Shown: positions 1 to 64,000 of the stretch, one piece after another
How the letters are laid out: each line of letters opens with the position of its first letter
Numbering within the stretch: position 1 is the first letter of the stretch
Source of the DNA: Candidatus Bathyarchaeota archaeon
GTDB lineage: Archaea > Thermoproteota > Bathyarchaeia > TCS64
DNA: 64,000 nucleotides
NCBI GenBank assembly: GCA_026014875.1
Contig: JAOZHO010000033.1
Coordinates: forward strand, 13,256 to 77,255
Direction: 5' to 3'
The notes under the pieces: model-generated
What the model was told of the DNA's origin: nothing
Databases searched by the model: none
Seen by the model: only the letters and a program-made list of their open reading frames with translations
Made by a program: the position numbers and the translations under genes

Positions 1-76
1 CGCTGTTCATGTAGGTCTTGTACTTGAGGATTGGAAACTCATCCCTGACCTCCCGAATGTTTCTGTCAATGGACAT
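1..76 (-). CDS. cysteine desulfurase / class V aminotransferase, N-terminal fragment (continues beyond window start)
   Basis: Reading the minus strand from the ATG at 76 gives MSIDRNIREVRDEFPILKYKTYMNS, a typical SufS/NifS-type N-terminus. The window edge truncates the gene. Confidence 0.45.
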   Translation of the reverse strand, partial: MSIDRNIREVRDEFPILKYKTYMNS

Positions 77-153
77 CTTGGTCTACATTGATTGTTGGTT
101 CAATAGATTATTTAACGAAGGCGGATGGAATGCTCCAGCCTTATTTCGTAAAT

Positions 154-163
154 TTTATATATT
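154..163. promoter_or_regulatory. TATA-like box (ttttatatat) in the AT-rich divergent intergenic region between the desulfurase fragment and arsR
   Basis: This is the only AT-rich stretch in 77-207. It lies between divergently oriented genes. Confidence 0.3.
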
Positions 164-180
164 AATGAGATATTCTTCAT

Positions 181-531
181 ATGAAGAAAGTTTCATGTGT
201 GATGGGCATGGTGAAAAAGGGAATGAACGAAACGTGCTACCGTTTCTTCTCGACTCTGGCAAATCCGACGAGGTTAGCGGCTTTAGAGAACTTGATGAAT
301 AAACCGATGAATGTGACCCAACTTGCGGAAACCCTGGGCCAGGAGCAGAGCATGATCTCCCATAATCTACGTCCTTTAGTTCGGTGCCGGTTTGTCCATG
401 TCGAGAGGAAGGGCAGGGAGCGCCTCTACTCGATAAACCATGAGACCATTGACCCGCTCTTCAAAGTGATCGAGAATCACGCCGTCAACTACTGTCCCAC
501 TGGTGGTAAATGCCTGGAGAGAATGAAATGA
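181..531 (+). CDS. ArsR/SmtB-family HTH transcriptional regulator
   Basis: The winged-HTH core reads ANPTRLAALENLMNKPMNVTQLAETLGQEQSMISHNL. The C-terminus has a CPTGGKC cysteine pair. The true start may be the Met at 208. Confidence 0.7.
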   Translation: MKKVSCVMGMVKKGMNETCYRFFSTLANPTRLAALENLMNKPMNVTQLAETLGQEQSMISHNLRPLVRCRFVHVERKGRERLYSINHETIDPLFKVIENHAVNYCPTGGKCLERMK

Positions 532-755
532 GCTCTTTTTCAAGCGGAGGAGCGGGAGAATCCTTTCCCAGAGTTGGTAGGGAAGGTTCGCACTTGGTGG
601 TTATCTATCTGGGGGAGGACCCTGACGACGTGATCGTCAGAGAGGAGACCGAGCTCGATGTCCGGGAGTTGATGTCTAGGCTTGACTCGGGTGGCTCGGT
701 TTTCATTGCCATGAAGGCGGATGGAATAGGAGATGAGGTGTGTGAAGGGTGCTGA
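528..755 (+). CDS. hypothetical small protein, translationally coupled to arsR
   Basis: Its ATG at 528 overlaps the arsR stop (ATGA at 528-531). Its own stop overlaps the GTG start of the next gene. The C-terminus is CEGC. No family was recognised. Confidence 0.3.
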   Translation: MSSFSSGGAGESFPRVGREGSHLVVIYLGEDPDDVIVREETELDVRELMSRLDSGGSVFIAMKADGIGDEVCEGC

Positions 756-1462
756 CGAACTTGGGTGAGACTCGGGATTCCGGAATCAGGAAGATAATCG
801 AGATCGATGAGGAGAAGTGTAACGGCTGCGGCCTCTGCATCCCAAACTGTGCGGAGGGTGCCCTGCAGATCGTCGACGGTAAGGTGAGGCTTGTGGGAGA
901 TGTCTATTGTGACGGTCTGGGGGCGTGCCTAGGGCATTGCCCCGAGGACGCATTGAGGGTCATCGAGAGGGAGGCGGTTCCATTCGATATGGAGGCGGTC
1001 CATGGACTGCTCGCTTCCCAGAAGGAGCATCCGGTTGCATGCCCCTCCGTGTCCCCCGTGAACTTGCACGACTCCTCGCCTCGGCCAGCTGAGAGGGAGT
1101 CGGCGCTCAGGCATTGGCCTGTTCAGCTCAGGCTGTTGCCCATCGAGGCTCCCCGTTTCCAGGATGCCGATCTATTGGTTGTCGCGGACTGTGTTCCCGT
1201 CGCCCATCCCAATGTCCATGCCTCTCTCCTGTCTGGGAGGACGGTGGCAATGGGGTGCCCGAAACTGGATGACATCGCGGGCTACGGGGAGAAGCTGAAG
1301 GAAATCTTGAAAAAGAATGACGTGCGAAGTGTAACGGTGGCGATCATGGAGGTCCCCTGCTGCTCGGGTTTGAACCGGGTCGTGGACTGGGCGGTGGAGG
1401 CTTCGGGGAAGGCGATCCCCATCAGGAAGCACATCGTGAGCGTCAGGGGGAATATGACTTAG
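749..1462 (+). CDS. 4Fe-4S dicluster (ferredoxin-domain) protein with C-terminal Cys-rich domain
   Basis: Two ferredoxin-like cysteine motifs (CNGCGLCIPNC and CDGLGACLGHC) sit at the N-terminus. Further conserved Cys (CPKL, PCCSG) are C-terminal. The only in-frame start is the GTG at 749. Confidence 0.55.
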   Translation: MLTNLGETRDSGIRKIIEIDEEKCNGCGLCIPNCAEGALQIVDGKVRLVGDVYCDGLGACLGHCPEDALRVIEREAVPFDMEAVHGLLASQKEHPVACPSVSPVNLHDSSPRPAERESALRHWPVQLRLLPIEAPRFQDADLLVVADCVPVAHPNVHASLLSGRTVAMGCPKLDDIAGYGEKLKEILKKNDVRSVTVAIMEVPCCSGLNRVVDWAVEASGKAIPIRKHIVSVRGNMT

Positions 1463-1536
1463 CCCACAGGATCCAGAGGCCAGCTGTGACGGATCCCCAG
1501 ACTTGTCCGGGGATACGGGATTTCATCCGGCCCACC

Positions 1537-1722
1537 ATGAAGTACGTGAAGTGTCATGAATGTGGTGGGGCCGTCGAGATCTGGAGCGACGAGGACAGCG
1601 GATTCTGCCTAGACTGTAATGCCGAATGGACTAAGCCAGATAAAGATGTCTCCTGTCTCGACTATTGCGAGTACGCTGATGCATGCAAGGAGATAATCGA
1701 GGCCAAGAAACCGCCAAGTTGA
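1537..1722 (+). CDS. small cysteine-rich (zinc-ribbon-like) protein
   Basis: MKYVKCHECGG...CLDCNAEW...CLDYCEYADAC. An alternative GTG start lies at 1486. Confidence 0.35.
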   Translation: MKYVKCHECGGAVEIWSDEDSGFCLDCNAEWTKPDKDVSCLDYCEYADACKEIIEAKKPPS

Positions 1723-1816
1723 GGACGGAACCATGTTATTCGCACATAGGTTTTTTTAGTTCGTTGACTGGGGCTATTGGTCTGAGTCGTATCGTTTGGG
1801 GTTCGGGGGAGGAAAA

Positions 1817-3937
1817 ATGGCGTACGTGAGAAAAAGGGATGGACGACTTGCCGAGTTCGACCAGGACAGGATCACTAATGCGATCAGGAAAGCGGTCAGA
1901 GCTGTCGGCGGAAAGGATCAGCACCTCGCTCAAAGATTGAGTGATCGGGTCGTGGTGCAGCTCCATGAGAGGTTCGGTTTGGACGGGGTTCCCACCGTGG
2001 AGGAGATCCAGGACCTCGTGGAGAAGACTCTGATCCAGAATGGACACGCGAGGATGTCTAAGGCTTACATCTTGTATCGGCAGCAGCATCAAGAGCTGCG
2101 GGAGATGGCGGCTCTGCTGAGCTCGGATGACCTGGTGGAGCAGTACCTGGATCTCGCGGACTGGAGGGTGAAGGAGAACTCGAATATGAGTTACAGCCTC
2201 CAGGGATTGAATAACTATCTCTCCTCGGCTGTGATCGCGAATTATTGGTTGACCCGGATCTATCCCCCGAATATCGGGCAGACACACAGGACGGGGGCGT
2301 TCCATATTCATGATCTTGCGGTTCTGGGGCCGTATTGCGTGGGGTGGGATCTGCCGGATCTGCTGTTGTCTGGGTTTAAGGGGGTGCCGGGGAAGGTGGA
2401 GAGTGCGCCGGCGAAGCATCTCGGGACTGCATTGGGTCAGATTGTGAATTTCTTCTATACGTTGCAGGGGGAGGCTGCGGGTGCCCAGGCTTTCAGTAAT
2501 TTCGATACGTATCTGGCCCCCTTCATCAGATATGATGGACTGGGGGAGCGGGAGGTTAAGCAGGCTATTCAGGAGTTCCTGTTTAACGCGAATGTGCCGA
2601 CGAGGGTGGGGTTCCAGACTCCGTTCACGAATATCACTCTAGACATTGATATCCCGGAGTTTCTCAGGGAGGAGCCTGTCGTCATCGGGGGCAAGATTCA
2701 GGATGCTGCTTTCGGTGATTTCGAGGATGAGATGGCGCTTTTCAATTGTGCGTTCGCAGAGGTGATGAGTGAGGGGGACGCCCGAGGGCGGGTGTTCACG
2801 TTCCCCATTGCGACATATAATATCACTGAGGATTTCGATTGGGAGTCCCCCGTTGCGGAGCAGATCTTCCGGATGACGGCGAAGTATGGTACGCCATATT
2901 TCTCAAATTTCATCAATAGCGACATGAGCCCGGAGGACGTGAGGAGCATGTGCTGCCGCCTCAGGATCGATAATCGGGAGCTCCGGAAGCGGGGCGGGGG
3001 CTTCTTCGGGGCGAATCCGTTGACGGGATCCATCGGTGTGGTGACCGTGAATCTGCCCCGGATCAGCTACGAGCAAAAGTCTGAGGATGGGTTCATGGAG
3101 AGGCTGGAGGAACTCATGGACCTTGCGAGGGACAGCCTCATCATCAAGCGTAAAGTGTTAGAGAGCTTCACGGAGAAATGGCTGTACCCATACTCCCGGT
3201 ATTATCTGCGAAGGGTGAAGGAGGCTTTCGATTCTTACTGGGAGAATCACTTCTCGACGATAGGAATAATCGGGATGAACGAGGCGTGCCTAAACCTGAT
3301 GGACACGGGGATCGCCTCCCGGGAGGGACTCGGTTTCGCCGAGAGGGTGATGGGGTTCATGCGGGATAGGCTCTCCGACTACCAAGAGGAAACGGGACAC
3401 ATCTTCAACCTAGAGGCGACTCCGGCGGAGGGGACGGCGTATCGTCTGGCGCGGCTGGATAAGTTGAGTTATCCGAAGATCAAGGTGGCGAATGAGGGTT
3501 ACCTGTCGGGGGGTGCGGAGCCGTTCTACACGAACTCGACGCATCTCCCGGTAGATCACACCGATGATATCTTCGAGGCTTTGGTGCATCAGGATCGTCT
3601 GCAGCATCTGTATACGGGGGGCACTGTGCTCCACGTTTTCCTGGGGGAGCAGGCTCCTAGTTGGAGGGCTGCGGCTGATCTGGTGCGGAGGATTGCGGAG
3701 GGGTCCAAGCTTCCTTATTTCACTTTGACCCCGACATTCAGCATCTGCCCGAGCCACGGGTATCTGCGGGGGAAGCATCCGGAGTGTCCCGAGTGCGGTT
3801 CCCCGGCGGAGGTCTACTCCCGGGTTGTGGGTTATCTGAGGCCCGTGGATCAGTGGAATGACGGGAAGCGGGCGGAGTGGCGTATCCGGAAGACCTATGA
3901 TGGGGCCGTGAACCTGATCGAGGCCCCCCAGGATTGA
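1817..3937 (+). CDS. nrdD: anaerobic ribonucleoside-triphosphate reductase (class III RNR)
   Basis: N-terminal ATP-cone (RKRDGRLAEFDQDRITNAI). C-terminal Zn ribbon (CPECGS). Glycyl-radical motif (SRVVGYLRPV). GGAGG Shine-Dalgarno before the ATG at 1817. Confidence 0.9.
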   Translation: MAYVRKRDGRLAEFDQDRITNAIRKAVRAVGGKDQHLAQRLSDRVVVQLHERFGLDGVPTVEEIQDLVEKTLIQNGHARMSKAYILYRQQHQELREMAALLSSDDLVEQYLDLADWRVKENSNMSYSLQGLNNYLSSAVIANYWLTRIYPPNIGQTHRTGAFHIHDLAVLGPYCVGWDLPDLLLSGFKGVPGKVESAPAKHLGTALGQIVNFFYTLQGEAAGAQAFSNFDTYLAPFIRYDGLGEREVKQAIQEFLFNANVPTRVGFQTPFTNITLDIDIPEFLREEPVVIGGKIQDAAFGDFEDEMALFNCAFAEVMSEGDARGRVFTFPIATYNITEDFDWESPVAEQIFRMTAKYGTPYFSNFINSDMSPEDVRSMCCRLRIDNRELRKRGGGFFGANPLTGSIGVVTVNLPRISYEQKSEDGFMERLEELMDLARDSLIIKRKVLESFTEKWLYPYSRYYLRRVKEAFDSYWENHFSTIGIIGMNEACLNLMDTGIASREGLGFAERVMGFMRDRLSDYQEETGHIFNLEATPAEGTAYRLARLDKLSYPKIKVANEGYLSGGAEPFYTNSTHLPVDHTDDIFEALVHQDRLQHLYTGGTVLHVFLGEQAPSWRAAADLVRRIAEGSKLPYFTLTPTFSICPSHGYLRGKHPECPECGSPAEVYSRVVGYLRPVDQWNDGKRAEWRIRKTYDGAVNLIEAPQD

Positions 3938-4611
3938 GATTCTGCGGGTTCCGGGGCTCCAGCCTCGTAGATTACCCGGATCGGCTGTCGTCGGTTCTCT
4001 TTTCGCCGGGATGTAATCTCCGGTGTCCCTTCTGCCATAACTGGAGAATTGTGATGGAGCCCAAGGAGCCCTTCCTATCCGAGGACGAAGCCCTGGAGAT
4101 ATTAAGGGAGAGGCGGGGGTTCATCGACTCGGTAGTGGTGACCGGGGGGGAGCCCACCATCCAGGAAGGGCTTCCCGGTTTTCTCCGCAGGCTGAGGGGG
4201 GAGGGTTTCTCCGTGAAGCTGGATACGAATGGGATGAGGCCGGATGTATTGGGGGAGTGTCTGGGTCTCGTGGATTACGTTGCGATGGATTTTAAGACGG
4301 CTCCGGGGCGTTACGGAGAGCTGGGGGGTGGTTCCTCGGAGGCGCTGCTGGAGAGCGTGGGGCTCCTGTTGGAGGGGTGTGTAGATTACGAGTTCCGGTG
4401 CACTGTGGTTCCGGGTTTCGTGGATGAGGGGGCGGTCTTGGAGATGGGGAGGGCGGTGTCCGGGGCGAGACGTTTCGTGTTTCAGCAGTTTGTCCCCGGG
4501 GACACGTTGGACCCCGGTTTTCGGGATGTTGAGCCTTTCAGCGTGGGTGTGATTGAGGGCTTCGGGGAGCTTATGGAGAGTTTCGTGGACGAGGTCGTGT
4601 TGCGGGTATAG
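3934..4611 (+). CDS. nrdG: anaerobic RNR activating protein (radical SAM)
   Basis: N-terminus GFRGSSLVDYPDRLSSVLFSPGCNLRCPFCHN. The TTG start overlaps the nrdD stop. Confidence 0.8.
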   Translation: MRFCGFRGSSLVDYPDRLSSVLFSPGCNLRCPFCHNWRIVMEPKEPFLSEDEALEILRERRGFIDSVVVTGGEPTIQEGLPGFLRRLRGEGFSVKLDTNGMRPDVLGECLGLVDYVAMDFKTAPGRYGELGGGSSEALLESVGLLLEGCVDYEFRCTVVPGFVDEGAVLEMGRAVSGARRFVFQQFVPGDTLDPGFRDVEPFSVGVIEGFGELMESFVDEVVLRV

Positions 4612-4653
4612 CCCGTGGACGGGCTCCTCCCTTCTAGAATTGTTTTCTGTGGG

Positions 4654-4732
4654 TGGTGCTCCGGCCGGGATTCGAACCCGGGATCTCCGGCTCGAAAGGC
4701 CGGAATGCTTGACCGGACTACACCACCGGAGC
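4654..4732 (-). tRNA. tRNA-Glu (anticodon TTC), CCA encoded
   Basis: The minus strand reads GCTCCGGTGGTGTAGTCCGG...CCGGCCTTTCGAGCCGG...GGGTTCGAATCCCGGCCGGAGCACCA. This is the canonical archaeal tRNA-Glu. The anticodon loop is CUUUCGA. Confidence 0.8.
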
Positions 4733-4759
4733 TCGGGGGGTTTTATGGGGGTTGGGGTG

Positions 4760-4767
4760 TTTATATG
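4760..4767. promoter_or_regulatory. TATA-like box (tttatatg), about 30 nt upstream of tRNA-Glu on the minus strand
   Basis: Position relative to the tRNA 5' end. A second T/A box (tttttatc, 4786-4793) sits about 30 nt upstream of tRNA-Met on the plus strand. Confidence 0.3.
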
Positions 4768-4818
4768 TTTTCCCGGGGGGGTCGTGTTTTTATCTGGGTT
4801 GGTTGGGTATTGTTGTTG

Positions 4819-4894
4819 GGGGCCCGTAGCTCAGTTTGGTTAGAGCACCTGGCTCATAACCAGGTGGTGGTGGGTTCAAATCCCTCCGGGCCCA
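4819..4894 (+). tRNA. tRNA-Met or tRNA-Ile2 (anticodon CAT), slightly aberrant
   Basis: GGGCCCGTAGCTCAGTTTGGTTAGAGC...CTCATAA...GGGTTCAAATCC...CGGGCCCA. The acceptor stem is a perfect 7 bp. I count an extra C after the anticodon loop, which gives an 8-nt loop or a bulge. I also count a T-T mismatch in the T-stem. No CCA is encoded. Confidence 0.55.
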
Positions 4895-5067
4895 CTTTTT
4901 ATGAGTGGTAGCATATTATAGCGGTTTTTGGGGATGTTTTATCCTTGGAATCGCTCAACCAATGGATTGCTCATCGAGTAGAGGTCAAGACACAGTGAAA
5001 CAGTGTGGACGGGCAGCCCTCCCAGTCCTGGGTTCGACTTAAATTCGGGGCTCCCTGATGAGGGGGT

Positions 5068-5775
5068 ATGGATGGCATCAGGGGGGTCTTCTTCGATCTC
5101 CACGGGACCCTCCTAATATCCGACGACATCTCGAAGGCGTGGGCGGAGTGGCGGGAGGCGTTCCACGGATGCATGGTTGACTGCGGCCTCGAGACATCGA
5201 TGGAAGAGTTCCAGGTCGAAGTCGAGGGAATCTTCGAGAAGCCCGAGCCAGAGTATGACGCTCCGGGGCTGAGTGTCTTCGAGCGCAGGGTCATGGAGCT
5301 CTGCAGCAGACACGGGCTCGAGATGGACCGCGAGTACATGGGCTGGATGGTGGACCACATCATCGGGATATGGTACAGGGGCATGTACATGGACCCCGAG
5401 GCGCAGCCAGTCTTGGAGGCCCTGAGACCCCGATACAGGACCGCCCTCATCACCAACTGGGACCACACACCGTGGATCCGGAGATGGCTCGCCGACTCCG
5501 ACGTCGGCGGATGGTTTGAGGACATCGTGATCTCCGACGAAGCTGGATGCGCCAAACCCGACCCCCGGATATTCAGGATCGCCCTGGAAAGGCTGGGGCT
5601 CGAGCCCGGGGAGATGGCCTACGTGGGCGACGCACCTGAAGACGTGCGGGGGGCATTAGCCGTCGGATCCATTCCTATCCTGATCAGGAGAAACCAATCT
5701 GACGATGGGGACATCGGAGGCGATGCCAAGGTCATATCCCGTCTATCAGAGCTCCTGGATATTTTCCAGCCGTAG
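5068..5775 (+). CDS. HAD-superfamily hydrolase
   Basis: The N-terminus carries the DxDGTL motif (VFFDLHGTLL). A distal GDAPEDV-type motif is present. Confidence 0.75.
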   Translation: MDGIRGVFFDLHGTLLISDDISKAWAEWREAFHGCMVDCGLETSMEEFQVEVEGIFEKPEPEYDAPGLSVFERRVMELCSRHGLEMDREYMGWMVDHIIGIWYRGMYMDPEAQPVLEALRPRYRTALITNWDHTPWIRRWLADSDVGGWFEDIVISDEAGCAKPDPRIFRIALERLGLEPGEMAYVGDAPEDVRGALAVGSIPILIRRNQSDDGDIGGDAKVISRLSELLDIFQP

Positions 5776-5815
5776 AGGCATCCTTCTACCTAAGGAGTAC
5801 AAAGAAAAAAGGGGG

Positions 5816-6643
5816 CTAGGTGGAGACGGCCCCGGCGATGAAGATGGAAGCCCTCAATGCGTTGAAGGCCCCGATGAAGTCGTCCTGAACGAACCTCACC
5901 GTCTTCCCGTCGAGCCTCTCAGCCGAGGGCATGAACTCCACGGCGTCCCCCATCCTCGCGTTGGTGAATCTGACGACTACCTCTACGGGCTGCTTGAAGG
6001 CAAAGGGCTTCACCTTCACGCCCCCCTTCAGCGCCTTCGCGACGTTCTCCCTGATCAGTGCCCTCGCCACCTTGGGGTGGAGGCACTTCGCGGAGGTCCT
6101 TCCTATGGCCTCCTTCACCGCGGCCACCTCGATCCCCGGATCCAGCTCCTTCGCCTCCCGCGCTGTCGCCTTGTCCCCTGCAAGGAAGACCAGGGGGACT
6201 CCGAAGTGGCCGGCGATCCCCGCGTTGATCGCGGTCTCTCCCACCTCAGTTCCGTTGATGGTGACGCTCTCGATGGCCCTCCCCGAGATGGTGTGGCTCA
6301 GAATTCCGTGCTCGGTCCCCTTCTTGGCGTGGTACCCCACGAAGAGGACGGCGTCGAAGCTGCCGTCGATCCCCGCCATCTGGGTGAGGGGCTTCGGTGT
6401 CCCCCGGACCAGCACCGCGGCCTTGTTGAGGGCCTCGGGCTCGATGTTCTTCATGCCCCCGTGGGCGTCGCTCACCACGATCTCGGCCCCGGGGTCTGCT
6501 TCGAGGATGCCGTCGATGGCGGCGTTCACATCGGCCACCATGAGGGCCCGCCCCGTCTTGTACTCGGCCTTATCCCGGCCCGTCTGGGTTCCGTCGACGA
6601 TGCCGGATATCCCTTCCATGTCCACTGAGATGAAAACCTTCAT
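5816..6643 (-). CDS. M55-family D-aminopeptidase (DppA-like)
   Basis: N-terminus MKVFISVDMEGISGIV and the overall length are typical of DppA. Confidence 0.75.
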   Translation of the reverse strand: MKVFISVDMEGISGIVDGTQTGRDKAEYKTGRALMVADVNAAIDGILEADPGAEIVVSDAHGGMKNIEPEALNKAAVLVRGTPKPLTQMAGIDGSFDAVLFVGYHAKKGTEHGILSHTISGRAIESVTINGTEVGETAINAGIAGHFGVPLVFLAGDKATAREAKELDPGIEVAAVKEAIGRTSAKCLHPKVARALIRENVAKALKGGVKVKPFAFKQPVEVVVRFTNARMGDAVEFMPSAERLDGKTVRFVQDDFIGAFNALRASIFIAGAVST

Positions 6644-6731
6644 TCAGAATCTCCTGATTGGCATTGACCCTTCGCCGATAAATGCTTTTCAGAAGAGATG
6701 ATTGAAAAAAAGGGAGAGGTTTGCTATGGTT

Positions 6732-8378
6732 CTATGGTTTGCCTTTTCCCTTGGGAGATTGGATCCGTACCCAGTCGAAGCCCTCGATTGGTGTGCCGCC
6801 TTCTTCATCGATCAAGTTGCCTCGTATGAACAGCTTTACGAACATCCAGTCCTCGAGTTCACACAAGCCTAGTGTGCCTACGACTTCTTGAGTGTCGAAT
6901 TTTAAGACTAGGTCAACGTAACCGTCAGCTGTCTCCTCGTGTCCGTCAGGTTCCTCGGGGGTTTCGTCGGGATACGGCGTGGCGACATCCTCGTAGCTCC
7001 AGCGGAGCAGTGAGACGCCCCCCTCGACGCCCTCGATGAACATTTGCACTGTACCGGGGTCTATCGTCATGATGTCAAAGTCCTCTGTCCCGCATATTGC
7101 TATGGATATGACCCCCTTGCTTCCCTTGTTTATCGGGTTGGGCCATGACCCCGGCTTTATGTCGACAGATACGTCTAAGACGAGGATTGCCACGGTCTTC
7201 TCCAAGGTCAGGAGCGCCCATGTGGTTGATAGTATATCGTCGCCCCACTCATCAAAGTTCCAAGACCCATCGGGATTCTGCGTATTCACTATCCTGCTGG
7301 ATATTTCGTCGAACCAGTCGTGCTCGGGGGTGCTGTCGCCATCCAGGTCGATGAGTTCTATTCCATAAGCCTCGAATCCCTTCATTATGCTGAAGGTTGC
7401 TTGGTGATGGGCCCAGTCCCCTCCCCAACCGGGTCCTTTCCATCCTGGGTCCCAGTTGGCGTCGTTCCAGTGTCTCACCTGGTAGTCGATGGCGTCGGTG
7501 ACTCTCGTGTCATCTATCGGATAGCCTACTAATCTCATCTGGTAGAGGAGGTTGCCTGTCTTGAGCATGTTGACCCACGAATCGGGATGACCGTAGCCTG
7601 AGCCTCCATCATTAGGATCTCCATCAACGACATTCTGGATGTAGTTGATCCAGATTTCGAGTTCATCATAGATGAATTGGTGTATCGTAGCCCCGGACGC
7701 CAGAGCGTAGCCTAGGCCGAGGGTCACCCATCCGGTGTTCGAGTTGTCGCTCCAGTCAACAAAGTTTTCATAGTAACCCCAGCCACCCCTTTCGGGGCCC
7801 CCGTCGTTCTGACCGAATGCCAGGTAGTCCACCGTATCCACTATCACATCCTCGTATGTCTGACCCACTAGGGGCCCAGCGGCGACAACGGGGCTGGGGA
7901 TGCCCAACATGTCGGCGCACGCGTCGGCGGCCCCAGTCGCCATCAGGCAGATTCCCGTCGTATATGTACGGTGCCAATTATCACCGGAATCAAAGTACAC
8001 GCCCATATCATCGCCGTCGGAGTCGGGGTCTCCATGGAGCTGCGGTGGAACTGTAATGTCCATGACGTGGGCATTCAGGAATATGTAGTTCAGGCCATCC
8101 ACAACCTGCATGTGGTATTGATACGGCTCTTCGAAGGGATTTTCGCCCAGCTCCTTGGCCCTGTCTATGAACTTTAAAACGGCTAGGCCTGTTCTGGCAA
8201 CGGGTTCATATCCAGGCCATGAACCATCGGGATTCTGCATCCCTGCAAGCCATGCGAGGCCGTCGATTATTGACTGCTCTATCTCATCTTCTGTCGCTGC
8301 GAAGGAAATAGGTAACATCGAGAATATTGACAGAACAAATACCACGATTATTATCGTCGCAACTATCTTTTTTTTCAT
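6732..8378 (-). CDS. secreted protein with prenyltransferase/squalene-oxidase-like (alpha/alpha-toroid) repeats
   Basis: Signal peptide MKKKIVATIIIVVFVLSIFSMLPISFA. Repeated NPDGSW / DGSWN motifs. Confidence 0.55.
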   Translation of the reverse strand: MKKKIVATIIIVVFVLSIFSMLPISFAATEDEIEQSIIDGLAWLAGMQNPDGSWPGYEPVARTGLAVLKFIDRAKELGENPFEEPYQYHMQVVDGLNYIFLNAHVMDITVPPQLHGDPDSDGDDMGVYFDSGDNWHRTYTTGICLMATGAADACADMLGIPSPVVAAGPLVGQTYEDVIVDTVDYLAFGQNDGGPERGGWGYYENFVDWSDNSNTGWVTLGLGYALASGATIHQFIYDELEIWINYIQNVVDGDPNDGGSGYGHPDSWVNMLKTGNLLYQMRLVGYPIDDTRVTDAIDYQVRHWNDANWDPGWKGPGWGGDWAHHQATFSIMKGFEAYGIELIDLDGDSTPEHDWFDEISSRIVNTQNPDGSWNFDEWGDDILSTTWALLTLEKTVAILVLDVSVDIKPGSWPNPINKGSKGVISIAICGTEDFDIMTIDPGTVQMFIEGVEGGVSLLRWSYEDVATPYPDETPEEPDGHEETADGYVDLVLKFDTQEVVGTLGLCELEDWMFVKLFIRGNLIDEEGGTPIEGFDWVRIQSPKGKGKP

Positions 8379-8538
8379 TGTTTATCCGATTCGCCATCTG
8401 TACCGTTCTTTGGCTAAGTATACTGTAACTGTCAATTCTTAGAAAGAGGAACAGAATGTGCCCAACGAGAAATCCTCTCTCCCCGGGCTCGCATGAAAAA
8501 ACTCGATGAAAGACTATTTTTGATTAAGCCATAGTCGC

Positions 8539-10155
8539 TTAGGGTTTGGAGTTATCATAGACCACCTTCCCTTCTACAATGGTCATGTCTACCGGGATGT
8601 CGATGATCTCCTCGGGGGGCACCGTGAGGATGTCCCTCCCCAGGACCACCATGTCCGCGAGCTTCCCCTCCTCGATAGAGCCGAGGCGGTCCTCGTCGAA
8701 CTGCTGATACGCCGCGTTCACAGTGTAGAGCCTCAGGGCCTCCAGTACCGAGACCCTCTGGCTCCTCCCGATGGGCCTCCCCGCCTTGGTGGTCCTGTTC
8801 ACGAGGGCGTGGATCGCCATAAGCGGGGGAAACGGGGCGCAGGGGTGATCGCTGTGAGCGGCGATCTTCACCCCGGCGTCCAGGAAGCTCCTCGCCGCGA
8901 ACATCCTCTCCAGACGCTCCTCCCCGAAGGCCGGGAGGAGCTTGTCCCCGTGGTAGTAGGGGTAGGGCCCGAATATGGTGGGGAGGATGCCCAGGTCCTT
9001 GATCCTCTCCACGAGCTCAGGGGTGATCACGGTGCAGTGGATGTCCCTGTTCCGGGGGTCCTCCCGGGGGTACCGGGCCTGAGCCTCCTCCATGATGTCC
9101 AGGTACAAGGCGATGGCCCTGTCCCCGTTGGCGTGGGCCGATATTCTATACCCCTCGGCGTAGGCTTCCATGATGGTCTCCGTCGCGATCTCCCGGGTGG
9201 TGGCCATCACCCCGTAGAACCCGGGCTTGTTGAGGTACTCCTCTGTGACCGCCGCAGTCCTCGCCGAGATGGCCCCGTCGAAGAAGAACTTGAGGCCGCA
9301 GATCCTGGCCCAGTCGTCCCCGAGTCCCCTGTAGATCCCTGTGGCCTCCAACTCCTTGTAGTGGTCGACGCTCACGTCCATCCTCACCCTGATGGGGAGC
9401 ACCCCCCGGTTCTTGAGGTCCAGAACCGCCCTGATCTCGGACCTCCTAACGGTGTCGTAGACGCAGGTGAGCCCCAGGGAGGCGCACTCCTCCAGAATCC
9501 TCTTCGCCCCGCTCGATGACTGCTCCCGGGTCGGCTCCACGGGCCCCCCGGGGCGCACCACCTGGATTGCCGTCTCGTGGAGCCCCCCCGTTACCTCCCC
9601 CGTCTCGGGGTCTCTGTCAAACCTCCCCCCCACGGGGTCCGGGGTGTCCTTGCTAACCCCCGCCATCTCGAACGCGAGGCTGTTAGCGATGGAGAAGTGC
9701 CCCCCCACGGTGGAGATGATCGCTGGATGATCCTCGGTGGCCCCGTCGAGATCCCATCGGGTGGGGTGGCGTTTCTCCGCGAGCTTGGAGTCGTCCTCTT
9801 GATAGCCCGTGACCCATTCCCCCTTTGGGGTCTCCGCGGCCTTCGCCGCGAGGCGGGCCTGGAGATCCGCTATGGATGTGACCCCCGCCTCCTCGCTGAG
9901 GTCCACCAGGATCTCCCGCACCGCCCCCTCGCGGACGATGTGGGCGTGGGAGTCGATGAGCCCCGGGATCACGGTCCTCCCCCCGAGATCCATGACCTCC
10001 GTCTCATCCCCTACGAGAGCCGCGGCCCCCTCGCTGGATCCCACGAAGGCGATCCTTCCGTACTTCACGGCCACCGCCTCAGCGATGGATTCCGCGTCGT
10101 CCATGGTCACGACTTTGCAGTTCAGTAGAACCAGATCCGCCTCGATGCCTGGCAT
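8539..10155 (-). CDS. amidohydrolase-family metal-dependent hydrolase
   Basis: MPGIEADLVLLNCKVVTMDD...GLIDSHAHI... and HSDHP metal ligands are present. The 807-aa ORF in the track is an N-terminal read-through, so I placed the start at the ATG at 10155. Confidence 0.75.
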   Translation of the reverse strand: MPGIEADLVLLNCKVVTMDDAESIAEAVAVKYGRIAFVGSSEGAAALVGDETEVMDLGGRTVIPGLIDSHAHIVREGAVREILVDLSEEAGVTSIADLQARLAAKAAETPKGEWVTGYQEDDSKLAEKRHPTRWDLDGATEDHPAIISTVGGHFSIANSLAFEMAGVSKDTPDPVGGRFDRDPETGEVTGGLHETAIQVVRPGGPVEPTREQSSSGAKRILEECASLGLTCVYDTVRRSEIRAVLDLKNRGVLPIRVRMDVSVDHYKELEATGIYRGLGDDWARICGLKFFFDGAISARTAAVTEEYLNKPGFYGVMATTREIATETIMEAYAEGYRISAHANGDRAIALYLDIMEEAQARYPREDPRNRDIHCTVITPELVERIKDLGILPTIFGPYPYYHGDKLLPAFGEERLERMFAARSFLDAGVKIAAHSDHPCAPFPPLMAIHALVNRTTKAGRPIGRSQRVSVLEALRLYTVNAAYQQFDEDRLGSIEEGKLADMVVLGRDILTVPPEEIIDIPVDMTIVEGKVVYDNSKP

Positions 10156-10248
10156 AGAATCACCGGCTCTATCTCTGTTTGTTCGGTTGAAAAGACAATC
10201 CCTGGCTCCGTTCACCTTAAAACTGAGGGTCATAATAACATTTTCAAC

Positions 10249-10950
10249 ATGGTCATGCCCGCCAAGACGTTCGAGATCAGGGAGGAGATATCCCTCGCCG
10301 AGATCCATGAGAAGCTCCAGGGCTTCAGGGAGGAGGAGGACTGGGAAGGGGAGGAGGACGTCTCCCTCGTCACCGAGATCCTCGACCTGGAACTGGAGGA
10401 GGCCTCCATCAAAGGAGTCTTCGCGAGGGACTTTGTGAAACCCCGGCACTACAAGCGGAAGGTCTTGGAGACCCCGGTCACCGAGGAGGCCCCCTTCTGG
10501 GTCAGGCCCCACGAGGGGCGCACATTCCTCGTCGTGGTGGCCCCCAGCGTCGCCAGGGGAGTCAAGAAGCTGCTCACCAACCACGTCGCTAACAAGGTCA
10601 GCGAGATCCTCTTCGGGGTCACAGGGGCCATCGTGGAGGTCCGGATCCCCGACGAGACCCTCGTGAACCTCCACGAGTCGAACCCCCGGGCCACACGGCT
10701 CATCTGGTTCGACGACGTGGACATCCCCGGCGTCAACAAGCTCTGCCTCGCAGGGGAGAGCCTCGCCGACACCGGGCTCTACCAGGAATACAAGGAGCAC
10801 GGGAGGATCTGGTACGTGGTCTTCGGAATCCAGAAGCGGGGGATCACCGTGGGAGTCTCCAGGAACTGCGTCGTCACCCTGTTCAGCAAGGCCAGTCTCG
10901 ACGAGTTCATCGGCTACGTCTCCGAGGACTTTTTCTCCCTCATCGAGTGA
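10249..10950 (+). CDS. hypothetical protein
   Basis: Clean 233-aa ORF with protein-like composition. It fits exactly between neighbouring genes. No family was recognised. Confidence 0.4.
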   Translation: MVMPAKTFEIREEISLAEIHEKLQGFREEEDWEGEEDVSLVTEILDLELEEASIKGVFARDFVKPRHYKRKVLETPVTEEAPFWVRPHEGRTFLVVVAPSVARGVKKLLTNHVANKVSEILFGVTGAIVEVRIPDETLVNLHESNPRATRLIWFDDVDIPGVNKLCLAGESLADTGLYQEYKEHGRIWYVVFGIQKRGITVGVSRNCVVTLFSKASLDEFIGYVSEDFFSLIE

Positions 10951-10958
10951 CGGGCCCC

Positions 10959-11561
10959 TCACCGGGAGACGTACGGGTTCCCCTCGACGTAGAACCTGAG
11001 ATCCCGGTCCAGGTCCCTGGTGACCCCGATCCTACGCGAGGTCCCGATCACCGGATCCGAGGCGGCATCCAATATGCGGATCTCGCTCCCAGGGCTCAGA
11101 ACCGAGGCCCCGTGGGAGCCCTTATCGATCCTTAGGGCGAGTGTTAGCTTCCCGGGGCCGCTCGTGAGAGCCCTCGGATCCTTCACGGGCCTGTTGCTCA
11201 GCATGGACTCAATCCCCCGGGTGGGCTCAATCGCCCTGATGAGCACCGCACCAATTTCACCGGGCTCGTGGGCCACGACGTTGAGCATCCAGTACCTGTG
11301 CACGTTGTAGATGAAGACCCGTCCGGGCTCCCCCCACATGAGGAGGTTGTAGTTCTTCCTCCCGTGGAAAGCCCTCGAGGCGGGGTCCTCGGCCCCGTAG
11401 TATGCCTCGGTCTCCACGATCGTCCCCTCCAGTGTCTCGCCGTTCAGGACGCGGACGAGGCGCTTCCCCAGGAGATCCCGCGCCACGACCGCTGGATCCC
11501 TCGAATAGAACGACGGGGGAAGGATTTTTTCTGGGTCGGGCACCTTCTCGGTCTCCTCCAA
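10959..11561 (-). CDS. DNA-3-methyladenine glycosylase (AAG/Mpg family)
   Basis: The TIVETEAYYGAEDPASRAF motif is typical of the 3-methylpurine glycosylase family. Confidence 0.75.
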   Translation of the reverse strand: MEETEKVPDPEKILPPSFYSRDPAVVARDLLGKRLVRVLNGETLEGTIVETEAYYGAEDPASRAFHGRKNYNLLMWGEPGRVFIYNVHRYWMLNVVAHEPGEIGAVLIRAIEPTRGIESMLSNRPVKDPRALTSGPGKLTLALRIDKGSHGASVLSPGSEIRILDAASDPVIGTSRRIGVTRDLDRDLRFYVEGNPYVSR

Positions 11562-11574
11562 CGCGGATTATAGT

Positions 11575-11877
11575 TCACTCGTCCATGAAGTCCACGACCC
11601 TCCCCTCCTGGGTCAGATCGTAGACGACCTCGCCGTCCCTGTCTTGCTTCTCGACGCAGAACCCGTGCTCCAGGAAGCTCAGGTGCCAGGTGAGGGCTTT
11701 GTCCTCCATCCCGGTCCGCTCAGCCAGGGCCTCGACGGTGGCCTTCCCGCCTTTGAGGGCCCGGAGGATCTCCCGCCTCACCGGGCTGTTTATCGCCCTG
11801 AGGTACCTGACGTGGTACTCCTTGGTCTCTTCCATCGAGTCCCCGATGGTCTTGGAGTCCTTGTCCGACAATTTCAC
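11575..11877 (-). CDS. winged-helix (ArsR-like) transcriptional regulator
   Basis: YHVRYLRAINSPVRREILRALKGGKATVEALAERTGMEDKALTWHLSFL. Confidence 0.55.
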   Translation of the reverse strand: MKLSDKDSKTIGDSMEETKEYHVRYLRAINSPVRREILRALKGGKATVEALAERTGMEDKALTWHLSFLEHGFCVEKQDRDGEVVYDLTQEGRVVDFMDE

Positions 11878-12053
11878 CGAGAAGGATCTGGTGCAAGGGC
11901 TTTAAACGGTTGTCTTGGAAGACCGAGAACAGGGGATAAGCGCCTACTCTGAATGCACAGAAAGACTTTAAGCCTCGACCCGTTTTTCTGAGATGAGACC
12001 CAAGGTATAACTTGGGCATATAATCATCAAGCGTTGACATTGAAGGAATCGCA

Positions 12054-12908
12054 ATGAGCGAAGAGGATAAGATCACAGAGGAAGAGGAGCAGGAGGAGGC
12101 CCCCGTGGAGGAGCCAGCGGAGGCTCCCGAGGAGCAGCCCGAGGAAGAGGAGAAACCCAAGAAAAAGAAGGCCGCCAAAAAGAAAAAGGCTACAAAAAAG
12201 AAGGCTAAGAAGAAGGAGCCTGTCATAGAGGAGGGCGACTTCATCTTGGTCGAGATGACCGGGAGGACCCTAGAAACCGACGAGGTCTTCGACACCACCG
12301 ACGAGGAGCTCGCCAAGACGGAGGGCATCCACGAGGAGGAAAAGACCTACGGCCCCAAGCTTGTCGTCGTCGGCGAGGGCTGGGTCCTCAAAGGCCTCGA
12401 CGACCGCCTCGCAGGCCTCAAGCTCGAGGAGACCGCCGAAGTGGAGATTCCCGCCGAGGAGGCCTTCGGGGAGAGAAACCCCGAGAACGTGAGGACCGTG
12501 CCCTTCAGGGTTCTCAGATCGAAGGGAGTCAACCCCGTCATAGGGCAGCAGATAGAGCTCGACGGGAGGAACGCCGTGGTGCGGAGCATCGGCGCGGGCC
12601 GGGTCCAACTAGATTACAACCACCCCCTCGCGGGGAGGAGGATCGTCTACCACGTCAAGCCCACCGTGAAGCATGAGAATGACGAGGACAAGATCAGGGC
12701 TCTCATAGGGCGCAGGTTCCTGGGCATCGACCTAGACCTCTTCAAGCTCAAGAAGCTCAAGACCAAGGTCAAGATAGAGATCCCCGAGGAGATCTTCTTC
12801 GGGGATAACATCCAGATCGCGAAGAGGGGCGTCGCCCTCGACATCCAACGCTACTACGAGGACGTCGTCGAGGTCGAGTACACCGAGGTCATAAAGCGGG
12901 CCTCCTAG
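12054..12908 (+). CDS. FKBP-type peptidyl-prolyl cis-trans isomerase (long archaeal form) with N-terminal acidic/basic low-complexity tail
   Basis: The FKBP core and insert-in-flap region read GPKLVVVGEGWVLKGLDDRLAGLKLEETAEVEIPAEEAFGERNPENV...GRVQLDYNHPLAGRRIVYHVK. About the first 60 aa are E/P-rich and then K-rich. Confidence 0.75.
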   Translation: MSEEDKITEEEEQEEAPVEEPAEAPEEQPEEEEKPKKKKAAKKKKATKKKAKKKEPVIEEGDFILVEMTGRTLETDEVFDTTDEELAKTEGIHEEEKTYGPKLVVVGEGWVLKGLDDRLAGLKLEETAEVEIPAEEAFGERNPENVRTVPFRVLRSKGVNPVIGQQIELDGRNAVVRSIGAGRVQLDYNHPLAGRRIVYHVKPTVKHENDEDKIRALIGRRFLGIDLDLFKLKKLKTKVKIEIPEEIFFGDNIQIAKRGVALDIQRYYEDVVEVEYTEVIKRAS

Positions 12909-12917
12909 GGGAGCCCC

Positions 12918-14120
12918 TTGAGGACCGAGGTCGCCGTCGTCGGCGGGGGGCCCGCGGGGCTCATCGCGGCGCGGGAGCTCGCAGTTCGAGGTATCCAAGT
13001 CAAGGTCTTCGAGGAGCACCCCGAGATAGGCACCCCCAACCACTGCGCGGGGATTCTCAGCGTCGAGGGACTCAAGCGCATCGGGGTGGAGTCTGACCTC
13101 AAATTTCTTAGACACGAGATCAGGGGAGGCACAGCCTTCGCCCCGGATGGCACCGGGATCAGGATAACAGGCAGCAGGACCCGGGCCTACATCGTGGACA
13201 GGGCCATATTCGACAGGCACCTCGCAGATGCGGCTAGGGACGCGGGCGCCGAGATCGAGAGGAACCACCGAATCCGGGATTTTATCTTTGAGGATGGCAG
13301 GGTCGCCGGGGTCCGGGGAGACAGGGACGTTGAAGCGAGCATTGTAATCGATGCCGAGGGAGTCTCCGGGGCTCTCGCCAGGAAGGCGGGGTTCCCGAGA
13401 CCCGGAGGCGGCGTCCTGGCGGGCATCAACGCCAATGTCCCAGGCGCCCAACTGGAGCCGGGTATGGTGGAGGTCTGGTTCGAAGAGGGCTTGGCGGATG
13501 GGTTGTTCGCCTGGGCGGTGCCCGTTGGGGAGGACGAGGTGCGCTGCGGTCTCGCCACGGGTAAGGGGGACGCATTGGAGCTACTGAGGGGATTCATCAA
13601 GAACCGTTTCGGGCTCACGGAGTGCGGGGAGCCCGCGAGGTGGCCCGTGCTCACGGGAGGCCCCATTGATAAAACTCACGGGGATGGACTGCTCTTGGTG
13701 GGAGATGTTGCGGGGCACACGAAGCCCACCACGGGGGGTGGGGTCATCTTGGGGGGCATGTGCGCGATGATGGCCGCCGAGACTGCGATCCAGGCCCTCG
13801 AGGAAGGGGACTACTCGGCGGGTTTCCTGAGGCGATACGATGAGAGGTGGAGGGAAACCCTGGGCGGGGAGTTCTCCTCCATGCTCGGGATGCGGAGGTT
13901 CCTGAACTCCATCCCGGACCCCCGGATGAACCGGATCTTCGCCTCCGTCAAGTCCGCGGGGCTCGAGCCGACCCTGGAGACGTTCATCGATGAGGGGGAC
14001 ATGGACCTCCAGAGCGGGGTCCTCAGGAAGGCCCTCACCCACCCCGGGATGCTCCGGGTCATGGCGAGCAGCCTGGGCCGCCTCGCCCTAGGGGAGCTCA
14101 ACAGCCTGTTTAACCTTTAA
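12918..14120 (+). CDS. geranylgeranyl reductase-family FAD-dependent oxidoreductase
   Basis: FAD-binding N-terminus VAVVGGGPAGLIAARELAVRGIQVKVFEE and an internal GDVAGH motif. The start is TTG. Confidence 0.75.
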   Translation: MRTEVAVVGGGPAGLIAARELAVRGIQVKVFEEHPEIGTPNHCAGILSVEGLKRIGVESDLKFLRHEIRGGTAFAPDGTGIRITGSRTRAYIVDRAIFDRHLADAARDAGAEIERNHRIRDFIFEDGRVAGVRGDRDVEASIVIDAEGVSGALARKAGFPRPGGGVLAGINANVPGAQLEPGMVEVWFEEGLADGLFAWAVPVGEDEVRCGLATGKGDALELLRGFIKNRFGLTECGEPARWPVLTGGPIDKTHGDGLLLVGDVAGHTKPTTGGGVILGGMCAMMAAETAIQALEEGDYSAGFLRRYDERWRETLGGEFSSMLGMRRFLNSIPDPRMNRIFASVKSAGLEPTLETFIDEGDMDLQSGVLRKALTHPGMLRVMASSLGRLALGELNSLFNL

Positions 14121-14156
14121 ATAATCGGCTGTAGGCTTGATAGTAAGCTGAGCAAA

Positions 14157-14318
14157 ATGCCGTCCTGTATCTCCTGCAGCAAGAGGATAGCCCCCGGTGA
14201 GAAGACAGTCAAATTCCCATGCCCCAGTTGTGGCACCGTCACCATCTGGCGATGCGAGAGATGCCGCCTCTTCGGAAGGACATACACCTGCCCCGGGTGC
14301 GGGTTCAAAGGCCCCTAG
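14157..14318 (+). CDS. small double zinc-ribbon protein (54 aa, not in ORF track)
   Basis: MPSCISCSKRIAPGEKTVKFPCPSCGTVTIWRCERCRLFGRTYTCPGCGFKGP. It has four CxxC pairs and is followed by a hairpin plus T-tract. Confidence 0.45.
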   Translation: MPSCISCSKRIAPGEKTVKFPCPSCGTVTIWRCERCRLFGRTYTCPGCGFKGP

Positions 14319-14354
14319 ACCCCGATTTTTCGCCGCGCATAACTCACTTGAACC

Positions 14355-14381
14355 GATCATCCCGAGATGATCCGGGGTTTT
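14355..14381 (+). terminator. hairpin GATCATC-ccgag-GATGATC followed by GGGGTTTT
   Basis: Perfect 7-bp inverted repeat and a T-tract immediately after the zinc-ribbon ORF. Confidence 0.35.
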
Positions 14382-14536
14382 GGCGCTACGTCGCGTAAAT
14401 CGTCAAGCATCCCAGAGAACATGGATCATTGATGGAGGATTGATCAAAATGGGGCGCCGAGAAGCGTACTCTTGACCCGTCTTACCAGTACTTCCGAGTC
14501 GCCCCAAAACATATTTCACTGCCGGACAAGCCATTA

Positions 14537-15142
14537 ATGAAGATGACTGCCAGGGGCCTCCCCGAGCCGGTGCGGGCGACCCTGTTCTACGCCCTCCTAT
14601 TCGTCACCATAACCTGGGGGTTCGAGCTCGTCCCCAGCGCATGGCTCGAGAGGCTGACCGCCGAGACCATGAGCGGGCTCCTCAACGCCTTGGGGCTCTC
14701 CTCGAGCCACGGGGTCGAGAACGGGCTCGCGTACCTGAGCCTCGTGGGGGGCGTCCGGGATGTCTACGTCACCATCATCAGGGGGTGCACCGCGATTCAT
14801 GTCTGGGGCATCCTTGCAGCATTGATCCTGCCCCTTAGCCGGGGGAGCTGGACTAGGAAGGCTGCAGGCCTCGCTTTCGGGGGGATCCTCGTATTCCTCA
14901 TGAACGTCTCCCGGATCTTCCTCACTGTCTATCTGACGGCTTTCGACGTGCCTCCTTTCACGTGGTTCTTCACGAATCCCACGGTGGAGACCTACCACTA
15001 TCCGTTAAGCTTCATCTATGGGGTCATCGGCGTCGCTATCCTCATCGTCTCCATCAGCAAATGGTTCCTGCCCGAGCTCGCTGACACCCTGATCGCCCTA
15101 CCCGACGGATTCAAGCCCCTGTTCGCCAGGGGAGAAGGCTAG
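14537..15142 (+). CDS. polytopic membrane protein, possibly a small archaeosortase/exosortase-family protein
   Basis: Five or six predicted TM helices. The RGCTAIH segment is Cys-containing and could correspond to the sortase active-site Cys/Arg. A PGF-CTERM substrate is present in the window. The assignment is tentative. Confidence 0.35.
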   Translation: MKMTARGLPEPVRATLFYALLFVTITWGFELVPSAWLERLTAETMSGLLNALGLSSSHGVENGLAYLSLVGGVRDVYVTIIRGCTAIHVWGILAALILPLSRGSWTRKAAGLAFGGILVFLMNVSRIFLTVYLTAFDVPPFTWFFTNPTVETYHYPLSFIYGVIGVAILIVSISKWFLPELADTLIALPDGFKPLFARGEG

Positions 15143-15147
15143 CGGCC

Positions 15148-15519
15148 CTATTTGATGAGGGGAAGGGCGCCCGTCACCTTGTCGAGGAGGTCGGACCTGT
15201 CCGGGCCCAACCCCAGGGCGGTGACCGTGCCTGCGGGCACCTCGGTGTGACCCGCATCCTGGATGATTATGTTGACGATGTCGAGGTCGTCGGCCTTCTC
15301 CTGGAGCTCCTCGAGTTCCTCCAGAGACTCTGCTTCCAGGGCCACCTTCTTGGCCCCCTCGTCCCTCCATTTGCGCCAGGCCTTGTGGCTTTCCTTCTTC
15401 CCGAGCTCCGAGGCCCCGACTGCGGCGTGGGCGGCCTGGGCGATAAGCTTCCCGGTGCTCATCCCGAGGTCCATCCGGAGGATGATGCACATCTTGTAAT
15501 CGAAGGGGCTCCTGCCCAC
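15148..15519 (-). CDS. pth2: peptidyl-tRNA hydrolase, archaeal type
   Basis: MCIILRMDLGMSTGKLIAQAAHAAV is the Pth2 signature. Confidence 0.8.
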   Translation of the reverse strand: MGRSPFDYKMCIILRMDLGMSTGKLIAQAAHAAVGASELGKKESHKAWRKWRDEGAKKVALEAESLEELEELQEKADDLDIVNIIIQDAGHTEVPAGTVTALGLGPDRSDLLDKVTGALPLIK

Positions 15520-16806
15520 CTAGGGCACCAGCCGGTCCCTGTCCCGTGGGAACATGCAGCACTCCCTTATGTTCCTCATCCCCGTCACCGTCATGGTGAG
15601 CCTCTCCAGCCCGATGCTCCACCCCGCGTGGGGCGGGGCCCCGTAGCTGAAGCTCTCGATGTAGTGGGTGAAGTTGTCCGGGTTGAGCCCCTTCTTCCTG
15701 ATCTGCTGCTTGAGGAGCTCCGGGATGTGAACCCTCATAGTACCACTGCTGATCTCGACCCCGCTGTACAGCAGGTCGAAGGCGTGGACCACATCGGGGT
15801 TCTCCGGGTAGGGCATCGCGTAGAAGGCCTTCTGGACGCTGGGCCAGTCCTTCATGAAGAACGCCTCGTCCCCCACCAGCTCCGTGAGCTTCCTCTCCTG
15901 GGGCTTCGAGAAGTCGTCCCCCCATGCCATCTCCTCCCCGGCGCCCTGGAGCATCTCCACCGCCTCCGTATAGGTGATCCTCCTCAGGGGAAGCTCGGGG
16001 ACTGTGATCTCCCGTTCCAAGAGCTTCAGCTCCTCGGGGCACTTCTCCTTCACCTCTGTGAGCATGTAGGCAAGGATCTCCTCCAGAACCTTCATCACGG
16101 TCTCGTCGTCGGCGAAGGCCTGCTCGATGTCCATCTGCCGCACCTCGTTGAGGTGGGTGGGAGTGTTGAACTTCTCCGCCCTCCAGATGGGGGTTACGCA
16201 GAAGACCTTCTCGAAGCTGATGGCGCACATCTGCTTGTAGAGCTGGGGGCTCTGCGCGAGGAACGCCTCCTTCTCGAAGTAGGGGAGCCTGAAGAGGTCG
16301 GCGCCCCCCTCGGATGCCGAGGCGATGACGCAGGGGGGCTGGAACTCGAGGTAGCCCCGGTCCGAGAGGAAACGGCGAAACGACGTCAGGAGCGTGTTCT
16401 GAACCCTGAATATCGCGTTGGTCCGGGGCCTCCTGAAATCCATGAAACGGTAGTTGAGCCTCGTATCGATCTCGGCCTTCACAGGGCCGAAGAGGTCGAA
16501 GGGGAGGGGCTGCTGCGCCCTGTTCATGACCTCGATGGAGTCGGGGATGAACTCGACACCGGCCTTAGCGACCTTGCTCTCCACCACCTTCCCGGTGACC
16601 TTGAGGACATCCTCCCGGCCCAAGTCGAGGTCGGCGAAATCGTTGGACCCATCCTTCTTCACCGTGACCTGGATGTCCCCCGACTTGTCCCGTAGCACTA
16701 TGAACATGATCTTCCTGAGGTCCCGGGCTCTGGTGACCCAGCCGGCGATGGTGACGGTTTCCCCGACCATCCCCTTGGCATCTTCGACATAAACTCGTTC
16801 AAACAA
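15520..16806 (-). CDS. aspS: aspartate--tRNA ligase (archaeal type)
   Basis: N-terminal OB-fold anticodon-binding domain. Class II motifs FRxE (LFRLPYF) and GLERL at the C-terminus. Confidence 0.9.
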   Translation of the reverse strand: MFERVYVEDAKGMVGETVTIAGWVTRARDLRKIMFIVLRDKSGDIQVTVKKDGSNDFADLDLGREDVLKVTGKVVESKVAKAGVEFIPDSIEVMNRAQQPLPFDLFGPVKAEIDTRLNYRFMDFRRPRTNAIFRVQNTLLTSFRRFLSDRGYLEFQPPCVIASASEGGADLFRLPYFEKEAFLAQSPQLYKQMCAISFEKVFCVTPIWRAEKFNTPTHLNEVRQMDIEQAFADDETVMKVLEEILAYMLTEVKEKCPEELKLLEREITVPELPLRRITYTEAVEMLQGAGEEMAWGDDFSKPQERKLTELVGDEAFFMKDWPSVQKAFYAMPYPENPDVVHAFDLLYSGVEISSGTMRVHIPELLKQQIRKKGLNPDNFTHYIESFSYGAPPHAGWSIGLERLTMTVTGMRNIRECCMFPRDRDRLVP

Positions 16807-16875
16807 TCTAGGCTACACCTACCCCTGTAGAGCCAATGGGCTAACAATCTCGTGGGTAATAAAAACTTTGGTGGG

Positions 16876-17388
16876 TCAGTAGACGTACTCGACCCTGAGG
16901 TCCATGTTCCGGACCCCCTTCGCGATCTCAGTCAGGGCGGTAATCCTCTTCTGGCTCAGGCGCCGAGCCCCTCGCCCTTGGAGGACGACCCGCGTCTCCG
17001 TGGTCCCATCGGGGAGCCAGATGATGTTGATGGTGACGATGTGCTGCCCCGTGAAGAGGTCCTCTAGGAAACCCCTGTCGTTGACCCCCTCCTCGATTAT
17101 CAGAACCCTGCGGTTGAACTGGTCCCCGATGTCCCTAGGAAGCCTCCCGGGTCCCCCCGTGAACTTTATGCGGTCCCCCCGCCCCACAACGAGGACGAGG
17201 AAGCCCCTCACATCGATCACCCTCTCCAGGCTCGCCTTTTGGAGCGAGGGGTTCCGGTTCTCGACTTTCAGAAGATACTGGGCCACCTTAATGTAGAGAT
17301 CGTTGACTACGCCTGTGCTGACCTTCTCTTGACACTTGTTGCAGAGCATCCCGCTCTTCAAACAGAACTCACATAGTTGGGTTTGCAC
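16876..17388 (-). CDS. zinc-ribbon plus KH-like RNA-binding protein (uncertain family)
   Basis: The N-terminal ribbon is CEFC...CNKC. The central segment VVGRGDRIKFTGGPGR is GxxG-like. Confidence 0.45.
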   Translation of the reverse strand: MQTQLCEFCLKSGMLCNKCQEKVSTGVVNDLYIKVAQYLLKVENRNPSLQKASLERVIDVRGFLVLVVGRGDRIKFTGGPGRLPRDIGDQFNRRVLIIEEGVNDRGFLEDLFTGQHIVTINIIWLPDGTTETRVVLQGRGARRLSQKRITALTEIAKGVRNMDLRVEYVY

Positions 17389-17448
17389 TCAGCTGTTCCT
17401 CCGGCGATCCCCGGAGAAGCCAGATGCGAGACACCCGTTTGACTCTTC

Positions 17449-17724
17449 TCACCGTGTGACCTTGATCTCGATGCTGCTCACGTTAGTAGGCTGATCCCTG
17501 TCGTGGGACGTGAGCCTCTCGGTCCCGATGCTGATGTCCACGATCTTCAGGTCGTTTACGAATCTGTTCTTCGTCACCTCGACCACATCGACCGCTGTGC
17601 TGATTGAGCGCCCCCTCGCCTTGATGAGGACCTCGCTCTCCCCGCTCTTGAGCAGGGTAAGGCACGCCAATACGTAGTTCAGGACCGGCTTCCTGCCGAT
17701 GAAAACGGTGTTCGATCTCGACAT
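17449..17724 (-). CDS. albA: DNA/RNA-binding chromatin protein Alba
   Basis: MSRSNTVFIGRKPVLNYVLACLTLLKSGESEVLIKARGRSISTAVDVVEVTKNRF. The longer upstream extension in the ORF track was rejected. GGAG sits 8 nt upstream of the ATG. Confidence 0.8.
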   Translation of the reverse strand: MSRSNTVFIGRKPVLNYVLACLTLLKSGESEVLIKARGRSISTAVDVVEVTKNRFVNDLKIVDISIGTERLTSHDRDQPTNVSSIEIKVTR

Positions 17725-17904
17725 TTGACTTCTCCGAATATCTTTTCGGTTTAGGTGTGCTACATATTGCACGTACCTATTAAAAGTTTGTCGCACTCCC
17801 AATAATTTGGTCAAAAACGATGAAAAACACTTTGTTTTCAGCGACAACAGTGAAAAAACGGTATGAGAACACCCTATTCCGTCCGCTCGATACCAGTCAA
17901 AGAT

Positions 17905-17913
17905 TAATATGTG
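17905..17913 (+). promoter_or_regulatory. TATA-like box (attaatatg), about 30 nt upstream of tRNA-Asn
   Basis: Position and AT-richness. Confidence 0.3.
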
Positions 17914-17937
17914 TGCCTCCATATGCTTGTAGAACCT

Positions 17938-18014
17938 GCCGCCGTGGCTCAGCTCGGTAGAGCGTCTGCCTGTTAAGCAGTTGGTCATCGGTTCAAATCC
18001 GATCGGCGGCGCCA
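17938..18014 (+). tRNA. tRNA-Asn (anticodon GTT), CCA encoded
   Basis: GCCGCCGTGGCTCAGCTCGGTAGAGC...CTGTTAA...GGTTCAAATCCGATCGGCGGCGCCA. Confidence 0.8.
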
Positions 18015-18025
18015 ACACTCTCCGA

Positions 18026-21000
18026 TCAACGCTTCTTGAGGACCACGAGGCCGTCCTCCAGACCCAGCGCCCCGGAATCGAGGGCCCCACGGTAGATCAC
18101 CCGCAGGGCCTCCAGGATTTTGGGTCCCATCCGCTTGAATCCGAGGAGGCGGGCCGTCTCGTTGAGTAGAGTCTCCTCCCTTATCCCGAGGGAGTACCCG
18201 GCGACCATTGTCAACGCCGTCAGCGTCTCCTCTGGGGGAAGGTACTCGATGGGCCTGAAGCTCTCGGCGACGCCATCCACAGGGGCCCTCACCCGGACCG
18301 TGTCCCGGCCCTTGGGCCAGAGGAAATCGCCCCTCACATCGATCCTGTCCTTCCCGGCCTCATCCACCTCCTCCTGGAAGGCCGCCCTGAAGGCTTTCGT
18401 AGCCCGGCTCAGCCTGAAGGCGCTGTTCATCCTCCTGAACGCGAGGTCCACGTGGATGGGACCCTCCCCCCTCACCAGCTGGGGAAGGAGCCGCCTAACC
18501 TCCGAGTGGTACTGCTTCAGGTACCGTTCCCTGTGCTCCGAAGAGTACCTCGTGAAGAGGTGCTCGGGCTTCAGCTTCACGAACCTGTAGGGCTCCACCT
18601 CGGGGAGCTCCCCCGGGGGAGTGTCCAACACCTTCACCTTCTTCACCGAGTTCCTCTTGGGCCGGGCGGGGGGCTTCTTGGCAGCCTTACGGACATCCTT
18701 CCGTGGCCCCTTCTCGGCGTCCTTGAGGGTCTTCGCGAGCCTCTTCGCCTCGGTCTCCCGCCTCTGGACCCAGTCAGGTGACCAGACACGGTGGATCCTC
18801 CACCCCAGGTTCTCCAGAACCTGAATCCTGAGGCGGTCCCTGTCCCGGGCGGTGTCGGCGGTCACGTAGTTCTCCCCGTCGCACATGATCCCCAGTATGA
18901 ACCTCCCCGGATCGTCGGGGTCCACGACTCCCAGGTCCACCCTGAAGACCCCGGAGCCCACCCAGGGCACCGTCCTGTAGCCCAGGCGTCTCACCTCCTC
19001 GGCGACCTCGTCGTCCAACGGGGAGGTGAGGCTGACCTCCTCGGCGGCTAAGTCGTCCAGGTTCCGGGGGCGCCTCTCGGCGTACCTCATGTAGTGGTGG
19101 AGGCTGTGGACTCCCTCGGCCTGGGTGGATTCTAGCCTGATGTCGTCGTACTTGATGCTGCTAACGAGGATCACCTTCTCCCGGGCGCGGGTCACCGCGA
19201 CGTTGAGACGGCGCTCCCCTCCCTGCTTGTTGAGGGGGCCGAAGTTCATGGTGATCCTGCCGTTCGCGTCGAAACCATAGCCGACGCTGAATATCATGAC
19301 GTCCCTCTCGTCGCCCTGAACGTTCTCCAGGTTCTTCACGAAGAAGCCGTCGAGCCTGTCCTCGACGAAGAACTTCTCGAACCTGGGGCGCTCCCGGAGG
19401 CGCGCCTCGACGGTGTCCTGCACCGTGTTCATCTGGCTCAGGCTGAAGGTGACCACCCCCAGGGTCTTCTCTGGGTGCCTCTCGAAGTGCTCGAAGACGA
19501 GGTTGGCCACCACCTCGGCCTCCCTCACGTTATTCCTCTTGCCCCCGCGGTCGTAGACGCCGTCCTTGACGTGGACGAACTCGAGGCCCAGGTCGGAGGA
19601 GCTCATCCTCGAGGAGGGGAAGAGCACGAGGTTGCCGTTGTAGAACCTGTCGTTGCTGAAGCGGATCAGCGAGTCGTGCTTGCTCCTATAGTGCCACCGG
19701 AGCATCTGGACGGGGAGCCCGATGCTCATGCACTCGTCGAGGACGCTGTCGAAGACGTCGAACTCGTAGGCGTCCTCGTCCCAGTCGAAATCCTCGTCCA
19801 GGGTGTGCTGGAAGAAAGGTGTCGGAGGGAGCTGCTTCGGATCCCCGGCGACGACAAAGGTGTCCCCCCGATAGATGGAGCCCACAGCGTCCTCGGTGTA
19901 GATCTGGCTCGCCTCGTCGAAGACCACGAGGTCGAAGTGGAGCCCCCCTGGGATGAGGAACTGGCTCACGCTGATGGGGCTCATCATGAGGCAGGGCTTC
20001 AGCCTCCTCACGAGGTTGGGGATCCGCTCAAACAGGTTCCTCAGAGGCATGTGGCGACGCTTCTTCGCCGCCTCCCGCATCAACACCGTGATCTCCGAGT
20101 CCGGGGCCTGGACGAAGACCCCTTGGGGCTTCTGCTCGTTGGCGATCTCGATCACTCTCTGGGAGGCGAGCTGGATGAACCGGCGGTCCAAGTTCTGGAA
20201 ATCCTCGATGAGCTGCTCGTGGTTCTGGCCCCTGAAAGCCTCGAGGACCGCGTCCTCCCTGTAGACGGCGTCCAGGAGACCCTGGTACATCGCCTTCCTG
20301 AAGACATCCACGAGTCGCCCCCTCTCGACCCTCTCAGCGACGAGGCTCTCGAGGAATCTCCCGAGCCCCGCCTCCCTTAGGTTGGCCTCCTGGGCCTTGA
20401 AGTCCACCCAGGTCTGGAGGCCGTCTATACTGGTTCGCAGGACGCCCAGACTCGTCCGCACCTTTTCGAGGGTCAGGCCCCCCCTCGGCTCGGGCCAGCG
20501 CTCTCTCTCGAAGCGGTCGTCGATGGAGTCGAGGGACGAGGAGATGTCGCTCCACCTCGCTCCGATCAAGGGGTCAGGCGGAAGAGGCAGCCCGTCCTGG
20601 GAGACGCCCCCGGCTAGCCTCTCGGGGACCCCCCGGGGGAGGGCTCTGATCAGCCTCCGGGTCCACCCCAGCGCCTCGAGGACCCCGTCCCAATCCGTCC
20701 TGAGGCCGCTGTAGAGTTTGCCAAAGAACCCTCTCATCTCCTCGGAGCGGCTGTCGACCTCATCCTCGAATCTCTGAAGCCCCTCCACGGTCCTCAGATC
20801 CTTCAACAGGACCATATAGGTCGCCGGGTGCTTGTGGAGACGTATGGCCAGCGCCTCGGACGATAATCTTGAAAGGCTTGTGAGCTTCTGCAGGGAGTCC
20901 ACAGCCCAGGACTCCACCTCCCGGAGGCTGCTTTTCCGCATCGAGGCCCCCGAATTCGGCATCCGTCTGGATGGGATCAGCCCCCGCAGCTTCCTCGAGT

Positions 21001-23575
21001 CGGCTCTCCAAGCGGAGAGGGAGCTCGACAGATCCTCGCTGTGCCGAAGGAGGTCCTCGCCGGGTTTCGAGAGGGAGGATAGATTGTCCCTGAGGGCTTT
21101 AGGGGCTCTGGCGGTGCCTGCTATGCGGAGGGCCTTGGAGGCGTTCTTGAGGGCCACCTCGGCTCCGTCGAAATCGGGCTCCTCCCCCCGGTAGTAGACG
21201 CCCAGGGTCTTCCGGGAGCGCTCGAGGTTGGCGTCCAGCCTCTCCAAGAGCTCCCGGAGCTCCCTTGCAGCTTTGAGGTCCTCGACGGCTGTCTCGGGGA
21301 ACGCCCCGTCTCGTGTGACCTTGGAGACGGCACCTTTGATCCTGTAGTAGCTGGGGGATAACACCCTGAGGAAAGAGCTGCCGGGGCCCTCCAGGTACTC
21401 GATTATCTCGTCGAGCTCCAGGGATAGGACTGCGTCATCGTAGGCCTCAAGCCTCCCCCTGAGCTCCTCCCTGTGGAAGTGATCGATCTTCAGAGTCTCG
21501 AGAAGCCCCTTGGTCTCCTCAAGGCCGCTCCGGTCAAGCCACGATCTCATGGGTCTGTGCTCGGCCTCGCACATGCGGGCGAGCTCGGAGACGTGGATGA
21601 TCCTCTCAAGGATCTGGGATTCTCCTTTCAGCCCAAGGATCGATGAAATCCGTTCGGCGCTCCCCCTCATGTTTCGGAGCCTCCCCGGGAGCCCCCGGAG
21701 GAAGGCGTCCAGTTCCTTCGAGTGTCTGAGGAGCCCCCCGTCCCCCCTCGACACGGGGGCAAGGAGTTCGGTGAGATCCTTCCAGGCCTCCTCGATCCTG
21801 CCGGCGGTCCCCGGAGGCATGATGAGAAGCCGGGTGTCATAGTTCTTCCCGAGGGCCCCCACTGAGGCCCAGTATTCGCCCCACTCCTTCCTGCTCTTCT
21901 CGGCGAGGGACCGGATCTCCCGGAGGTCTACGCCCACGAGCCATCCCTGAGGGGGCCTCGGGGTCGCGCCGATGATCTCGGTCAGCCTCTGCAGGCGCTC
22001 GTACTCCTCAATCGTGCCCGGGGTTTCGAGACCCAGGGCCTCGGCGTATACTCTGGAGCCTCTCTCTAACTCGTTGGCCGTCGCCACGGCGCTCTCTAGG
22101 AGGTGGATCCACTGGGAGAGGGTCTCCGGGGTGAACCTCTCCTCGGTGCACCCCTTCCACGGGAAGGCGTCCCCCTCTTCGACTACTCTCCAAGCGTTGG
22201 AGAGCCTCCGGATCCTGTCCTCGAGTCCCAGGAGGCTCCCCTGGTCCAGGGAGTCGAAGGCCCCGTAGCCGGTGGGGAGAAGGGGGGTCTTCTCGAGGCT
22301 TGCGAGGGTCCCGAAGATCTTGTGGGGGGTGAGCCCTATGGGCTCTCTGCGGGTGTGGAGGGCCTTGACGTACTCGTTGAGCTGGTCCCGCCTCGCGATG
22401 AGACGCTCCAGCTCCTCGTCGGTCATCGCGCCCCGGGCCTTGAGGTGTTCGTTGAGGGACCTGCTGAGCTCGGCTACCACCTCCCTCTTGTTGGCCTTGT
22501 GGCTGTGGAGCTCGAGGCAATAGTCGTCCAGGTTCCGGGCCTTGAGGCGGCTGTAGACCACTTCGAGGGCGGCCATCTTTTCGCTTACGAAGAGGATGCT
22601 CTTCCCCCGGGCGATGAACTCGGCGATCATGTTCGCGATGGTCTGGCTCTTCCCGGTGCCCGGGGGGCCGTGCATCACGAAGCTCTGCCCCGCGAGGGCG
22701 TACTGGATGCAGAGCTGCTGGCTGCTGTCTGCGTCCAGGACCTGGAAGACCTCCTTGGGGTCTAAACTGTCCAGCTCTCCAGCTACGGGCAGGGAGTCCC
22801 CCGCTACGGGTGGTGGGGTCACCCCGGCGAGGGCCCTGATGATGGGGTGTTCGATGATGGTGTCCACGTTGTCGATGAGGTCCTGGTACATCACCAGCTT
22901 GTGGAAGGAGAATAGGCCCAGATGGACGCTGGCCTCCACCTCCCACCCGGTCTCCAGGATGGCCTCCCTCACGTCTGCGAGGTAGCCCGTGAGTGCCTCC
23001 TCGTCCCAGTCGGGGAGCGGGGGGAGCTCGATCTTGTGCTCGTACTGGAGCTTGAGCCGGAGGGCGGGGTTGAGGATCGCCTCGTCCTCGACGGCGGGCA
23101 CCCGGACCGTGTAGGGGTCCCGGGTGGTTTTCCGTGTGAGCTCCACGGGGGTGAGGACTATGGGGGACATGATGGGCTGGTTCGACCCGCCCTCCTTCCA
23201 GCTGAGCATCCCGAAGGCGACGTATAGGATCCGGACCCCTCTCTCCCGGTACTCGGAGGCGGAGCGCCTCGCAAGGTTCCGGAGGACCCGCCTCAGCCGG
23301 GGGGCCTCGATCCCTTCGGGGACGAGCTGCGTTTTCCTGGGCCGATGCTTGCCCCGGGGTTCCCCGTCGTCCTCGGGGGGCTCCCAGATCGACCAAGCCC
23401 GGTCCTTGACGACGAGCCTCTCGAAGACTGCGTCGATGCCGGGGCGCTGGAACCTGAGGTTTGAGCTGCGGGTGGGCCTGAAGTTGACGAGTCGGTTCCT
23501 CCTGCTCAGGTCGATGAGTCTGTGCTTCCAGTCGTCGACCCTCCTGAGAACCTTGGCCAGAGAAGCCGAATTCAT
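18026..23575 (-). CDS. giant helicase-nuclease: DUF4011 / Upf1-like SF1 helicase (AAA_11/AAA_12) / restriction-endonuclease-like fold / DUF3320
   Basis: Walker A GPPGTGKSQT. Motif II VVFDEASQ. RLNVAVTRAREKVILVSS. A C-terminal REase-like segment (GYRTVPWVGSGVFRVDLGVV...WRIHRVWSPDW). The ATG at 23575 with GAGGGAG upstream is preferred over the GTG at 23617. Confidence 0.8.
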   Translation of the reverse strand: MNSASLAKVLRRVDDWKHRLIDLSRRNRLVNFRPTRSSNLRFQRPGIDAVFERLVVKDRAWSIWEPPEDDGEPRGKHRPRKTQLVPEGIEAPRLRRVLRNLARRSASEYRERGVRILYVAFGMLSWKEGGSNQPIMSPIVLTPVELTRKTTRDPYTVRVPAVEDEAILNPALRLKLQYEHKIELPPLPDWDEEALTGYLADVREAILETGWEVEASVHLGLFSFHKLVMYQDLIDNVDTIIEHPIIRALAGVTPPPVAGDSLPVAGELDSLDPKEVFQVLDADSSQQLCIQYALAGQSFVMHGPPGTGKSQTIANMIAEFIARGKSILFVSEKMAALEVVYSRLKARNLDDYCLELHSHKANKREVVAELSRSLNEHLKARGAMTDEELERLIARRDQLNEYVKALHTRREPIGLTPHKIFGTLASLEKTPLLPTGYGAFDSLDQGSLLGLEDRIRRLSNAWRVVEEGDAFPWKGCTEERFTPETLSQWIHLLESAVATANELERGSRVYAEALGLETPGTIEEYERLQRLTEIIGATPRPPQGWLVGVDLREIRSLAEKSRKEWGEYWASVGALGKNYDTRLLIMPPGTAGRIEEAWKDLTELLAPVSRGDGGLLRHSKELDAFLRGLPGRLRNMRGSAERISSILGLKGESQILERIIHVSELARMCEAEHRPMRSWLDRSGLEETKGLLETLKIDHFHREELRGRLEAYDDAVLSLELDEIIEYLEGPGSSFLRVLSPSYYRIKGAVSKVTRDGAFPETAVEDLKAARELRELLERLDANLERSRKTLGVYYRGEEPDFDGAEVALKNASKALRIAGTARAPKALRDNLSSLSKPGEDLLRHSEDLSSSLSAWRADSRKLRGLIPSRRMPNSGASMRKSSLREVESWAVDSLQKLTSLSRLSSEALAIRLHKHPATYMVLLKDLRTVEGLQRFEDEVDSRSEEMRGFFGKLYSGLRTDWDGVLEALGWTRRLIRALPRGVPERLAGGVSQDGLPLPPDPLIGARWSDISSSLDSIDDRFERERWPEPRGGLTLEKVRTSLGVLRTSIDGLQTWVDFKAQEANLREAGLGRFLESLVAERVERGRLVDVFRKAMYQGLLDAVYREDAVLEAFRGQNHEQLIEDFQNLDRRFIQLASQRVIEIANEQKPQGVFVQAPDSEITVLMREAAKKRRHMPLRNLFERIPNLVRRLKPCLMMSPISVSQFLIPGGLHFDLVVFDEASQIYTEDAVGSIYRGDTFVVAGDPKQLPPTPFFQHTLDEDFDWDEDAYEFDVFDSVLDECMSIGLPVQMLRWHYRSKHDSLIRFSNDRFYNGNLVLFPSSRMSSSDLGLEFVHVKDGVYDRGGKRNNVREAEVVANLVFEHFERHPEKTLGVVTFSLSQMNTVQDTVEARLRERPRFEKFFVEDRLDGFFVKNLENVQGDERDVMIFSVGYGFDANGRITMNFGPLNKQGGERRLNVAVTRAREKVILVSSIKYDDIRLESTQAEGVHSLHHYMRYAERRPRNLDDLAAEEVSLTSPLDDEVAEEVRRLGYRTVPWVGSGVFRVDLGVVDPDDPGRFILGIMCDGENYVTADTARDRDRLRIQVLENLGWRIHRVWSPDWVQRRETEAKRLAKTLKDAEKGPRKDVRKAAKKPPARPKRNSVKKVKVLDTPPGELPEVEPYRFVKLKPEHLFTRYSSEHRERYLKQYHSEVRRLLPQLVRGEGPIHVDLAFRRMNSAFRLSRATKAFRAAFQEEVDEAGKDRIDVRGDFLWPKGRDTVRVRAPVDGVAESFRPIEYLPPEETLTALTMVAGYSLGIREETLLNETARLLGFKRMGPKILEALRVIYRGALDSGALGLEDGLVVLKKR

Positions 23576-23751
23576 AGGCTGTTCTCCCTCTCTTATGCTA
23601 AACATGGCGCTTCTCACGAATAAGTGTATTTCCGGCCTCCTCAGGAGGATAAGGAAAAATCACGCGGGAAAGGGTTGAAAAAGCCTGTCTTGAGGGTTTT
23701 AGAGCCGGTTTTATGAATTAAAAAAGGCTCTAAGGAGGTTTCTGGCCCCGT

Positions 23752-24780
23752 TCAGGCCCCCATGAAGTGCTCCCAGCCCCTCTTCTCGATGGGATTCTCC
23801 ACCCCATTTTTGGCCATCACGATGCCTGTTTCTCGTGTCGCGACACCGAGTTCTAGGAGCTCGCAGCCTACGGCGTCGAGGGCTTCTCGGGCGTCCTCGA
23901 GGCGCCCCGGCGTCACGGTGAAGACCAGTTCGTACTCCTCCCCGCCGTAGAGGGCGAGGTCGCCCGGGTCCAGTTCGTGGTGTTCTGAGTATATCTCCAC
24001 CTCCGGGGGGATCGGGAGGTTCTTGATCCTGAAGCCGACTCCGCTGCTCCTGGAGAGGTCGTAGAGGCTCACGGAGAGCCCGTCGCTGGAGTCGATGGAG
24101 GAGGTCGCCGCCCCCGATTCGGCGAGGGCGATCCCCTCCACGATCCGGGCCTTAGGGTTGTAGACTGACTCGGCGAGGGTCTCCCTGAGCCTCTCGGGGG
24201 CCTCTAGCCCCTCGAGGAGGATCTTGAAGGATGCGGCTGTGAGGCCGAAGGGGCCCGTGGTGGCGAGGATGTCACCTGGCTTGGCTCCCTCCCGTTTGAT
24301 GATCTTGTCCTTTCGGGCGATCCCGAGGGCGACACCGTTGATGATAATGTCCGAGGCCTCGTTGGTGTCTCCGCCTATGACGTAGCCTCCGTATTCCCGG
24401 GCGCCCGCCTCGAATCCCCGGGCCATCTCCTCGATGGATTCCACCTCTAGGTCCCGTGGTATGCCGAGGGATGCCATGAATCCCTGGGGTTGGACGCCCT
24501 TCGCCCCGAGGTCGCTGAAGTTCATGATGACGGCTTTCCTCGCCGCCTGGTAGGGGGTCATCCCCGGGGGGACGTCGGTCTCCCAGACCAGCATGTCGGT
24601 GTTCAGTACGACTGCCCTGCCGTCCCCGAGGTCGATGGCCATGGCGTCGTCCCAGAAGGGGAGGGGCATCCCGGGCATGGGGGTGATCCATCGGAGCATG
24701 CGCTCGATGAGGGCTCGTTCGCCGATCTCCCCTGCCGTCGCCATCTGTGCTCCGTTGAGTCTTGGGGGTGGACCCCTCAT
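23752..24780 (-). CDS. thiL: thiamine-monophosphate kinase (AIR-synthase-related fold)
   Basis: N-terminus GEIGERALIERMLRW and PurM-like domain architecture. Confidence 0.65.
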   Translation of the reverse strand: MRGPPPRLNGAQMATAGEIGERALIERMLRWITPMPGMPLPFWDDAMAIDLGDGRAVVLNTDMLVWETDVPPGMTPYQAARKAVIMNFSDLGAKGVQPQGFMASLGIPRDLEVESIEEMARGFEAGAREYGGYVIGGDTNEASDIIINGVALGIARKDKIIKREGAKPGDILATTGPFGLTAASFKILLEGLEAPERLRETLAESVYNPKARIVEGIALAESGAATSSIDSSDGLSVSLYDLSRSSGVGFRIKNLPIPPEVEIYSEHHELDPGDLALYGGEEYELVFTVTPGRLEDAREALDAVGCELLELGVATRETGIVMAKNGVENPIEKRGWEHFMGA

Positions 24781-24855
24781 AAAGCGTTTGAGAGGTTTTC
24801 GGAAACGTATTATAACAGTGTTGAATCCTAAGTTGGATTGCTCGGAGGAATTGGG

Positions 24856-26007
24856 ATGAAGATACTCGACGATATCAGGGTCCTCGACCTAACCCACGTC
24901 TGGTATGGGCCGTGGTGCACTATGATGCTTGCGGACATGGGTGCGGAGGTCATCCGGGTGGAGCCTCCCTGGGGGGCCATTGACAGGCTCGCCGATGGGG
25001 CCCTCTTCGGGGGTGCGAGCTATACGTTCCACCATCTCAACCTGAACAAGAAGGACATCACTCTCGACCTCAAGAACCCGGAGGGGATCGCGATCTTCAA
25101 GGAGTTCGTGGAGAAGTCTGATGTCGTGGTCCAGAACTTCAGCCCGGGGGCGATGGAGCGCCTGGGGCTGGGATACGGGGTTCTCAAGGAGCTCAACCCG
25201 GGTATTATCTACGCTGCCCTCAGCGGTTTCGGTCAGGATGGCCCCTACGCGAGTCGGAAGTCCTATGCGATGATCGCGGAGGCGATGAGCGGCCATACCA
25301 AGTTGACGGGGGAGAGGGCCGATCCGGAGGGGCCCCCCCTTGAGATGGCCCAGGCTTATGGTGACTTGGGGCCTGGGACGATGGCGGCGATGGCCATTCT
25401 GGGGGCGATTCGTTACAGGGATAGGACGGGGGTGGGGCAGATGATCGACGTGGCTCAGTATGACTGCATGGTGGCTTACAATACTGCGATCACCGGTTAC
25501 ACTCTGTCGGGGTTGCTCCCCTTGGAGCTGAGGAGGAAGTATTCTTTGGGGCGGGGCGTGGGTGGCCTGTATGAGGCGAAGGATGGGGGTTGGATTCGTA
25601 TTGCGGCGTTTGGGCCTCGGTTCTTGGACAGGCTGAATCAGCATTATGGTCTCGATATGGTGGAGAAGGAGTTCGTCGGGGAGAGGGTTAGCGAGATGAC
25701 CCGGGATGAGGCGGTGGAGCACTTTGTGGGGCTGGGGTTGCCGTGTGCTCCCGTCTTCAACGTGGATGAGACTGTGGCGGATCCTCATCTGGCGGCTCGG
25801 GGGATGTTCGTGGAGGTGGAGCATCCGTTGGCGGGGACGGTGAAGGTGCCTAACTTCCCGGTGAAGTTCTCTGAGACTCCGGGGGTGATCAGGTCGGCGG
25901 CTCCTGTTCTGGGGGCTCATAGTAAGGAGTTGTTGATGGGGGTTCTGGGGATGTCGGAGGAGAGGTTCGTGGAGCTGGTGAGGGCTGGGGTCACCAGCCA
26001 GGCTTGA
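24856..26007 (+). CDS. CoA-transferase family III protein (CaiB/BaiF-like)
   Basis: MKILDDIRVLDLTHVWYGPWCTMMLADMGAEVIRVE. The ATG at 24856 follows GGAGG. Confidence 0.8.
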   Translation: MKILDDIRVLDLTHVWYGPWCTMMLADMGAEVIRVEPPWGAIDRLADGALFGGASYTFHHLNLNKKDITLDLKNPEGIAIFKEFVEKSDVVVQNFSPGAMERLGLGYGVLKELNPGIIYAALSGFGQDGPYASRKSYAMIAEAMSGHTKLTGERADPEGPPLEMAQAYGDLGPGTMAAMAILGAIRYRDRTGVGQMIDVAQYDCMVAYNTAITGYTLSGLLPLELRRKYSLGRGVGGLYEAKDGGWIRIAAFGPRFLDRLNQHYGLDMVEKEFVGERVSEMTRDEAVEHFVGLGLPCAPVFNVDETVADPHLAARGMFVEVEHPLAGTVKVPNFPVKFSETPGVIRSAAPVLGAHSKELLMGVLGMSEERFVELVRAGVTSQA

Positions 26008-26062
26008 CAGGGTTGGATCGTATCTATTATTAGTCCGGTGTTCTCTAGGGTTTGGCGAGTGT

Positions 26063-26138
26063 GCCTCGGTAGCTCAGTGGCCAGAGCGGCAGCCTCGTAA
26101 GTTGTTGGCCGCGGGTTCGACTCCCGCCCGGGGCTCCA
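26063..26138 (+). tRNA. tRNA-Thr (anticodon CGT), CCA encoded
   Basis: GCCTCGGTAGCTCAGTGGCCAGAGCG GCAGC CTCGTAA GTTGT ... GCGGGTTCGACTCCCGC CCGGGGC T CCA. The anticodon stem has two G-U pairs. Confidence 0.75.
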
Positions 26139-26245
26139 TTTCATGCGGCTGGCTTAGGATAGCGGTTTCGGGGCCGGTGGGTTGATGGATGGTGGTGTGA
26201 TGCGGGTGTTTCACCCCCCTCCCCGTCTTGTTTGTGGTGTCGGAG

Positions 26246-26311
26246 GGGTTGTTTTTGGTGTTGTTTTTGTGTTTGGGTTGTTTTTTGGGGTTGTTTTGGG
26301 TGTGTGTTGGT
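26246..26311 (+). repeat. 66-nt tract composed only of G and T, with four G3-4 runs
   Basis: Direct reading of the sequence: GGGGTTGTTTTTGGTGTTGTTTTTGTGTTTGGGTTGTTTTTTGGGGTTGTTTTGGGTGTGTGTTGGT. Confidence 0.6.
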
Positions 26312-26422
26312 ATTGTTTAGCTACTGTTCAGCTACTGGATTGCTTGTGTGTTAGATTGGTTGCGCGGTGAAAGATGGAGTCAGTGCTGGTTGGACTCCGC
26401 TTGCGGTCGAGTTCTGGCCTTG

Positions 26423-26438
26423 CCTGGGGCTCCCTTTC
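26423..26438 (+). repeat. degenerate copy (14/16) of the tRNA-Thr 3' end
   Basis: cctggggctccctttc versus the tRNA 3' end cccggggctccatttc. Confidence 0.45.
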
Positions 26439-26460
26439 TACTAGTCTCGGGGGATTGGTG

Positions 26461-27435
26461 TTAGTCTCCGGGTCTGATCTCGGACCTCAGGAACTTCATG
26501 TAGGAGGCGGAGAAGCAGATGACCAGGCCCACCACGAGGGTCGCGATGTTGGCCCAGTTGGCTGCGAGAGCCTCGGTCAGCGTCAGTGTCCTCTGGAACT
26601 CCTGGAATCCCATGCCCTTCATGAAACCCCCGGCTACGCCGAGGATGTCGGTTGCCGCCTCCTCGTAGAGATTCGTCGGTGATATTTTCTCGATGTTAGA
26701 CTGGAGCGCACTTCTCTTCTCCATAGCCTCCATGAACTCGGGGGACATCCTTAACTCCCCCAGGTCTCCCAGGCCTCCATGAACTCCCGTCCTGAATCCC
26801 CCTCCCGGGAGGGGCACCATGGAGCTCGCGACGACGCTCGCCAGTATGCTGATGATGATCGAGAAGATCAGCCAGGTGGCTATCGAGGCCATGATCGAGG
26901 TGTTGGTCCGCTTCGTCAGGACGGAGTACAGAATCCCTAGGCTCAACCAGAACACCAGGTAGACGATGGTCAGCAGGGCTAGGGCCAATATCTTCGTGAC
27001 CTCCCCCAGAGTGGGGCCGAAGCCCAGCATGGGGATCGCCAAGCCGGAGAGAATCCCTATGGTGCCCACCGCAAGGGTCGACAAGGCTGCGGCTCCCGCG
27101 AGGAATTTCCCGTTGATCACCGAGTCTCTGTAGATGGGCTGGCCCATCAGTATGGACAGGGTTCCATTTGCCCGCTCTTTGTTTATAGCGTCGAAGCCGA
27201 GGGCAAGCCCCAGCAGGGGACCGAAGAAGACCATGATCTGGATGAAGGAGAAGCCGAACTGCCCTCCTGAGAAGATGTTGACGAAGCCTGCGTTCTCGTT
27301 GTTCCTGATAAAGTCTACGCCTTGATAGGCGGTGAGTGTCGAGAGGAGCAGAACCACGGCGAACAGGATGAGGAATCGCTTGCTCCCGAACTGGTCTCTG
27401 AGCTCCTTCGCCGCAACGGTGAATGTTCCGGCCAT
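26461..27435 (-). CDS. ABC-2-type transporter permease
   Basis: Six TM helices with typical ABC-2 topology. It is operonic with the ATPase. Confidence 0.7.
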   Translation of the reverse strand: MAGTFTVAAKELRDQFGSKRFLILFAVVLLLSTLTAYQGVDFIRNNENAGFVNIFSGGQFGFSFIQIMVFFGPLLGLALGFDAINKERANGTLSILMGQPIYRDSVINGKFLAGAAALSTLAVGTIGILSGLAIPMLGFGPTLGEVTKILALALLTIVYLVFWLSLGILYSVLTKRTNTSIMASIATWLIFSIIISILASVVASSMVPLPGGGFRTGVHGGLGDLGELRMSPEFMEAMEKRSALQSNIEKISPTNLYEEAATDILGVAGGFMKGMGFQEFQRTLTLTEALAANWANIATLVVGLVICFSASYMKFLRSEIRPGD

Positions 27436-27437
27436 CT

Positions 27438-28373
27438 CTATCCCTCCTCGTAGTACTTCATGAAGATCTCCTCCAGGGAGTACTCCTTGGGCCTCATCAG
27501 CAGGATCACTGCGCCGTTCTCCGTTATCGTCTTGGACACCTCGTAGTCGCTCTCGATTCCTCCATAAACGAAGAGCTGATCTTTCTCTTGGGTCACCGAT
27601 TTGACGCCCTCGATGGACTCTAGGTCCCCGACGAGCCCCGGGGGCACCTCGGAGAGCATGAACTCGACGTTCCTCTCCTCGCCTCCGGTCATCTCCTTGG
27701 TCAGGTTCTCCAGAGTCTCCATTACGATGAGCTTCCCATTGTTGATGATGCCGACCCGGTCGCAGGTCATCTGGACCTCGTTGAGCAGGTGGGAGATAAG
27801 CACGACTGTGAGACCCTGCTCCCTGTTGAGACGGATTATCAGCTCCCGCACCTCCTTGGTGCCCACGGGGTCGAGGCCCAGGGTGGGCTCATCCAGGAAG
27901 ACGATTTTGGGCTGCTTGATCAGGGCCGCGGCTATCCCGACCCGCTGCCTCATCCCCCGGGAGAATTTCTCGTACTTCTCGTCTGCCCATTCGGACATCC
28001 CCACGATCTCCAGCATCTCCCCGATCCTCTCCTCCCGCACATCTTTCGTGAGGTCGTTGAGCTTCCCGATGTAATCCAGGTTCTGGGCTGCCGTAAGCTC
28101 CCCGTAGAGGCTGCTATACTCGGGGAGGATGCTTGCGACGGTTCTGACCTCCCTTGAACTCTCGATGATATCATAGCCTGCGACGACGCCCGTGCCCGTG
28201 GTGGGCACCGAGAGCCCCATGAGCATCAGTATGGCGGTGGTCTTCCCAGCCCCGTTTGGGCCGAGGAAGCCGTAGATCTCTCCCTCCTCCACGACCATGT
28301 CCAGGGAGTCAACAGCGGTAAAATCCCCGTATCTCTTCGTCAGACCGAAGGTCTCTATCACGTTTTCAACCAT
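27438..28373 (-). CDS. ABC transporter ATP-binding protein
   Basis: Walker A GPNGAGKTT. Signature LSRGMRQR. Walker B IVFLDEPT. The start was placed at MVENVIETFGL, where GGAG sits 8 nt upstream. Confidence 0.85.
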   Translation of the reverse strand: MVENVIETFGLTKRYGDFTAVDSLDMVVEEGEIYGFLGPNGAGKTTAILMLMGLSVPTTGTGVVAGYDIIESSREVRTVASILPEYSSLYGELTAAQNLDYIGKLNDLTKDVREERIGEMLEIVGMSEWADEKYEKFSRGMRQRVGIAAALIKQPKIVFLDEPTLGLDPVGTKEVRELIIRLNREQGLTVVLISHLLNEVQMTCDRVGIINNGKLIVMETLENLTKEMTGGEERNVEFMLSEVPPGLVGDLESIEGVKSVTQEKDQLFVYGGIESDYEVSKTITENGAVILLMRPKEYSLEEIFMKYYEEG

Positions 28374-28378
28374 TTTTT

Positions 28379-30490
28379 CTATCTCCTCTTGAATTTCGTG
28401 AAGCCTATCGCGAGGCCGATCACTACTATTATCGCGAGCCCGATGCCGAGGAAGCCCCACGACGTGGACGCATTCGCTGTGACCCTGAGGTCGGCCTCCG
28501 CCGACTCCGCCTGGTCGCTCAGGGCCTGCACCGTGACGATGTAGTCCCCCGCCACGGTGTCGGACGGCGTCTCCGCCGATATGGTGAAAGTTGTCGAGGC
28601 CTTTGGGCCCAGAGAAGCCAGCTGGGAGGGGGTCACCGTTATATCCCAGTCCGCGGGGACGGTCGTCTCGAGGTATAGGGATGTCAGGGGGGAGAGACCC
28701 GCGTTGGTGACCTCGACGCTGAACTCCACCGAGTCCCCGATGGTTATCGTGGTGTAGAGCGTCGAGAGCTCGAGCTCAACATCGTGGGAGCCCACGACGG
28801 TGGCTTTGAGCTCGATCTCCTTGGATAGCGTCCCCTCCGCCGACTCGACCTGGATCACCAGGATATAATCGCCGGTCTCGACGTTGCTCGGAGGCTCCAC
28901 CACTAGGCTAAGATCCTGATAGTCATCCGCCGGAATGTAGAAGCTGGAGACCTTGATGCTCTCCGACTTGAAGACGGCGTCCCAGTTGTCCGGGGCCGAG
29001 ACTACCTTCATTGTGAACTGGTCTTTGCTCTCCCCCATGTTCCAGACTCGTAGGGGATACGTGATGGAGCTCCCCGCCTGAACCGTGACATCCGTGAAGG
29101 TGCCCACGATCTCGATGTCGCTGAAGGACTCCCTCAGGCGGACACCCAGGGCGAGGCTGTCCCCCACGCTCCCCCCCTCGGACTCCACGAGCACCACGAG
29201 GGTGTAACTCCCGGGCTCGTAGTCATCCGGGGGGGTCACCTCGAAGACAAGGCTTGAATATGAACCAGCAGAGATGAGGAGGCTGGAGACCTCCACGGTA
29301 TCGGACCTGAACACGGCGTCCCAGTCCTCGGGGGCTGAGAGAACCGTGAGTATGAACAGGTCGTCGTTGTCCCCCTTGTTCCGGATGGTGAGGGGATAGT
29401 TGATAGCGTTCCCGGCCTCGACTGTCACATCGGTGTACGCGCTCAGGAGCTCCACCTCTCCCTCGGCCTCCTTGAGGCTCACCCTCAACACCAGAGAGCC
29501 CCGCAGCGCTCCTTCCTCAGAGACGGCTCGAATCTCCATCTCATACTCACCAACCAAAGCGGTGATGGCGGGCTCGACCTCAAGGGTGAGAGCCTCAGAA
29601 TCACCGGATTCGAGGAATAGACTACGGATCTCTATGCCGCCCCCCGTGACGAACCTCGTCTCCCATCCCTCGGGGACATCCATATAGAGCTCGACGGTCT
29701 CATCGGAGTCGCCCGTATTAGTGACGGTGACGGGGAAGCTGATGGTTCTCCCCAGCTCCCCGATGATGTAGGGATACGCGGAGGCAAGCGCCGTCTCTGG
29801 CTGGGATGCCTGAGAAGGCTGAATCGTGAACTCCAGAGTGGCGTTCAGGCTGCCGATGACGGTGAGGCTCACGGTCTCTGCCTCAGCCGCGGTCTCCGGA
29901 ACATCCACCTCCAGCGTGAGGCTCAGGCTCCCCGAGTTCAGCTGGGCCCTCCCGATCTCCCCCGTGGAGTCGAGGACCCGGGCCTCCCAGCCCTCCAGAC
30001 TGGCCACGCCGAACTCGATCACCTCGGGCTCGTCCAGGATGCTCACCGTGAAGGGGAAGCTCGCCGTGTCCCCCGGGGAGACGACCCTGCTTAGAACGGA
30101 GGCGGTGAGCCTCAGGTTTTGGAGGAGGACGATCTCCCCCATCTTCACGGGGTCGTTCTCGTCGTCGAAGAACAGCCCGGCGGGCACGTTGATGCCGGTC
30201 TGCTCCCCAGAATATCCGTCCTTCTCGAAGTGGATGGTGTACTGGCCGGTGTCCACGAGGGCGAACCTGAAGTATCCTTCCTCATCGGTGTACTGGGTGG
30301 CCTCGAGGCTTCCCGAGTTCGAGTACGCCATCACCTTGACATCGGTGAGGGGGGCTCCATTCTCATCCAGTACTGTCCCGTGGACATTCCCGGAGCCTGC
30401 CGGGGGAGCGTATACCCAGGCTCCCATCGTCGATGCTAGGACGAGGGAGATCAGGATCATTGTTAGCGTTCCATTCCTCTTGTTAATCAT
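28379..30490 (-). CDS. cell-surface protein (COG1470-like). N-terminal CarboxypepD_reg-like domain, tandem ~95-aa repeats, C-terminal TM anchor
   Basis: Signal peptide. HGTVLDENGAPLTDVKVMAY. Repeated SAPxxWDAVF(R/K)S units. The C-terminus is WGFLGIGLAIIVVIGLAIGFTKFKRR. Confidence 0.7.
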   Translation of the reverse strand: MINKRNGTLTMILISLVLASTMGAWVYAPPAGSGNVHGTVLDENGAPLTDVKVMAYSNSGSLEATQYTDEEGYFRFALVDTGQYTIHFEKDGYSGEQTGINVPAGLFFDDENDPVKMGEIVLLQNLRLTASVLSRVVSPGDTASFPFTVSILDEPEVIEFGVASLEGWEARVLDSTGEIGRAQLNSGSLSLTLEVDVPETAAEAETVSLTVIGSLNATLEFTIQPSQASQPETALASAYPYIIGELGRTISFPVTVTNTGDSDETVELYMDVPEGWETRFVTGGGIEIRSLFLESGDSEALTLEVEPAITALVGEYEMEIRAVSEEGALRGSLVLRVSLKEAEGEVELLSAYTDVTVEAGNAINYPLTIRNKGDNDDLFILTVLSAPEDWDAVFRSDTVEVSSLLISAGSYSSLVFEVTPPDDYEPGSYTLVVLVESEGGSVGDSLALGVRLRESFSDIEIVGTFTDVTVQAGSSITYPLRVWNMGESKDQFTMKVVSAPDNWDAVFKSESIKVSSFYIPADDYQDLSLVVEPPSNVETGDYILVIQVESAEGTLSKEIELKATVVGSHDVELELSTLYTTITIGDSVEFSVEVTNAGLSPLTSLYLETTVPADWDITVTPSQLASLGPKASTTFTISAETPSDTVAGDYIVTVQALSDQAESAEADLRVTANASTSWGFLGIGLAIIVVIGLAIGFTKFKRR

Positions 30491-30534
30491 TACGTCACCT
30501 CGAGTTCAGAGACTTCCATAAGTTTTGCTAATTA

Positions 30535-30586
30535 AACCATTTTTCAGAATCATACCATAATCTACCCCTAATCCTCCTGGCGTCAA
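30535..30586. promoter_or_regulatory. upstream motif catttttcagaatc...cccctaatc, shared with 31090-31130
   Basis: The same 15-mer and 9-mer appear in the upstream regions of two consecutive minus-strand genes. Confidence 0.35.
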
Positions 30587-31056
30587 CCCCGCTTGGACCT
30601 CCCGGCCATTCCCTCCATCAGCTCATCCATCTTCTCGGTGACGTGATCCAGGAGGCCCTGCGACGAGGCGCCCTGGTCGATCAACCCCTGGAGCTCGGGC
30701 TCCAGCCCCTCGATGAATTCGAGCATGGGGGCCATCCGCTCCGCAAAGACTTCCTCTGTCTCGTTGAGCATCGCCTCCATCTGATCCGTCATGTTAACAA
30801 CGAACTCTAGGAGTTCCTCGGGCTCGGCGCTCGCGTTAACAAGTGCCTGGAGCTCGTGGATGACCCCCTGGAAGAAGCCGTCCCTCTCCCCCATGGGTCT
30901 ATCACCATCAGGCGGGAAGGGCCTCTGCTCGTCCTCATGGATCGGCAGTTCCTCCTCCGTTTGCGGAGAGACATTGTTGACCTGGCCCAGATACGCCCAG
31001 CCACCCACCAAGACGAATAGGACCAAGGCTATCGGGATGACCACATTAAGCCTCAA
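30583..31056 (-). CDS. hypothetical membrane-anchored acidic protein
   Basis: N-terminal TM helix followed by an E/L-rich helical region. Confidence 0.45.
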   Translation of the reverse strand: MRLNVVIPIALVLFVLVGGWAYLGQVNNVSPQTEEELPIHEDEQRPFPPDGDRPMGERDGFFQGVIHELQALVNASAEPEELLEFVVNMTDQMEAMLNETEEVFAERMAPMLEFIEGLEPELQGLIDQGASSQGLLDHVTEKMDELMEGMAGRSKRG

Positions 31057-31196
31057 TTCTGCTCAAGGGTCCCTGAGTCCGAGATGATTAAAAATCATTT
31101 TTCAGAATCTCCCCCTAATCATTACAGAATCTTGAGCCCCTGGAATCATTTAATACGATATCCGTGATACCTGAACTGAGATTTCCACCAAGGTAT

Positions 31197-31526
31197 ATGC
31201 CGATGTCTGCCCGGGACCGAACCTACAGGTACCTCCTCCAGTGGCTGATAGGGGGCACCAGGGGCGGCGTGAACCGGGGCCGCATCATCAACGCCCTCAG
31301 AGAGCAGCCCATGAACGCGAACCAGCTGGGAAAACTTCTAGAGCTCGACTACAGGACCATCAGGCACCACCTGGAAGCCCTGGAGAAGCACAAGCTCCTC
31401 GCCTCGATGGGGGACCGCTACGGCAAGATGTACTTCGTCTCCATGGAGCTCGAGGAGCACCTCGACGTTTTTGATGAGATTTGGGTGGAAATTGGAAAAA
31501 GGTTGAAAAAGGAGGATAATGAGTGA
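31197..31526 (+). CDS. winged-helix transcriptional regulator
   Basis: GGTRGGVNRGRIINALREQPMNANQLGKLLELDYRTIRHHLEALEKHKLL. Confidence 0.55.
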   Translation: MPMSARDRTYRYLLQWLIGGTRGGVNRGRIINALREQPMNANQLGKLLELDYRTIRHHLEALEKHKLLASMGDRYGKMYFVSMELEEHLDVFDEIWVEIGKRLKKEDNE

Positions 31527-31960
31527 GACTGAGAATGAGGAATAGGCCCCGTGCAGCCCTGACGCTCCTAGCGATCATGCTGGTCAGCGTATCGTCCGTC
31601 TGGGTCGCCCACGGGGAGTTCTCCAAGGGAGACTGGGATTTTGACATGCACGAGCTGGAGCGGCTCAGGGACGAGCTGCCCAGAGTCCTCACCATCAAGA
31701 TGGCCTTCACCACCCTCACATCGATCCTCCTCATCGGGCTCATCGTGGTACACGTCAGAGTCTATCGCGAGACGGGGACCCGGTTCAGCCTGGGGCTAGT
31801 AATCTTCTCAGTGGCCCTCATCCTCTACACCCTCGCCTCTAACCCGATGCTCCACAGGCTCGTGGGCTTCAGGAGGATCGGTCTGGGCCCCCTGCTGATG
31901 CTCCCTGACCTCTTCATGGTCGTCGCAGCAGCCATACTCCTCTACCTCAGCAGACAGTAA
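31523..31960 (+). CDS. hypothetical integral membrane protein, coupled to the upstream regulator
   Basis: Three TM helices. The start overlaps the regulator stop. Confidence 0.5.
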   Translation: MRLRMRNRPRAALTLLAIMLVSVSSVWVAHGEFSKGDWDFDMHELERLRDELPRVLTIKMAFTTLTSILLIGLIVVHVRVYRETGTRFSLGLVIFSVALILYTLASNPMLHRLVGFRRIGLGPLLMLPDLFMVVAAAILLYLSRQ

Positions 31961-31963
31961 ACC

Positions 31964-31980
31964 CCGCCCGGGGCTCCATC
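31964..31980 (+). repeat. exact 17-nt copy of the tRNA-Thr 3' end (cccgcccggggctccat)
   Basis: Direct match to 26120-26136. It begins 4 nt after the TAA of the preceding gene. Confidence 0.55.
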
Positions 31981-32053
31981 ATCGGTGCGGGAGCCGTGTA
32001 TGTAGTGATCGGACCCGTACACGGGTTCATTATCTACTGGGCTCCTAACGAAA

Positions 32054-32434
32054 ATGGGTGGTGTTTTGGATCCGTTTTTGAGGGGTTTCAACGAGAGTTT
32101 GATGGACACTAATCTATCGGAGATCGAGGTTCAGAATCTGAAGGGGATAACGGCGATCTTCAGTAAAGAGATCAAATCGAAGCTTGATGCCCAGTTCGGT
32201 TTCATACTGGGTTTTTCGTATGCGAAGTTCCTGATGCAATTCCTCATTCTCAAGAATAGTATGCCCACGAAGGAGGAGACGAAAGAGTTCTTCGAGCTTC
32301 TGAAGAGGCGCCACCCTGAGATTGTCTCGATCCTGAGGGATGTGAGGGTCGCCGATATCGTTGAACGGAACGAGTCTGTTGCATCCTTCGAAGAACATGA
32401 AGTAGAACCGGATAGCGAGGACCCAACCTTCTAA
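32054..32434 (+). CDS. hypothetical protein
   Basis: ORF in a lower-GC stretch. No family was recognised. Confidence 0.35.
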   Translation: MGGVLDPFLRGFNESLMDTNLSEIEVQNLKGITAIFSKEIKSKLDAQFGFILGFSYAKFLMQFLILKNSMPTKEETKEFFELLKRRHPEIVSILRDVRVADIVERNESVASFEEHEVEPDSEDPTF

Positions 32435-32481
32435 CATCGCGCGCGATCAGTAAAACGCCTACCAGAAAACCTATCTCAACG

Positions 32482-33012
32482 ATGGGGGGAGGTTATCCCA
32501 TGTTAGAGAAAATTCTGGATGAGGTGAACGAGGCCAACAGGAGCCGGAAGACAATCTCCAAGATGGAGTTGGGAGAGATCGACCAGTTCCTGGTTCACTC
32601 CAGGGTGGGGAGGATCGGCATATCCCTTGATGATAACCCCTACGTTGTTCCCGTCGGCTACTGCTACGAGGGCGGTGAGATTTTCTTCCATTCCTGCTTC
32701 AGCGGGCTGAAGATGAGGAGCATGGCACGAAACCCCAAAGTCTGCTTCCTGGTCGACGAGTCCCTCTCGGACGGCTCCATGTACAAGAGCGTGATAGTCA
32801 GGGGGTCCGTGGAGATCATCGATGACGGGGAGAGGATGCTGCCGTACCTGCAGAGCCTCATTAACAAGTACAGGGTCCCCGTGGGCTTCGACGAGTACAT
32901 CGGCAGGCCAGGGCGGAGCAGGGAGAAGGAGATGGCGGTAGTCCGAGTATGTGTGATCACCCCGAGTGAGATCACCAGTAGGAAGATGGTGCGCGCGCTT
33001 ACGCGCGCGTGA
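32482..33012 (+). CDS. pyridoxamine 5'-phosphate oxidase-family (FMN-binding split-barrel) protein
   Basis: GRIGISLDDNPYVVPVGYCYEGGEIFFHS...CFLVDE is a PNPOx-like pattern. Confidence 0.65.
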   Translation: MGGGYPMLEKILDEVNEANRSRKTISKMELGEIDQFLVHSRVGRIGISLDDNPYVVPVGYCYEGGEIFFHSCFSGLKMRSMARNPKVCFLVDESLSDGSMYKSVIVRGSVEIIDDGERMLPYLQSLINKYRVPVGFDEYIGRPGRSREKEMAVVRVCVITPSEITSRKMVRALTRA

Positions 33013-33061
33013 AAAGGCTGATGGAGAATAAATTTATCTTATTACAGGTTATGTTCCGTCT

Positions 33062-33790
33062 ATGATCGACTACAATAAAATATCTGGGCATTACACACAA
33101 CACCGCCAAAAGGTACATCCAGGGATATTGAAGGAACTCCTATCCGGATCTGAATATCAAAACAATTCGACTGTTCTCGAAGTGGGCTGCGGAACAGCGA
33201 ATTACATCATCGAAATACAATCCCTCACAGGAAGCAGATGCTGGGGCATAGACCCATCAGAAAAAATGCTATCAGTGGCCAGAGAAAGGTCAAAAACAAT
33301 AGATTTTAAAAATGGCAGAGGAGAGCAACTGGATTTCTCAAATGATTTCTTCGATTTCATATTCTCCGTAGATGTGATCCATCACGTGGAAGGTCATCTA
33401 GAATACTTTCAAGAGGCTTTTCGGACGTTAAAACCGGGAAATCGAATTTGTACCGTTACGGATTCCGAGTGGACACTCAGCAATCGGGTACCCCTGGCAA
33501 CTCACTTCCCAGAGACCGTTGAGGTCGAATTGGCCAGATATCCTAGGATTCATTATTTAACCGGGCTGATGAGGGAAGCGGGATTCACGGACATTCAGGA
33601 TAAACTCGTAGAGTTCTCATTCCACATGAAGGATATTCAGGCATTTCGAGATAGAGCATATAGTTCATTACACCTGATTTCAGAAGAAGCGTTTCAGAGA
33701 GGAATCACTCGATTGGAGGACGAATTAGATGAAAAAGGGTATATTCAAAATATTTCCAGATACACGCTTCTATGGGGAAGAAAAAATTAA
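33062..33790 (+). CDS. class I SAM-dependent methyltransferase
   Basis: SAM motif VLEVGCGTANY and distal motif LKPGNRI. The GC content is markedly lower than in the surroundings. Confidence 0.8.
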   Translation: MIDYNKISGHYTQHRQKVHPGILKELLSGSEYQNNSTVLEVGCGTANYIIEIQSLTGSRCWGIDPSEKMLSVARERSKTIDFKNGRGEQLDFSNDFFDFIFSVDVIHHVEGHLEYFQEAFRTLKPGNRICTVTDSEWTLSNRVPLATHFPETVEVELARYPRIHYLTGLMREAGFTDIQDKLVEFSFHMKDIQAFRDRAYSSLHLISEEAFQRGITRLEDELDEKGYIQNISRYTLLWGRKN

Positions 33791-33973
33791 AATCGCGCGC
33801 GCCTGTTCTGGAAATCGTGTGTGAGGAAAATAAAATTTTACCACTGAGAGGCAGGCGGAGTGCCTCCGCTCCTGTAGAGAGGGGAAGCCGTCTAATCCCC
33901 CTTTTTCTAGAGGGCAGCCTAAGGAGGGAATAACTCTTGTCTGGAAGTGGAGCGCGGGCCTTCCTTTATGCGT

Positions 33974-34792
33974 TCATTCACTCCTCGGCTCACTGAGGGG
34001 GACGCTGAGGCTTTCAAACCCTTTGACGAAGTCGGACATCCAGGCCACCACATCCTCCAACAGCGTCTCCGCGAACTCGGGAGTTATCTTGGAGTAGTCG
34101 CTGGTGCCTGGCACGTCGTCGGGGTGGGCCTCCGTCATGGAGCCGGTCTCAGATACGTCGACGGTGCTCAGCGGTATCCTAACGAGACCGTCTTTGAACC
34201 TCGCGAGCCCCGATCTGACAAGCTGGATCTCATCATCCACCTGCCTCGTCGGCGTCAACACCGCCCGGTCCATCCTCACAGCCTCGGGCCTCGACGCCAG
34301 CATGAGGGCGGTCTCGGCGTAACCTGCGTGCTCCTCGGCGGGGTGCCCGTGTATGGACCTGCTTCGCAGTATGTCCCACCACTGGACGACGGCGCAGAGG
34401 GTCCCCATGTCCTCCCGGGCCTCCTTGATGGCGCCGGTGATGGCGCCGAGGTTCCCCCCATGACCGTTCATGAAGACCACCCGATCTATTCCATAGCGGT
34501 CAAGGCTCTCGATGATCTCGTAGACCACCTCCTGGAGGGTCTCCGGGGCGAGAGTTATCGTCCCGGGGAACTCCTTATGGTGGCCCGAGACGCCGTATGG
34601 CATGACAGGCAGCACCAGAGCGCCCGTCCTCTCCCCAACCTTCCTCGCGATGTTCCAGGCCTGGATCCAGTCCGCCCCGACCCCTAGGTGAAGCCCGTGC
34701 TGCTCTGTCGCGCCTATCGGCACGATGGCGAGCCTCGTCTCACCGAACTTCTCCTCGGCCTCCGGCCAGGTCATATTAGATAGCTCGAACAT
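33974..34792 (-). CDS. creatininase-family amidohydrolase (archaeal ArfB-like)
   Basis: LAIVPIGATEQHGLHLGVGADW...NGHGGN is the creatininase fold signature. Confidence 0.75.
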   Translation of the reverse strand: MFELSNMTWPEAEEKFGETRLAIVPIGATEQHGLHLGVGADWIQAWNIARKVGERTGALVLPVMPYGVSGHHKEFPGTITLAPETLQEVVYEIIESLDRYGIDRVVFMNGHGGNLGAITGAIKEAREDMGTLCAVVQWWDILRSRSIHGHPAEEHAGYAETALMLASRPEAVRMDRAVLTPTRQVDDEIQLVRSGLARFKDGLVRIPLSTVDVSETGSMTEAHPDDVPGTSDYSKITPEFAETLLEDVVAWMSDFVKGFESLSVPLSEPRSE

Positions 34793-34905
34793 GATTTACT
34801 CCTCTTAAGAAGAGGACAATATGTCGAATAATAATGTGTGAGGTGTAAAGTGCCTTTGTCCCACGTACGCCTGTTAACGGACGCCTAAAGTCACGCTGGT
34901 AACTA

Positions 34906-35090
34906 GATGTCCAGCGTCTTCCCCGGGTTCTCGTTCACCATCATCCCGATCTCACCGTCGCTGATGCCGTTCTCCCTCATCACACGAATGAATATCCGTA
35001 GCCCCTCAGGCGACGGATTGTGCACCTAACCCAAGCCCGTGGCCTGGTCCAAGAAAGCGATGGTGGGCAGCTCATATCCGGCGGTGACTA
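34906..35090 (-). pseudogene. frameshifted C-terminal remnant of an amidohydrolase-superfamily gene
   Basis: The minus strand reads ...ITLVTAGYELPTIAFLDQATGLG. After a frame shift it reads VHNPSPEGLRIFIRVMRENGISDGEIGMMVNENPGKTLDI*. There is no upstream start. Confidence 0.3.
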
Positions 35091-35149
35091 AGGTGATGCT
35101 GGACGTTCTAAGGGACGGTGGGTGATGAAGTTTAACCCAAAGAGGTTAC

Positions 35150-35188
35150 AGGTACTTTTCAATCTCAAGTTGGAAACCCGCCCGGCGC
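35150..35188 (+). repeat. 36-nt intergenic repeat, copy C
   Basis: ggtacttttcaatctcaagttggaaacccgcccggcgcg. Confidence 0.55.
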
Positions 35189-35312
35189 GCGTTTCAGTTT
35201 ACATGTCTTTAATGGTTCTTTTACGTGTATCAGATGCCGAATTCGCAGTGAACTCTGAACGTGCGCGGGTGAGAAAGTGAATTAAATGAACTGGACTTGT
35301 GTTTGATCGTCT

Positions 35313-36857
35313 ATGAGAGGCGATAATAATGGGTTTTTCGGGGTTTGTGCAGTCCTGACTCTATTACTCGTCTCGTCGTCTCTCCCGTTCCTGAGCTGGG
35401 GGGCATCCGCCTCCGACCTGGATGAGAGAATCCAGAGGGTTGAGAATGGGTTATACGAACGCTCTTGGGAGGGTCTGCCTATCGGAGAAAAGTTGACGCT
35501 CGCGGAACGCATGGAATATTACAAAGTCCCAGGGGTCAGCATCGCCGTCATCAATGATTTTCAAATTGAATGGGCCAAGGGCTATGGCGTTCTAGAAACT
35601 GGAGGAAATCAGCCCGTAACCCCCGACACTCTTTTCCAAGCGGCTTCCATCAGCAAACCCGTTACTGCTGCGGCAGCCCTGCACTTTGTGGAACAGGGTC
35701 TCCTTGACCTCGACGAAAACGTCAACGATAAGCTAGTTTCTTGGAAAGTGCCTGAGAATGAGTTGACAGAACAGGAAAAGGTTACGCTTCGCCGTCTACT
35801 AAGCCACACCGCAGGAACTAGTGTCCACGGATTCAGAGGGTACGCATATAATGAGGAGATTCCCACCCTCCAGCAGATACTTGATGGGGAGCCGCCGGCC
35901 GATAATCCACCAATTCGCGTCGACATGGTTCCAGGGACTAAATGGCGGTACTCGGGTGGCGGCATCACGATCGTGCAACAGCTGCTCAAGGATATTATAG
36001 GCAAACCCTTTCCTGATATCATGCAGGAAGCAGTCCTCGAGCCAACAGGAATGATGGCTAGCACATTTAAACAGCCACTCCCTGAGGACCGCAGAGCTAC
36101 AGCAGCCACTGCGCACAATATCAATGGTGGGCCCCTCGGGGGAAAATGGCATATCTACCCTGAGATGGCGGCAGCGGGACTATGGACAACCGCTTCTGAT
36201 CTCGCACGCTTCGGCATCGAGATGATGCTTTCCTACCGTGGAGAATCGAATAAAATTCTCTCCGAGGAGATGGTGGAAGCAATGCTTTCTCCTCAGGTCG
36301 AGGGGTTCATGGGATTGGGATTTACGACACAAGGCGAAGGCCTAGATCATTGGTTTGGGCATGTCGGGGGTAATGAGGGATTTAGATGCATCATATTGGC
36401 CTATCCAGAACGAGGGTATGGCATTGTGGTGATGACAAATGGGGATGCAGGCGATTCGCTTTACAACGAGATTCTGATGAGCGTAGAGTTAGAATATAGC
36501 TTGTTCAACACAGACATGACGATATATGTGAAGGATAACGAGGGCAAGGCTATCAGTGGCGCTTCTGTGACCTCCATCTCCCAGCCGGAGGGTCAAGAGA
36601 CGCTGAGAGGCGCCACGGACTCCGATGGTTGTATGATCTTCACGAATGTGAGGCAGGGCGACTACGCGATCCAGGCGAGCAAGAGCGGATACACGACGGA
36701 TAAGGGAACATTGAACGCCATAATAGAGGAGACAGCTGAGTTAACCATCCTCCTCGAGAAGGAAGCGAAAGGCATCCCCGGCTTCCCTTACGAGTCAATC
36801 ATACTCGGGATAGTGATGGTGACCTTCCTGTTATGGGGGATGAGAAGAAGAACGTAG
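35313..36857 (+). CDS. beta-lactamase-family serine hydrolase with C-terminal CarboxypepD_reg-like domain and PGF-CTERM sorting signal
   Basis: Signal peptide. SxxK motif SISK. Domain DGCMIFTNVRQGDY. The C-terminus is GIPGFPYESIILGIVMVTFLLWGMRRRT. Confidence 0.8.
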   Translation: MRGDNNGFFGVCAVLTLLLVSSSLPFLSWGASASDLDERIQRVENGLYERSWEGLPIGEKLTLAERMEYYKVPGVSIAVINDFQIEWAKGYGVLETGGNQPVTPDTLFQAASISKPVTAAAALHFVEQGLLDLDENVNDKLVSWKVPENELTEQEKVTLRRLLSHTAGTSVHGFRGYAYNEEIPTLQQILDGEPPADNPPIRVDMVPGTKWRYSGGGITIVQQLLKDIIGKPFPDIMQEAVLEPTGMMASTFKQPLPEDRRATAATAHNINGGPLGGKWHIYPEMAAAGLWTTASDLARFGIEMMLSYRGESNKILSEEMVEAMLSPQVEGFMGLGFTTQGEGLDHWFGHVGGNEGFRCIILAYPERGYGIVVMTNGDAGDSLYNEILMSVELEYSLFNTDMTIYVKDNEGKAISGASVTSISQPEGQETLRGATDSDGCMIFTNVRQGDYAIQASKSGYTTDKGTLNAIIEETAELTILLEKEAKGIPGFPYESIILGIVMVTFLLWGMRRRT

Positions 36858-36867
36858 AGTGCGCACG

Positions 36868-36910
36868 CAGTGCTTTTCTGCCTCAAGTTAGTAGCCCGCC
36901 CGGGGTTTCC
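36868..36910 (+). repeat. 36-nt intergenic repeat, copy A
   Basis: cagtgcttttctgcctcaagttagtagcccgcccggggtttcc. It lies 11 nt after the lactamase stop. Confidence 0.55.
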
Positions 36911-37171
36911 GGTCGTCTTGACCTTAGCGTCGCTCATTCCTATCACCAACTGTGCTATCCACGCTGCGTATGCGCTCGCGGATGTGAAAGTGTACGCGCG
37001 CGCATGAAGAATGTATAAATTATTGCCCTCAAATTTATGATCTATTCTCTAGCGCGCAGTTTATATCATGCTTCTCGCTTGGCGTGTTATATCATGAGAA
37101 AAATAAAAAAAACAACTTGAAACTCGATTCGATCTATAAACTCCTGGCCGCCTCTCGGCGTCTGAGCTTAT

Positions 37172-37294
37172 CTAGAACCTTCTTGGCGGCCTGTGCTTAG
37201 CAAAGCACTCACGGCAGTAAACCGGCCTGCCCTCTGTTGGCTTGAAGGGGACTTCCGCCTCCTTCCCGCAATCAGAGCAGATGACCTTGGTCAT
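37172..37294 (-). CDS. small zinc-ribbon protein (CxxC-x17-CxxC)
   Basis: MTKVICSDCGKEAEVPFKPTEGRPVYCRECFAKHRPPRRF. Confidence 0.45.
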   Translation of the reverse strand: MTKVICSDCGKEAEVPFKPTEGRPVYCRECFAKHRPPRRF

Positions 37295-37453
37295 CTCACG
37301 CGGGCCGCGGTCTGATCCACCGCGCCTATCTCTATAACCCAATACTTTCACTCCTATTCTGTGTGTATGCTCAGAACGCCTCACGGTGTTCTCCGCACAC
37401 TGCCCACGCATGGGCGATTCTCCCTTTTAAATCATTGCGCACGCGCGCGGGGG

Positions 37454-38260
37454 TCACTTGGTCGCTTTGACGCTGTACATGAGGGGGAGGTCGTATCCGG
37501 GGAGTCTGCTGTAGCCGTCCTCCCCTGGCTCCATGAAGGCAAACTGAGTGTCGTCGACGCTGAAGGGGTACTCCCCGAGCTCCCGGATAGTGAGGCCGGC
37601 GCCGATGAGGGCGTTAACCACCTCGCTCATGGGATGGGCCCATTCATAGGAGCCCTTGTTTTCCACCTTCGCGTCGGGATCAGCGTAGGAGCCCTCTGCC
37701 TCGTAGTAGTCGGGCTCCTTTCCCTGCCAGTAGCGGTACTTGACCTTGAGCTCCGAGGGAAACTCGTAGTCGAAGACCCACATGAACGGGTGGAATTCGG
37801 CCATGAAGAAGGTGCCCCCGGGTCTGAGGTAGCGGGAGACGATATCCGCCCACGCCTCCATGTCGTGGAGCCAGCAAAGGACCCCGTAGCTGGTGAAGAC
37901 GACGTCGAACTTTCCGTCGAGATGTTTGGGGAAATCGTAGACGTTGCTGCAGATGAACTCGGCATCTACGCCGATCCTTGCGGCGAGGCTCCTAGCGAGC
38001 TCGATGGCGGTTTCGCTGAAGTCGACCCCGGTGACCCGGGCTCCGAGGCGCCCCCAACTCAGCGTGTCCAGGCCGAAGTGGCACTGGAGATGGAGAAGGG
38101 ACTTCCCTGAGACGTCCCCCAGGGCCTCGAGCTCGATACTGTGGAGGCTGTTCTTACCGGCGATGAACCCATCCAGATCGTACTCGTCCGACTTTACGTG
38201 GATGCCGACCAGCTCGTTCCAACGCCGCTTGTTCACGGTGTAGTACTTCTCCATGGACAC
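37454..38260 (-). CDS. class I SAM-dependent methyltransferase (paralog 1)
   Basis: SAM-binding VTGVDFSETAIELA. It is roughly 85 percent identical to the 45150..45950 product. Confidence 0.8.
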   Translation of the reverse strand: MSMEKYYTVNKRRWNELVGIHVKSDEYDLDGFIAGKNSLHSIELEALGDVSGKSLLHLQCHFGLDTLSWGRLGARVTGVDFSETAIELARSLAARIGVDAEFICSNVYDFPKHLDGKFDVVFTSYGVLCWLHDMEAWADIVSRYLRPGGTFFMAEFHPFMWVFDYEFPSELKVKYRYWQGKEPDYYEAEGSYADPDAKVENKGSYEWAHPMSEVVNALIGAGLTIRELGEYPFSVDDTQFAFMEPGEDGYSRLPGYDLPLMYSVKATK

Positions 38261-38380
38261 CCCTCTTCCGAGTTGATACGCTATCTGACTTCGACCTTAT
38301 TAATCGGGATGTATTGAGAAACGAGCCGCGCGCGCAGGTAAATGAGATGCAATAAAACGCGCGCGTTCCCAAAATGTCAT

Positions 38381-38424
38381 AGGTGCTTTTCTACCTCAAG
38401 TTGAAAGCCCGCCCGAGGCTCCAT
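38381..38424 (+). repeat. 36-nt intergenic repeat, copy B. It ends with a 16/17 copy of the tRNA-Thr 3' end
   Basis: aggtgcttttctacctcaagttgaaagcccgcccgaggctccat. Confidence 0.55.
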
Positions 38425-38572
38425 AATCAGTGAGCATCCGGATTAGGCGTACTTATGCACGGTAGAATAGGATTAGGAACTCAAGATCACGGGCCTCGAG
38501 ACGGGCACGTCGAAAAAGGTTTTAAAATGGGGGCAATGGATAACGCCACGTGACGAACTCGGGGGTTGCTGC

Positions 38573-39580
38573 TTGCTAGATCTGGACGCACTGAAGAAGG
38601 GAGGAATCTCCGTCCAGGAGGCGGAGAACATCCTGTCCCTCGACGGCCTCCCCCAGACCATACTGGACATCGCAGGCTCTCTCAGGGATGAACGCCTCGG
38701 GCGGGAGCTCCGGTTCCACATCCCCCAGCCCCGGTTCCCCAGCGTCTCAGTCACCGGCGCCAAGTGCGCCCTGAGATGCGAGCACTGCGGAGGCCACTTC
38801 CTCACCGGGATGGAGAACACCGACACCCCGGAGAAGCTCAAAGGCTTCTGCTCCAGGCTCGACGCCGAGGGAGGAGTCGGAGTCCTCGTGAGCGGCGGCT
38901 CGGACCCCCGGGGCCGTGTCCCCCTCGAAGGATTCCTCGACGCAATCACATGGGTGAAGGAGAACACCTCACTCATAGTCAACCTCCACACCGGGCTCCT
39001 GGACCCCCGGCAAGCGGAGGCCATAGCCTCCACCGGGGCCGACATTGTCTCCACGGACGTCGTGGGGAGCGACGACACCATCAAACGGGTCTACGGGCTG
39101 GACGCAACCGTCGAAGACTACGCCGAGACCCTGATCAATCTGAGAGACGCCCGGGCGCCCCACATCGTCCCCCACGTCTGCGCAGGGCTGGACTTCGGGG
39201 AGATCAAGGGAGAGGCCAGAGCCCTGGAGATCATGAAGGACATCGACCCCGAGACCATCGTCATCCTCGCCCTGATCCCGACGAAGGGGACGGGCATGGA
39301 GGACGTGACGCCCCCCTCCGTCGAGGCAATCGCCAAGACAGTGGCCGCGGCGAGGCTGATGCACGGCGACGCCAGCGTCGCCATGGGGTGCATGCGCCCC
39401 AGAACCGAGAAGCCCCTGGGGGAGAGGCTCGCACTCATGGCCGGCGCCGACAGGATCGTCCTCCCCTCCAGATCCACGGTGGAGTACGCCCTCAGAGAAG
39501 GATTCACTGTGAAGCACCTGGACGGCTGCTGCGCCATACCCAAAGGGCTAGAACACCTCGCCCTGAGGGATGAGCCCTAG
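38573..39580 (+). CDS. radical SAM protein, LipS-type (BioB-like) lipoyl synthase component
   Basis: CxxxCxxC motif (CALRCEHC). It flanks a lipoate-protein ligase gene. The start is TTG. Confidence 0.6.
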   Translation: MLDLDALKKGGISVQEAENILSLDGLPQTILDIAGSLRDERLGRELRFHIPQPRFPSVSVTGAKCALRCEHCGGHFLTGMENTDTPEKLKGFCSRLDAEGGVGVLVSGGSDPRGRVPLEGFLDAITWVKENTSLIVNLHTGLLDPRQAEAIASTGADIVSTDVVGSDDTIKRVYGLDATVEDYAETLINLRDARAPHIVPHVCAGLDFGEIKGEARALEIMKDIDPETIVILALIPTKGTGMEDVTPPSVEAIAKTVAAARLMHGDASVAMGCMRPRTEKPLGERLALMAGADRIVLPSRSTVEYALREGFTVKHLDGCCAIPKGLEHLALRDEP

Positions 39581-39602
39581 CAGCTAGGCGAAGCGACTCC
39601 AT

Positions 39603-40439
39603 CTATCTGACGTGGGTCCACTCGTCCCCGGTGTATCGCGACATCAAACCCTCGGCCGCTTCACGCTCGAACGGGGACAGCTCCCCCGGCGTGAACCCGA
39701 GATTCAATGCTCTCCCGAATCCCCGGGTCAGAGCCTCGACAGCTTCATCGAAGGGCACCACTCGACCCACCACCTCGTCCAAAGCTATCGCTCTCTCCAG
39801 GAGTTTACCCCGGAGCGCAACCCTGTCCGGCTCCGGCAAGACCAGAACGTCGACGAGGCGCGACACGTCCCCCTCCAACGGCAATGCGCCATGCTGCAGA
39901 ACCACCCCGTTCCTGCGAACCTGGGCGCTCCCGACGAGCTTCCGCCCGTACGCCGTCACCTCGTAATGAGAGGGCACGTCGAAACAGGCCGCCGATTTCT
40001 CGGACCCGCCATCGGTTTCCATGCGGTCCGCCTGGACGACGCCGCCATGGAGTGTCCTGAGCCCCTCGACCAGCCCCAGGCTCAGCCTGCGATACGACGT
40101 TATGATGTCACCTGCCACCCGGGCCTCCCCCTGGGGAGCCACGATGCTGTAGGTCAGCTCGTCGATGTGGAGTATCGCCCGGCCCCCGGTGGGGCGCCGC
40201 ACCCAGGTGTACCCCCGCTCCCGGCACCTGTCCAGGTCGACCTCCTTGCGGACCGATTGAGAGTACCCCACGGAGACGCAGGGAGGAGCCCATCCGTAGA
40301 ACCTCAGCGTGGGCGGGGACCTGTTCTCGGCCACCGACCGCATGAGGGCCTCGTCGATGGCCATGTTGACGGCGCCGTCGGAGACCCCCGTGTTGACCAG
40401 CCGCCAAGTCGCATGCGGTAGGTTGCTTGGGTCTTCCAT
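39603..40439 (-). CDS. lipoate--protein ligase / octanoyltransferase (LplA/LipM family)
   Basis: RPTGGRAILH with the catalytic-Lys region. HGALPLEGD. Confidence 0.75.
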   Translation of the reverse strand: MEDPSNLPHATWRLVNTGVSDGAVNMAIDEALMRSVAENRSPPTLRFYGWAPPCVSVGYSQSVRKEVDLDRCRERGYTWVRRPTGGRAILHIDELTYSIVAPQGEARVAGDIITSYRRLSLGLVEGLRTLHGGVVQADRMETDGGSEKSAACFDVPSHYEVTAYGRKLVGSAQVRRNGVVLQHGALPLEGDVSRLVDVLVLPEPDRVALRGKLLERAIALDEVVGRVVPFDEAVEALTRGFGRALNLGFTPGELSPFEREAAEGLMSRYTGDEWTHVR

Positions 40440-40453
40440 GATGTGGACGCCTC

Positions 40454-41455
40454 CTATTTTCTCCTATCCCTCAATCCCAACCGCTCGGCCTCCCTCGCCG
40501 CCTCCTCCGGGGTGAGGCTCCTGGGATAGTTGAATAATGGACCCGAGGGCCTCTCGTTGTAGAAGGGCCTGTTGCACCCGGGGCAGCCGCTGGTGCAGAA
40601 AGCATCACCTTTCCCGAGGGCCCCCGCGAGGACGCCGGGATCGGCTCCGAAGCCGACGATGGCGCCCCCGTCGTCGAACTCCATGTCCCCGGATCGGGCG
40701 TGCCTGAGGGTGATCAGGTGCCTGGCGGTCTGGACCCGCCTGTATGAGTCCAGGGGGGGCTGGGGATGGCCCTGGAGGTTGGTGCCCCGGATCGGGGTGA
40801 AGGCGAAGAGGGCGGTCTGGACGCCCATGTCCATCAGCGCCTGGATGAAGTTTGCGGCCTCCTCCTCGGTCTCCCCGATGCCGATGATCAGATTCGACAT
40901 CACCCTGCCCCGCCCGAATAGCTCCACCGCCTCCCCCAGCGCCTCCATGTGATCGTCCCAGCTGAAGGGGCCCCCCACCTCCGATCCCTTCACCTTGTCG
41001 AAGAGCACGGAAGTCGCCCCGTCTAGGGGGATGCCTATGCGGTCCAGGCCCGCCTCCTTCAGCTTCCGCATCTGCTCCCCGGTGAGGGGGCACGTGTCGA
41101 GGGAGACAGGGGTATCGGTGGCGGCCCCTATTCCCCGGAGGAGGGCGTGGACGTCCTCGAAGAAGCCGGGGTAGTTGACGGCCTGGATGCAGACGCGCCT
41201 CAGCTCCCGTTCCGGCGCACGGCCCAGGGCCTCCATGACATCGGTGCTGGGGTACGTGGGCCAGAGGACCCGGGATAGGCGGGACTTGTCGGTAGGACTC
41301 TCCCTGGCCTGGGGGCAGAAGGTGCAGTTGCCCACGCATCCGTCCTCGGTGTGGGTCATGAGGTAGGCAGTGGTAGGCTTAACCTTGAGCATTATATTGT
41401 CCAGCCCCAGCAGCCCCACGGTGCCGGTGCTCACCCTCACCTTCTCCGGTATCAT
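40454..41455 (-). CDS. radical SAM protein, LipS-type lipoyl synthase component
   Basis: N-terminal CVGNCTFC and a C-terminal auxiliary CTSGCPGC cluster. Confidence 0.6.
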   Translation of the reverse strand: MIPEKVRVSTGTVGLLGLDNIMLKVKPTTAYLMTHTEDGCVGNCTFCPQARESPTDKSRLSRVLWPTYPSTDVMEALGRAPERELRRVCIQAVNYPGFFEDVHALLRGIGAATDTPVSLDTCPLTGEQMRKLKEAGLDRIGIPLDGATSVLFDKVKGSEVGGPFSWDDHMEALGEAVELFGRGRVMSNLIIGIGETEEEAANFIQALMDMGVQTALFAFTPIRGTNLQGHPQPPLDSYRRVQTARHLITLRHARSGDMEFDDGGAIVGFGADPGVLAGALGKGDAFCTSGCPGCNRPFYNERPSGPLFNYPRSLTPEEAAREAERLGLRDRRK

Positions 41456-41618
41456 CCTCTTTACCCAGGCGATTCAGGAAATATCCGAGCCCAGGGATAT
41501 ATACATCTTTACTCCCGGAGGGGGTAAAGGTCGCGCCCGTCAAATTCTAGGAGGCCATGTTTCTCGTCCACATTTCAACCTTCGGCAGGGGATACTATTA
41601 TTTTGAGTATACCGGCAT

Positions 41619-42833
41619 ATGTCATGCTGTAGAGAAGGGAGTCATTTGACATTTAGATACAAGAGCAAGGCCCTGGAGAGGCTGGGCGTGAGGTCCTGGA
41701 TCAACGCGAAGAACTGGGCCACGGTCATCGGGGGCACCTGGTTGGACGACCGGGTTCTGGAGGCCATGGACGAGGTGGCCAAGACATTCGTCGACATGTA
41801 CGAGCTGATATCCAAGGTGGACGAGAGGATAGCTGAGCTCTGCCACGTCGAGGAGGCCCACATCTCAACGGGGAGCGGCGCATGCATGGGCCTCGCAGTC
41901 GCCGGCTGCATGGCTGGAACCGACTACTCGAAGTGGATGAGGCTGCCCCACACGGAGGGGATGAGGAACGAGGTCGTGATGGCGCGGGGGCACAACATCG
42001 CCTACACGCCCCAGTGGACCGCCTCCGGGGCCCGGGTCGTGGAGTACGGCCAGGCGGGGTCCCTCGGGCCCTTCACTCGGGAGCTTGAGGCTGCCATAGG
42101 TGAGGACACATGCTGCGTGGCCCATACCCTCTCATATAACGTCGTTCCCCGGGGGTTCATCCCCCTAGACTCGGTCGTGGAGGCAGCTCATGGTCACGAC
42201 CTCCCCGTTGTGGTGGACGCCGCGTCCATGCTTCCCCCCGTCGGGAATCTTCACAAGTTCGTGGACGAGGGCGCCGACATCGTGATCTTCAGCGGCGGCA
42301 AAGCCATCAAGGCTCCCAACAACACCGGGATGATGCTTGGAAACGGCAGGGGGGCTGAGATCATCAGGGCGGTCAGGGAGCATTCTTTCCCTAACTCGGG
42401 CTGGGGGAGGGGCTTCAAGGTCAGCAAGGAGCAGATAGTGGGCCTCGTCACGGCCCTGGAGATATTCGTCGAGGAGGGGGACTCCTTCTACGCTGAGCAG
42501 ATGAGGGTGGTCGAGAGCATCGCGGAGGAGCTCAGGGGCCTCCCCGGCATAGAAGTCCGAATACTGCCCAACGACGAGTCCTTCCATGAGCACGTCTACT
42601 ACCCCCACGTCCCAAGGGTCCTCCTGGAGTGGGGCCCAGAGCTCGGGTTCACGGGCGTGGACGTCGACGAGGCGATGGCGAAGGAGGATCCACCAATCTT
42701 CCTGAGGAGCGGGAAGTACTATAGCTACTTCACGAAAAAGGAGTGGCGCCAGGTCGACCCCTACTACCTCAGGGACGGTGAATGGCAGATCGTCGCTCAG
42801 AGGCTTCGACGTGTACTAGAAGAATTGACTTGA
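41619..42833 (+). CDS. PLP-dependent SelA-like (L-seryl-tRNA(Sec) selenium transferase family) protein
   Basis: FSGGKAIKAPNNTG matches the SelA-type Lys region. Confidence 0.45.
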   Translation: MSCCREGSHLTFRYKSKALERLGVRSWINAKNWATVIGGTWLDDRVLEAMDEVAKTFVDMYELISKVDERIAELCHVEEAHISTGSGACMGLAVAGCMAGTDYSKWMRLPHTEGMRNEVVMARGHNIAYTPQWTASGARVVEYGQAGSLGPFTRELEAAIGEDTCCVAHTLSYNVVPRGFIPLDSVVEAAHGHDLPVVVDAASMLPPVGNLHKFVDEGADIVIFSGGKAIKAPNNTGMMLGNGRGAEIIRAVREHSFPNSGWGRGFKVSKEQIVGLVTALEIFVEEGDSFYAEQMRVVESIAEELRGLPGIEVRILPNDESFHEHVYYPHVPRVLLEWGPELGFTGVDVDEAMAKEDPPIFLRSGKYYSYFTKKEWRQVDPYYLRDGEWQIVAQRLRRVLEELT

Positions 42834-43020
42834 GCCTCGCCCCCAAGTCGAGTACCCGTAGAGCCGAGCAGAATCTAGGCGTTACAGAGTGTAATGCCAT
42901 GAGAGAGTATCCAGATCAAGCCCCGACTTCACCCGAACGAAGATATCCCACGGCGTCGAATTCCCAATGATAAAATAATCTGATGCAAAAGGGTACTTGT
43001 CGAACCTTCTAGTTGATGGC

Positions 43021-43128
43021 ATGAACCTTGGAACCATCATAGGCCTCGTCACCGCCTTCATCATACTTCTGCTACTATTCATTTTCAGCGTGATAGCCTG
43101 GGAACTGTTCAGACGCGACTTCGATTGA
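43021..43128 (+). CDS. 35-aa single-TM peptide (not in ORF track)
   Basis: MNLGTIIGLVTAFIILLLLFIFSVIAWELFRRDFD. Confidence 0.25.
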   Translation: MNLGTIIGLVTAFIILLLLFIFSVIAWELFRRDFD

Positions 43129-43166
43129 CGGGAATACGCTTGTCAGAGAGGTCGCGCCCATCCGTT

Positions 43167-44474
43167 CTAGGAGACCATGTTCCTGGGCTCTTGGATGAAG
43201 AAGGCCGGGACCAGGGAGATGAGCGTCATCGCCGCGATGTATGTGAAGCCCCAGTTGAAGCTGTAGAACTCGACGATGTAACCGAAGATCGCGCTGGAGA
43301 AGGAGGCGATGGTGAACCCTATGGTGAAGTAGAACCCGAAGATCTGGTCCAACTGGGTCCGTTCCACGCTGTCGCTTAAAACGCTCTGCACCACCACGGT
43401 CTGCACCAGGAATCCTATGGCGAAGAGGAGCGCTGCGAGGGCCCAGAACCCCGTCACGTAGTTCAGGAGGAAGTAGCCCAGGCCGCTCATCGCGGTTACC
43501 CCGATGATTAGGGGCTTGCGGTTCACCCTGTCGGAGACGTTCCCCCAGAAAAAGGGACCGAAGATGCCCCCCGCGAGCAATATGCTGTAGAGGAGGCCGC
43601 TCTTCTCAGCGGTGAAGCCCAAGATGTCGATGAAGTAGAGGGGGAGGAAGGCCCGGACCCCCATCCTGAAGGCCATTACGCTCCGGAGGACGCTGATGGA
43701 GAGCACGTTCCGGTTCCTCAACGCCTCCCGGAGACTGGCCCAGGAAAGGGAGTCCCTAGTCTTCGCCTCCGAGGAGCTCGACCCCTTTACGAAGAAAATG
43801 AGGATCAGTGAGAACACGAGAGCGGGGAGGGAGAGGATCGCTAAGGCCGGCCTCCAGCCCATCAACGTCAGCATATACGCCGTTATGAGGGGGGTGAACG
43901 TGAACGCCAAGGAGGGAATAGACTGGTTGAGCCCCAGCATCCGCCCCCGCTTCGAGGGATCGGTCGCCGAGGTGACCAAGGAGGCGCCCACGGGGTGCTG
44001 GGGGCTGCTCCCGATACCCCCGAGGATCCTGAACCCGAAGAACTGGAGGAAGCCCCGGCTCATCCCGGCCAGGATGTTCATCACCGCGTTGATCAGGTTA
44101 CCGACGCCGAGGAGCATCCTTCCGCTGGTCCAGCGCCGAAGGTACCCGACGAACATCTGGGGGAACCCGGTCGCGAAGGTGTTGGCGGACCGGAGGAGGC
44201 CCAGCTGGGAGTAGGAGAGCGAGAACTCGGCCATGATCTCGGGGTAGAGCATGGGCATCGCCCCGCTGATCATGTGGTTCAGCATGTGCAGTATGATCGC
44301 GACCCAGACCATGAGCGATGACTGTTTATCCTTCTTTTCGGGTGTATCCACATCGATCAATCCGAATAGAGGAGAGAGATACAGCAGGCCCCATATATGG
44401 TTAGCTGTCCGGTTCGCCGGGTCACAGGCTCGAGACCTCGGGCAAGGATATTGGATCAGGTTTAGAGGAAACAC
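43167..44474 (-). CDS. MFS transporter
   Basis: Twelve TM helices. The true start may be the internal Met near 44312. Confidence 0.7.
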   Translation of the reverse strand: MFPLNLIQYPCPRSRACDPANRTANHIWGLLYLSPLFGLIDVDTPEKKDKQSSLMVWVAIILHMLNHMISGAMPMLYPEIMAEFSLSYSQLGLLRSANTFATGFPQMFVGYLRRWTSGRMLLGVGNLINAVMNILAGMSRGFLQFFGFRILGGIGSSPQHPVGASLVTSATDPSKRGRMLGLNQSIPSLAFTFTPLITAYMLTLMGWRPALAILSLPALVFSLILIFFVKGSSSSEAKTRDSLSWASLREALRNRNVLSISVLRSVMAFRMGVRAFLPLYFIDILGFTAEKSGLLYSILLAGGIFGPFFWGNVSDRVNRKPLIIGVTAMSGLGYFLLNYVTGFWALAALLFAIGFLVQTVVVQSVLSDSVERTQLDQIFGFYFTIGFTIASFSSAIFGYIVEFYSFNWGFTYIAAMTLISLVPAFFIQEPRNMVS

Positions 44475-44492
44475 CTGAACAGGATCATGGCG

Positions 44493-45050
44493 TCACAGCT
44501 TCACGCTGATCTCGATACCATCCGACCCGCTCCTATGGAAAGTGCTCTCGTATTTTCCCGAGTCCCTCACGTGACCCAGGTAGCCCCTCATCGATCTCGA
44601 CATGAAGCCAACGTTGTCCGCGACCACCACTCCCCCGCTGCGAAGTTTATCCTCGACGAGCCGGAGATAGTCGAGGTACTGGTGCTTCGCGGCGTCCAGG
44701 AAGACCATGTCGAAGGAGCCTTCCAGGGTCGGGATGATCTCCAGGGCGTCCCCCACCAGAACTTTAATTATGGCGGTCAGCTCGGCCCGGGAGATGTTGG
44801 CCCTCGCCTGCTCGGCCTCGTCCCTGTCGTACTCGATGGTGACGATCTCCGAGCCCTCCCCGAGCTCTCTCCCCATGAGTATCGCGGAGTAGCCCACGAG
44901 GGTGCCCACCTCCAGGATGCGCCTCGGCCGGTATCTACGCACAGCCTCGATGAGAACCCGCCCCCGGCTGGGCCCGATTATGGGGAGATACCGACCATGG
45001 GCTGACCTCTCGATCTCCTCGAGGATCTCATCGGCCTTGCTCTGCGCCAT
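44493..45050 (-). CDS. class I SAM-dependent O-methyltransferase (family 3-like)
   Basis: ILEVGTLVGYSAI...VFLDAAKHQY. Confidence 0.7.
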   Translation of the reverse strand: MAQSKADEILEEIERSAHGRYLPIIGPSRGRVLIEAVRRYRPRRILEVGTLVGYSAILMGRELGEGSEIVTIEYDRDEAEQARANISRAELTAIIKVLVGDALEIIPTLEGSFDMVFLDAAKHQYLDYLRLVEDKLRSGGVVVADNVGFMSRSMRGYLGHVRDSGKYESTFHRSGSDGIEISVKL

Positions 45051-45149
45051 CAGGTCCGGGTTTCCCGGGGGCCCGGATAAGGGTTATGCGGCCTCTTGTT
45101 TCTATCAGGGGGTGTTGAGTGCGACAGGGCCCTAAACGGTGCTGGAGGG

Positions 45150-45950
45150 TCACTTCGTCGCCTTGATACTGTACATGAGGGGGAGGTCGTACCCGGGGAG
45201 CCTGCTGTAGCCGTCCTTTCCGTTCTCCATGAAGGCCATCTGAGTGCCGTTGACGCTGAAGGGGTACTCCCCGAGCTCCCGGATTGTGAGGCCTGCGCCG
45301 ATGAGGGTGTTCACCACCTCGCTCATGGGATGAGCCCAGTTGTACATCCCCCGGTTCTCCACCTTGGCGTCCTGATCGGCGTATGTGCCCTCGGACTCGT
45401 AATAGTCGGGCTCCTCCCCCTGCCAGTAGCCGTACTTGATCACGAGCTCCGAGGGATGCTCGTCATCGAAGACCCACATGAAAGGGTGGAACTCGGCGAC
45501 GAAGAATGTGCCCCCGGGCCTGAGGAAGCGGGAGACTATTCGCGCCCACTCCCCCATGTCGGGGAGCCAGCAGAGGGCCCCGTAGCTAGTGAAGACTATG
45601 TCGAACTCGGCGTCGAGGCGCTCGGGGAGATCGTAGACGTTGCTGCAGATGAACTCGGCGTCGACGCCTATCCTCTTAGCGATCTCCTGCGCCAGCTCGA
45701 CAGCCGGCTCGTTGAAGTCGACACCGGTCACCTTCGCTCCCAGCCGGGCCCAGCTCAAAGTATCCAAGCCAAAGTGGCACTGGAGGTGGAGAAGGGACTT
45801 CCCGGAGACGTCCCCCAGGGCCTCGAGTTCGATGCTGTGAAGACTGTTCTTGCCAGCGATGAACCCATCCAGATCGTACTCGTCCGACTTTGCGTGGATA
45901 CCGACCAGCTCGTTCCAGCGCCGCTTGTTCATGATGTAATATTTCTCCAT
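45150..45950 (-). CDS. class I SAM-dependent methyltransferase (paralog 2)
   Basis: Near-identical to 37454..38260, including the upstream ttattaatcg region. Confidence 0.8.
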   Translation of the reverse strand: MEKYYIMNKRRWNELVGIHAKSDEYDLDGFIAGKNSLHSIELEALGDVSGKSLLHLQCHFGLDTLSWARLGAKVTGVDFNEPAVELAQEIAKRIGVDAEFICSNVYDLPERLDAEFDIVFTSYGALCWLPDMGEWARIVSRFLRPGGTFFVAEFHPFMWVFDDEHPSELVIKYGYWQGEEPDYYESEGTYADQDAKVENRGMYNWAHPMSEVVNTLIGAGLTIRELGEYPFSVNGTQMAFMENGKDGYSRLPGYDLPLMYSIKATK

Positions 45951-46106
45951 GGAGCCACTTCTTCGATACCGTATCCTAAGCGCATAGCCCTTATTAATCG
46001 AGACAGCGTGGGACCCGAGTCACCGCGTAGAGCCCCCCGGGGTTGTCATTCACAACCACCAGCGGGCGCATGAAAGAACTCGAAAGAACCATAAGCCCAG
46101 AGAAAC

Positions 46107-46625
46107 GTGGATCCCCCCATGGCAGAATTATCCTACGAGATCCGCCCCGCCGAGGAGGAAGACCTCCCCGTCCTCATGGACCTCATCAAGCAGCTCGCCG
46201 TATACGAGAAGCTCATCGACAGCTACACCGCCACCGTGGAGCTCTACCGCAAGTACGGCTTCGGCGAGGACGCCATCTTCGGCGCCCTCCTCGTGGAGAA
46301 GACCGGGGGCGAGGGGCCCGACTACCTCGGAGTCGCCCTCTACTACTACACCTACTCCACGTTCACGGGAAAGCCCACCCTCTACCTCGAGGACATCTTC
46401 GTCCCCGAGAAGTATCGGGGCCGGGGCATCGGCACCCGCCTCCTGGTGGAGCTCGCGAAGATAGCGGTCGAAAAAGACTGCTCCAGAATGGACTGGATCG
46501 TCCTAGACTGGAACAAGCCCAGCTGGGATTTCTACAAGAACCTCGGCGCCTTCCCCCTAGACGACTGGACCGTCTTCCGGATGCTATCACCGGAGATCAA
46601 GAAACTCGCCGAGAAAAAGCTCTGA
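46107..46625 (+). CDS. GNAT-family N-acetyltransferase
   Basis: YRGRGIGTRLL acetyl-CoA binding motif. Confidence 0.8.
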   Translation: MDPPMAELSYEIRPAEEEDLPVLMDLIKQLAVYEKLIDSYTATVELYRKYGFGEDAIFGALLVEKTGGEGPDYLGVALYYYTYSTFTGKPTLYLEDIFVPEKYRGRGIGTRLLVELAKIAVEKDCSRMDWIVLDWNKPSWDFYKNLGAFPLDDWTVFRMLSPEIKKLAEKKL

Positions 46626-46634
46626 GAGGCCCCC

Positions 46635-47660
46635 TCAGGGCACGAAGAGAACCTTGCACCCCGCCTTCGACCTGGCCACCTCGAAGGCCCGCTCCGCCTC
46701 CTCCAAGGGGAACCTGTGGGTCGCCAACTCGGCGGCTTCAACCCTTCCCGACTCTATTAGCTCGATGGACGCCTCGAAGTTCTCTGCCCTCGCGTCGTAG
46801 GCTCCGGCCAGGGTTATCTCCCTCCGGACCACTGTGGTCATCGGCACAGCCACGTCCCCCGGGAATATCCCCACGATGGTGACGTGCCCCCTCTTCCTCA
46901 CAAGCCTGACGGCCTGGTGCACCGCCGACGGAGCCCCCACGGCGACGAAGGCGACATCCGCGCCCCTCCCCGAGGTACGCTCCATCACCAGCTCCACGGG
47001 GTCCACATCATCGACGTTCACGGCCTCGAGACCCAGCTTATCCGCAATTTTGAATCGTTCGGTGTCCATGCTTATCCCGGTCACGAGCACTTCGGCCCCC
47101 GCGAGGCGGAGGAGCTGGGCGGAGAAGAGCCCTATGGGGCCGATACCCAGGACCACTGCGAGGTCCCCGGGCTCCACGGGGGTCAGGTCGTTGACGAAGT
47201 GGACGGCGTTGCTGAGGGGCTCCACGAGGGCGGCCTCCTCGAAGGACATCCCCCCGGGGATCGGGTAGAGGAGCCCTTGGGGCACCGAGACGTACTCTGC
47301 GAAGCCCCCGTCCTGGTGGATGCCGAAGAGGCTCGAGGACTCGCAGAGGTTATCCATGCCTTCTAAGCAGAAACGGCACTCCCCGCAGGAGACCACGGAC
47401 CGGCTCAGAACCCTGTCCCCGACCGCGAAGTCCCCGACGCCCTCCCCGATGGCCTCGACGACCCCTGAGAACTCGTGCCCCATAACCACCGGGAGCGCCA
47501 TACCGGAATAGGCTGGTGTGAAGTCGTAGATCCCCAGGTCGCTGCCGCAGATGGAGGCCGCTTTCACCCGGATCAGGACATCCCCGGGACCCGTTGCTGG
47601 GGTTTCCACCTCTCGGACCTCGACGCCTGGCTCCGGCCTCGCCTTCACGACCGCCTTCAA
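46635..47660 (-). CDS. zinc-dependent alcohol dehydrogenase (threonine/sorbitol dehydrogenase-like)
   Basis: ASICGSDLG zinc motif. Confidence 0.75.
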   Translation of the reverse strand: MKAVVKARPEPGVEVREVETPATGPGDVLIRVKAASICGSDLGIYDFTPAYSGMALPVVMGHEFSGVVEAIGEGVGDFAVGDRVLSRSVVSCGECRFCLEGMDNLCESSSLFGIHQDGGFAEYVSVPQGLLYPIPGGMSFEEAALVEPLSNAVHFVNDLTPVEPGDLAVVLGIGPIGLFSAQLLRLAGAEVLVTGISMDTERFKIADKLGLEAVNVDDVDPVELVMERTSGRGADVAFVAVGAPSAVHQAVRLVRKRGHVTIVGIFPGDVAVPMTTVVRREITLAGAYDARAENFEASIELIESGRVEAAELATHRFPLEEAERAFEVARSKAGCKVLFVP

Positions 47661-47732
47661 GTTGATGACAACTCGACCTAAAGTCTCTTAACGGTTTCCC
47701 AGGGAAAAACTAAGTGCTGACACTGGAGACGG

Positions 47733-49001
47733 ATGCACGTGAACGACGCGGAGAGAAGGGTGCTGGACCTCATAGACACCGACGCCATGCTATGGTACCT
47801 GCGGAAGCTCGTCTCGATCCCCAGCCACGGGGGCGAAGAGTCCGCCGCCCAGAGATGCGTCGCCGCGAAGCTCGGGGAGCTGGGGCTCAAAGTGGATGCC
47901 TGGGAGCTGGACTTCGACTCCCTCCGGGGCCACCCCGGGTTCAGCATGCCCATCGAACGGGAGGAGGGGCTCGGGGTCGTGGGCACCCTCAAGGGAGGAG
48001 ACGGGGGCCGCAGCCTCATACTCAACGGCCACATCGACACCGTCGCCCCCGGGAAAGAGGCGAACTGGAGCCATCCCCCGCTGGAGGGCACGATTGTGGA
48101 CGGCAGGGTCTACGGACGAGGAGTCGCCGACATGAAGGGGGGGCTCTGCTGCGCCATCTACGCCGCGAAGGCCATCATCGACTCCGGAGTCAATCTGAAG
48201 GGGACCCTCTCCATCCAGAGCGTCATCGGGGAGGAGGACGGCGGGGTCGGGGCCCTCGCGACGGTGCTCAGGGGGCACACCGCCGACGCCGCCGTGGTCA
48301 TGGAGCCCACGGAGCTCAAGGTGGCCCCCGCCCACTCGGGCGCCCTCGCGTTCACCGTCGATGTCCCGGGGCGCTCCGCCCACGCCTGCGTAAGGGAGGA
48401 GGGGGTGAGCGCCATCGAGAAGTTCATACCCCTGTTCAACGCCCTCAGGGACCTCGAGACGGAGAGGAATCTGGGGATCGACGACCCCCTCTACGCCCGC
48501 TACGGCATCCCCTACCCCATCAACATCGGCACAGTCCACGGCGGCAACTGGCCCGGCAGCGTCCCGGAGAGCCTCGTCTTCCAGGGGCGGGTCGGAGTCG
48601 TCGTGGGGGAGAGGGTCGAGGACGCTAGGAGGAGCGTCGAGAATGCCATCGCCGAAGCCGCCAGGGCCGACCCCTGGCTCAGGGAGAACCCTCCGAGGCT
48701 GGAGTGGAGCGGGTACCAGTTCGACCCCGCCAGCATCGAGAGCGACCACCCCATCGTCGAGGCGGTTCGAGAAGCCTACGCCGAGGCCGCGGGGGAGGAG
48801 GCCCGGCTCGAGGGGATGACCTACGCCTCCGATATGCGCCACCTCATAAACACCGGGGGCGTCCCCACCGTCCTGTTCGGACCAGGAGACGTGAGACAGG
48901 CCCACGCGCCGGACGAGTACGTCGAGATCGGGGAACTGGTGACCGCCGCCCGGGTCCTCGCCCTCACCGCCCTCAGGTTCTGCGGATACGAGGAGCCCTG
49001 A
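47733..49001 (+). CDS. M20-family peptidase / deacylase (ArgE/DapE-like)
   Basis: LILNGHIDTV, GRGVADMKGG, SVIGEEDGG. Confidence 0.75.
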   Translation: MHVNDAERRVLDLIDTDAMLWYLRKLVSIPSHGGEESAAQRCVAAKLGELGLKVDAWELDFDSLRGHPGFSMPIEREEGLGVVGTLKGGDGGRSLILNGHIDTVAPGKEANWSHPPLEGTIVDGRVYGRGVADMKGGLCCAIYAAKAIIDSGVNLKGTLSIQSVIGEEDGGVGALATVLRGHTADAAVVMEPTELKVAPAHSGALAFTVDVPGRSAHACVREEGVSAIEKFIPLFNALRDLETERNLGIDDPLYARYGIPYPINIGTVHGGNWPGSVPESLVFQGRVGVVVGERVEDARRSVENAIAEAARADPWLRENPPRLEWSGYQFDPASIESDHPIVEAVREAYAEAAGEEARLEGMTYASDMRHLINTGGVPTVLFGPGDVRQAHAPDEYVEIGELVTAARVLALTALRFCGYEEP

Positions 49002-49067
49002 GGCACCGCAATCCCTTTTTCAATGAGGAAGCGGGAAGTACATAGAATCCCGGGGAGCTGACTTGAC

Positions 49068-50186
49068 GTGAAGAGGCTTGGGCTTATCGTGAACCCCATC
49101 GCGGGGATGGGAGGCCGAGTCGGGCTCAAGGGCACCGACGGGCAGGAAATCTTGGACAGGGCGAGGACGCTCGGCGCAGTCTCCACGGCCCCTAGCCGCG
49201 CCGTCGAGGCGCTAGCGAGGCTCACACACCTCAAAGACTCGATAGAGATCATCACATATCCCCACGAGATGGGGGAGGACGAGGCGAGGGAGGCGGGCTT
49301 CGAGCCCACCGTCATCGGCGATATAACCCCGGGGAACACGACCCCCGTGGACACCAGGGCCGCCGCCTCGGAGATGATGGGGCTCGGCGTCGATCTCATC
49401 CTCTTCGCCGGGGGGGACGGCACCGCCCGGGACATCCACGCGGCCGTGGACGGGGAGGTCCCGGTCCTCGGCATCCCGGCAGGGGTCAAGATCCAGTCGG
49501 GAGTTTTCGCCATCAACCCCGCCCGGGCGGGGGACATCGCCGCGAGGTTCATGCGGGGGGAGCTGACGACCGTCCAAGAGCTCGAGGTTATGGACATCGA
49601 CGAGGAGGCCTACAGGGATAACCGGCTCTCCGCCCGCCTCTACGGTTACCTCAGGGTCCCCTACGAGGAGGCGCTTGTCCAGGGCTCCAAGGAGGCCACC
49701 GGGGGCTCCGAGGAGATCAGCCTCGAGGCCATCGCGAGCGAGGTGGTGGAGGGGATGGAGGAGGACACCCTCTACATCATCGGCCCCGGCACCACGACGA
49801 GGCCCATCGCCGAGGAGCTGGGGCTCGAGAAGACCCTGCTGGGGGTGGACGTGGTGGAGAACGGGGGGCTCGTGGCCTCCGACGTCAACGAGGAGAAGAT
49901 CCTCACGCTCATCGCGGGGAGGCGGGCCAAGATCATAGTCACAGTCATCGGGGGGCAGGGATTCATTTTCGGCCGGGGGAACCAGCAGATCAGCCCCGAG
50001 GTTATCAGGAGGGTGGGGGTGGAGAACTTGATCATCGTCGCGTCCCCCGGGAAGCTCGCGGCCCTGAAGGGGAGGACCCTTCTTGTGGACACCGGAGACT
50101 CCGAGGTGGATGAGATGCTCTCGGGCTACCGGAAGGTGGTCATCGGGTACGCCCGGAGATCCGTCTACAAGGTCAGGGCCCAGTGA
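49068..50186 (+). CDS. ATP-NAD kinase-like domain protein
   Basis: GLIVNPIAGMGG N-terminus. The start is GTG. Confidence 0.45.
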   Translation: MKRLGLIVNPIAGMGGRVGLKGTDGQEILDRARTLGAVSTAPSRAVEALARLTHLKDSIEIITYPHEMGEDEAREAGFEPTVIGDITPGNTTPVDTRAAASEMMGLGVDLILFAGGDGTARDIHAAVDGEVPVLGIPAGVKIQSGVFAINPARAGDIAARFMRGELTTVQELEVMDIDEEAYRDNRLSARLYGYLRVPYEEALVQGSKEATGGSEEISLEAIASEVVEGMEEDTLYIIGPGTTTRPIAEELGLEKTLLGVDVVENGGLVASDVNEEKILTLIAGRRAKIIVTVIGGQGFIFGRGNQQISPEVIRRVGVENLIIVASPGKLAALKGRTLLVDTGDSEVDEMLSGYRKVVIGYARRSVYKVRAQ

Positions 50187-50198
50187 GTTTCTGTAAAA

Positions 50199-51005
50199 TC
50201 ACTTCGGATGGTAGGGGCCTAGGAACTCTTCCTGGAGGATGTTCCCGCCGTCGATGACCATGCTGGCCCCCGTGATGTACCGGGACTCGTCCGAGGCGAG
50301 GAAGAGCACAAGTTCTCCCACCTCCTCCGGGGTCCCCTGGCGCCCCCACGGTATATTCATCCCGAACTCCTTCATCGCCTCCTCGGCGTCCTCCTCCACC
50401 CGGCTCCCCCTGAGCCCCCAGGCGCTGCGGGACTCGATGTACCCGGGCATGACGCAGTTGACGTTGATGCCGTGCTGGGCGGTCTCCAGGGCGAGGGCCA
50501 CGGTGAAGCCCTGCACCGCCGACTTTGTCGCGGCGTAGGCGGTCTGGCCCCCCGCCGGGGTCCCCACCATGGGGCCCGTCACCGAGGACATGTTCACTAT
50601 CTTCCCGTATCGCCTCTCCATCATCCCGGGGAGGACAGCCCGGGCACACCGGAACATCCCGAAGACGTTCACCTCGAAGATCCGGGTCATGAAGTCATCG
50701 TCCATCTCCACGAGCCTCCGGCGGGGATAGATCCCGGCGTTGTTCACGAGGATGTCGATCTTCCCGTGTTCCTCGATGACTTTCTCGACGACTCCGTCGA
50801 CCTGAGCCCTGTCGGTGACGTCCATCACCCAGCCGTGGGCTGTGAGGCCGTCCCCCCGGAGCGCCTCGGCGGTCTCATTCACCGCATCCGAGACGTCGGT
50901 CAACGCCACGACGGCGCCATGGGTCGCGAGGACCCGTGAAATCCCTGCGCCGATCCCCTGGGCTGCCCCGGTGACCAGCGCGACCTTCCCCTCTAGTCTC
51001 TTCAT
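50199..51005 (-). CDS. SDR-family oxidoreductase
   Basis: Rossmann motif TGAAQGIG and the YxxxK catalytic pair. Confidence 0.8.
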   Translation of the reverse strand: MKRLEGKVALVTGAAQGIGAGISRVLATHGAVVALTDVSDAVNETAEALRGDGLTAHGWVMDVTDRAQVDGVVEKVIEEHGKIDILVNNAGIYPRRRLVEMDDDFMTRIFEVNVFGMFRCARAVLPGMMERRYGKIVNMSSVTGPMVGTPAGGQTAYAATKSAVQGFTVALALETAQHGINVNCVMPGYIESRSAWGLRGSRVEEDAEEAMKEFGMNIPWGRQGTPEEVGELVLFLASDESRYITGASMVIDGGNILQEEFLGPYHPK

Positions 51006-52552
51006 TATTTTTCGCCTCGTTTCCTTTTATAGGCTCTCCAGGTCATCGCCCATCGTTCGGGGTCGTCGAAGGAGGAGGGATCGAAAATGTGCATCGATGA
51101 ATTGTGGGGCGCAGACCTCACGAGCTCCGGGTCGCTGTAGGCCTCCTCGCAAACCCTCCTGAGGGCCTCGGCCCAGTAGTCGATGTCCGCCTTGGAATAT
51201 GTCTCGCAGGGCTCCGGGGTGAAGGGCTCGGGGACCAGCCACGGGTGGTGGCTCGTGAAGAACGTTTGGATACCGTAGTCGACGATGCGCCTGTTAACGT
51301 CGTCGACGCCGACCCCGGTCTCCTCCTTGAGGGTCTGGAGGCTGTAGCGTATCTGGTCGATCCGCCTGCCGCCGAAGGGCTTGGTGACCCCCTTGATACC
51401 CTGCAGCTTCTTCTCGAGGTACTGGTTGTTGATCATGGAGACCTCGGCGACCTCCCTGAGCCCCCGGGCCCCCAGCGCCATGGCCCAGGCGTAGCTGCGG
51501 ACCACGACCTGGACGTTCCCCAAAAAGTCCCGGACCCTCCCGATGCTCCGGGGCCGGTCGTAGTCGAGGCCGTAACGGTCGCCTTCCTTGACCACCACGG
51601 GCACCGGGAGATAGGGCGCCAGCTCCTCGGTGACCCCGACGGCCCCGCATCCTGGTCCCGAGGAGCCGTGGGGGCTGCCGAAGGTCTTGTGGAGGTTGAA
51701 GAAGCACATGTCGAAGCCGGCCTCCTGGGCCCGGGTCACCCCCAGCAGGGCGTTGGCGTTGGCTTGGTCGTAGGCGCATAGCCCCCCGGCCTCGTGGACG
51801 ATCCGGGTCCACTCGTCGATCTCCCTGTTGAATATCCCGGTGTCCTCCGGGTTGGTGATGAATAGACCGGCGGTGTTCTCGTTGACCGCGGCCTTCAGCG
51901 CGTCGGTGCTGGGGAGGCCGTCCTCCTCGGGGTAGAGGGTAACCACCCGGAAACCGGCGGTGGCGGGGCAGGCGGCGTCGCAGGGGTGGCTGAAGACCGT
52001 GGTGATGATCTCGTTCCTCTGCTCCAGCTCCCCGTTCTCCCCGTGGTAAGCCCGCATGATGCAGGCGTTGTTGTAGGCCGCCGCGGAGCCCCCGCTCGGC
52101 TGGAAGCTGAACTCGTCCATCCCCGAGACCTCCCCGAGGAAGGTGTGCCCAAACTCGTAGAGGATCTCCAGGAGCCCCTGGAGGGTCCCCTCGGGCTGGA
52201 GGGGGTGGATGTCGGCGGTCAGCGCGGCGAGCCCCTCGTTCACCTTGGGGCTGTACTTCATGGTGCATGTGCCCACCCCGAGGTCGATGTCCAGCTCCAT
52301 CCCCAGGGTCACCTGGCTGAGGCGGAGGTAGTGGCGGAGGACCTGGGCCTGGGAGAGCTCCGGGAGATTCGGGGGCGTCTCCCTCAGGACTTTCCCGGGG
52401 AGGATCGAGTCGATGGCCCCGGTTTGAGCCGTTATCTCATCTTCGACGCGGGGCACGCTGATGCCCCTTTCGCCCTTCCTCCCCAGCTCGTGGATGATGG
52501 ACTCGTCCCAGACGGGGGCGTGGTATCGCCTCAGCTTGGCTACCCCCGTCAT
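51005..52552 (-). CDS. gcvPB: glycine dehydrogenase (decarboxylating) subunit 2
   Basis: It overlaps the upstream gcvPA by 4 nt. Confidence 0.85.
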   Translation of the reverse strand: MTGVAKLRRYHAPVWDESIIHELGRKGERGISVPRVEDEITAQTGAIDSILPGKVLRETPPNLPELSQAQVLRHYLRLSQVTLGMELDIDLGVGTCTMKYSPKVNEGLAALTADIHPLQPEGTLQGLLEILYEFGHTFLGEVSGMDEFSFQPSGGSAAAYNNACIMRAYHGENGELEQRNEIITTVFSHPCDAACPATAGFRVVTLYPEEDGLPSTDALKAAVNENTAGLFITNPEDTGIFNREIDEWTRIVHEAGGLCAYDQANANALLGVTRAQEAGFDMCFFNLHKTFGSPHGSSGPGCGAVGVTEELAPYLPVPVVVKEGDRYGLDYDRPRSIGRVRDFLGNVQVVVRSYAWAMALGARGLREVAEVSMINNQYLEKKLQGIKGVTKPFGGRRIDQIRYSLQTLKEETGVGVDDVNRRIVDYGIQTFFTSHHPWLVPEPFTPEPCETYSKADIDYWAEALRRVCEEAYSDPELVRSAPHNSSMHIFDPSSFDDPERWAMTWRAYKRKRGEK

Positions 52553-53964
52553 TTAAGCACCTCCTCGAGAGTGACTGCGAGCCTGTCCAGCTCATTCTTC
52601 GTGTGCATCTCCGTGACGCAGTAGAGGGAACTCTGTCCCAGCTCCGGGAACTCAAGTGAGACATCTTTCCCGCCGAAGATGCCCCGCTCCAGGAGTCCCT
52701 CGTTGACTGTGGCGACATCCCTGCCCGTGGCGTCGATGTTGACGAGGAACTCCTTGAAGAAGCCCCTGAAGGGAACGTTGACCCCGTCCAGCTCCGACAC
52801 GAGGCGGGCTGCATAATGTGACTTCCTCAGGATCGCCTCCCCCACCTCCCTCATGCCCCGGGGTCCCATGAGAGCCATGTAGACTCCCGCCCCGATGGCC
52901 CAGAGGGCCGTAGAGGTCCCAATCCAGTCCTTGGCCTTGTCCCGGCCGATGTAACTGGTCCTGTCGAAGGTGCACTGCCCGAAGCCGTACTCGCCCCGCT
53001 CGTTCTCCGTGACGCTGATGAGGCGGAGGGGGTACTCCCCGACGTACCGCTCCTCGTCCCGGGACGCAATGAAGCCCCCTAGGCCGCCCCCCGCGAACAT
53101 GGGGACCCCGAGGGGCTGGATGTCCCCGCACGCGATGTCTGCGCCATAGTCTGCGGGGGGTGCGAGGACCCCGAGGGTAATGGGGTCGACGCCCACGATG
53201 AACTCTGCGCCGTGGTCGTGGGCGATCTCCCCGATCTCCTTGAGCTCGGTCTCCACCACCCCCAGGTACGACGGGCTCTCCACGTAGACCCCCGCGGTCT
53301 CCTCATCGATCTTAGCCTCCAGGTCCCCCAGGTCGAGGGCCCCGGTTCCGGGGTCGTATCCCACCTCCTCGATCTCGATGTGGCCCGGCATCTGACTCGG
53401 CTGGGCGTAGTTCTCGATGACTGAACGCCTCCCGGGGCTGATGATCCGGGGTATGAGCACCCTGTTCCTGCCGGTGAGGCGCTGGGCCATCCTGACCGCG
53501 TTCCCCGCGGCTCCGGCCCAGTCGTAGGTGGGGAGACCGGAGACCTCCATCCCGACGAGCTCCCCGATCATGCTCTGGAACTCGAATATCGCCTGGAACC
53601 TGCCGAGGTCCGAGTAGGGGCCCCCGGCGTAGGCGGTGAGGAACTCGCTGCGCCCCATGATCTCCAGGCAGACAGCGGGGACGTAATGCTGCCAGCACCC
53701 CGACCCTAGGAAGCTGAGGTGGTCGGCGCATGTCCCGTTCTTGGAGAGGATGCCCTCCACGTGCCTCCTGAGGTCCAACTCGCTCGGGAGGGGTTCGGGG
53801 AGGTCGAGGGGGCGCTTGAGGAGAAGCCGGTCGGGGATCATCTCCGCGTAGAGTTCCCGGGCGTCCTGGGCTCCGATCTCTCGGAGCATCTCTCGTTTCA
53901 CATCGGGGACGGAGTTGGGGATGTAAGGGTGAACGAAGTCGTCTTCGACCATCGTAGAATCCAT
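52549..53964 (-). CDS. gcvPA: glycine dehydrogenase (decarboxylating) subunit 1
   Basis: The N-terminus is typical of GcvPA. Confidence 0.85.
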   Translation of the reverse strand: MDSTMVEDDFVHPYIPNSVPDVKREMLREIGAQDARELYAEMIPDRLLLKRPLDLPEPLPSELDLRRHVEGILSKNGTCADHLSFLGSGCWQHYVPAVCLEIMGRSEFLTAYAGGPYSDLGRFQAIFEFQSMIGELVGMEVSGLPTYDWAGAAGNAVRMAQRLTGRNRVLIPRIISPGRRSVIENYAQPSQMPGHIEIEEVGYDPGTGALDLGDLEAKIDEETAGVYVESPSYLGVVETELKEIGEIAHDHGAEFIVGVDPITLGVLAPPADYGADIACGDIQPLGVPMFAGGGLGGFIASRDEERYVGEYPLRLISVTENERGEYGFGQCTFDRTSYIGRDKAKDWIGTSTALWAIGAGVYMALMGPRGMREVGEAILRKSHYAARLVSELDGVNVPFRGFFKEFLVNIDATGRDVATVNEGLLERGIFGGKDVSLEFPELGQSSLYCVTEMHTKNELDRLAVTLEEVLK

Positions 53965-54055
53965 TCGTAAGGGAGCCGGATTGTAATATTATCCTTTGGA
54001 TGAAGGCAAAACTTGGGTGAGATGTGCGGGGTCCCGGTGCCGCTTGGAGAGGTCG

Positions 54056-55015
54056 CTATTTCCTCTGCTCGGGCACCAGGTTAGGAGGCGTCTTCCCCTC
54101 CAGGAAGGCCCTCACGTTCACGGCGCAGACCTCCGCCATCTTCCTCCGGGTCTCCACCGTCGCCGACCCGATGTGAGAGGCGAGCACCGTGCTCCCCAGC
54201 CCCGCCAGCTCGTCCCCGGCGGGCAGGGGCTCCTCCTCGAAGACGTCGAGGGCCGCGCCCCCGATCTTCCCCTCCTTCAGGGACTCCACAAGGGCCGCCT
54301 GGTCGATGACGGGCCCCCGGGAGGTGTTGACGATGATCGCGTCCTCCTTCATCAGCTCGAACTCCCTGGCTCCGATGAGGTGCCTAGTCGACGGGATCAG
54401 GGGCACGTGGATGGAAACGATGTCGGCGCTCTTGAGCAGCTCGTCGAACTCCACAAATTTGATTCCCATGGATTCCTCGAGGTCCTCCCGCCTGTAGACA
54501 TCAGAATAGACGACATCGACGTCGAATCCCTGAGCCCTCTTAGCGACCTCGACGCCGATCCTACCCATGCCGACGATTCCCAGGGTCTTCCCCTCCGTGT
54601 CGGCGCCCAGGGGGAGCCTCCGGGTCCTCCCGGCCCAGCCCTCCCTCACGTGTCCGTCGGACTCGACGATGCCCCGCATCTGGGAGAGGATGAGCCCCCA
54701 TGTGAGGTCGGCGACGGCCCCCGAGAGAACGCCGGGGGTGTGGGTGACGTGGATGCCCCGCTTGGTGCAGGCCCCGACATCGACGCTGTCGTAGCCGACC
54801 CCGAACCTCGCGACGATCCCGAGCCCTGGGGCCTTGTCTAGGAAGGCGTCGTCGACCGTCTCCATTCCCGCGATCAAGGCGTCGGCATCCCTCAGCTCCT
54901 CGATGTACGCTTCTTCCCTCGGGGATTCATAGACCACTTCGGCCAGGTCCCTGAGTCCGTCGGCGAGCTCCTCGGGGAAGTTGATCTTCCCGGCTCCTAC
55001 AAGCACCTTCTTCAA
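54056..55015 (-). CDS. D-isomer-specific 2-hydroxyacid dehydrogenase (glyoxylate/hydroxypyruvate reductase-like)
   Basis: GIVGMGRIG NAD motif. Confidence 0.8.
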   Translation of the reverse strand: MKKVLVGAGKINFPEELADGLRDLAEVVYESPREEAYIEELRDADALIAGMETVDDAFLDKAPGLGIVARFGVGYDSVDVGACTKRGIHVTHTPGVLSGAVADLTWGLILSQMRGIVESDGHVREGWAGRTRRLPLGADTEGKTLGIVGMGRIGVEVAKRAQGFDVDVVYSDVYRREDLEESMGIKFVEFDELLKSADIVSIHVPLIPSTRHLIGAREFELMKEDAIIVNTSRGPVIDQAALVESLKEGKIGGAALDVFEEEPLPAGDELAGLGSTVLASHIGSATVETRRKMAEVCAVNVRAFLEGKTPPNLVPEQRK

Positions 55016-55217
55016 AACAGGTTCACGGTCGGGTCTAGACGCCCGGGGAATAAAACCTTAGCGTCTGACGGGGAGTCTCTGCGTGAGCCCTGTTGGGGGT
55101 CCGGAATCTTCAGAGCCCATTAAATGAGCATCAAGGGCCCATGGGTTGCGTCGTTTTTGAAACGAAAATGTTAATAGCCTCGGCCCTGCTGAAACTTCAA
55201 AATTCGAGTGATACGAG

Positions 55218-56669
55218 ATGGGTTTCCGTGATAAATTCAAGAACGCGGATAACGCCCTCACATTCAACGATGTGATTCTTTTACCCGGTTGGACGACCCT
55301 GGAGCCCGACGAGGCGTCGGTGAAGACCCAGGCGACCCGGAGCGTCTCCCTCAACGCCCCCTTCATTGCGAGCCCCATGGACACCGTCACCGAGAGCGAG
55401 ATGGCCATCGCCCTCGCCAGGAACGGGTGCCTCGGGGTCCTCCACAGGAACTGCTCCGCAGAGGAGGAGGTGGACATGGCCAGGGCGGTGAAGCGGGCCG
55501 AGGCCCTCATCATCAGGGACGTTATCACAGTGAACCCCGAGACCACCATCGAGGAGCTCCTGGCGCTCATGAAAGAGCATAGCATCAGCGGCTTCCCCGT
55601 CGTGGAGAACGGGGACAGCCTCGCAGGCATCGTCACCTGGCGGGACGTCCGCCTCGCAGACAAGGGGCTCAAAGTCGGCGACGTCATGACCAAGGACGTG
55701 ATCACCGGCACAGAGGAGACGAGCCTCGAGGAGGCTATGGTAATCCTCCACGATCACAGGATCGAGAAGCTTCCCATCGTCGACGGGAAGGGCCGGGTCC
55801 GGGGCCTAATGACCATGAAGGACATCACCCTCAAGGGGACCTACCCCGACGCCCTCAGGGACGAGGAGGGTCGCCTCATCTGTGCGGCCGCGACCTCCCC
55901 CTTCGACCTGGAACGGGCCAAGGCCCTCGACAAGTACGTCGACATCCTCATCACCGACGTCGCCCACTTCCACAACAAGAACTGCTTCGAGGCCACCAAG
56001 AAGATCCTCAAAGAGGTCGAGGCCGAGGTCATCGTCGGCAACATCGGCACATACGAGGCCGCCGAGGACTGCCTGACCAAGCTCGACGGCGTCGCAGGGC
56101 TCCGGGTGGGCATCGGGAGCGGCAGCATCTGCAGCACCAGCGTCGTGACCCGGGCCGGGGCGCCCACCCTGTACGCCACATCCCAGGCAGCGGACGCGGT
56201 GAAGGACTACGGGGCGAACGTGCCGGTCATCGCGGACGGCGGCCTCAGGAACCCCGGGGACATCGCCGTCGCCCTCGCAGTGGGAGCCTCCTGCGCCATG
56301 ATGGGAAACGTCTTCGCCGGCTGCAGCGAGAGCCCGGGGAGACTCGTCGCGCTGGAGGGCAGATACTACAAGGAGTACTACGGCATGGGGAGCCCCAGGG
56401 CCCGGAGGAAGCGCTTCGTCCAGGACAGGTACTCCCAGCCCAGCAAGGCCATCTCCGAGGGAGTCGAGGGATGGGTCCCCTACCGGGGGCCGGTCACCGA
56501 CATCATCAGCGAGTTCGTGGGAGGACTCAAAGCCGCGATGGGCTACGTCGGGGCGAGGACCATCCCCGAGATCTGGGACAAGGCGAGGCTCGCCCTGATC
56601 ACCGAGCGGGGGGCCAAGGAGATTGCACCCCACGACATCATGAGGCCTGGGCCCAACAGAGAACCCTAA
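55218..56669 (+). CDS. guaB: IMP dehydrogenase
   Basis: CBS pair. Catalytic loop GIGSGSICST. Confidence 0.9.
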   Translation: MGFRDKFKNADNALTFNDVILLPGWTTLEPDEASVKTQATRSVSLNAPFIASPMDTVTESEMAIALARNGCLGVLHRNCSAEEEVDMARAVKRAEALIIRDVITVNPETTIEELLALMKEHSISGFPVVENGDSLAGIVTWRDVRLADKGLKVGDVMTKDVITGTEETSLEEAMVILHDHRIEKLPIVDGKGRVRGLMTMKDITLKGTYPDALRDEEGRLICAAATSPFDLERAKALDKYVDILITDVAHFHNKNCFEATKKILKEVEAEVIVGNIGTYEAAEDCLTKLDGVAGLRVGIGSGSICSTSVVTRAGAPTLYATSQAADAVKDYGANVPVIADGGLRNPGDIAVALAVGASCAMMGNVFAGCSESPGRLVALEGRYYKEYYGMGSPRARRKRFVQDRYSQPSKAISEGVEGWVPYRGPVTDIISEFVGGLKAAMGYVGARTIPEIWDKARLALITERGAKEIAPHDIMRPGPNREP

Positions 56670-56699
56670 CCAACCTTTTCATTCCAACCGTCACTCTGC

Positions 56700-58925
56700 G
56701 TGAGCCCTCTCGCTGGAAGGTTTCAAAAACCGGAGGGGGAGATATATCCCCGAGGTTTTATGGACAGATCCTGGCTGGGACGGGCCGAGATCGAGCCCGC
56801 CGGTGAGCTCATCGCGGGCTCCTTCGTCACCTTCACCCTGAGCTACCGCGTCGGCGAGTTCGGCATCGACGACGGGGGCTCCATCCGCATCGCGAGGAGG
56901 AGCGTGAGCGACTCCGAGGATTACCAGTTCGACGACCCCCTCGCCTCGGGGTACACCACGGTATCCACGGACAGAGACGTTAAACTGAGCTACGCGTGGA
57001 ACCGCAGGGGCCACATCCGCCCCTGGAGAGGGACCCTCCAGGTGAACGTCACCGACGGCTCCCTCTACCCCGGGGACACAGTCACCGTGGTGATGGGGGA
57101 CAGGAGCGGGGGCGGCCCCGGGTTCAGGCTCCAGACCTTCAGGGAGGTGGAGCATATCTTCAAGGTCCTCGTGGACTGCTTCGGGTCGGGCCGGTACGAG
57201 GAGATCGAGGGCTCCCCCGTCGTCACCCTCATCGGGGGACCCGCGGACGAGCTGACAATAGTAGCCCCCAGCGGTGCGGTGGTCGGGGAGCCCTTCCCCG
57301 TCCTCGTGCGAGCCATAGACAGCTGGGGGAATCGTTCCGACGGGTACAGCGATTCTGTCACTTTCGGAGCATCCGACCCCTTGGCGGAGGTCCCTGGAGG
57401 GTACACGTTCAAAGAGCCGGACAAGGGCGCAAAACGGCTCCAAGGCGTGGTCCTCAAGACCGTGGGGCTCCACACCATCACCGTCAAAGACGGGTCTGGG
57501 AGAGAAGCAACCTCCAGCACCATCATCGTCCGGGAGGAGAAACCCGAGCGCTCCCTCTTCTGGGGGGACTTCCACGGCCAGACCAAGGAGACCGTGGCCA
57601 CCGGCAGCCTCGACGAGTACTTCAGCTTCGCCCGGGACGTGGGCGGGGTCGACTTCGCGGCGTGGCAGGGGAACGACTTTCAGATCACCCGGGAGCTCTG
57701 GAACAGGGTCACCCGGAAGGTGAAGGAGTACCACGAACCCGGCAGGTTCGTCACCTTCCTCGGGTACGAGTGGTCGGGGCTCACCCCCGCCGGGGGAGAC
57801 CACAACGTCTACTTCCTCGGGGACGAGGGGGAGCTCCACAGGAGCAACCACTGGCTCATCGATGACAGGAGAGAGGAGCCCTCGGACCGCTACCCTGTCA
57901 CCAAGCTCTGGGAGACATTCAGGGGGCGCCGGGACGTCATCTCGGTGGCCCACATCGGGGGCCGCCACGCCAACCTCGACTTCCACGACCCCGAGCGGGT
58001 CCCCCTCATCGAGATCCACAGCCACCACGGCACCTTCGAATGGTTCCTCGAGGAGGCCATGAGCCGCGGCCTCAAGGTGGGATTCGTCGGGAACAGCGAC
58101 GACCACACCTGCCGCCCCGGCCTCACACTCACTTCGGACAGGTTCACCACCCGAGGCGGATACACTGGAATCTACGCCAAGGAGCTCACCCGGGAGGCGC
58201 TCTGGGAAGCCCTCTGGAGCAGGCGCTGCTACGCGACCACAGGAGAAAGGGTGATCCTCGACGTAAACGTGGACGGCCACGCGATGGGGGAGGAATACAA
58301 GGGGAAGAAGACCCCCAGAATCAAGGTGAAGATCCACGGCACCGCGCCCCTCCACGAGGTCGAGGTAAAACGGGGCACGGAGACAATCCACAGACACCCC
58401 TTCGCGGAAGCCGGGGACGGCGAGAAGTGCCTCATCAAGGTGGAGTGGAGCGGCGCCCGGGTCAGGAGCAGGCCTAAGAGGGTGGACTGGCATGGGGGGC
58501 TCCACATCGACAAGGGGCGCATCACCTCATTCCAGGAGTTCGCCTTCGACGACAAACGCCAGGGAGTGAGGCGTATCACCAACCAGAGGCTCAGATGGAC
58601 CTCCACCACAGGGGGGGACCCGGACGGAGTCCTCCTGGAGCTGAACGCCCCCAAGGACGCAGTGATCAGCTTCCACACGGGACCCGCCAGCTTCGAATTC
58701 AAACCATCGGAGATCGGCTACGAGCCCATGGTGGTCGAGGCGGGGGGCGTCAACCAGAGAGTGAAGGTCTCAGCCATCAAGGCAGAGGAGCTCCCGAAGG
58801 ACCTCGAGTTCGAGTTCATAGACGAGGCTCCCCAGCCCGGGGTGAACGCTTACTGGATCCGGGTGGTGCAGAGCGACGGGGTGATGGCTTGGAGCAGCCC
58901 CGTCTACCTCGACTACGGGCCCTGA
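56700..58925 (+). CDS. DUF3604-family protein (predicted metal-dependent hydrolase)
   Basis: FWGDFHGQT and HSHHG motifs. The true start may be the Met near 56760. Confidence 0.55.
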   Translation: MSPLAGRFQKPEGEIYPRGFMDRSWLGRAEIEPAGELIAGSFVTFTLSYRVGEFGIDDGGSIRIARRSVSDSEDYQFDDPLASGYTTVSTDRDVKLSYAWNRRGHIRPWRGTLQVNVTDGSLYPGDTVTVVMGDRSGGGPGFRLQTFREVEHIFKVLVDCFGSGRYEEIEGSPVVTLIGGPADELTIVAPSGAVVGEPFPVLVRAIDSWGNRSDGYSDSVTFGASDPLAEVPGGYTFKEPDKGAKRLQGVVLKTVGLHTITVKDGSGREATSSTIIVREEKPERSLFWGDFHGQTKETVATGSLDEYFSFARDVGGVDFAAWQGNDFQITRELWNRVTRKVKEYHEPGRFVTFLGYEWSGLTPAGGDHNVYFLGDEGELHRSNHWLIDDRREEPSDRYPVTKLWETFRGRRDVISVAHIGGRHANLDFHDPERVPLIEIHSHHGTFEWFLEEAMSRGLKVGFVGNSDDHTCRPGLTLTSDRFTTRGGYTGIYAKELTREALWEALWSRRCYATTGERVILDVNVDGHAMGEEYKGKKTPRIKVKIHGTAPLHEVEVKRGTETIHRHPFAEAGDGEKCLIKVEWSGARVRSRPKRVDWHGGLHIDKGRITSFQEFAFDDKRQGVRRITNQRLRWTSTTGGDPDGVLLELNAPKDAVISFHTGPASFEFKPSEIGYEPMVVEAGGVNQRVKVSAIKAEELPKDLEFEFIDEAPQPGVNAYWIRVVQSDGVMAWSSPVYLDYGP

Positions 58926-59744
58926 TCAGGGGAGGGCCTCGCCCAGGAGCTCCAGGTTCCGGGCGACGTCCCCGGTGTCGTACATCCCGATGTTCCAGGC
59001 GTCGATGAACGCGTGATGCCGGAGGGCCCACATTATCGCCTCGTCGGCCCGATCCACCAGCCTCCCGGCGTGGAGAAGCTTGATAACGTAGACCCCCTTC
59101 CCGGCGTCGTGGACCGCCCTGATCGCGTCGAGATGCTCCGCGAGGGAGCCGTCCTCCACGACCATACCCGTCAGGTTCAGTGTGGTGCAGACCACCTCCA
59201 CCTCCGGGACATCCACGGCCTGCCTCAGGATTCCGGTGCTGTGGGTGGTGAGTCCCACCGCCCGGACGAGCCCGCTCTCCTTGGCCTCGCACCAAGCCCT
59301 CAGGGCCCCCATCCTCCGCTCCAGGTTCCCCGACTCGTAGGGTTTCCCCGAGGTGTCCGTCCTGTGGACGGTTCTCAGGGGGACATTGTGGAGGAGGAGC
59401 AGGTCGACGTAATCGGTCCCCAGACTCTCCAGGGAAAACTCGACGGCCCTCTCACCCTCCTCGAAGGTGAGCGCGTTGGACTTATCCGCGACCACAACAT
59501 CCCCCCGGTCCACGAGGCCCAGCCCGACCCTGACGTGGGGGTGGGTCCCGTAGTCATCCGCGGTGTCCCAGAAGTTCACTCCCATACCCAGGGCGTCCCT
59601 CAGCACTCCTCCCCCCTGCACAGGGGTGAGATCCCCCTGGCTCTTCATACCGTCTGGCCCCTTCTCGATAGCGAAGGGCTCCGTCCCGTAGCACAGCCGG
59701 GAGACCACCAGATCGCTGCCCCCCAGCCTCACATTCTCTACCAT
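58926..59744 (-). CDS. aldo/keto reductase
   Basis: DTADDYG motif and TIM-barrel pattern. Confidence 0.75.
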   Translation of the reverse strand: MVENVRLGGSDLVVSRLCYGTEPFAIEKGPDGMKSQGDLTPVQGGGVLRDALGMGVNFWDTADDYGTHPHVRVGLGLVDRGDVVVADKSNALTFEEGERAVEFSLESLGTDYVDLLLLHNVPLRTVHRTDTSGKPYESGNLERRMGALRAWCEAKESGLVRAVGLTTHSTGILRQAVDVPEVEVVCTTLNLTGMVVEDGSLAEHLDAIRAVHDAGKGVYVIKLLHAGRLVDRADEAIMWALRHHAFIDAWNIGMYDTGDVARNLELLGEALP

Positions 59745-59864
59745 CGCAGCACCTGGGGGGCTCCTGTCCTCTGGGGGATTTTAGTCTTGCCTCGGGGAGC
59801 CGGGTCATGGAAAGGCTCATTTAGGGGGTGGGTAGGCTGTGGAACTGTTCGGGAGTCGGACTGT

Positions 59865-60458
59865 TTGATCGAGAGAGCTTTGATAAGCGTTTACGATAAG
59901 AGCGGCCTCGAGGAGCTCGTGGCGGCTCTGGGGGGCATCGGAGTCGAGATCGTGAGCTCCGGGGGCACTGCGCGGAGGATCAGGGAGATGGGGTATAAGT
60001 GGCTCGTGGAGGTCTCCGATTACACGGGTCACCCTGAGAGCCCCGGGGGGCTAGTGAAGACCCTACACCCCAAGGTCCACGGGGGCCTACTCCTCGACAG
60101 GAACGATGAGGCCCACGCAGAGTGGATGAACGAGAACGGGGTGAAGCCCATAGACCTGGTGGTGAGCAACCTCTACCCCTTCGAGGAGGCGGTGGCGGGG
60201 GGAGCCGACCTGGAGACTGCGGCGGAGAACATCGACATCGGGGGGCCCTCCATGGTCCGTTCAGGGGCGAAGGCTGCCCTGCTGTACGACTCCGTCCTCA
60301 TAGTCACCGAGCCGGCCCAGTACCAAGAGGTCATCAGGGCCCTTAAGGAGAACGACGGGGACTTTACCACCGAGATGAGGAAACGATACGCTCTCAAAGC
60401 ATTCGGACGGACGAAGGAATACGACTCCGCTATAGTGAGCTATCTGGAGGAGAACTGA
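59865..60458 (+). CDS. purH: IMP cyclohydrolase domain protein (PurH N-terminal MGS-like domain)
   Basis: IERALISVYDKSGL...VSNLYPF. TTG start at 59865 with GGGAG upstream. Confidence 0.65.
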   Translation: MIERALISVYDKSGLEELVAALGGIGVEIVSSGGTARRIREMGYKWLVEVSDYTGHPESPGGLVKTLHPKVHGGLLLDRNDEAHAEWMNENGVKPIDLVVSNLYPFEEAVAGGADLETAAENIDIGGPSMVRSGAKAALLYDSVLIVTEPAQYQEVIRALKENDGDFTTEMRKRYALKAFGRTKEYDSAIVSYLEEN

Positions 60459-60459
60459 A

Positions 60460-61539
60460 ATGTCCAAACCCAAGTCGCTGAGGAAGAGCTACAGGACGAG
60501 GCTAGAGGAGGGCTTCCCCGAGACCATGAAACTCGTCATCGGCGACGAGGAGATCGAGTACACCAAATCCATGAGCCTCAGATACGGGGAGAACCCCCAC
60601 CAGCCCGCCGCATTCTACAGCCCCAACCAGGGCTCCCTCACCACCGGGGCCATGGAAATACTGAAGACGGGGAAGGGGGGGCTCAGCCAGACCAACCTCG
60701 AGGACATCAACAACAGCATGAACATCGTCCGCTACTTCGAGGAGCCCGCCTGCGCCGTGATGAAGCACCTCAACCCCTCCGGCGTCGCCGCCTCCAGGGG
60801 TCCCGGGGACAGCCTCAGAGAGGTCTACGCCCGGGCCCGGGACAGCGACAGCCTCGCAGCCTTCGGGAGCGTAGTGGGGTTCAACACCGCCGTCGACCAG
60901 GGGACCGCAGAGGAGATCCTCGCGAGCTACGTCGAGGGGGTCGTGGCCCCCGCATACGATGATGAAGCGCTCGAGCTGTTCGAGGGGAAGAAAGACCTCA
61001 GGGTCATCCAGGTGGATAACCTCGGAGAGATGAGCCGGTTCACCGGGGAACCCCTGAGGCCCATCATGGTCTCGATGCAGATGGACGGCTCCATCGTCCT
61101 CTCCGCCCCTATGCTCACCAAGATCAGGGGCCCCGACGACCTCCGCGTCGTCACCGAGACCAGGCCCACGGACGAGCAGTTCGCCGACCTCATCTTCACA
61201 TGGTACGTCTGCATGAACGTCCGCAGCAACGGGGTCGTCCTCTCCAAGGGCAAGGCGACCCTCGGCGTCGGCACAGGCCAGCAGGACAGGGTCACCGCGG
61301 TTAAGCTGGCCCTGGAGAAGGCGGTTGCTAGGGGTCACAGCGATGAACTCCCCGGTTCAGTCCTCGCCTCCGACGGCTTCTTCCCCTTCAGTGACAGCAT
61401 CGACCTCCTCGCCGAGTACGGGGTGGCCGCATGCATCCAGCCAGGGGGCTCAATACGGGACAAGTCTGTCAGGGAGGCCTGCGACGAGTACGGTATCGCG
61501 ATGGCCTTCACCGACGAGCGCTGCTTCAGGCATTTCTAG
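60460..61539 (+). CDS. purH: AICAR transformylase domain protein (PurH C-terminal domain)
   Basis: LRYGENPHQ. ATG at 60460 with GGAGGA 9 nt upstream. Confidence 0.8.
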   Translation: MSKPKSLRKSYRTRLEEGFPETMKLVIGDEEIEYTKSMSLRYGENPHQPAAFYSPNQGSLTTGAMEILKTGKGGLSQTNLEDINNSMNIVRYFEEPACAVMKHLNPSGVAASRGPGDSLREVYARARDSDSLAAFGSVVGFNTAVDQGTAEEILASYVEGVVAPAYDDEALELFEGKKDLRVIQVDNLGEMSRFTGEPLRPIMVSMQMDGSIVLSAPMLTKIRGPDDLRVVTETRPTDEQFADLIFTWYVCMNVRSNGVVLSKGKATLGVGTGQQDRVTAVKLALEKAVARGHSDELPGSVLASDGFFPFSDSIDLLAEYGVAACIQPGGSIRDKSVREACDEYGIAMAFTDERCFRHF

Positions 61540-61611
61540 CCGCCCCTCTCCCCTTCTTTTCTCGTTCAAAACCGTTAAATCCAGAGGGATTCCCGTTTCA
61601 AGTATCCGAAA

Positions 61612-61970
61612 TGGTTGAATCCAATATCTCGTTCTGCGGCATCGACTGCAGCTCATGCCCCGCATACCTCGCTACCCAGGCAAACGACGCCGAAAAACTC
61701 GCGGAGGTCGCGAAAGGTTGGTCCAGCGAGGAGTTCCCCCTGGGACCCGACGATGTCCTATGCGACGGCTGCCACGCCGAGAGGGTCGCCAAGTTCACCC
61801 CGGAGTGCATCACGAGGCAGTGCGGCCTCGAGAAGGGGGTCGCGAACTGCGCCGAGTGCGAAGAGTACGTCTGCGATAAGCTGGAGAAGCAGTGGGGGAT
61901 GCTCGGGAAGGAGGCCCGGGCCTCGAGCAAGGCCACCCTAGATAAGCTGTTCCTGAATCATGAGGTATAG
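61612..61970 (+). CDS. DUF3795-like cysteine-rich protein
   Basis: CGIDCSSC...CDGCH...CAEC. Confidence 0.5.
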
Positions 61971-61980
61971 GAGCCCTACC

Positions 61981-63342
61981 TCAGGCGGGCTCCCGCCACA
62001 GGGGCGAGGTTGAGCAGTGGGGGCCCCCCAGCAGGTCGAGGTAGCTGTCCGGCCACTCCTTCACCGCTATCCCGTGCTCCCTCAGGGCCTCGTTCGTGGC
62101 GTGGTTCCTCTCGTAAGCGATGACCAAGCCAGATTTGACGGTGACGATGTTCGAGGCCCCCCGCGCCTGCTCCATAAGGGCGAGCATCAGATGCTCCACA
62201 TCATTCTCCTTCTCGGGGCGTCCGCCAACGTAGATTATCCCGTCGGGCTCAAGCTTTCCCTCCCTGACCATGTAGTCTATCAGGCTCGTCTCCCGCCCCA
62301 CCAGCTCGGGGCCGCTCTTCCCCTTGGCGTAGACGGCGCAGCTCCCCGCGTCCTCGAAGTCGCGGGGGTGAACCACGGGCTCCATGGGCCTGTCGTCGGC
62401 CTCGCTCCCCGCCCTCGCAGCCTCCAGGGTCTTGAGGAGCAGCCCCCGCGGGGGCATGTCCGGGACGAGTTCGCTCTCGAAGAAGTAGGGCATCACCAGG
62501 GCCCTTCCACCGGCGGGGTAGTTAATGACCACGTCGAGGTGCATGTAGTCGGAGGCGGGGTAGTCGGGCAATTTTACCGCCAGTACGTGCCTCAACACCC
62601 CGTCGCCATCCGCCTCGAAGAGCCTCCTCGCGGTCTCCATGAACCCCGTGAACGTGGACCTCTGGCCTAGGCCTATCGCGACGGTCTCCTCGTCCACGAT
62701 GTGGGTGTCCCCGCCCTCGATGCACTGGGGCTCCGTGAATCCCGGGTCCTCCCCGTTGGCGTCCCAGATCACCTCCGTCTTCTCCCCGAGCACCGGATCG
62801 AGCTCGTAGCAGAGCTTCACGACCCTAGGCTCGAAGCGGCGGCTGTACCGCCTCATGTTGCAGATGACTGTGCCCACCTGGGTGGTGAAGCTGGTGTCCC
62901 GGGGGTAGGGCCAGCCCACCCTCTGGAAGTCGGGGAGCACAACCCTGTCAGCCTCCTCGTCGTAGTAGGCCCTGGAGGGGTACCCCCACAGGAGATGCTC
63001 GACCGTGAGCTCCCCGGGCTCAGGGGCGACGGGCATCCCCGCCCAGACTGCCTCAACCATCTCCCGCCTCTCCCCCTCTGTGGCGCCTTCAAGGGCCTTC
63101 TCAAGTATTGAGACCACTTCGAAGACCCGGACCCCCTCCTCCTCCAGGAACCGGGGGAGCATCCTCCACTGCTCCCGGCCCCCGTCGATGTCGGCGTGGG
63201 GGCAACGGGCCAGGTAATTGCTGTTCGACTCGATCCCGACGAAGGGGAGCTTCCCCTCCCAGAACTGCTCGATAGACTCCTGCACCAGAACGGCCCGGAG
63301 GGGCCCCGCCTCGGATCTGACGGTCCACATATACGGATCCAA
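61981..63342 (-). CDS. arginine deiminase-family (amidinotransferase-fold) protein
   Basis: EGGDTHIVDEETVAIGLGQRST, MHLDVV, C-terminal GGPHCSTSPL. Confidence 0.6.
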   Translation of the reverse strand: MDPYMWTVRSEAGPLRAVLVQESIEQFWEGKLPFVGIESNSNYLARCPHADIDGGREQWRMLPRFLEEEGVRVFEVVSILEKALEGATEGERREMVEAVWAGMPVAPEPGELTVEHLLWGYPSRAYYDEEADRVVLPDFQRVGWPYPRDTSFTTQVGTVICNMRRYSRRFEPRVVKLCYELDPVLGEKTEVIWDANGEDPGFTEPQCIEGGDTHIVDEETVAIGLGQRSTFTGFMETARRLFEADGDGVLRHVLAVKLPDYPASDYMHLDVVINYPAGGRALVMPYFFESELVPDMPPRGLLLKTLEAARAGSEADDRPMEPVVHPRDFEDAGSCAVYAKGKSGPELVGRETSLIDYMVREGKLEPDGIIYVGGRPEKENDVEHLMLALMEQARGASNIVTVKSGLVIAYERNHATNEALREHGIAVKEWPDSYLDLLGGPHCSTSPLWREPA

Positions 63343-63580
63343 GGGCTCCAGGGCCTTATCAAATTTGATAGGTTAATAAGATCAGGTATAATTGAAAACA
63401 GATCTAGAACTTGTGAAAGGTCCTGAATTATGACTCGTTTTCTTAAAATAAGGGGATATAGTTAGCCCGGTAATGCACAGAACGTTAAAATCCGGTGGGC
63501 GCCCTTAACGCATCGAGGGCACGAAACACAGCCACTGGGCCAATAAGAGATAAAACGCCTGAGGGGGATTATCTGGACGG

Positions 63581-64000
63581 ATGAAGGGTTATCAGAAGCT
63601 GGCTATGTTCCTAGCTGTGCTCCTCTTCTCCGTGGGGCTCATGTCGGTCGCCATCGATATCCTCGGCGACCTTTCCGAGGTCGAGTTCAGCACCGGGACC
63701 AAACTCGTCGCCGGGGTCGAGACGGGCACCAAAAAGGGCGAGGAGGAGTTGCGGAAGACCCAGGCCGTGCAGGTGGAGGGAGCATCCGCCAGCGAAGAGA
63801 GGGTGCTCTTAGAGATTGTTAATTCTCCGGGAACCCGATATCTGAGGACCACCGTCGGGGCGGGATACGAGAATGGAACATGGGCGCCCGTCGAGGCGGG
63901 GGGATGGACGCCCTACGATGGTGGGGAGCTGGAGCCCGAGCCCAGGGGCGCGGCGTTCGAGCAGCGATTCTACTTCACCGTGAGACCCATCGGGATGCTG
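63581..64000 (+). CDS. hypothetical membrane-anchored protein (runs off the window end)
   Basis: N-terminal TM helix. Confidence 0.4.
   Translation, partial: MKGYQKLAMFLAVLLFSVGLMSVAIDILGDLSEVEFSTGTKLVAGVETGTKKGEEELRKTQAVQVEGASASEERVLLEIVNSPGTRYLRTTVGAGYENGTWAPVEAGGWTPYDGGELEPEPRGAAFEQRFYFTVRPIGML

What the first reader, a model, noticed from the sequence alone, without database searches (positions are those of the whole stretch)
17938..23617. 1.85k-aa single-gene helicase-nuclease (DUF4011 / Upf1-like SF1 helicase / REase fold / DUF3320) abutting tRNA-Asn
One intact ORF combines several domains:
- an N-terminal DUF4011-like region
- an SF1 helicase core with Walker A GPPGTGKSQT, VVFDEASQ and RLNVAVTRAREKVILVSS
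- a restriction-endonuclease-like C-terminal domain
- a DUF3320-like tail

It ends 12 nt downstream of tRNA-Asn(GTT), which is a classical hot spot for acquired DNA.

Helicase plus nuclease in a single polypeptide is the architecture of several single-gene antiviral systems and of genome-maintenance nucleases. I do not know of a characterised function for this exact architecture.
Basis: partly seen in the sequence, partly recalled or inferred. Interest (0 to 1): 0.7.

Follow-up and report, generated by a model that had tools for sequence, protein, structure and literature searches.

The report
Archaeal Hhe-like helicase–nuclease gene
This is an intact 1,850-residue gene in a Bathyarchaeia archaeon from the known Hhe/ProA/PDC-S37 family of one-protein helicase–nuclease antiviral (or candidate antiviral) systems; it is an old, vertically inherited but dispensable resident next to tRNA-Asn rather than freshly acquired DNA, so it is a fairly ordinary new member of a known kind.

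Summary
There is one intact ORF on the minus strand (18026..23617). It carries DUF4011, a split Upf1-like SF1 helicase, a Vsr-like nuclease (MTES_1575) and a DUF3320 winged-helix tail. Its stop codon lies 11 nt from the 3' end of a convergent tRNA-Asn(GTT).

The architecture is already catalogued:
- PADLOC PDC-S37: 1395 bits.
- NCBIfam anti-phage ProA: 1341 bits, cutoff 1500.
- NCBIfam Hhe: 847 bits, cutoff 2000.

The host is a Bathyarchaeia archaeon. The gene is not a recent island:
- Its codon usage is native.
- There is no att repeat and no integrase.
- The order ThiL–gene–tRNA-Asn–Alba–AspRS is kept in relatives down to about 61% identity.
- The gene tree matches the AspRS tree.
- dN/dS is 0.13–0.18.

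It is nevertheless dispensable. Two sublineages have an empty site, or a nitroreductase cassette, at exactly this spot.

One thing is new. The nuclease-motif Glu sits in GIECDG in Hhe, where a reported "E1731A" mutation abolishes defence. Here it is Met, and an acidic residue appears four positions later. This pairing holds in 56 of 57 clade members and recurs independently once elsewhere.

Best reading: a long-resident Hhe-like defence helicase–nuclease. A domesticated housekeeping role is the main rival.

The parts
18026..23617 (-). Whole ORF of the DUF4011 / SF1 helicase / Vsr-like nuclease / winged-helix protein. It is 1863 codons from the GTG. The likely true start is the ATG at 23575 (1849 aa) or the ATG at 23605 (1859 aa).
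23048..23521 (-). N-terminal DUF4011 domain. Its fold has no solved relative.
22499..22729 (-). First part of helicase domain 1A. It carries Walker A, GPPGTGKS, at 22646..22669.
   Evidence: Pfam AAA_11. PDB sequence match to IGHMBP2. Translation.
20126..22375 (-). Insertion of about 750 residues between Walker A and Walker B. It has no Pfam family and is among the fastest-evolving parts of the protein (49% identity where the whole protein is 62%).
   Evidence: In the BLASTP alignment with Hhe, query residues 529-1003 of this stretch do not align.
19151..20125 (-). Remainder of the SF1 helicase core: motif II VVFDEASQ, GDPKQLPPT, VQGDERD and motif VI RRLNVAVTRAR.
   Evidence: Pfam AAA_12. PDB sequence matches to Sen1 and a 5'-3' RNA helicase-like protein. 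dN/dS 0.04-0.07.
18725..19012 (-). Vsr-like (MTES_1575) endonuclease domain.
18866..18892 (-). Nuclease motif GIMCDGENY. The family's Glu (GIECDG) is replaced by Met, and an acidic residue appears four positions later.
18029..18565 (-). C-terminal tandem winged-helix tail, which includes DUF3320. It follows a Lys/Arg-rich linker.
17938..18014 (+). tRNA-Asn(GTT), convergent with the ORF. Its 3' end lies 11 nt from the ORF stop codon. This linkage is conserved in relatives.
   Evidence: The gap is 0-13 nt in 20 related loci.
23618..23751 (-). Short spacer between the upstream ThiL gene and the ORF. It holds an A/T-rich TATA-like stretch (TTTTTTAATTCATAAAA, about 23709-23725).
   Evidence: Read directly from the sequence. 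Its function as a promoter is inferred, not tested.

Best explanation
The gene encodes a chromosomal, single-protein helicase-nuclease of the DUF4011/Hhe-like family in a Bathyarchaeia archaeon. It most likely acts against invading DNA (viruses or plasmids).

Inferred mechanism:
- The Upf1-like SF1B motor uses ATP to translocate along nucleic acid.
- The tandem winged helices and the basic linker hold the DNA.
- The Vsr-like domain cuts it.
- The DUF4011 domain and the fast-evolving 750-residue insertion are the candidate sensing or regulatory parts.
- In this archaeal clade the catalytic acidic residue of the nuclease motif has moved from the third strand (GIECDG) to the start of the next helix (GIMCDGE). 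The nuclease is therefore probably still active, but with a rearranged site.

Inferred history: the gene entered the slot at the 3' end of tRNA-Asn once, in the ancestor of a Bathyarchaeia subclade. It has been inherited vertically since and was lost at least twice.

Shown here: family membership at superfamily level, intact helicase motifs, the nuclease fold, purifying selection, synteny, co-divergence with a neighbour, and losses.

Inferred, not shown: the defence role, the substrate, the direction of translocation, and that the relocated acidic residue is catalytic.
For: Family:
- PADLOC PDC-S37, 1394.7 bits; PADLOC Hhe, 567 bits.
- NCBIfam anti-phage ProA, 1341 bits; NCBIfam Hhe, 847 bits.
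- BLASTP to Klebsiella/E. coli Hhe: 37% identity over 628 residues (E 9e-109), plus 31% over the N-terminal 485.

What is reported for Hhe:
- It defends against lambda, T3, T7 and PhiV-1, and a nuclease-motif Glu mutant loses activity (bioRxiv 10.1101/2022.06.16.496414).
- Phage DNA-metabolism genes behave as triggers (PMC11482910).

Helicase type: AAA_11 and AAA_12, TIGR00376 IGHMBP2 family, and PDB sequence matches to IGHMBP2 and Sen1.

Constraint: dN/dS is 0.13-0.18 overall, 0.04-0.12 in the nuclease domain and 0.04-0.07 in the helicase core.

Relocated acidic residue:
- With Glu at motif position 0, position +4 is never acidic (50 of 50 sequences).
- With a non-acidic residue at position 0 in the window's clade, position +4 is Glu or Asp in 56 of 57.
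- P0215 shows the same swap independently, inside a Glu-type neighbourhood.
- Five representatives carry Glu at both positions, as intermediates would.
- The +4 residue sits at the N-terminus of the helix that follows strand 3 in the model.

History:
- Synteny is conserved at 89, 80, 69 and 62% identity.
- Empty or alternatively filled sites: L034, L035, L036, L040.
- The tree of the gene's C-terminal part is broadly congruent with the AspRS tree; Pearson r is 0.82 over 153 pairwise distances.

Dispensability and patchiness fit a defence gene:
- At least two losses in the archaeal clade.
- Hhe is present in only 309 of 5426 complete E. coli genomes.
- Relatives lie on 467 plasmid records, one of them next to a DUF262 gene.
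Against: - No experiment exists for any archaeal member.
- The protein scores below the NCBIfam equivalog cutoffs for both ProA (1341 against 1500) and Hhe (847 against 2000), as do five archaeal relatives.
- PDC-S37 is only a candidate system. I found no primary paper for ProA.
- The gene is flanked by housekeeping genes, not by a defence island.
- Its long vertical residence with native codon usage is unusual for defence genes.
- The Glu shown to be needed in Hhe is missing. Relocation is inferred from sequence patterns that largely reflect one ancestral event.
- The mapping of the published 'E1731A' onto E1727 of the 1911-aa Hhe is an inference: it is the nearest Glu, with a numbering offset of 4.
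Confidence: 0.6

Rival explanations
1. Domesticated housekeeping enzyme. In this Bathyarchaeia clade the Hhe-like protein has been co-opted for a cellular task. Examples would be genome maintenance, resolving transcription-replication conflicts or R-loops in the manner of Sen1, or RNA surveillance. It would no longer be an immune gene.
For: - Conserved synteny among core genes, down to about 61% identity.
- Gene tree congruent with AspRS.
- Strong purifying selection.
- Host-like GC3 of 0.88 and host-like codon usage.
- No neighbouring defence genes.
- The helicase core's nearest solved relatives are IGHMBP2 and Sen1.
- Precedent: in P. aeruginosa a large DUF4011 gene is a core gene present in every isolate (PMC10250203).
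- The rewired nuclease motif is specific to this clade.
Against: - The gene was lost at least twice within the clade. It is absent from this locus in sister clades.
- In one lineage the same slot holds unrelated cargo.
- The closest named families are all anti-phage or defence candidates.
- The large insertion evolves fast, as sensor regions of immune proteins often do.
Confidence: 0.2
2. Recently acquired genomic islet. This is the first reader's picture: the gene is cargo of a mobile element that integrated into tRNA-Asn.
For: - The gene lies exactly at the 3' end of tRNA-Asn, the classic integration side.
- The slot is variable among lineages.
- A 55%-identical homologue in a different context also abuts tRNA-Asn (L007). 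Two 50%-identical ones lie about 250 nt from tRNA-Arg.
Against: - There is no second copy of the tRNA 3' end anywhere in the 64 kb window, even allowing 3 mismatches.
- No att-like direct repeats.
- No integrase or transposase beside the gene.
- GC3 and codon usage match AspRS.
- Identity to relatives tracks that of the flanking genes, and the trees agree.
- Only 6 distant relatives were found among 2.9 million viral contigs.
Confidence: 0.05
3. Nuclease-dead helicase. Loss of the motif Glu inactivated the Vsr-like domain. It would now serve only as a DNA-binding or oligomerisation module, and the protein would act through its helicase activity alone.
For: - The Glu of GIECDG is Met here, and Met, Leu or Ile throughout the clade.
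- The corresponding Glu-to-Ala change reportedly abolishes Hhe defence (the residue mapping is inferred).
Against: - The acidic residue at +4 is kept in 56 of 57 clade members, with Glu and Asp interchanging.
- The same pairing arose independently in P0215, and double-Glu forms exist.
- Asp1547, Asp1566-Gly, Tyr1570 and RDRDRLR stay (near-)invariant.
- The nuclease domain has the lowest dN/dS of any region in the closest comparison, 0.04.
- In E. coli Vsr itself the aligned position is Phe62. This comes from my own alignment to the Vsr sequence as I recall it and was not made with a tool.
Confidence: 0.15

Closest known systems
Hhe, the single-gene anti-phage system of E. coli and Klebsiella (NCBIfam NF042953, PADLOC Hhe). 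By my own knowledge it was first described by Gao et al. 2020; the review seen groups it with dsr, tmn, qatABCD, ppl and upx under a single reference.
   Same: - Same domain order: DUF4011, Walker A, long insertion, SF1 helicase, Vsr-like nuclease.
- 31-37% identity over the conserved parts.
- Single gene with no partner.
- The RDRDRLR and DG..Y nuclease motifs are shared.
   Different: - The score is 847 bits against an equivalog cutoff of 2000.
- Hhe has GIECDGAAYH whereas the window has GIMCDGENYV.
- The alignment with Hhe ends just after the nuclease domain, so the window's winged-helix tail is not matched.
- Hhe is patchy (309 of 5426 E. coli genomes) and plasmid-borne beside other defence genes. 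The archaeal gene is syntenic and vertically inherited.
Anti-phage protein ProA (NCBIfam NF058533) and PADLOC candidate PDC-S37
   Same: - These are the best-scoring named families: 1341 bits and 1395 bits.
- The match runs through to the C-terminal end of the ProA model (positions 994-1903 of 1903), so it includes the DUF3320 tail.
   Different: - The score is below the ProA equivalog cutoff of 1500. All five archaeal relatives tested are also below it, at 1272-1429 bits.
- I found no primary literature for either name in the held library. What ProA does, and in which organism, is therefore unknown to me.
Core DUF4011 gene flanking defence hotspot cDHS1 in Pseudomonas aeruginosa (PMC10250203)
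   Same: A large DUF4011 gene that behaves as a conserved chromosomal gene and borders a variable region.
   Different: - It is bacterial.
- Its sequence relationship to the window protein was not tested.
- Its own function is not reported in that paper.
Vsr / DUF559 / I-Bth0305I / RAP-domain endonuclease fold (MTES_1575 REase of Anantharaman et al. 2013, PMC3710099)
   Same: - Followed by two winged helices, as described for MTES_1575.
   Different: - It is fused here to a helicase.
- MTES_1575 itself also carries HEPN and transglutaminase domains. Pfam reported neither for this protein.
- The acidic residue is shifted in the motif.
Upf1-like SF1B helicases (IGHMBP2, Sen1)
   Same: Walker A, motif II and motif VI are shared. 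These are the nearest solved structures by sequence. The protein also matches TIGR00376.
   Different: - The matches are weak (E 2.7e-08 down to about 1e-03) and cover only the motor domains.
- The 750-residue insertion, DUF4011, the nuclease and the winged-helix tail are absent from those proteins.

Membership tests
Hhe (NCBIfam NF042953 equivalog) | Whole-protein score at or above the curated cutoff of 2000 bits | tested here: not met
   847.1 bits. Archaeal relatives score 816-875 bits.
Hhe (NCBIfam NF042953 equivalog) | Architecture of DUF4011 + SF1 helicase + Vsr-like nuclease in a single polypeptide | tested here: met
   Pfam domains. Alignment to the 1911-aa Klebsiella/E. coli Hhe over both the N-terminal and the helicase-nuclease parts.
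Hhe (NCBIfam NF042953 equivalog) | Nuclease-motif Glu (GIECDG), reported as required for defence | tested here: not met
   The window has Met at this position. An acidic residue is present at +4 instead. The requirement is reported in bioRxiv 10.1101/2022.06.16.496414; mapping its 'E1731' to this Glu is inferred.
Hhe (NCBIfam NF042953 equivalog) | Protects cells against virus infection | not testable with these tools
   Needs expression and challenge experiments.
ProA (NCBIfam NF058533 equivalog) | Whole-protein score at or above the curated cutoff of 1500 bits | tested here: not met
   1341.3 bits. This is the closest named family, but the score is below the cutoff.
PADLOC PDC-S37 (candidate single-gene system) | Match to the PDC-S37 profile | tested here: met
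   1394.7 bits, E = 0, best stretch 924-1852 of the protein onto 631-1539 of the 1550-position profile. PADLOC's own thresholds were not available to me.
Upf1-like SF1 helicases | Walker A, motif II DEAS/DExx, and motif VI with its Arg finger, all intact | tested here: met
   GPPGTGKS, VVFDEASQ and RRLNVAVTRAR are present. They are near-invariant in 39 homologues. Pfam AAA_11 and AAA_12 match.
Upf1-like SF1 helicases | ATP-dependent 5'->3' translocation | not testable with these tools
   Inferred from family membership only.
Vsr-like / MTES_1575 endonuclease fold | alpha-beta-beta-beta-alpha-beta core superimposable on Vsr | tested here: met
   [not shown]
tRNA-integrated mobile island | Direct repeat of the tRNA 3' end (attL/attR) bounding the insert | tested here: not met
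   The only match in the 64 kb window, allowing up to 3 mismatches, is the tRNA itself. No flanking direct repeats.
tRNA-integrated mobile island | Integrase or recombinase gene, and foreign base composition | tested here: not met
   The neighbours are ThiL, a CoA-transferase, Alba and AspRS. The gene's GC3 is 0.879 against 0.83-0.90 for ThiL and AspRS, and its codon-usage distance of 0.150 is among the lowest of the genes compared.
Core (housekeeping) gene of the lineage | Present in all members of the clade at a conserved position | tested here: not met
   The position is conserved in most members. The site is empty in L034 and L035. It is differently filled in L036 and L040. The gene is absent from the locus outside the subclade.

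The most novel reading that the evidence does not exclude
A Bathyarchaeia lineage has kept an Hhe-like immune helicase-nuclease for a very long time at one chromosomal spot, abutting tRNA-Asn, and has rebuilt its nuclease active site by moving the catalytic acidic residue four positions along. This could mark the domestication of a defence gene into a cellular function, for example Sen1-like clearing of conflicts or R-loops. Alternatively it could mark a mechanistically distinct subfamily with altered cleavage chemistry or substrate.
Probability: 0.12. Interest if true: 0.6.

Novelty: new member of a known kind. Interest (0 to 1): 0.3.

Why it matters
- It places an Hhe/ProA/PDC-S37-type single-protein helicase-nuclease in Bathyarchaeia, an uncultured and abundant sediment archaeal group.
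- It shows that such a gene can persist by vertical descent for a long time instead of cycling through defence islands.
- The paired change in the nuclease motif (Glu lost at one position, acid gained four residues later) is a concrete, testable prediction about where the active site lies in the whole DUF4011/Hhe family. I found no solved structure of a close relative in the PDB.
- The DUF4011 domain model has no solved structural relative, so it is a reasonable target for structure determination.

Tried and rejected
1. Primary literature for 'ProA' and 'PDC-S37'. Six targeted these two names or PDC-S in general and found nothing relevant. Every 'proA' hit that I could identify was the proline-biosynthesis gene. 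The archaeal defence survey PMC12988326 does not mention PDC-S37, Hhe or Bathyarchaeia in its text or in its held supplements.

2. att sites. I searched for a second copy of the tRNA-Asn 3' end and for flanking direct repeats and found none.

3. Apparent split of the gene in the 'complete' genome CP070640.1 (L013 and L021, 162 kb apart). I rejected this as evidence of disruption. Both breakpoints abut runs of N, and the 271-nt overlap is only 87% identical, so it is a scaffolding or chimeric-assembly artefact.

4. The idea that Glu-to-Met means a dead nuclease. I downgraded it after finding the +4 acidic pairing, strong constraint on the domain, and an independent recurrence.

6. Viral origin. 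Only six distant relatives were found in IMG/VR.

7. Gao et al. 2020 could not be read: the PMC id I recalled is not held. Attribution of Hhe to that paper therefore rests on my own knowledge plus the indirect citations seen.

8. dN/dS for the distant pairs (L005, L006, L012) is saturated or unreliable and was not used.


Full report

Yes. The mechanical ORF list shows a single open frame at 18026..23617 on the minus strand, 1863 codons from a GTG.

ARAGORN and Rfam both place tRNA-Asn(GTT) at 17938..18014 on the plus strand. The two genes converge. The stop codon (18026-18028) is 11 nt from the tRNA 3' end.

Homologues begin at the ATG at 23575 (MNSASLAKV, 1849 aa) or at the ATG at 23605 (1859 aa), so the true product is 1849-1859 residues. 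Unless stated otherwise, residue numbers below use the 1849-aa numbering.

Pfam confirms all four domains above the curated cutoffs: DUF4011, AAA_11/AAA_12 (the Upf1-like SF1 helicase), MTES_1575 nuclease and DUF3320.

**2. Whose genome, and what surrounds the gene?**

The flanking genes are archaeal housekeeping genes:
- On one side: Alba, a conserved 170-aa Zn-ribbon ORF, a class II AspRS and a small PTH2-sized ORF.
- On the other side: an AIRS-family gene that I read as ThiL, a family III CoA-transferase and tRNA-Thr.

The best protein hits are 'Candidatus Bathyarchaeota / Bathyarchaeia archaeon' at up to 92% identity. No integrase, transposase or recognised defence gene lies beside the gene.

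**3. What family is it?**

The architecture is not uncharacterised.
- PADLOC's candidate system PDC-S37 matches with 1394.7 bits, and PADLOC's Hhe with 567 bits.
- NCBIfam's 'anti-phage protein ProA' matches with 1341 bits against a cutoff of 1500. NCBIfam's 'DUF4011 domain-containing anti-phage protein Hhe' matches with 847 bits against a cutoff of 2000.

I retrieved a PGAP-annotated Hhe from a Klebsiella plasmid. The same gene is 99.7-100% identical in E. coli. It aligns with the window protein at 37% identity over the helicase-nuclease part and at 31% over the DUF4011/Walker A part.

What is reported for Hhe:
- It is active against lambda, T3, T7 and PhiV-1, and a nuclease-motif mutant ('E1731A') loses activity (bioRxiv 10.1101/2022.06.16.496414).
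- T7 DNA-metabolism genes behave as triggers (PMC11482910).

Five archaeal relatives also fall below both NCBIfam cutoffs. The protein therefore belongs to the wider DUF4011/Hhe-like family, closest to ProA/PDC-S37, but is not an equivalog of either named protein. I could not find any paper describing ProA or PDC-S37 in the held library.

The family is large. The C-terminal 700 residues, which include half of the generic SF1 motor, match 8147 50%-identity clusters at E ≤ 1e-30. Relatives lie on 467 plasmid records, including haloarchaeal plasmids and Ralstonia megaplasmids.

**4. Structure**

An AlphaFold2 model of the C-terminal 350 residues has a mean pLDDT of 84.8. It shows an alpha-beta-beta-beta-alpha-beta nuclease core, then a poorly modelled basic linker, then a well-modelled helical and winged-helix tail.

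The tail matches tandem winged-helix proteins. This agrees with the 2013 description of MTES_1575 as a Vsr-fold nuclease plus two wHTH domains overlapping DUF3320 (PMC3710099).

By sequence, the nearest solved helicases are IGHMBP2 and Sen1.

**5. Is it acquired DNA at a tRNA hot spot?**

Recent acquisition is not supported.
- GC3 is 0.879 and the codon-usage distance to neighbouring genes is 0.150. AspRS gives 0.902 and 0.152.
- No second copy of the tRNA 3' end exists anywhere in the window, even with 3 mismatches. There are no att-like repeats.
- The order ThiL – gene – tRNA-Asn – Alba – 170-aa ORF – AspRS is kept on contigs whose helicase is 92, 88, 79, 69 and 61-62% identical. Identity in the flanking genes falls in step.

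A metagenome scan with AspRS gave 80 loci. In an AspRS neighbour-joining tree, one subclade has tRNA-Asn upstream of Alba, and nearly all its members carry the helicase there. The tree of the helicase's C-terminal part is broadly congruent with the AspRS tree, with Pearson r = 0.82 over 153 pairwise distances.

The stop-codon-to-tRNA gap is 0-13 nt in 20 loci.

The gene is not universal, however.
- L034 and L035 have ThiL – tRNA-Asn – Alba with nothing in between (362 and 444 bp from ThiL to Alba).
- L036 and L040 carry a 153-aa nitroreductase-like ORF (my reading of its sequence) and a 113-aa Zn-ribbon ORF in the same slot.
- Mapped on the tree, this is most simply one gain followed by at least two losses.
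- Outside the subclade, neither the tRNA nor the helicase sits upstream of Alba.

More distant homologues at 42-55% identity lie in other contexts. One of them (L007) again abuts tRNA-Asn. Two others (L014, L016) lie about 250 nt from tRNA-Arg and keep ThiL upstream.

Conclusion: the slot at the 3' end of tRNA-Asn is variable, and the gene probably arrived there long ago. It has been a stable, dispensable resident since.

**6. Is the gene under selection?**

Yes. Against relatives with unsaturated dS (0.23-0.89), dN/dS is 0.13-0.18 overall. By region:
- Helicase core: 0.04-0.07.
- Nuclease domain: 0.04-0.12.
- The 750-residue insertion: 0.17-0.25.
- The C-terminal tail: 0.15-0.21.

**7. A clade-specific change in the nuclease motif**

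In Hhe and in the more distant archaeal relatives the third strand reads GIECDG or GIEFDG. In the window protein and its whole clade (about 45-92% identity) the Glu is Met, Leu or Ile.

In the 1911-aa Hhe this Glu is residue 1727. It is the only Glu within 17 residues of position 1731. The published E1731A mutant therefore most probably targets it, with a 4-residue numbering offset. This mapping is an inference.

Taken alone, the change would suggest a dead nuclease. Four observations argue otherwise.
- Position +4 covaries tightly with position 0. With Glu at position 0, +4 is Ala, Thr, Val, Ser, Pro or another non-acidic residue in 50 of 50 sequences. With a non-acidic residue at position 0 in the window's clade, +4 is Glu or Asp in 56 of 57.
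- Most of this reflects one ancestral event, so the counts are not independent. Even so, Glu and Asp interchange at +4 while neighbouring positions drift, which points to constraint on the charge.
- Among 147 representatives of the wider family, 143 keep Glu at position 0. One (P0215) has Leu with Glu at +4 although all its nearest relatives are Glu-type, so the swap recurred independently. Five representatives from at least four lineages carry Glu at both positions, as intermediates would.
- In the model, the +4 residue sits at the N-terminus of the short helix that follows strand 3.

By my own alignment to E. coli Vsr, made from the sequence as I recall it and not with a tool, the position-0 residue corresponds to Phe62 and the invariant Asp of the 'DG' to His64. 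A hydrophobic residue there is thus compatible with an active Vsr-type enzyme.

I conclude that the catalytic acid has probably been relocated rather than lost. This is a prediction, not a demonstration.

**8. Mechanism**

Best-supported reading, confidence about 0.6: an Hhe-like single-protein defence enzyme.
- An SF1B motor moves along invader nucleic acid.
- Winged helices and a basic linker bind the DNA.
- A Vsr-like domain cleaves it.
- DUF4011 and the fast-evolving insertion provide sensing or autoinhibition.

Only the parts list, motif integrity, fold and selection are shown here. The activity, the substrate and the biological role are inferred from homology to Hhe.

Main rival, about 0.2: domestication to a cellular role.
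- For: synteny, co-divergence, native composition, and the precedent of a core DUF4011 gene in every P. aeruginosa isolate (PMC10250203).
- Against: the repeated losses.

Other rivals: a nuclease-dead helicase (about 0.15) and a recent tRNA-targeted island (about 0.05).

**9. Novelty and verdict**

This is a new, archaeal member of a known kind: the DUF4011/Hhe/ProA/PDC-S37 helicase-nucleases. PADLOC's library matches it strongly to PDC-S37.

The belief that the architecture is uncharacterised was wrong, and so was the implication of recent acquisition.

Three modestly interesting points remain:
- The long vertical residence at the tRNA-Asn 3' end.
- The apparent relocation of the catalytic acid in the nuclease motif.
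- The absence of any solved fold relative for DUF4011.

Interest: 0.3.

Noticed in passing
window 32000-37000, especially 33062..33790 (+) and 35313..36857 (+): A low-GC patch (window GC 0.45-0.53 against about 0.60-0.65 elsewhere). It holds a class I methyltransferase with GC3 0.42 and a beta-lactamase-family protein with a CarboxypepD_reg domain with GC3 0.58. The two lie among native-looking genes (PNPOx-like, creatininase). By composition they look far more like recently acquired DNA than the helicase gene does.
   Followed up: partly
L036 659-1957 and L040 627-1925 (between ThiL and tRNA-Asn): In one related lineage the exact slot occupied by the helicase holds two other genes: a 153-aa nitroreductase-like ORF (my reading of its sequence) and a 113-aa CxxC...CxxC ORF. 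In L034 and L035 the slot is empty. The 3' side of tRNA-Asn is therefore a small variable site in this Bathyarchaeia subclade.
   Followed up: yes
L013 (CP070640.1 752282-772190) and L021 (CP070640.1 590228-608135): The 'complete chromosome' of Bathyarchaeota bin91 carries the gene as two pieces 162 kb apart. Both ends abut runs of N, and the 271-nt overlap is only 87% identical. This points to a scaffolding or chimeric join of two populations, not a real gene split.
   Followed up: yes
window 16876..17388 (-): A 170-aa ORF with an N-terminal CxxC...CxxC motif has no Pfam match. It is nevertheless conserved between Alba and AspRS in essentially every related locus, at 50-94% identity. It is an uncharacterised core gene of this lineage.
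   Followed up: no
[not shown]
   Followed up: partly
P0166, P0178, P0216, P0228, P0259 (Glu at both positions); P0215 (Leu then Glu); P0211, P0068, P0070, P0030 (no acid at either position): Across the wider family the nuclease motif shows three kinds of variant. Some have Glu at both position 0 and +4, which look like intermediates. One shows an independent swap. A few have no acidic residue at either position and may be nuclease-dead members.
   Followed up: partly
L007 10511-10587; L014 13796-13873; L016 13416-13493: Homologues at 50-55% identity sit in otherwise different gene contexts, yet they still have a convergent tRNA gene just downstream. It is tRNA-Asn at 62 nt in L007 and tRNA-Arg(CCG) at about 250 nt in L014 and L016. 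This recurrent helicase-tRNA adjacency is not explained.
   Followed up: partly
window 26063..26138 (+) and the equivalent positions in L001, L003-L006, L012-L014, L016, L032 and L105: tRNA-Thr(CGT) next to the CoA-transferase gene is likewise conserved across these loci. The whole block from tRNA-Thr to AspRS is an old syntenic unit.
   Followed up: no

Follow-up and report, generated by a model that had tools for sequence, protein, structure and literature searches.

The question raised by this locus is how the DNA between a tRNA-Thr gene and the radical-SAM genes downstream of it came to lie there. We analyzed a 64-kb stretch of the contig (the window) together with related loci, which are cited by number where they must be told apart. 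A preliminary description of the window had proposed serial integration at the tRNA gene.

Repeats of the tRNA-Thr 3' end

26063 to 26138, + strand: tRNA-Thr(CGT), anchor, attB-like (ARAGORN; Rfam, 65.6 bits; CCA encoded)
26419 to 26438, + strand: degenerate copy of the core, with a gamma arm of its own upstream (~26395 to 26418); 13/17 over the core
31963 to 31979, + strand: core copy 2, exact 17-mer (17-mer search; shuffle test)
35152 to 35191, + strand: alpha arm a and a core cut short after CCCGCCCGG by GCGCGCG (repeat family D2)
36870 to 36905, + strand: alpha arm b and the first 11 nt of the core (repeat family D2)
38383 to 38424, + strand: alpha arm c and core copy 3 (16/17), outermost attR-like junction (repeat family D2)

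ARAGORN and Rfam both confirm the end of tRNA-Thr(CGT) at 26138, and the CoA-transferase-tRNA-Thr(CGT) synteny is kept in ~30 Bathyarchaeia loci. The 17-nt core CCCGCCCGGGGCTCCAT (26123 to 26139) is the last 16 nt of tRNA-Thr plus 1 downstream nt, which comprises the T-stem 3' strand, the acceptor 3' strand, the discriminator, CCA, and one extra base. The exact recurrence of this 17-mer in the preliminary description is real, but its coordinates were 1 nt off, and it begins 2 nt (rather than 4 nt) past the stop codon, the TAA of a 145-aa ORF. Core copy 3 (38408 to 38424) has the single mismatch (G to A) that was reported. At ≤1 mismatch, three core matches are observed versus 0.00 expected from 100 dinucleotide-preserving shuffles, and no further 17-mer copies were found elsewhere in the 64-kb window. 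At ≤3 mismatches, there are three matches with 1.11 expected, which is not unusual and would fit a chance or genome-wide motif unconnected with the tRNA. However, across ~70 related loci the motif is confined to tRNA-Thr genes and cassette junctions. This distribution and the shuffle test refute the common, unrelated motif that the preliminary description had allowed for, and we give it virtually no credence.

The 14/16 copy reported at 26423 to 26438 (CCTGGGGCTCCCTTTC versus CCCGGGGCTCCATTTC) is correct as written, and is at chance level when taken alone. It is positionally homologous to L021 11711 to 11727 (16/17), which itself follows a homologous spacer, and has a second homologue at L055 2113 to 2129. 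The partial copies reported at 35177 to 35185 (9 nt) and 36895 to 36905 (11 nt) are present, and they are not due to chance, because they and the copy at 38408 are ends of a 36-nt direct-repeat family (D2) whose copies are 78 to 100% identical. By these comparisons, the weaker copies at 26419 to 26438, 35177, and 36895 are genuine homologous sites.

A 25-nt upstream alpha arm is common to the copies at 35152, 36870, and 38383. Alpha arm plus core is also present in L057 (twice), L051, and L068, in which the counterpart of arm b continues into a full core. When aligned with the last 46 nt of the tRNA, arm plus core matches at 13 of 29 upstream positions (45%) in addition to the 17-nt core, and it resembles a tRNA-Thr 3' half that has diverged, which would be expected for attR/attP junctions. 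One other explanation for this likeness is that the repeats are decayed in situ tRNA-Thr paralogs, e.g., of tRNA-Thr(TGT), and thus duplication remnants rather than integration junctions, with the variability arising by ordinary homologous or illegitimate recombination. This is consistent with the presence in eight relatives of a tRNA-Thr(TGT) gene 2 to 9 kb downstream of tRNA-Thr(CGT), with the fact that 7/8 of these genes end in CCCGCCCGAGGCTCCA, which is identical to the 17-nt copy 3 minus its last nt, and with the TGT anticodon of the tRNA that heads the orthologous array in L051. However, neither ARAGORN nor Rfam (E up to 10) detects a tRNA-like signal at any repeat copy, and the alpha arms are 78 to 97% identical to each other, far above their likeness to any tRNA. 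The copies also move with cassettes to a non-tRNA context (L068), lie on both sides of a unit that is permuted or circular (L067), and delimit an insertion (L049), and we consider an origin from in situ paralogs improbable.

An empty site and differently filled relatives

38425 to 39580, + strand: native right flank, radical-SAM/BATS promoter and gene (59 nt past the tRNA in L047)

In the Bathyarchaeia locus L047, the gene order is helicase-AIRS-CoA-transferase-tRNA-Thr(CGT)-59 nt-radical-SAM-LplA-radical-SAM, so that the tRNA is 59 nt from a radical-SAM promoter that is 12.4 kb away in the window. L047 5871 to 9911 and 9971 to 12955 align with window 22097 to 26136 and 38510 to 41509. Because L047 is an empty site, we conclude that 26139 to 38407 is an insertion bounded by repeats, and the earlier proposal that 26.1 to 38.4 kb is acquired DNA between the tRNA and the last repeat holds. 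L051, a metagenome contig with ~92% nucleotide identity, covers the tRNA-to-radical-SAM interval in 3.9 kb and lacks window 26351 to 31992, 32448 to 33814, and 34965 to 38486. L049 carries an additional 1.5 kb at core copy 2, inserted between positions 31976 and 31993 of the window and comprising a 447-aa ORF and a degenerate arm and core. In L051, L055, and L057, the cassettes ahead of the shared hyp126 gene are different ones, which terminate in arm plus core. From these alignments, the ~12.3 kb 3' of tRNA-Thr is a hypervariable island that is missing in one relative and has other fillings elsewhere. Instead of the two or three large segments first envisaged, the island contains at least five core-bounded units, which are subdivided into single-gene cassettes.

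Our preferred reading, to which we assign a probability of roughly 60%, is that the tRNA-Thr 3' end is an attachment (att) site and that the island grew through successive site-specific insertions of small circular cassettes. The expectation that polymorphisms end at the repeats is borne out by L049, L051/L055/L057, and L067, but not by L046/L051 (34925-34964/38487-38490) or L060 (31959/38498), in which the indel borders are off any core. These indel borders, and the many cassette borders off cores, count against the att-site reading.

The spacer and module A

26140 to 26418, + strand: G/T-rich noncoding spacer (blastn to relatives)
26461 to 31960, no strand assigned: module A, six genes (Pfam)

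The spacer follows a core in four differing contexts and is 78 to 85% identical to the post-tRNA sequence of L021 and L051 and to the sequence after a cassette core in L055. Module A encodes an ABC-2 permease, an ABC ATPase, a NEW3/CARDB surface protein, a 157-aa protein, an ArsR-type HTH protein, and a DUF8036 membrane protein. It is missing from L047 and L051, and its six genes recur in L060 to L065 as a conserved operon that elsewhere has neither tRNA nor core. Its GC3 is 0.76 to 0.82, which is host-like, and the earlier designation of this ABC/COG1470 surface module as an acquired segment is not supported in that form. No attP-like arm was found on module A; this, its codon usage, and its occurrence elsewhere without a core count against the att-site reading.

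Single-gene cassettes

32054 to 32434, + strand: hyp126, conserved 126-aa gene (directly 3' of a core in many loci)
32482 to 33012, + strand: PNPOx-like cassette (Pfam)
33062 to 33790, + strand: methyltransferase cassette, GC3 0.42, then (CG)4.5 at 33794 to 33802 (Pfam)
33974 to 34792, - strand: creatininase-family gene, GC3 0.82 (Pfam)
35313 to 36857, + strand: beta-lactamase-family serine hydrolase, PGF-CTERM-like tail (Pfam; C-terminus inspection)
37172 to 37294, - strand: small treble-clef zinc-finger gene (six-frame Pfam scan, zf_Tbcl_2, 3.1e-19)
37454 to 38260, - strand: methyltransferase, 268 aa (Pfam)

hyp126, which has no Pfam or PHROG match, is present in ten metagenome loci, and five different units precede it among loci, all of which terminate in a core or in what is left of one. 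The 3' end of the PNPOx-like cassette merges into GCGCGCGC-TTA-CGCGCGCG (32991 to 33009). Homology to L051 starts again at 33815, past the methyltransferase cassette, and in both L046 and L051 the creatininase gene with its upstream region to 34925-34964 adjoins the radical-SAM promoter (blastn). The zinc-finger gene, also carried by L067, has (CG)n at 36995 to 37003 and 37052 to 37057 (upstream in window coordinates), and the 268-aa methyltransferase is bordered by (CG)4 at 37442 to 37449 and (CG)n at 38327 to 38335 and 38358 to 38365. The GC and codon-usage check gives a mosaic, with a GC3 of 0.42 to 0.84 among the cassettes versus 0.77 to 0.87 in the flanks; the mosaic composition behind the earlier "lower-GC module" is thus real, but it belongs to independent single-gene cassettes rather than to one module.

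The beta-lactamase cassette is found in three further contexts. L067 is 99% identical over this unit and has the order C4-C3-C4, in which the beta-lactamase and methyltransferase units are permuted, with a hybrid c/a junction whose crossover is within CTCAAGTTG, inside the alpha arm. The first 114 nt of L067 are the same as its last 114 nt, a terminal repeat that fits both a circle and a tandem duplication of the permuted unit; this ambiguity counts against the att-site reading. In L068, the cassette is followed by an arm and full core in another genomic context that has no tRNA, and in L069/70 it ends at (GC)4, without arm or core. Judging from these placements, the beta-lactamase gene behaves as a mobile single-gene cassette.

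A second junction type

32438 to 32445, no strand assigned: (CG)4 junction 3' of hyp126 (homology break among hyp126 loci)

(CG)4 (CGCGCGCG) has 7 occurrences in the window, all in 32438 to 38365, versus 1.2 expected, and GCGCGC occurs once in the remaining 58 kb. Past hyp126, homology stops at (CG)4 and gives way to at least five unrelated continuations. L050 (hyp126-(CG)4-attatgaag) and L057 (hyp126-(CG)4-0.55 kb PNPOx-(GC)4.5-attatgaag) form a clean empty/filled pair. (CG)n caps truncated genes at L055 869, L057 3015, and L045 24; the left border of the alpha unit is (CG)4; and 20% of homology breakpoints are ≤5 nt from (CG)n, compared with 2.9% of random positions. (CG)4 thus marks many insertions and truncations, and many cassette borders are at (CG)4, without tRNA-like sequence, rather than at tRNA-like repeats. 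This palindrome appears to be a second junction type that splits the array into single-gene units.

These observations, together with the (GC)4 end of the L069/70 cassette, also suit the alternative that recombination takes place mainly at (CG)4 rather than at the tRNA-like core, with single-gene cassettes swapped at this palindrome by a recombinase, a nuclease/ligation process, or a microhomology process. The arm-plus-core unit would then be one more small cassette, derived from an old tRNA-Thr att site. This leaves unaccounted for the anchoring at tRNA-Thr with an empty site, the exact 17-nt tRNA identity at 31963, the core insertion in L049, and the alpha-arm crossover in L067, and neither module A nor the G/T-rich spacer contains (CG)n. 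No enzyme for a (CG)4 site was found in this analysis, and we know of none that acts on a site of this type. We regard the alternative as possible but unlikely.

Search for a recombinase

No integrase, transposase, or fragment of one was detected in the island ORFs (Pfam), and a six-frame Pfam scan found none in the island intergenic DNA. The rest of the 64-kb window, the gene tables of syntenic loci, and the relatives' cassettes are likewise negative for integrases and transposases, in agreement with the preliminary description that the repeat interval has no integrase. SSV-type "suicidal" integrases split their own gene upon integration (PMC7253208); these systems are also archaeal and tRNA-targeted with direct repeats, and such partition could explain an apparently missing integrase. 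However, Int(N)/Int(C) fragments would be expected beside the att copies, and none were found in the island intergenic DNA (six-frame Pfam) or in the flanking ORFs.

Since the arm-plus-core pattern has no match in IMG/VR, no integrase-bearing donor element is known. This and the missing integrase count against the att-site reading. Because no cassette encodes a recombinase, it would have to act in trans.

Comparison with known systems

In archaea, integrated elements arrayed in tandem at tRNA genes ("gene capture") were reportedly described in Sulfolobus by She et al. In bacteria, CIMEs are integrase-less, att-flanked elements in ICE/IME accretion arrays, placed in tandem at a tRNA or another site. 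They are known from Firmicutes, where ICE partners have been identified, and their mobilization in trans by a related integrase has been proposed. The island units are likewise att-flanked, integrase-less, and in tandem at a tRNA, but they are much smaller, and no partner element or integrase was found.

Thaumarchaeal integrated elements have att sites with a median of 17 bp, 57% in tRNA genes, and those with tyrosine recombinases build arrays through re-use of one site (PMC6563490). The island resembles these arrays in its tRNA 3' target, direct tRNA-end repeats bounding inserts, short att core, array growth by site re-use, and empty site in a relative. In contrast, its units are 0.5 to 5.5 kb and are mostly single metabolic genes, many cargoes share a conserved 25-nt element-side arm, and junctions of a second, (CG)4, type are interspersed. 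An integrase is part of the definition of a cryptic integrated element (PMC6563490), whereas the island units have no integrase, replication gene, or viral gene.

The array could also be a classical integron remnant (CALIN) with attC hairpins worked on by an IntI integrase. Integrons and CALINs are reported for archaeal MAGs, Thermoproteota included (PMC9668308), and the island shares with them an integrase-less cluster of mostly single, promoter-poor metabolic genes, a recombination site at each cassette 3' end, docking at one fixed point in the chromosome, reordered and possibly circularized cassettes, and a recombinase outside the cassettes. However, no hairpin is conserved across the junction units (consensus fold of -5.7 kcal/mol, 0 covarying pairs), the R''/R' consensus (RYYYAAC/GTTRRRY) is unmatched in the alpha arms when their sequences are read directly, IntI was not found, and genes are present in both orientations. 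Docking is at a tRNA 3' end rather than at attI, and the recombination site is identical to that end, unlike attC. We consider a CALIN very improbable.

Proposed mechanism

The L047 empty site, the 3.9-kb version in L051, the significance of the core, the conserved arms, the L049 core insertion, the varied hyp126 neighbors, the mobility seen in L067/L068, the mosaic GC3, and the thaumarchaeal precedent largely support the view that a tRNA att site captured DNA serially by site-specific recombination. The hypervariable island would occupy the DNA between tRNA-Thr and the radical-SAM/lipoate-ligase genes. Each arm-plus-core cassette would end in an attP-like site of ~46 nt, the last 17 nt being identical to the tRNA, and recombination in or beside the core would place the cassette either at the tRNA or at any of the core copies already present, leaving an arm-plus-core attR-like junction in direct orientation. 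Excision, reordering, and loss would be possible through the same sites. The enzyme, probably with tyrosine-recombinase chemistry, would act in trans, encoded either at another genomic position or on a different element; the succession of events is likewise inferred. With its integrase-less single-gene cassettes and (CG)4 junctions, the island is an unusual, integron-like variant of such capture.

Copies of the tRNA-Thr end

The island (26139 to 38407) lies directly 3' of the tRNA-Thr(CGT) gene, in which CCA is encoded (ARAGORN and Rfam), and it is bounded by direct repeats of the 3' portion of this tRNA, as is DNA inserted by a tRNA-targeting element. The repeated unit is a 17-mer, CCCGCCCGGGGCTCCAT, here called the core, made up of the 3' strands of the T-stem and of the acceptor, the discriminator, CCA, and one flanking base. 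The relevant features are the following.

26063 to 26138, tRNA-Thr(CGT) gene
26123 to 26139, core at the tRNA end
26423 to 26438, 14/16 copy of the tRNA end (partial core from 26419)
31963 to 31979, copy 2, exact
35152 to 35187, 36-nt repeat (arm a and a partial core from 35177)
36870 to 36905, 36-nt repeat (arm b and a partial core from 36895)
38383 to 38418, 36-nt repeat (arm c, running into copy 3)
38408 to 38424, copy 3, with one G-to-A change

The window contains three matches to the core with at most 1 mismatch, versus 0.00 expected from 100 shuffles, and a repeat search places the three 36-nt repeats in a single family. Because the partial copies at 35177 and 36895 belong to the same family as copy 3, a 25-nt upstream arm (the alpha arm) is common to all three. 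The preliminary description had reported these copies from inspection: the exact recurrence is real, although it had been placed 1 nt off, the one-mismatch copy is confirmed, the 14/16 copy matches its description, and the short partial copies exist as members of the 36-nt family. No other tRNA-like sequence was found in 26 to 38.7 kb, even at an Rfam E value of ≤10. The copies could have been parts of a split or permuted archaeal tRNA gene, each supplying a 3' half able to pair with a 5' half through a complementary leader or a BHB motif. This was rejected, since no copy gives a tRNA-model match at E values up to 10 and the arms are without a T-stem 5' strand.

At the head of the orthologous array in the related locus L051 (positions 1 to 65, corresponding to window 26074 to 26139), the tRNA-Thr has a TGT anticodon, not CGT, with a compensating stem change and with the 3' end and downstream spacer as in the window. 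Both tRNA-Thr isoacceptors lie 2 to 9 kb apart in many more distant relatives; the window has no tRNA-Thr(TGT). The spacer is G/T rich, of low complexity, and noncoding (26140 to 26418; L021, 11537 to 11710; L051, 66 to 278; L055, 977 to 1069), and it ends in AGCTACTGTTCAGCTACTG. In all four places a core stands before it and a further, degenerate core terminates it; the terminal repeat of L021 is longer, at 27 nt, and takes in the T-loop. The spacer has no Rfam match.

An unoccupied site with conserved flanks

The CoA-transferase encoded upstream of the tRNA has its closest relatives in Bathyarchaeia MAGs (58 to 82% identity), and the order AIRS-like gene, CoA-transferase, tRNA-Thr(CGT) is kept in about 30 of those loci. 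None of the content of window 26.1 to 64 kb is found in the 10 kb that follow the tRNA in these loci; therefore, the loss of synteny coincides exactly with the tRNA. For the radical-SAM/BATS gene (38573), in the right flank of the island, homologs occur in three kinds of context. In one related locus, L047 (NCBI GCA_975851115.1), the order is helicase, AIRS, CoA-transferase, tRNA-Thr(CGT) (9838 to 9911), radical SAM, LplA, and radical SAM. By blastn, window 22097 to 26136 aligns with L047 5871 to 9911 and window 38510 to 41509 with L047 9971 to 12955, so 12.4 kb of the window is replaced by 59 nt in L047. This is an unoccupied site with both adjoining flanks, in which the radical-SAM promoter lies 59 nt after tRNA-Thr. 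Copy 3 sits 86 nt upstream of a conserved promoter box (cgaaaaaggttttaaaa), which is the expected place of the original tRNA end after insertions at the tRNA.

The cassette methyltransferase gene (37454 to 38260) has a paralog of ~82% nucleotide identity at 45147 to 46003, in the conserved right flank (detected via L067 602 to 1460); therefore, cassette cargo may duplicate a resident gene, or the reverse.

Differences in gene content among relatives

Relatives were collected by a metagenome scan with hyp126, the 126-aa gene that follows copy 2, and by homolog look-ups for three island or flank proteins; the loci are 80 to 99% identical at the nucleotide level. L051 (92%) runs from the tRNA to the radical-SAM gene in 3.9 kb, in the order tRNA, spacer, SDR gene, arm plus degenerate core, hyp126, 359-aa gene, creatininase, and radical SAM, and it is without window 26351 to 31992, 32448 to 33814, and 34965 to 38486. 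In L049, core copy 2 is the site of an extra 1.5 kb (between window 31976 and 31993), made up of a 447-aa ORF and, after it, a degenerate arm and core. Upstream of hyp126, there is an aldo/keto reductase cassette in L055 and an uncharacterized unit in L057, both ending in arm plus core, and in L045 and L048 about 9 kb of different genes separates hyp126 from the radical-SAM gene. Alignment of relatives had been proposed as the check on the preliminary description, and presence/absence differences do fall at repeats in several cases, as seen in the empty L047, the insertion at copy 2 in L049, and the different cassette upstream of the core in L051. The units are mostly single-gene cassettes whose content differs between close relatives, as in integron and CALIN arrays.

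L014, a Bathyarchaeia MAG that is more distant, has tRNA-Thr(CGT) and, beyond a unit of 1.7 kb (11277 to 12992), an exact 16-nt repeat of the tRNA end. The unit carries genes for a winged-helix protein and for an HExxH protein of 387 aa, and none for an integrase. L003 has a similar copy with 1 mismatch 2.8 kb downstream of its tRNA.

Composition of the island and module A

GC3 of genes in the island and its flanks
Flanking genes: 0.77 to 0.87
Module A genes: 0.76 to 0.82
hyp126: 0.63
PNPOx: 0.81
Methyltransferase (242 aa): 0.42
Creatininase: 0.82
Beta-lactamase: 0.58
Methyltransferase (268 aa): 0.84

The preliminary description had recognized at least two or three acquired segments, one of them a single lower-GC module. 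The units of that module range in GC3 from 0.42 to 0.84, and it is therefore a patchwork whose units differ in origin; in place of two or three segments, there are many small units. Module A (26461 to 31960) is a conserved operon encoding an ABC-2 permease, an ATPase, a NEW3 surface protein, a 157-aa protein, ArsR, and DUF8036. It is also present in L063 to L065, where the surroundings differ and include neither a tRNA nor a core, and in L060 and L061 it is joined straight to the radical-SAM promoter. In these last two contigs, which are 89% identical, module A is followed (L060, 4195 to 4342; L061, 2501 to 2648) by the promoter and a radical-SAM gene cut down to about 100 nt, and then by unrelated DNA with transglutaminase-like genes. 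The 157-aa gene of module A is flanked by two short direct repeats in divergent promoter regions (30534 to 30562 and 31092 to 31120, 83%; 30484 to 30504 and 31116 to 31136, 76%).

The arm-plus-core site

Copies from the window (three), L057 (two), L068, L051, and L067 were aligned, giving an arm-plus-core consensus of ATAGGTGCTTTTCTACCTCAAGTTGRAAG-CCCGCCCGGGGCTCCAT. In an alignment to the 46-nt 3' end of the tRNA, matches are found at 13 of 29 upstream positions, mostly in the T-loop, and the 17-nt core then follows. In the attR of a tRNA-integrating element, the sequence upstream of the crossover comes from the element and can diverge, and the sequence downstream is identical to the tRNA; by its sequence, the arm-plus-core resembles what such a junction should look like. 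The alpha arm is kept at 35152, 36870, and 38383 and in L051, L057, and L068, as the element-side arm of an att site would be, and this conservation indicates that the junctions are att sites and not random scars. The consensus fold of six alpha units is weak, with 0 covarying pairs and no conserved stem. The arm-plus-core is without conserved secondary structure and so is not attC-like. An RNA element at the junctions was also considered and rejected, since Rfam at both gathering and E ≤10 thresholds returns only the tRNA. A search for a donor element with the alpha-arm-plus-core pattern gave 0 matches in IMG/VR.

(CG)4 junctions

A second type of junction is marked by CGCGCGCG, which occurs 7 times in the window, versus 1.2 expected, always within 32438 to 38365; GCGCGC occurs once in the other 58 kb (at 19400). 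The (CG)n motifs are located at gene ends and are rare in other Bathyarchaeia loci; their near-absence outside the array could reflect restriction avoidance. Downstream of hyp126, homology ends at (CG)n in eight loci and is followed by at least five unrelated sequences. L050 reads hyp126-(CG)4-attatgaag, whereas L057 reads hyp126-(CG)4-[0.55-kb PNPOx]-(GC)4.5-attatgaag, which is a clean empty/filled pair with the motif duplicated. Truncated gene fragments capped by (CG)n are present in L045, L055, L057, and L069. Homology breakpoints fall ≤5 nt from (CG)n in 20% of cases (n = 85, collapsed), versus 2.9% for random positions, a pairwise measure that is diluted by alignment fragmentation inside diverged genes and serves as supporting evidence only. 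The (CG)4 junction is a separate type and accounts for much of the single-gene turnover. We found no description in the literature of CGCGCGCG as a site of archaeal recombination.

Palindromes of (CG)3 to (CG)5.5 form nine clusters in 32438 to 38365 and occur also in L045 (1 to 8000), L052 to L058, and L067 to L070, at gene ends and homology breakpoints. Several are paired 12 to 50 nt apart (e.g., 32991/33002, 36995/37052, and 38327/38358).

Mobility of the beta-lactamase cassette

L067, a contig of 3,396 nt, has a 99% identical copy of the beta-lactamase unit (C3). Its first 114 nt are the same as its last 114 nt, and its order is C4 (zinc finger and methyltransferase), C3, and the start of C4. 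The C4-to-C3 junction of L067 is a hybrid, with arm c on the left and arm a plus a truncated core on the right, and the crossover lies in CTCAAGTTG. The contig fits either an excised 3.28-kb circle from recombination between sites a and c or a tandem duplication through the same sites. In L068 (81%), the beta-lactamase cassette has the arm and a full core in another genomic neighborhood, with no tRNA, and in L069 and L070 it is without the arm and ends at (GC)4. Recombination at the att sites appears to be ongoing in present-day populations.

Next to a (CG)3 motif in L069 (21 to 87) and L070 (632 to 698) lies a 67-nt piece from the 3' end of the ABC permease (window 26459 to 26525, inverted), and a DUF772 transposase-domain fragment lies upstream of the beta-lactamase cassette in L069 (396 to 779). 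The C terminus of the beta-lactamase-family protein (36780 to 36857) has a PGF motif, a hydrophobic helix, and RRRT, and is PGF-CTERM-like; a weak match to the exosortase/archaeosortase family is present at 14537 to 15142.

Search for a recombinase

Pfam detects no integrase or transposase in the island ORFs, and a six-frame Pfam scan of the island's intergenic DNA finds only a small treble-clef zinc-finger gene and no integrase. Pfam likewise gives no recombinase, PF00589-type or other, in window 1 to 18 kb and 56.7 to 63.3 kb, and no recombinase match in the cassettes of relatives. The gene tables of the syntenic L045 and L047, through which window 43 to 56 kb was judged, hold no integrase or transposase entries, the unannotated small ORFs have no PHROGs match, and none of the 25 most frequent families downstream of tRNA-Thr(CGT) in relatives (107 ORFs from 31 MAG loci) is a recombinase. 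The suggestion that the integrase has been lost or lies outside the window agrees with its absence from the regions scanned (island ORFs, intergenic DNA in six frames, and flanks).

Several candidates were rejected. An SSV-type partitioned integrase would leave Int(N) and Int(C) fragments abutting the direct repeats; none was found, the core-adjacent ORFs being DUF8036, hyp126, beta-lactamase, and methyltransferase, and the six-frame scan is negative. For the 387-aa cassette protein of L014, which contains an HExxH motif, no match to an integrase, to PHROG, or to PDB was obtained. The long ORFs on the minus strand of L051 and L055 are antisense artifacts of the SDR and aldo/keto-reductase genes, and the 328-aa gene adjoining hyp126 in relatives has no Pfam match and reads like a putative secreted hydrolase.

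Discussion

The data support capture of DNA at the tRNA-Thr 3' end through repeated recombination at copies of the tRNA end, with no integrase carried. This was the central idea of the preliminary description, and the repeats, the empty site in L047, and the relatives bear it out. Arrays of tyrosine-recombinase elements with short att sites at archaeal tRNA genes are a known precedent (PMC6563490), but the integrase gene beside an att site that marks such islands is not found here; a cryptic integrated element is likewise defined by an integrase that is missing here. Integrons and CALINs are a functional precedent (PMC9668308), and the island is like them in that most of its cassettes hold one gene and the set varies from one close relative to another. 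Unlike them, it has no attC, and no IntI or other tyrosine recombinase was found in the parts of the window scanned; GTTGAAA, GTTGGAA, and GTTAGTA do not fit the attC consensus (R'' RYYYAAC/R' GTTRRRY). We found nothing relevant in the literature on Bathyarchaeia integrons.

We tentatively propose, at a probability of about 0.3, that this Bathyarchaeia lineage has an undescribed integron-like gene-capture platform. The tRNA-Thr 3' end would be the docking site for integrase-less cassettes, and each single-gene cassette would have its own recombination site, which would be a pseudo-tRNA att site of 46 nt in some and a (CG)4 palindrome of 8 bp in others. A recombinase encoded elsewhere would insert, excise, and shuffle the cassettes; alternatively, a nuclease-plus-repair route may act at (CG)4, a sequence avoided in the rest of the genome.

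The uncultured Bathyarchaeia are abundant in sediments, and to our knowledge almost nothing is known of their mobile elements. Here, accessory metabolic and surface genes (hydrolases, methyltransferases, oxidoreductases, and the ABC/surface module) are gained, lost, and reordered at one tRNA gene between near-identical populations, with a recombinase in no cassette. GTGCTTTTCTACCTCAAGTTGRAAGCCCGCCCG and (CG)4 clusters at gene ends provide a search pattern for such arrays and their recombinase in other MAGs. If cassettes with tRNA-mimicking att sites, (CG)4, or both are moved in trans, the array would be analogous to integrons in function while relying on different sites, and the two junction motifs and the candidate circular form would give a handle on gene acquisition in these archaea.

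Follow-up and report, generated by a model that had tools for sequence, protein, structure and literature searches.

Arrays that arise from the re-use of one tRNA site have been described in Thaumarchaeota, where att sites have a median length of 17 bp (PMC6563490). In Prochlorococcus, tycheposon islands are anchored at tRNAs and strewn with partial tRNAs and integrase fragments (bioRxiv 10.1101/2020.12.28.424599), and integron cassette arrays have been reported in Archaea (PMC9668308). Insertion at a tRNA end is a familiar route to genomic islands; here it is met in a family of which searches of the literature on Bathyarchaeia integrases at tRNAs, archaeal integrons and GCGCGCGC cassettes found no account, nor any of the (CG)n junctions reported below.

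The window analysed (the whole 64-kb stretch of DNA, from a Candidatus Bathyarchaeota contig) carries a family of short repeats downstream of a tRNA-Thr gene, each of which is probably (about three chances in four, judged from sequence) an attR-type junction of small Bathyarchaeia integrative elements that insert into the tRNA-Thr 3' end. We read the repeats as attR-type, that is, an arm joined to a tRNA core, because related contigs place them beside an integrase, because the arm recurs as an inverted repeat at integrase junctions, and because the same flanks are joined either to a tRNA or to arm plus core. The features are as follows.

26063-26138, + strand: intact tRNA-Thr(CGT) (ARAGORN; Rfam tRNA, 65.6 bits), with the shared core at 26123-26139 (CCCGCCCGGGGCTCCAT)
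26139-38424, no strand: variable genomic island of 12.3 kb, from the tRNA to copy C, with no integrase and with metabolic and surface cargo (Pfam)
~26380-26432, + strand: degenerate tRNA-Thr 3' half with T-arm remnants retained (...CCTGGGGCTCCC), homologous to 11511-11709 of contig L004
31941-31979, + strand: copy D, a diverged arm (TCTACCTCA...AAAC) and an exact 17-nt core at 31963-31979, found by repeat search
35151-35185, + strand: copy A, arm at 35151-35176, then a 9-nt core (CCCGCCCGG); profile score 43.6 bits
36869-36905, + strand: copy B, arm at 36869-36894, then an 11-nt core (CCCGCCCGGGG); profile score 44.2 bits
38382-38424, + strand: copy C, arm at 38382-38407, core at 38408-38424 (CCCGCCCGAGGCTCCAT); profile score 55.1 bits
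Within 32438-38365, no strand: (CG)3-5 runs at gene-cassette boundaries, the second kind of junction in the island, at 32438-45, 32991-98, 33002-09, 33794-802, 35185-91, 36995-7003, 37052-57, 37442-49, 38327-35 and 38358-65

The intact tRNA-Thr(CGT) is the integration target (attB, now attL). Synteny with the related contigs L004-L009 ends at 26139/26140, the tRNA 3' end, and in relatives whose CoA-transferase is 90-91% identical, the tRNA is followed by a different set of genes. The G+C content of the island is 0.45-0.62 compared to 0.60-0.69 in its flanks, and the island holds five partial tRNA-Thr ends, all in direct orientation after the intact gene. ARAGORN made no tRNA call at the repeat units, which are without a T-arm. 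The degenerate half at 26380-26432, which was absent from the earlier sequence-only reading of this DNA and has a similar copy in L027, is a second, older type of partial tRNA repeat. No recombinase domain was found in the ORFs of 26-42 kb, and tblastn with the L011 integrase described below gave no match in the window.

The pNOB8-type arrays of Thaumarchaeota, in which the gene stays intact on integration (PMC6563490), are like this system in their 3'-distal tRNA target, short direct repeat (16-17 nt here, a match to their 17-bp median, in the comparison with archaeal att cores that the sequence-only reading had proposed), intact integrase gene next to attL and re-use of one site to give arrays. 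They differ from it in that the window is without an integrase, junctions here are separated by one to four ordinary genes, a nearly invariant 26-nt arm is common to many cargos, and (CG)n runs as a second junction type cut the Bathyarchaeia island into single-gene cassettes. Tycheposon islands (bioRxiv 10.1101/2020.12.28.424599) share the tRNA anchor, the pushing of older elements inward by new ones, the niche-gene cargo and the scatter of partial tRNAs and integrase fragments (here a fragment in L013), whereas the present system has an archaeal host, an unrelated Xer-like integrase with a zinc ribbon, no replication module seen, much smaller modules and the (CG)n junction motif.

Each repeat unit opens with a conserved arm of 26 nt (GGTGCTTTTCTACCTCAAGTTGGAAG) and closes with sequence from the 3' end of tRNA-Thr; against tRNA-Thr(CGT) at 26123-26139, copy A matches over 9 nt, copy B over 11 nt and copy C at 16 of the 17 positions. 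Copies of the last 9-17 nt of this tRNA start at 31963, 35177, 36895 and 38408, all on the + strand. The consensus matched the + strand of the 64-kb window at 35152-35184, 36870-36902 and 38383-38415, with no further window match at three or fewer mismatches and none in 100 dinucleotide-preserving window shuffles, and no copy lies in a convincing gene, so the three intergenic repeats of the sequence-only reading are real. Identity in a 36-nt frame was 28/36 for A-B, 29/36 for A-C, 31/36 for B-C and 26/36 for all three; the last figure had been given correctly before, and the 31/36 then assigned to A-B belongs to B-C.

Copies A, B and C are co-oriented and intergenic, with spacings of 1718 nt (A-B) and 1513 nt (B-C) and genes in between. 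Copy A lies between a creatininase gene (33974-34792, -) and a beta-lactamase-family gene (35313-36857, +), copy B begins 12 nt past the stop of the latter, and copy C has a methyltransferase gene (37454-38260, -) to its left and a radical-SAM gene (38573-39580, +) to its right. The core of A is ended by the (CG) run at 35185-35191, and to the right of B stands TTTCCGGTCG, similar to the tRNA-Thr downstream flank in L004. Copy C is the final junction of the island, and the G-to-A variant in its core equals the 3' end of tRNA-Thr(GGT) in L046/L047, as would be expected if cores were exchanged with tRNA genes. Copy D, absent from the sequence-only reading, is a weak profile match (model positions 10-43, 12.6 bits), and its arm overlaps the final codons of the ORF at 31523-31960.

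A pattern scan of metagenomes matched 33 contigs, with family copies in 30 (about 35 near-identical copies) and chance-like matches in three, and a profile search of the collected loci returned 38 strong copies, the window's three included. This wide distribution had not been part of the earlier description. The reference genomes scanned (596 Gb; species representatives, the source genome not among them) gave 3 matches only, bacterial and chance-like, while viral contigs showed neither the repeat nor an integrase homologue, and exact-sequence look-ups returned no record for two window proteins. Positions left free by the search pattern (GGTG, TAC, GGAAG, GGGGCTCCA) were still conserved. In the family alignment the left edge is sharp, starting at AGGTG, and conservation fades gradually through the core, giving a conserved block of 42 nt beyond which neither flank is conserved; across the 30 contigs, the 26-nt arm hardly varies and the flanks differ. 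On multi-copy contigs the copies are direct repeats in every case, and on four contigs (the window, L011, L013 and L025) they lie downstream of a visible tRNA-Thr on the same strand. Copy A and its flanks are 98.6% identical in L026 and L034.

The link to an integrase comes from related contigs. In L011, tRNA-Thr(CGT) is followed immediately by the gene of a tyrosine recombinase (Pfam Phage_integrase, 8.9e-21; XerA structures, 9e-18), with two repeat copies after it. The recombinase gene is a full 404-aa ORF adjoining attL with GARxxE, HxxR and Y motifs visible, and the core lies outside the gene, unlike SSV-type archaeal integrases, which carry the att site in the gene and are split by integration; that type was rejected. 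In L042 the order is the integrase C-terminus, a zinc-finger gene, ~430 nt of non-coding DNA and a canonical arm plus core. Integrase homologues with 95%, 73% and 70% identity all stand directly after tRNA-Thr(TGT or GGT), with the same 3' end and a conserved flank, and the integrase abuts tRNA-Thr in all five further homologue contexts. The enzyme is XerA-like, ~400 aa long, with a C-terminal zinc ribbon. The XerA/dif system of chromosome resolution in archaea provides both its closest solved structures and its closest NCBIfam model, but the score of 116 bits falls far below the equivalog cut-off of 220, the zinc ribbon is extra, the gene is found in variable DNA at a tRNA junction, and a tRNA end takes the place of dif as the site.

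At integrase junctions, the stretch 7-21 nt past the core repeats the arm's first 15 nt in inverted orientation. The match of this 15-mer to the integrase-side flank was 12/15 in L011 (1 in 5000 shuffles), 11/15 in L043 (19 in 5000) and 12/15 in L046 (1 in 5000), at the same offset in three integrase subgroups, and tRNA flanks without an integrase showed no inverted match to it. Right flanks were also found on alternative left sides. That of copy D adjoins tRNA-Thr itself in contigs L006-L009, and in L014 it comes after a canonical copy; the ABC-transporter block beyond the degenerate half (26380-26432) follows a canonical arm plus core in L036, whose homology ends at 26455; L013 has the core and right flank of copy B and not the arm, with the break at 36893, the arm/core boundary; the right flank of copy B follows other left contexts in L024 and L028; and that of copy C is related to flanks in L010, L042 and L007. 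Integrase adjacency, the inverted repeat and these junctions bear out the suggestion of the sequence-only reading that the repeats are att-like sequences linked to tRNA-Thr.

In the mechanism that we propose, the right 9-17 nt of the unit (CCCGCCCGGGGCTCCA plus T), shared with the tRNA from the 3' strand of the T-stem through CCA, would be the core and site of strand exchange, and the left 26 nt would be element DNA. The attP of the circular element would consist of arm, core and the sequence ahead of the integrase gene (arm-core-CACCATAAGTATAAAAG), in a predicted layout of ~70 bp made up of the 15-nt repeat, 11 nt, the core, 6 nt and the inverted repeat, with GGTGCTTTT in the arm. GGTGCTTTTCTACCT and its inverted copy (AAGTATAAAAGCCCC), which would flank the core, are the presumed integrase binding sites. 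The XerA-like tyrosine recombinase would recombine attP with the tRNA, restoring the tRNA end at attL and leaving arm plus core at the distal end. The 12.3-kb island could then have arisen through repeated insertion, loss of integrase modules and rearrangement, partly at (CG)n runs. The repeats with their orientation and spread, the neighbouring integrase in related contigs, the inverted-repeat geometry and the alternative junctions are observed; the binding of the arm by the integrase, the exact strand-crossing point and any remaining mobility of integrase-less modules are inferences.

Several observations count against reading the repeats as att junctions. The window lacks an integrase, the intervening modules have a length of just 1.5-3.2 kb and ordinary cargo, and the simple stacking of complete elements accounts for them only with numerous deletions. 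To the right of B, C and D, the flanks appear to resemble tRNA-downstream flanks and not the integrase-side end of an older element, which plain stacking does not predict. L023 is without the window segment from 35043 to ~36860, an indel that is not bounded by repeats. A circular attP junction (arm-core-CACCATAAG) was found in none of the contigs, and the search for an arm (attR) beyond the more distant integrase homologues was negative, over the 6-10 kb that follow those of L043, L046 and L048 and over the available DNA for that of L050. Finally, a conserved TATA-like box upstream of the unit could mean that it is transcribed.

The (CG) runs bear on another reading of the island. All seven matches to CGCGCGCG in the 64-kb window fall within the island's (CG)-run zone (shuffle mean 1.2), 34 of 150 homology breakpoints of island contigs lie at (CG) runs compared to 7.5 expected, and (CG)4-5 runs delimit single-gene cassettes across the island. 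It is conceivable, though doubtful, that the island is an integron-like cassette platform anchored at tRNA-Thr and not a graveyard of dead elements, in which palindromic (CG)4-5 runs serve for the capture, shuffling and inversion of single genes that bring promoter-like sequences of their own, and the tRNA-Thr integrase acts in trans to move blocks carrying the portable 42-nt arm plus core. Integron arrays (PMC9668308) are alike in having a conserved site at a fixed platform by a tyrosine recombinase gene (in relatives here), strings of single-gene cassettes with a recombination-site-like sequence near each stop codon, and presence/absence polymorphism. An integron proper was rejected, as the integrase is not of the integron type (39.3 bits against an NCBIfam cut-off of 265), the 42-nt unit is conserved in sequence with no attC-like hairpin on either strand, and the cassettes here appear with their own promoter-like sequences (TATA-like boxes) and in both orientations. 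The (CG)n-bounded cassettes may be a more novel feature than the repeats.

An improbable alternative is that the unit is a small gene, in which an AT-rich promoter box (GGGGATAAAATTTTAACCCCAAAATGTTATA) drives either a ~42-nt RNA with the tRNA-Thr 3' end as its terminus or outward transcription that reaches the next module, so that the copies are conserved for RNA or promoter and not as scars. In its favour, over half of the copies have a conserved TATA-like box 6-35 nt upstream, the conserved block begins sharply at AGGTG, box and unit make up a ~100-nt block between (CG) runs that ends at CCA (L017, L031, L037, L040), and + strand genes lie 75-150 nt downstream of A, C and D. However, the box is absent from B, from several metagenome copies and from the integrase-element copy in L042, opposite-strand genes face the unit in L036, as they do at the orthologous site of the window, oligo-T terminators do not occur consistently, and truncation of the 3' end varies, coming after 9 nt in A and 11 nt in B. 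Searches of Rfam, at both gathering and permissive thresholds, returned four tRNAs and noise only, with no family matching the unit. Each copy and the consensus, folded on both strands as had been suggested, gave no stable or shared structure or hairpin and nothing better than shuffles (z -1 to +2), the predicted structures differing between copies. An RNA role also leaves the inverted-repeat relation to the integrase junction unexplained. A structured small RNA, a tRNA-like RNA and a split-tRNA half were rejected, there being no Rfam match, no significant shared fold and no T-arm; a split-tRNA 3' piece would, moreover, need a complementary partner, of which the window has none, and fits neither the intact tRNA-Thr nor the many copies at each locus. 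Two candidates read from the sequence were dropped, a 4-bp arm hairpin because its register in B differs from that in A and C, and a tRNA-Leu-like anticodon loop (CTCAAGT) in the arm because its flanking bases are unpaired.

It is very unlikely that the copies are decayed tRNA-Thr pseudogene fragments, made by local duplication and internal deletion with no mobile element. Such an origin would fit the last 9-16 nt, which are tRNA sequence, the resemblance of CCTC--AAGTTG to the anticodon arm, and a tRNA-Thr in L006 whose anticodon stem, as the result of an internal deletion, runs directly into the acceptor end. The anticodon-arm likeness, however, is reached by 8-10% of shuffled arms, the near-invariance of the arm on 30 contigs with differing flanks is unlike decay, and integrase adjacency and inverted-repeat geometry tie the arm to an element. 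The earlier equation of the 3' half with the tRNA-Thr acceptor end thus stands for the last 9-16 nt, sequence beyond them being not demonstrably tRNA, and its picture of an internally deleted tRNA 3' half gives way to an arm whose first 15 nt recur, inverted, in the integrase-proximal flank of the tRNA in related contigs; the apparent loss of the T-arm has its simplest explanation in the 26 nt to the left being element DNA.

A tRNA-derived miniature element (MITE or SINE-like), also raised earlier, was discarded, since terminal inverted repeats and target duplications are absent, left flanks are unrelated, and the unit is always in one orientation, downstream of tRNA-Thr, at tRNA-Thr islands. 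A CRISPR array, rightly doubted before given the kb-scale spacing with genes between copies, is excluded, and the sole Rfam CRISPR match was noise (17.9 bits against a 50-bit cut-off, offset from the repeat). That the three copies resemble each other by chance or belong to a mis-annotated coding sequence, as short ORFs (45-61 aa) overlapping A and B might suggest, is refuted by the shuffles (any match in 0 of 100), the metagenome scan and the profile search, which show about 35 further copies with unconserved flanks and a sharp-edged 42-nt block that is not a coding pattern.

Read as attachment-site junctions, the repeats mark 26.1-38.4 kb of the window as a variable island, so that its methyltransferase, hydrolase, transporter and surface-protein genes are to be read as accessory. 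Bathyarchaeia are an uncultured class abundant in sediments whose mobile elements are little documented, and the analysis gives, for one family of these, the target (the 3' end common to tRNA-Thr isoacceptors), the probable attP layout and the integrase. If the island were instead a cassette platform, an abundant uncultured archaeal class would possess a cassette system with recombination sites unlike attC, and the (CG)n runs, if confirmed as recombination sites, would represent a new way of assembling gene arrays.

The consensus of the sequence-only reading matches three places in the window, all on the + strand (35152-35184, 36870-36902 and 38383-38415), with no other match there and 0 matches in 100 dinucleotide-preserving shuffles. 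All three copies fall between genes, as had been proposed, and a recount returned the same 26 of 36 positions common to all of them; the 31 of 36 claimed for copies A and B is the value for B and C (A-B 28, A-C 29). The claim that the 3' half is the tRNA-Thr acceptor end stood for the core, the right 9-17 nt of the repeat: of a segment made up of the last 16 nt of the tRNA and one more (CCCGCCCGGGGCTCCAT), copy A repeats 9 nt, copy B 11 nt and copy C 16/17 nt, and only this core is demonstrably tRNA sequence. The earlier observation was confirmed and its interpretation confirmed in part. Copy D and a degenerate tRNA-Thr 3' half had been missed.

Features of the tRNA-Thr region (window positions)
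26063-26138, + strand: tRNA-Thr(CGT), same strand as the repeats
about 26380-26432: degenerate tRNA-Thr 3' half with T-arm remnants
31941-31979: copy D, an exact 17-mer of the tRNA end (31963-31979) preceded by a diverged arm
35151-35185, + strand: copy A
36869-36905, + strand: copy B
38382-38424, + strand: copy C
starts 32438, 32991, 33002, 33794, 35185, 36995, 37052, 37442 and 38327, and a further run ending at 38365: (CG)3-5 runs

The repeats constitute a new family within a known kind, that of tRNA-anchored integration islands. Among the related metagenome contigs (handles L004-L050), those with a 90-91% identical CoA-transferase are syntenic with the window for 11 kb upstream. This synteny stops where the tRNA has its last base (26139/26140), and the genes past it differ. 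Between 26 and 39 kb the G+C content falls from 0.60-0.69 to 0.45-0.62. The cargo of the island (26139-38424) comprises an ABC transporter, a surface protein, an ArsR-type regulator, a PNPOx-like protein, two methyltransferases, a creatininase-family protein, a beta-lactamase-family protein with an archaeal C-terminal anchor and a 79-aa CxxC-x17-CxxC protein, and no recombinase was found in it. Paralogous methyltransferase genes lie in the island (37454-38260) and 7 kb beyond it (45150-45950), matching one gene of L006-L008 with 88.7% and 84.2% nucleotide identity, respectively. The plastic zone may extend beyond copy C, since synteny links window 42951-45950 to the distal part of the L006 island region.

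In the window (26139-26432), L004 (11297-11707) and L027 (about 685-718) the tRNA is followed by a stretch of G/T-rich, non-coding DNA. It includes a CCCCTCCCC-GT..TG motif, which recurs after several cores, and terminates in a degenerate tRNA-Thr 3' half keeping T-arm remnants. Such T-arm-bearing partial copies (window 26380-26432; L004 about 11650-11707; L027) are a second family, separate from the canonical copies, in which the core is joined to an arm (the left 26 nt of the repeat).

A 22-base pattern spanning the repeat was searched in species-representative genomes (596 Gb) and in metagenome contigs. The genomes returned only three matches, bacterial and chance-like, and the metagenomes 33 contigs, three of which look like chance. 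The real copies, about 35, are nearly identical (AGGTGCTTTTCTACCTCAAGTTGGAAGCCCGCCCGGGGCTCCA), also at the bases left free by the pattern, and conservation sets in abruptly at AGGTG and fades across the last nine bases. With a profile built from them, 38 copies in the fetched loci score 43-60 bits, the window's three included; it detected no other strong one there. Several contigs carry two or three copies, always as direct repeats spaced 0.7-2.3 kb apart, and where a contig shows tRNA-Thr (L011, L013, L025) the copies lie downstream on the tRNA's strand. Homologues of the CoA-transferase adjoining the tRNA are 70-97% identical; judging from those with a source name, almost all labelled Bathyarchaeota or Bathyarchaeia, the host organism is a member of Bathyarchaeia.

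Some contigs also held unusual tRNA sequences. L039 has the 3' end of a different tRNA (…GGTTCGAATCCCACCGAGGCCA; 1240-1275) 8 nt upstream of a copy, and L011 a tRNA-Ser(GCT)-like gene (1366-1441) between two copies. In L006 (11213-11250) a tRNA-Thr(CGT) has a 37-nt internal deletion joining GCGGCAG to GGGGCTCCA and gets no ARAGORN call; its sister contigs L007-L009 have an intact gene, and the deletion may be real or an assembly artefact.

An integrase adjoins tRNA-Thr in related contigs. In L011 the end of the CoA-transferase gene is followed by tRNA-Thr(CGT) and, from about 45 nt on, by a 404-aa tyrosine recombinase (Pfam Phage_integrase, 8.9e-21; nearest solved structures XerA, 9e-18) that scored 116 bits against the NCBIfam XerA model (cut-off 220). 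It is Xer-like, and neither an integron integrase nor of the gene-splitting SSV type. Next come the small zinc-finger gene, a number of small ORFs and, after them, two canonical copies. In L042 the zinc-finger gene follows the integrase C-terminus, and about 430 nt of non-coding DNA separate it from a canonical arm and core; if tRNA and integrase are adjacent there as they are in L011, the complete element would span about 2.2 kb. By eye, this non-coding DNA looks conserved between L042 (2290-2720) and L011 (about 4900-5290, minus strand), where it ends in a degenerate arm (GGTGCTTATTCTACCTC). At E<=1e-20 the integrase family comprises 1725 proteins; its named members come from Bathyarchaeia, Nitrososphaerales, Hadarchaeales and other groups. 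In all fetched homologue contexts the gene directly follows a tRNA-Thr whose 3' end is the same and whose flank is conserved (CACCATAAGTATAAAAGCCC or AACCACAAATATAAAAGCACC). A 70-aa fragment of the integrase in L013 (315-524), 80% identical to its residues 109-178 and lying between two (CG) runs, looks like a decayed integrase module.

Integrase contigs, with identity to the L011 integrase
L043, L045: 95%, tRNA-Thr(TGT) directly upstream
L044: same arrangement as L043, ending before the tRNA
L046, L047: 73%, intron-containing tRNA-Thr(GGT) directly upstream
L048, L049, L050: 70%, tRNA-Thr(GGT) directly upstream, with or without introns

Compared with the reverse strand of the integrase-side flank, always 7-21 nt past the core, the arm's first 15 nt (GGTGCTTTTCTACCT) agree at 12/15 positions in L011 and in L046 (each reached by 1/5000 shuffles) and at 11/15 in L043 (19/5000); tRNA-Thr flanks without an integrase have no such inverted match. 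Joining the two junctions would give a site on the circular element (attP) of 15-nt repeat, 11 nt, 16-nt core, 6 nt and inverted 15-nt repeat, and repeat, core and inverted repeat in this order are usual for tyrosine-recombinase sites. The symmetry centre of the reconstructed attP falls within CCCGCCCGG, the sole part of the core kept in all copies, because copy A retains just these nine bases. From this layout we infer integrase binding and the crossover point.

Several junctions occur in alternative forms. The sequence after D (31980-32444, including ORF 32054-32434) directly follows tRNA-Thr in L006-L009 (83% identity) and a canonical copy in L014 (90%), and the ABC-transporter block (26455-30382) is preceded by a canonical copy in L036 and by the degenerate tRNA half in the window. 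L013 has the core and right flank of B and parts from it at the arm/core boundary (36893); L024 and L028 have the arm, core and right flank of B in common and differ in the left flank. The G-to-A change in the core of C is the natural tRNA-Thr(GGT) 3' end in L046. These junctions and the core variant are the traces that recombination within the core would be expected to leave.

(CG)n runs form a second junction type. All seven matches of CGCGCGCG in the window lie within 32438-38365 (shuffle mean 1.2), and the (CG)3-5 runs are confined to the island, at boundaries of single-gene cassettes and often 0-4 nt past a stop codon. The fetched metagenome loci hold 81 distinct runs of at least 7 nt, likewise at gene boundaries (L006, L010-L040), with no consensus around them beyond the run itself. 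Of 150 internal homology endpoints in the island contigs, 34 fall no more than 20 nt from a run, against 7.5 by random placement (maximum 14 in 200 randomisations). The plainest example is the zinc-finger cassette (the 79-aa gene), which lies between two runs in the window (37004-37441); L013 (about 1624) and L023 (about 980) lack it and join the same neighbours via a single run. In L011 (5221-5557) and L042 (2658-2995) it comes after the integrase, in opposite orientation relative to the tRNA.

Some points fit poorly with a simple account by integration. No integrase is present in the window, only short modules separate the junctions, and the right flanks of B, C and D resemble tRNA-downstream flanks, not the integrase end of an older element. 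Copy A and the beta-lactamase-family gene (window 35043 to about 36860) are missing from L023, and neither end of this gap is at a repeat; no circular junction was seen among the contigs. Because of these points, and of a TATA-like AT-rich box (GGGGATAAAATTTTAACCCCAAAATGTTATA) that precedes more than half of the copies by 6-35 nt, we keep as a rival that the repeat unit is an RNA gene or an outward promoter. In some contigs box and unit form a block of about 100 nt between two (CG) runs. Against this rival, the unit has no Rfam match, no fold beats shuffles or is common to the copies, the 3' ends vary with no consistent terminator, and the box is missing at B and at the copy attached to the L042 integrase element. 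The conserved box might be a promoter or part of an attachment-site arm. Often (TG)n and a (CG) run come before it (window 35120-35150 and 38366-38381; L017, L020, L024, L031, L037, L040). The suggestion that the arm derives from the tRNA anticodon arm was not supported, because 8-10% of shuffled arms reach the CCTC--AAGTTG likeness, which makes it indistinguishable from chance.

tRNA-anchored islands built by repeated integration, with leftover partial tRNAs and integrase fragments, are well described. Prochlorococcus islands have all of these features (bioRxiv 10.1101/2020.12.28.424599), and archaeal arrays at re-used sites have a reported median att length of 17 bp (PMC6563490). Our literature searches found no description of (CG)n junctions, and the possible novelty lies mostly in these junctions and in the integrase-less cassette architecture.
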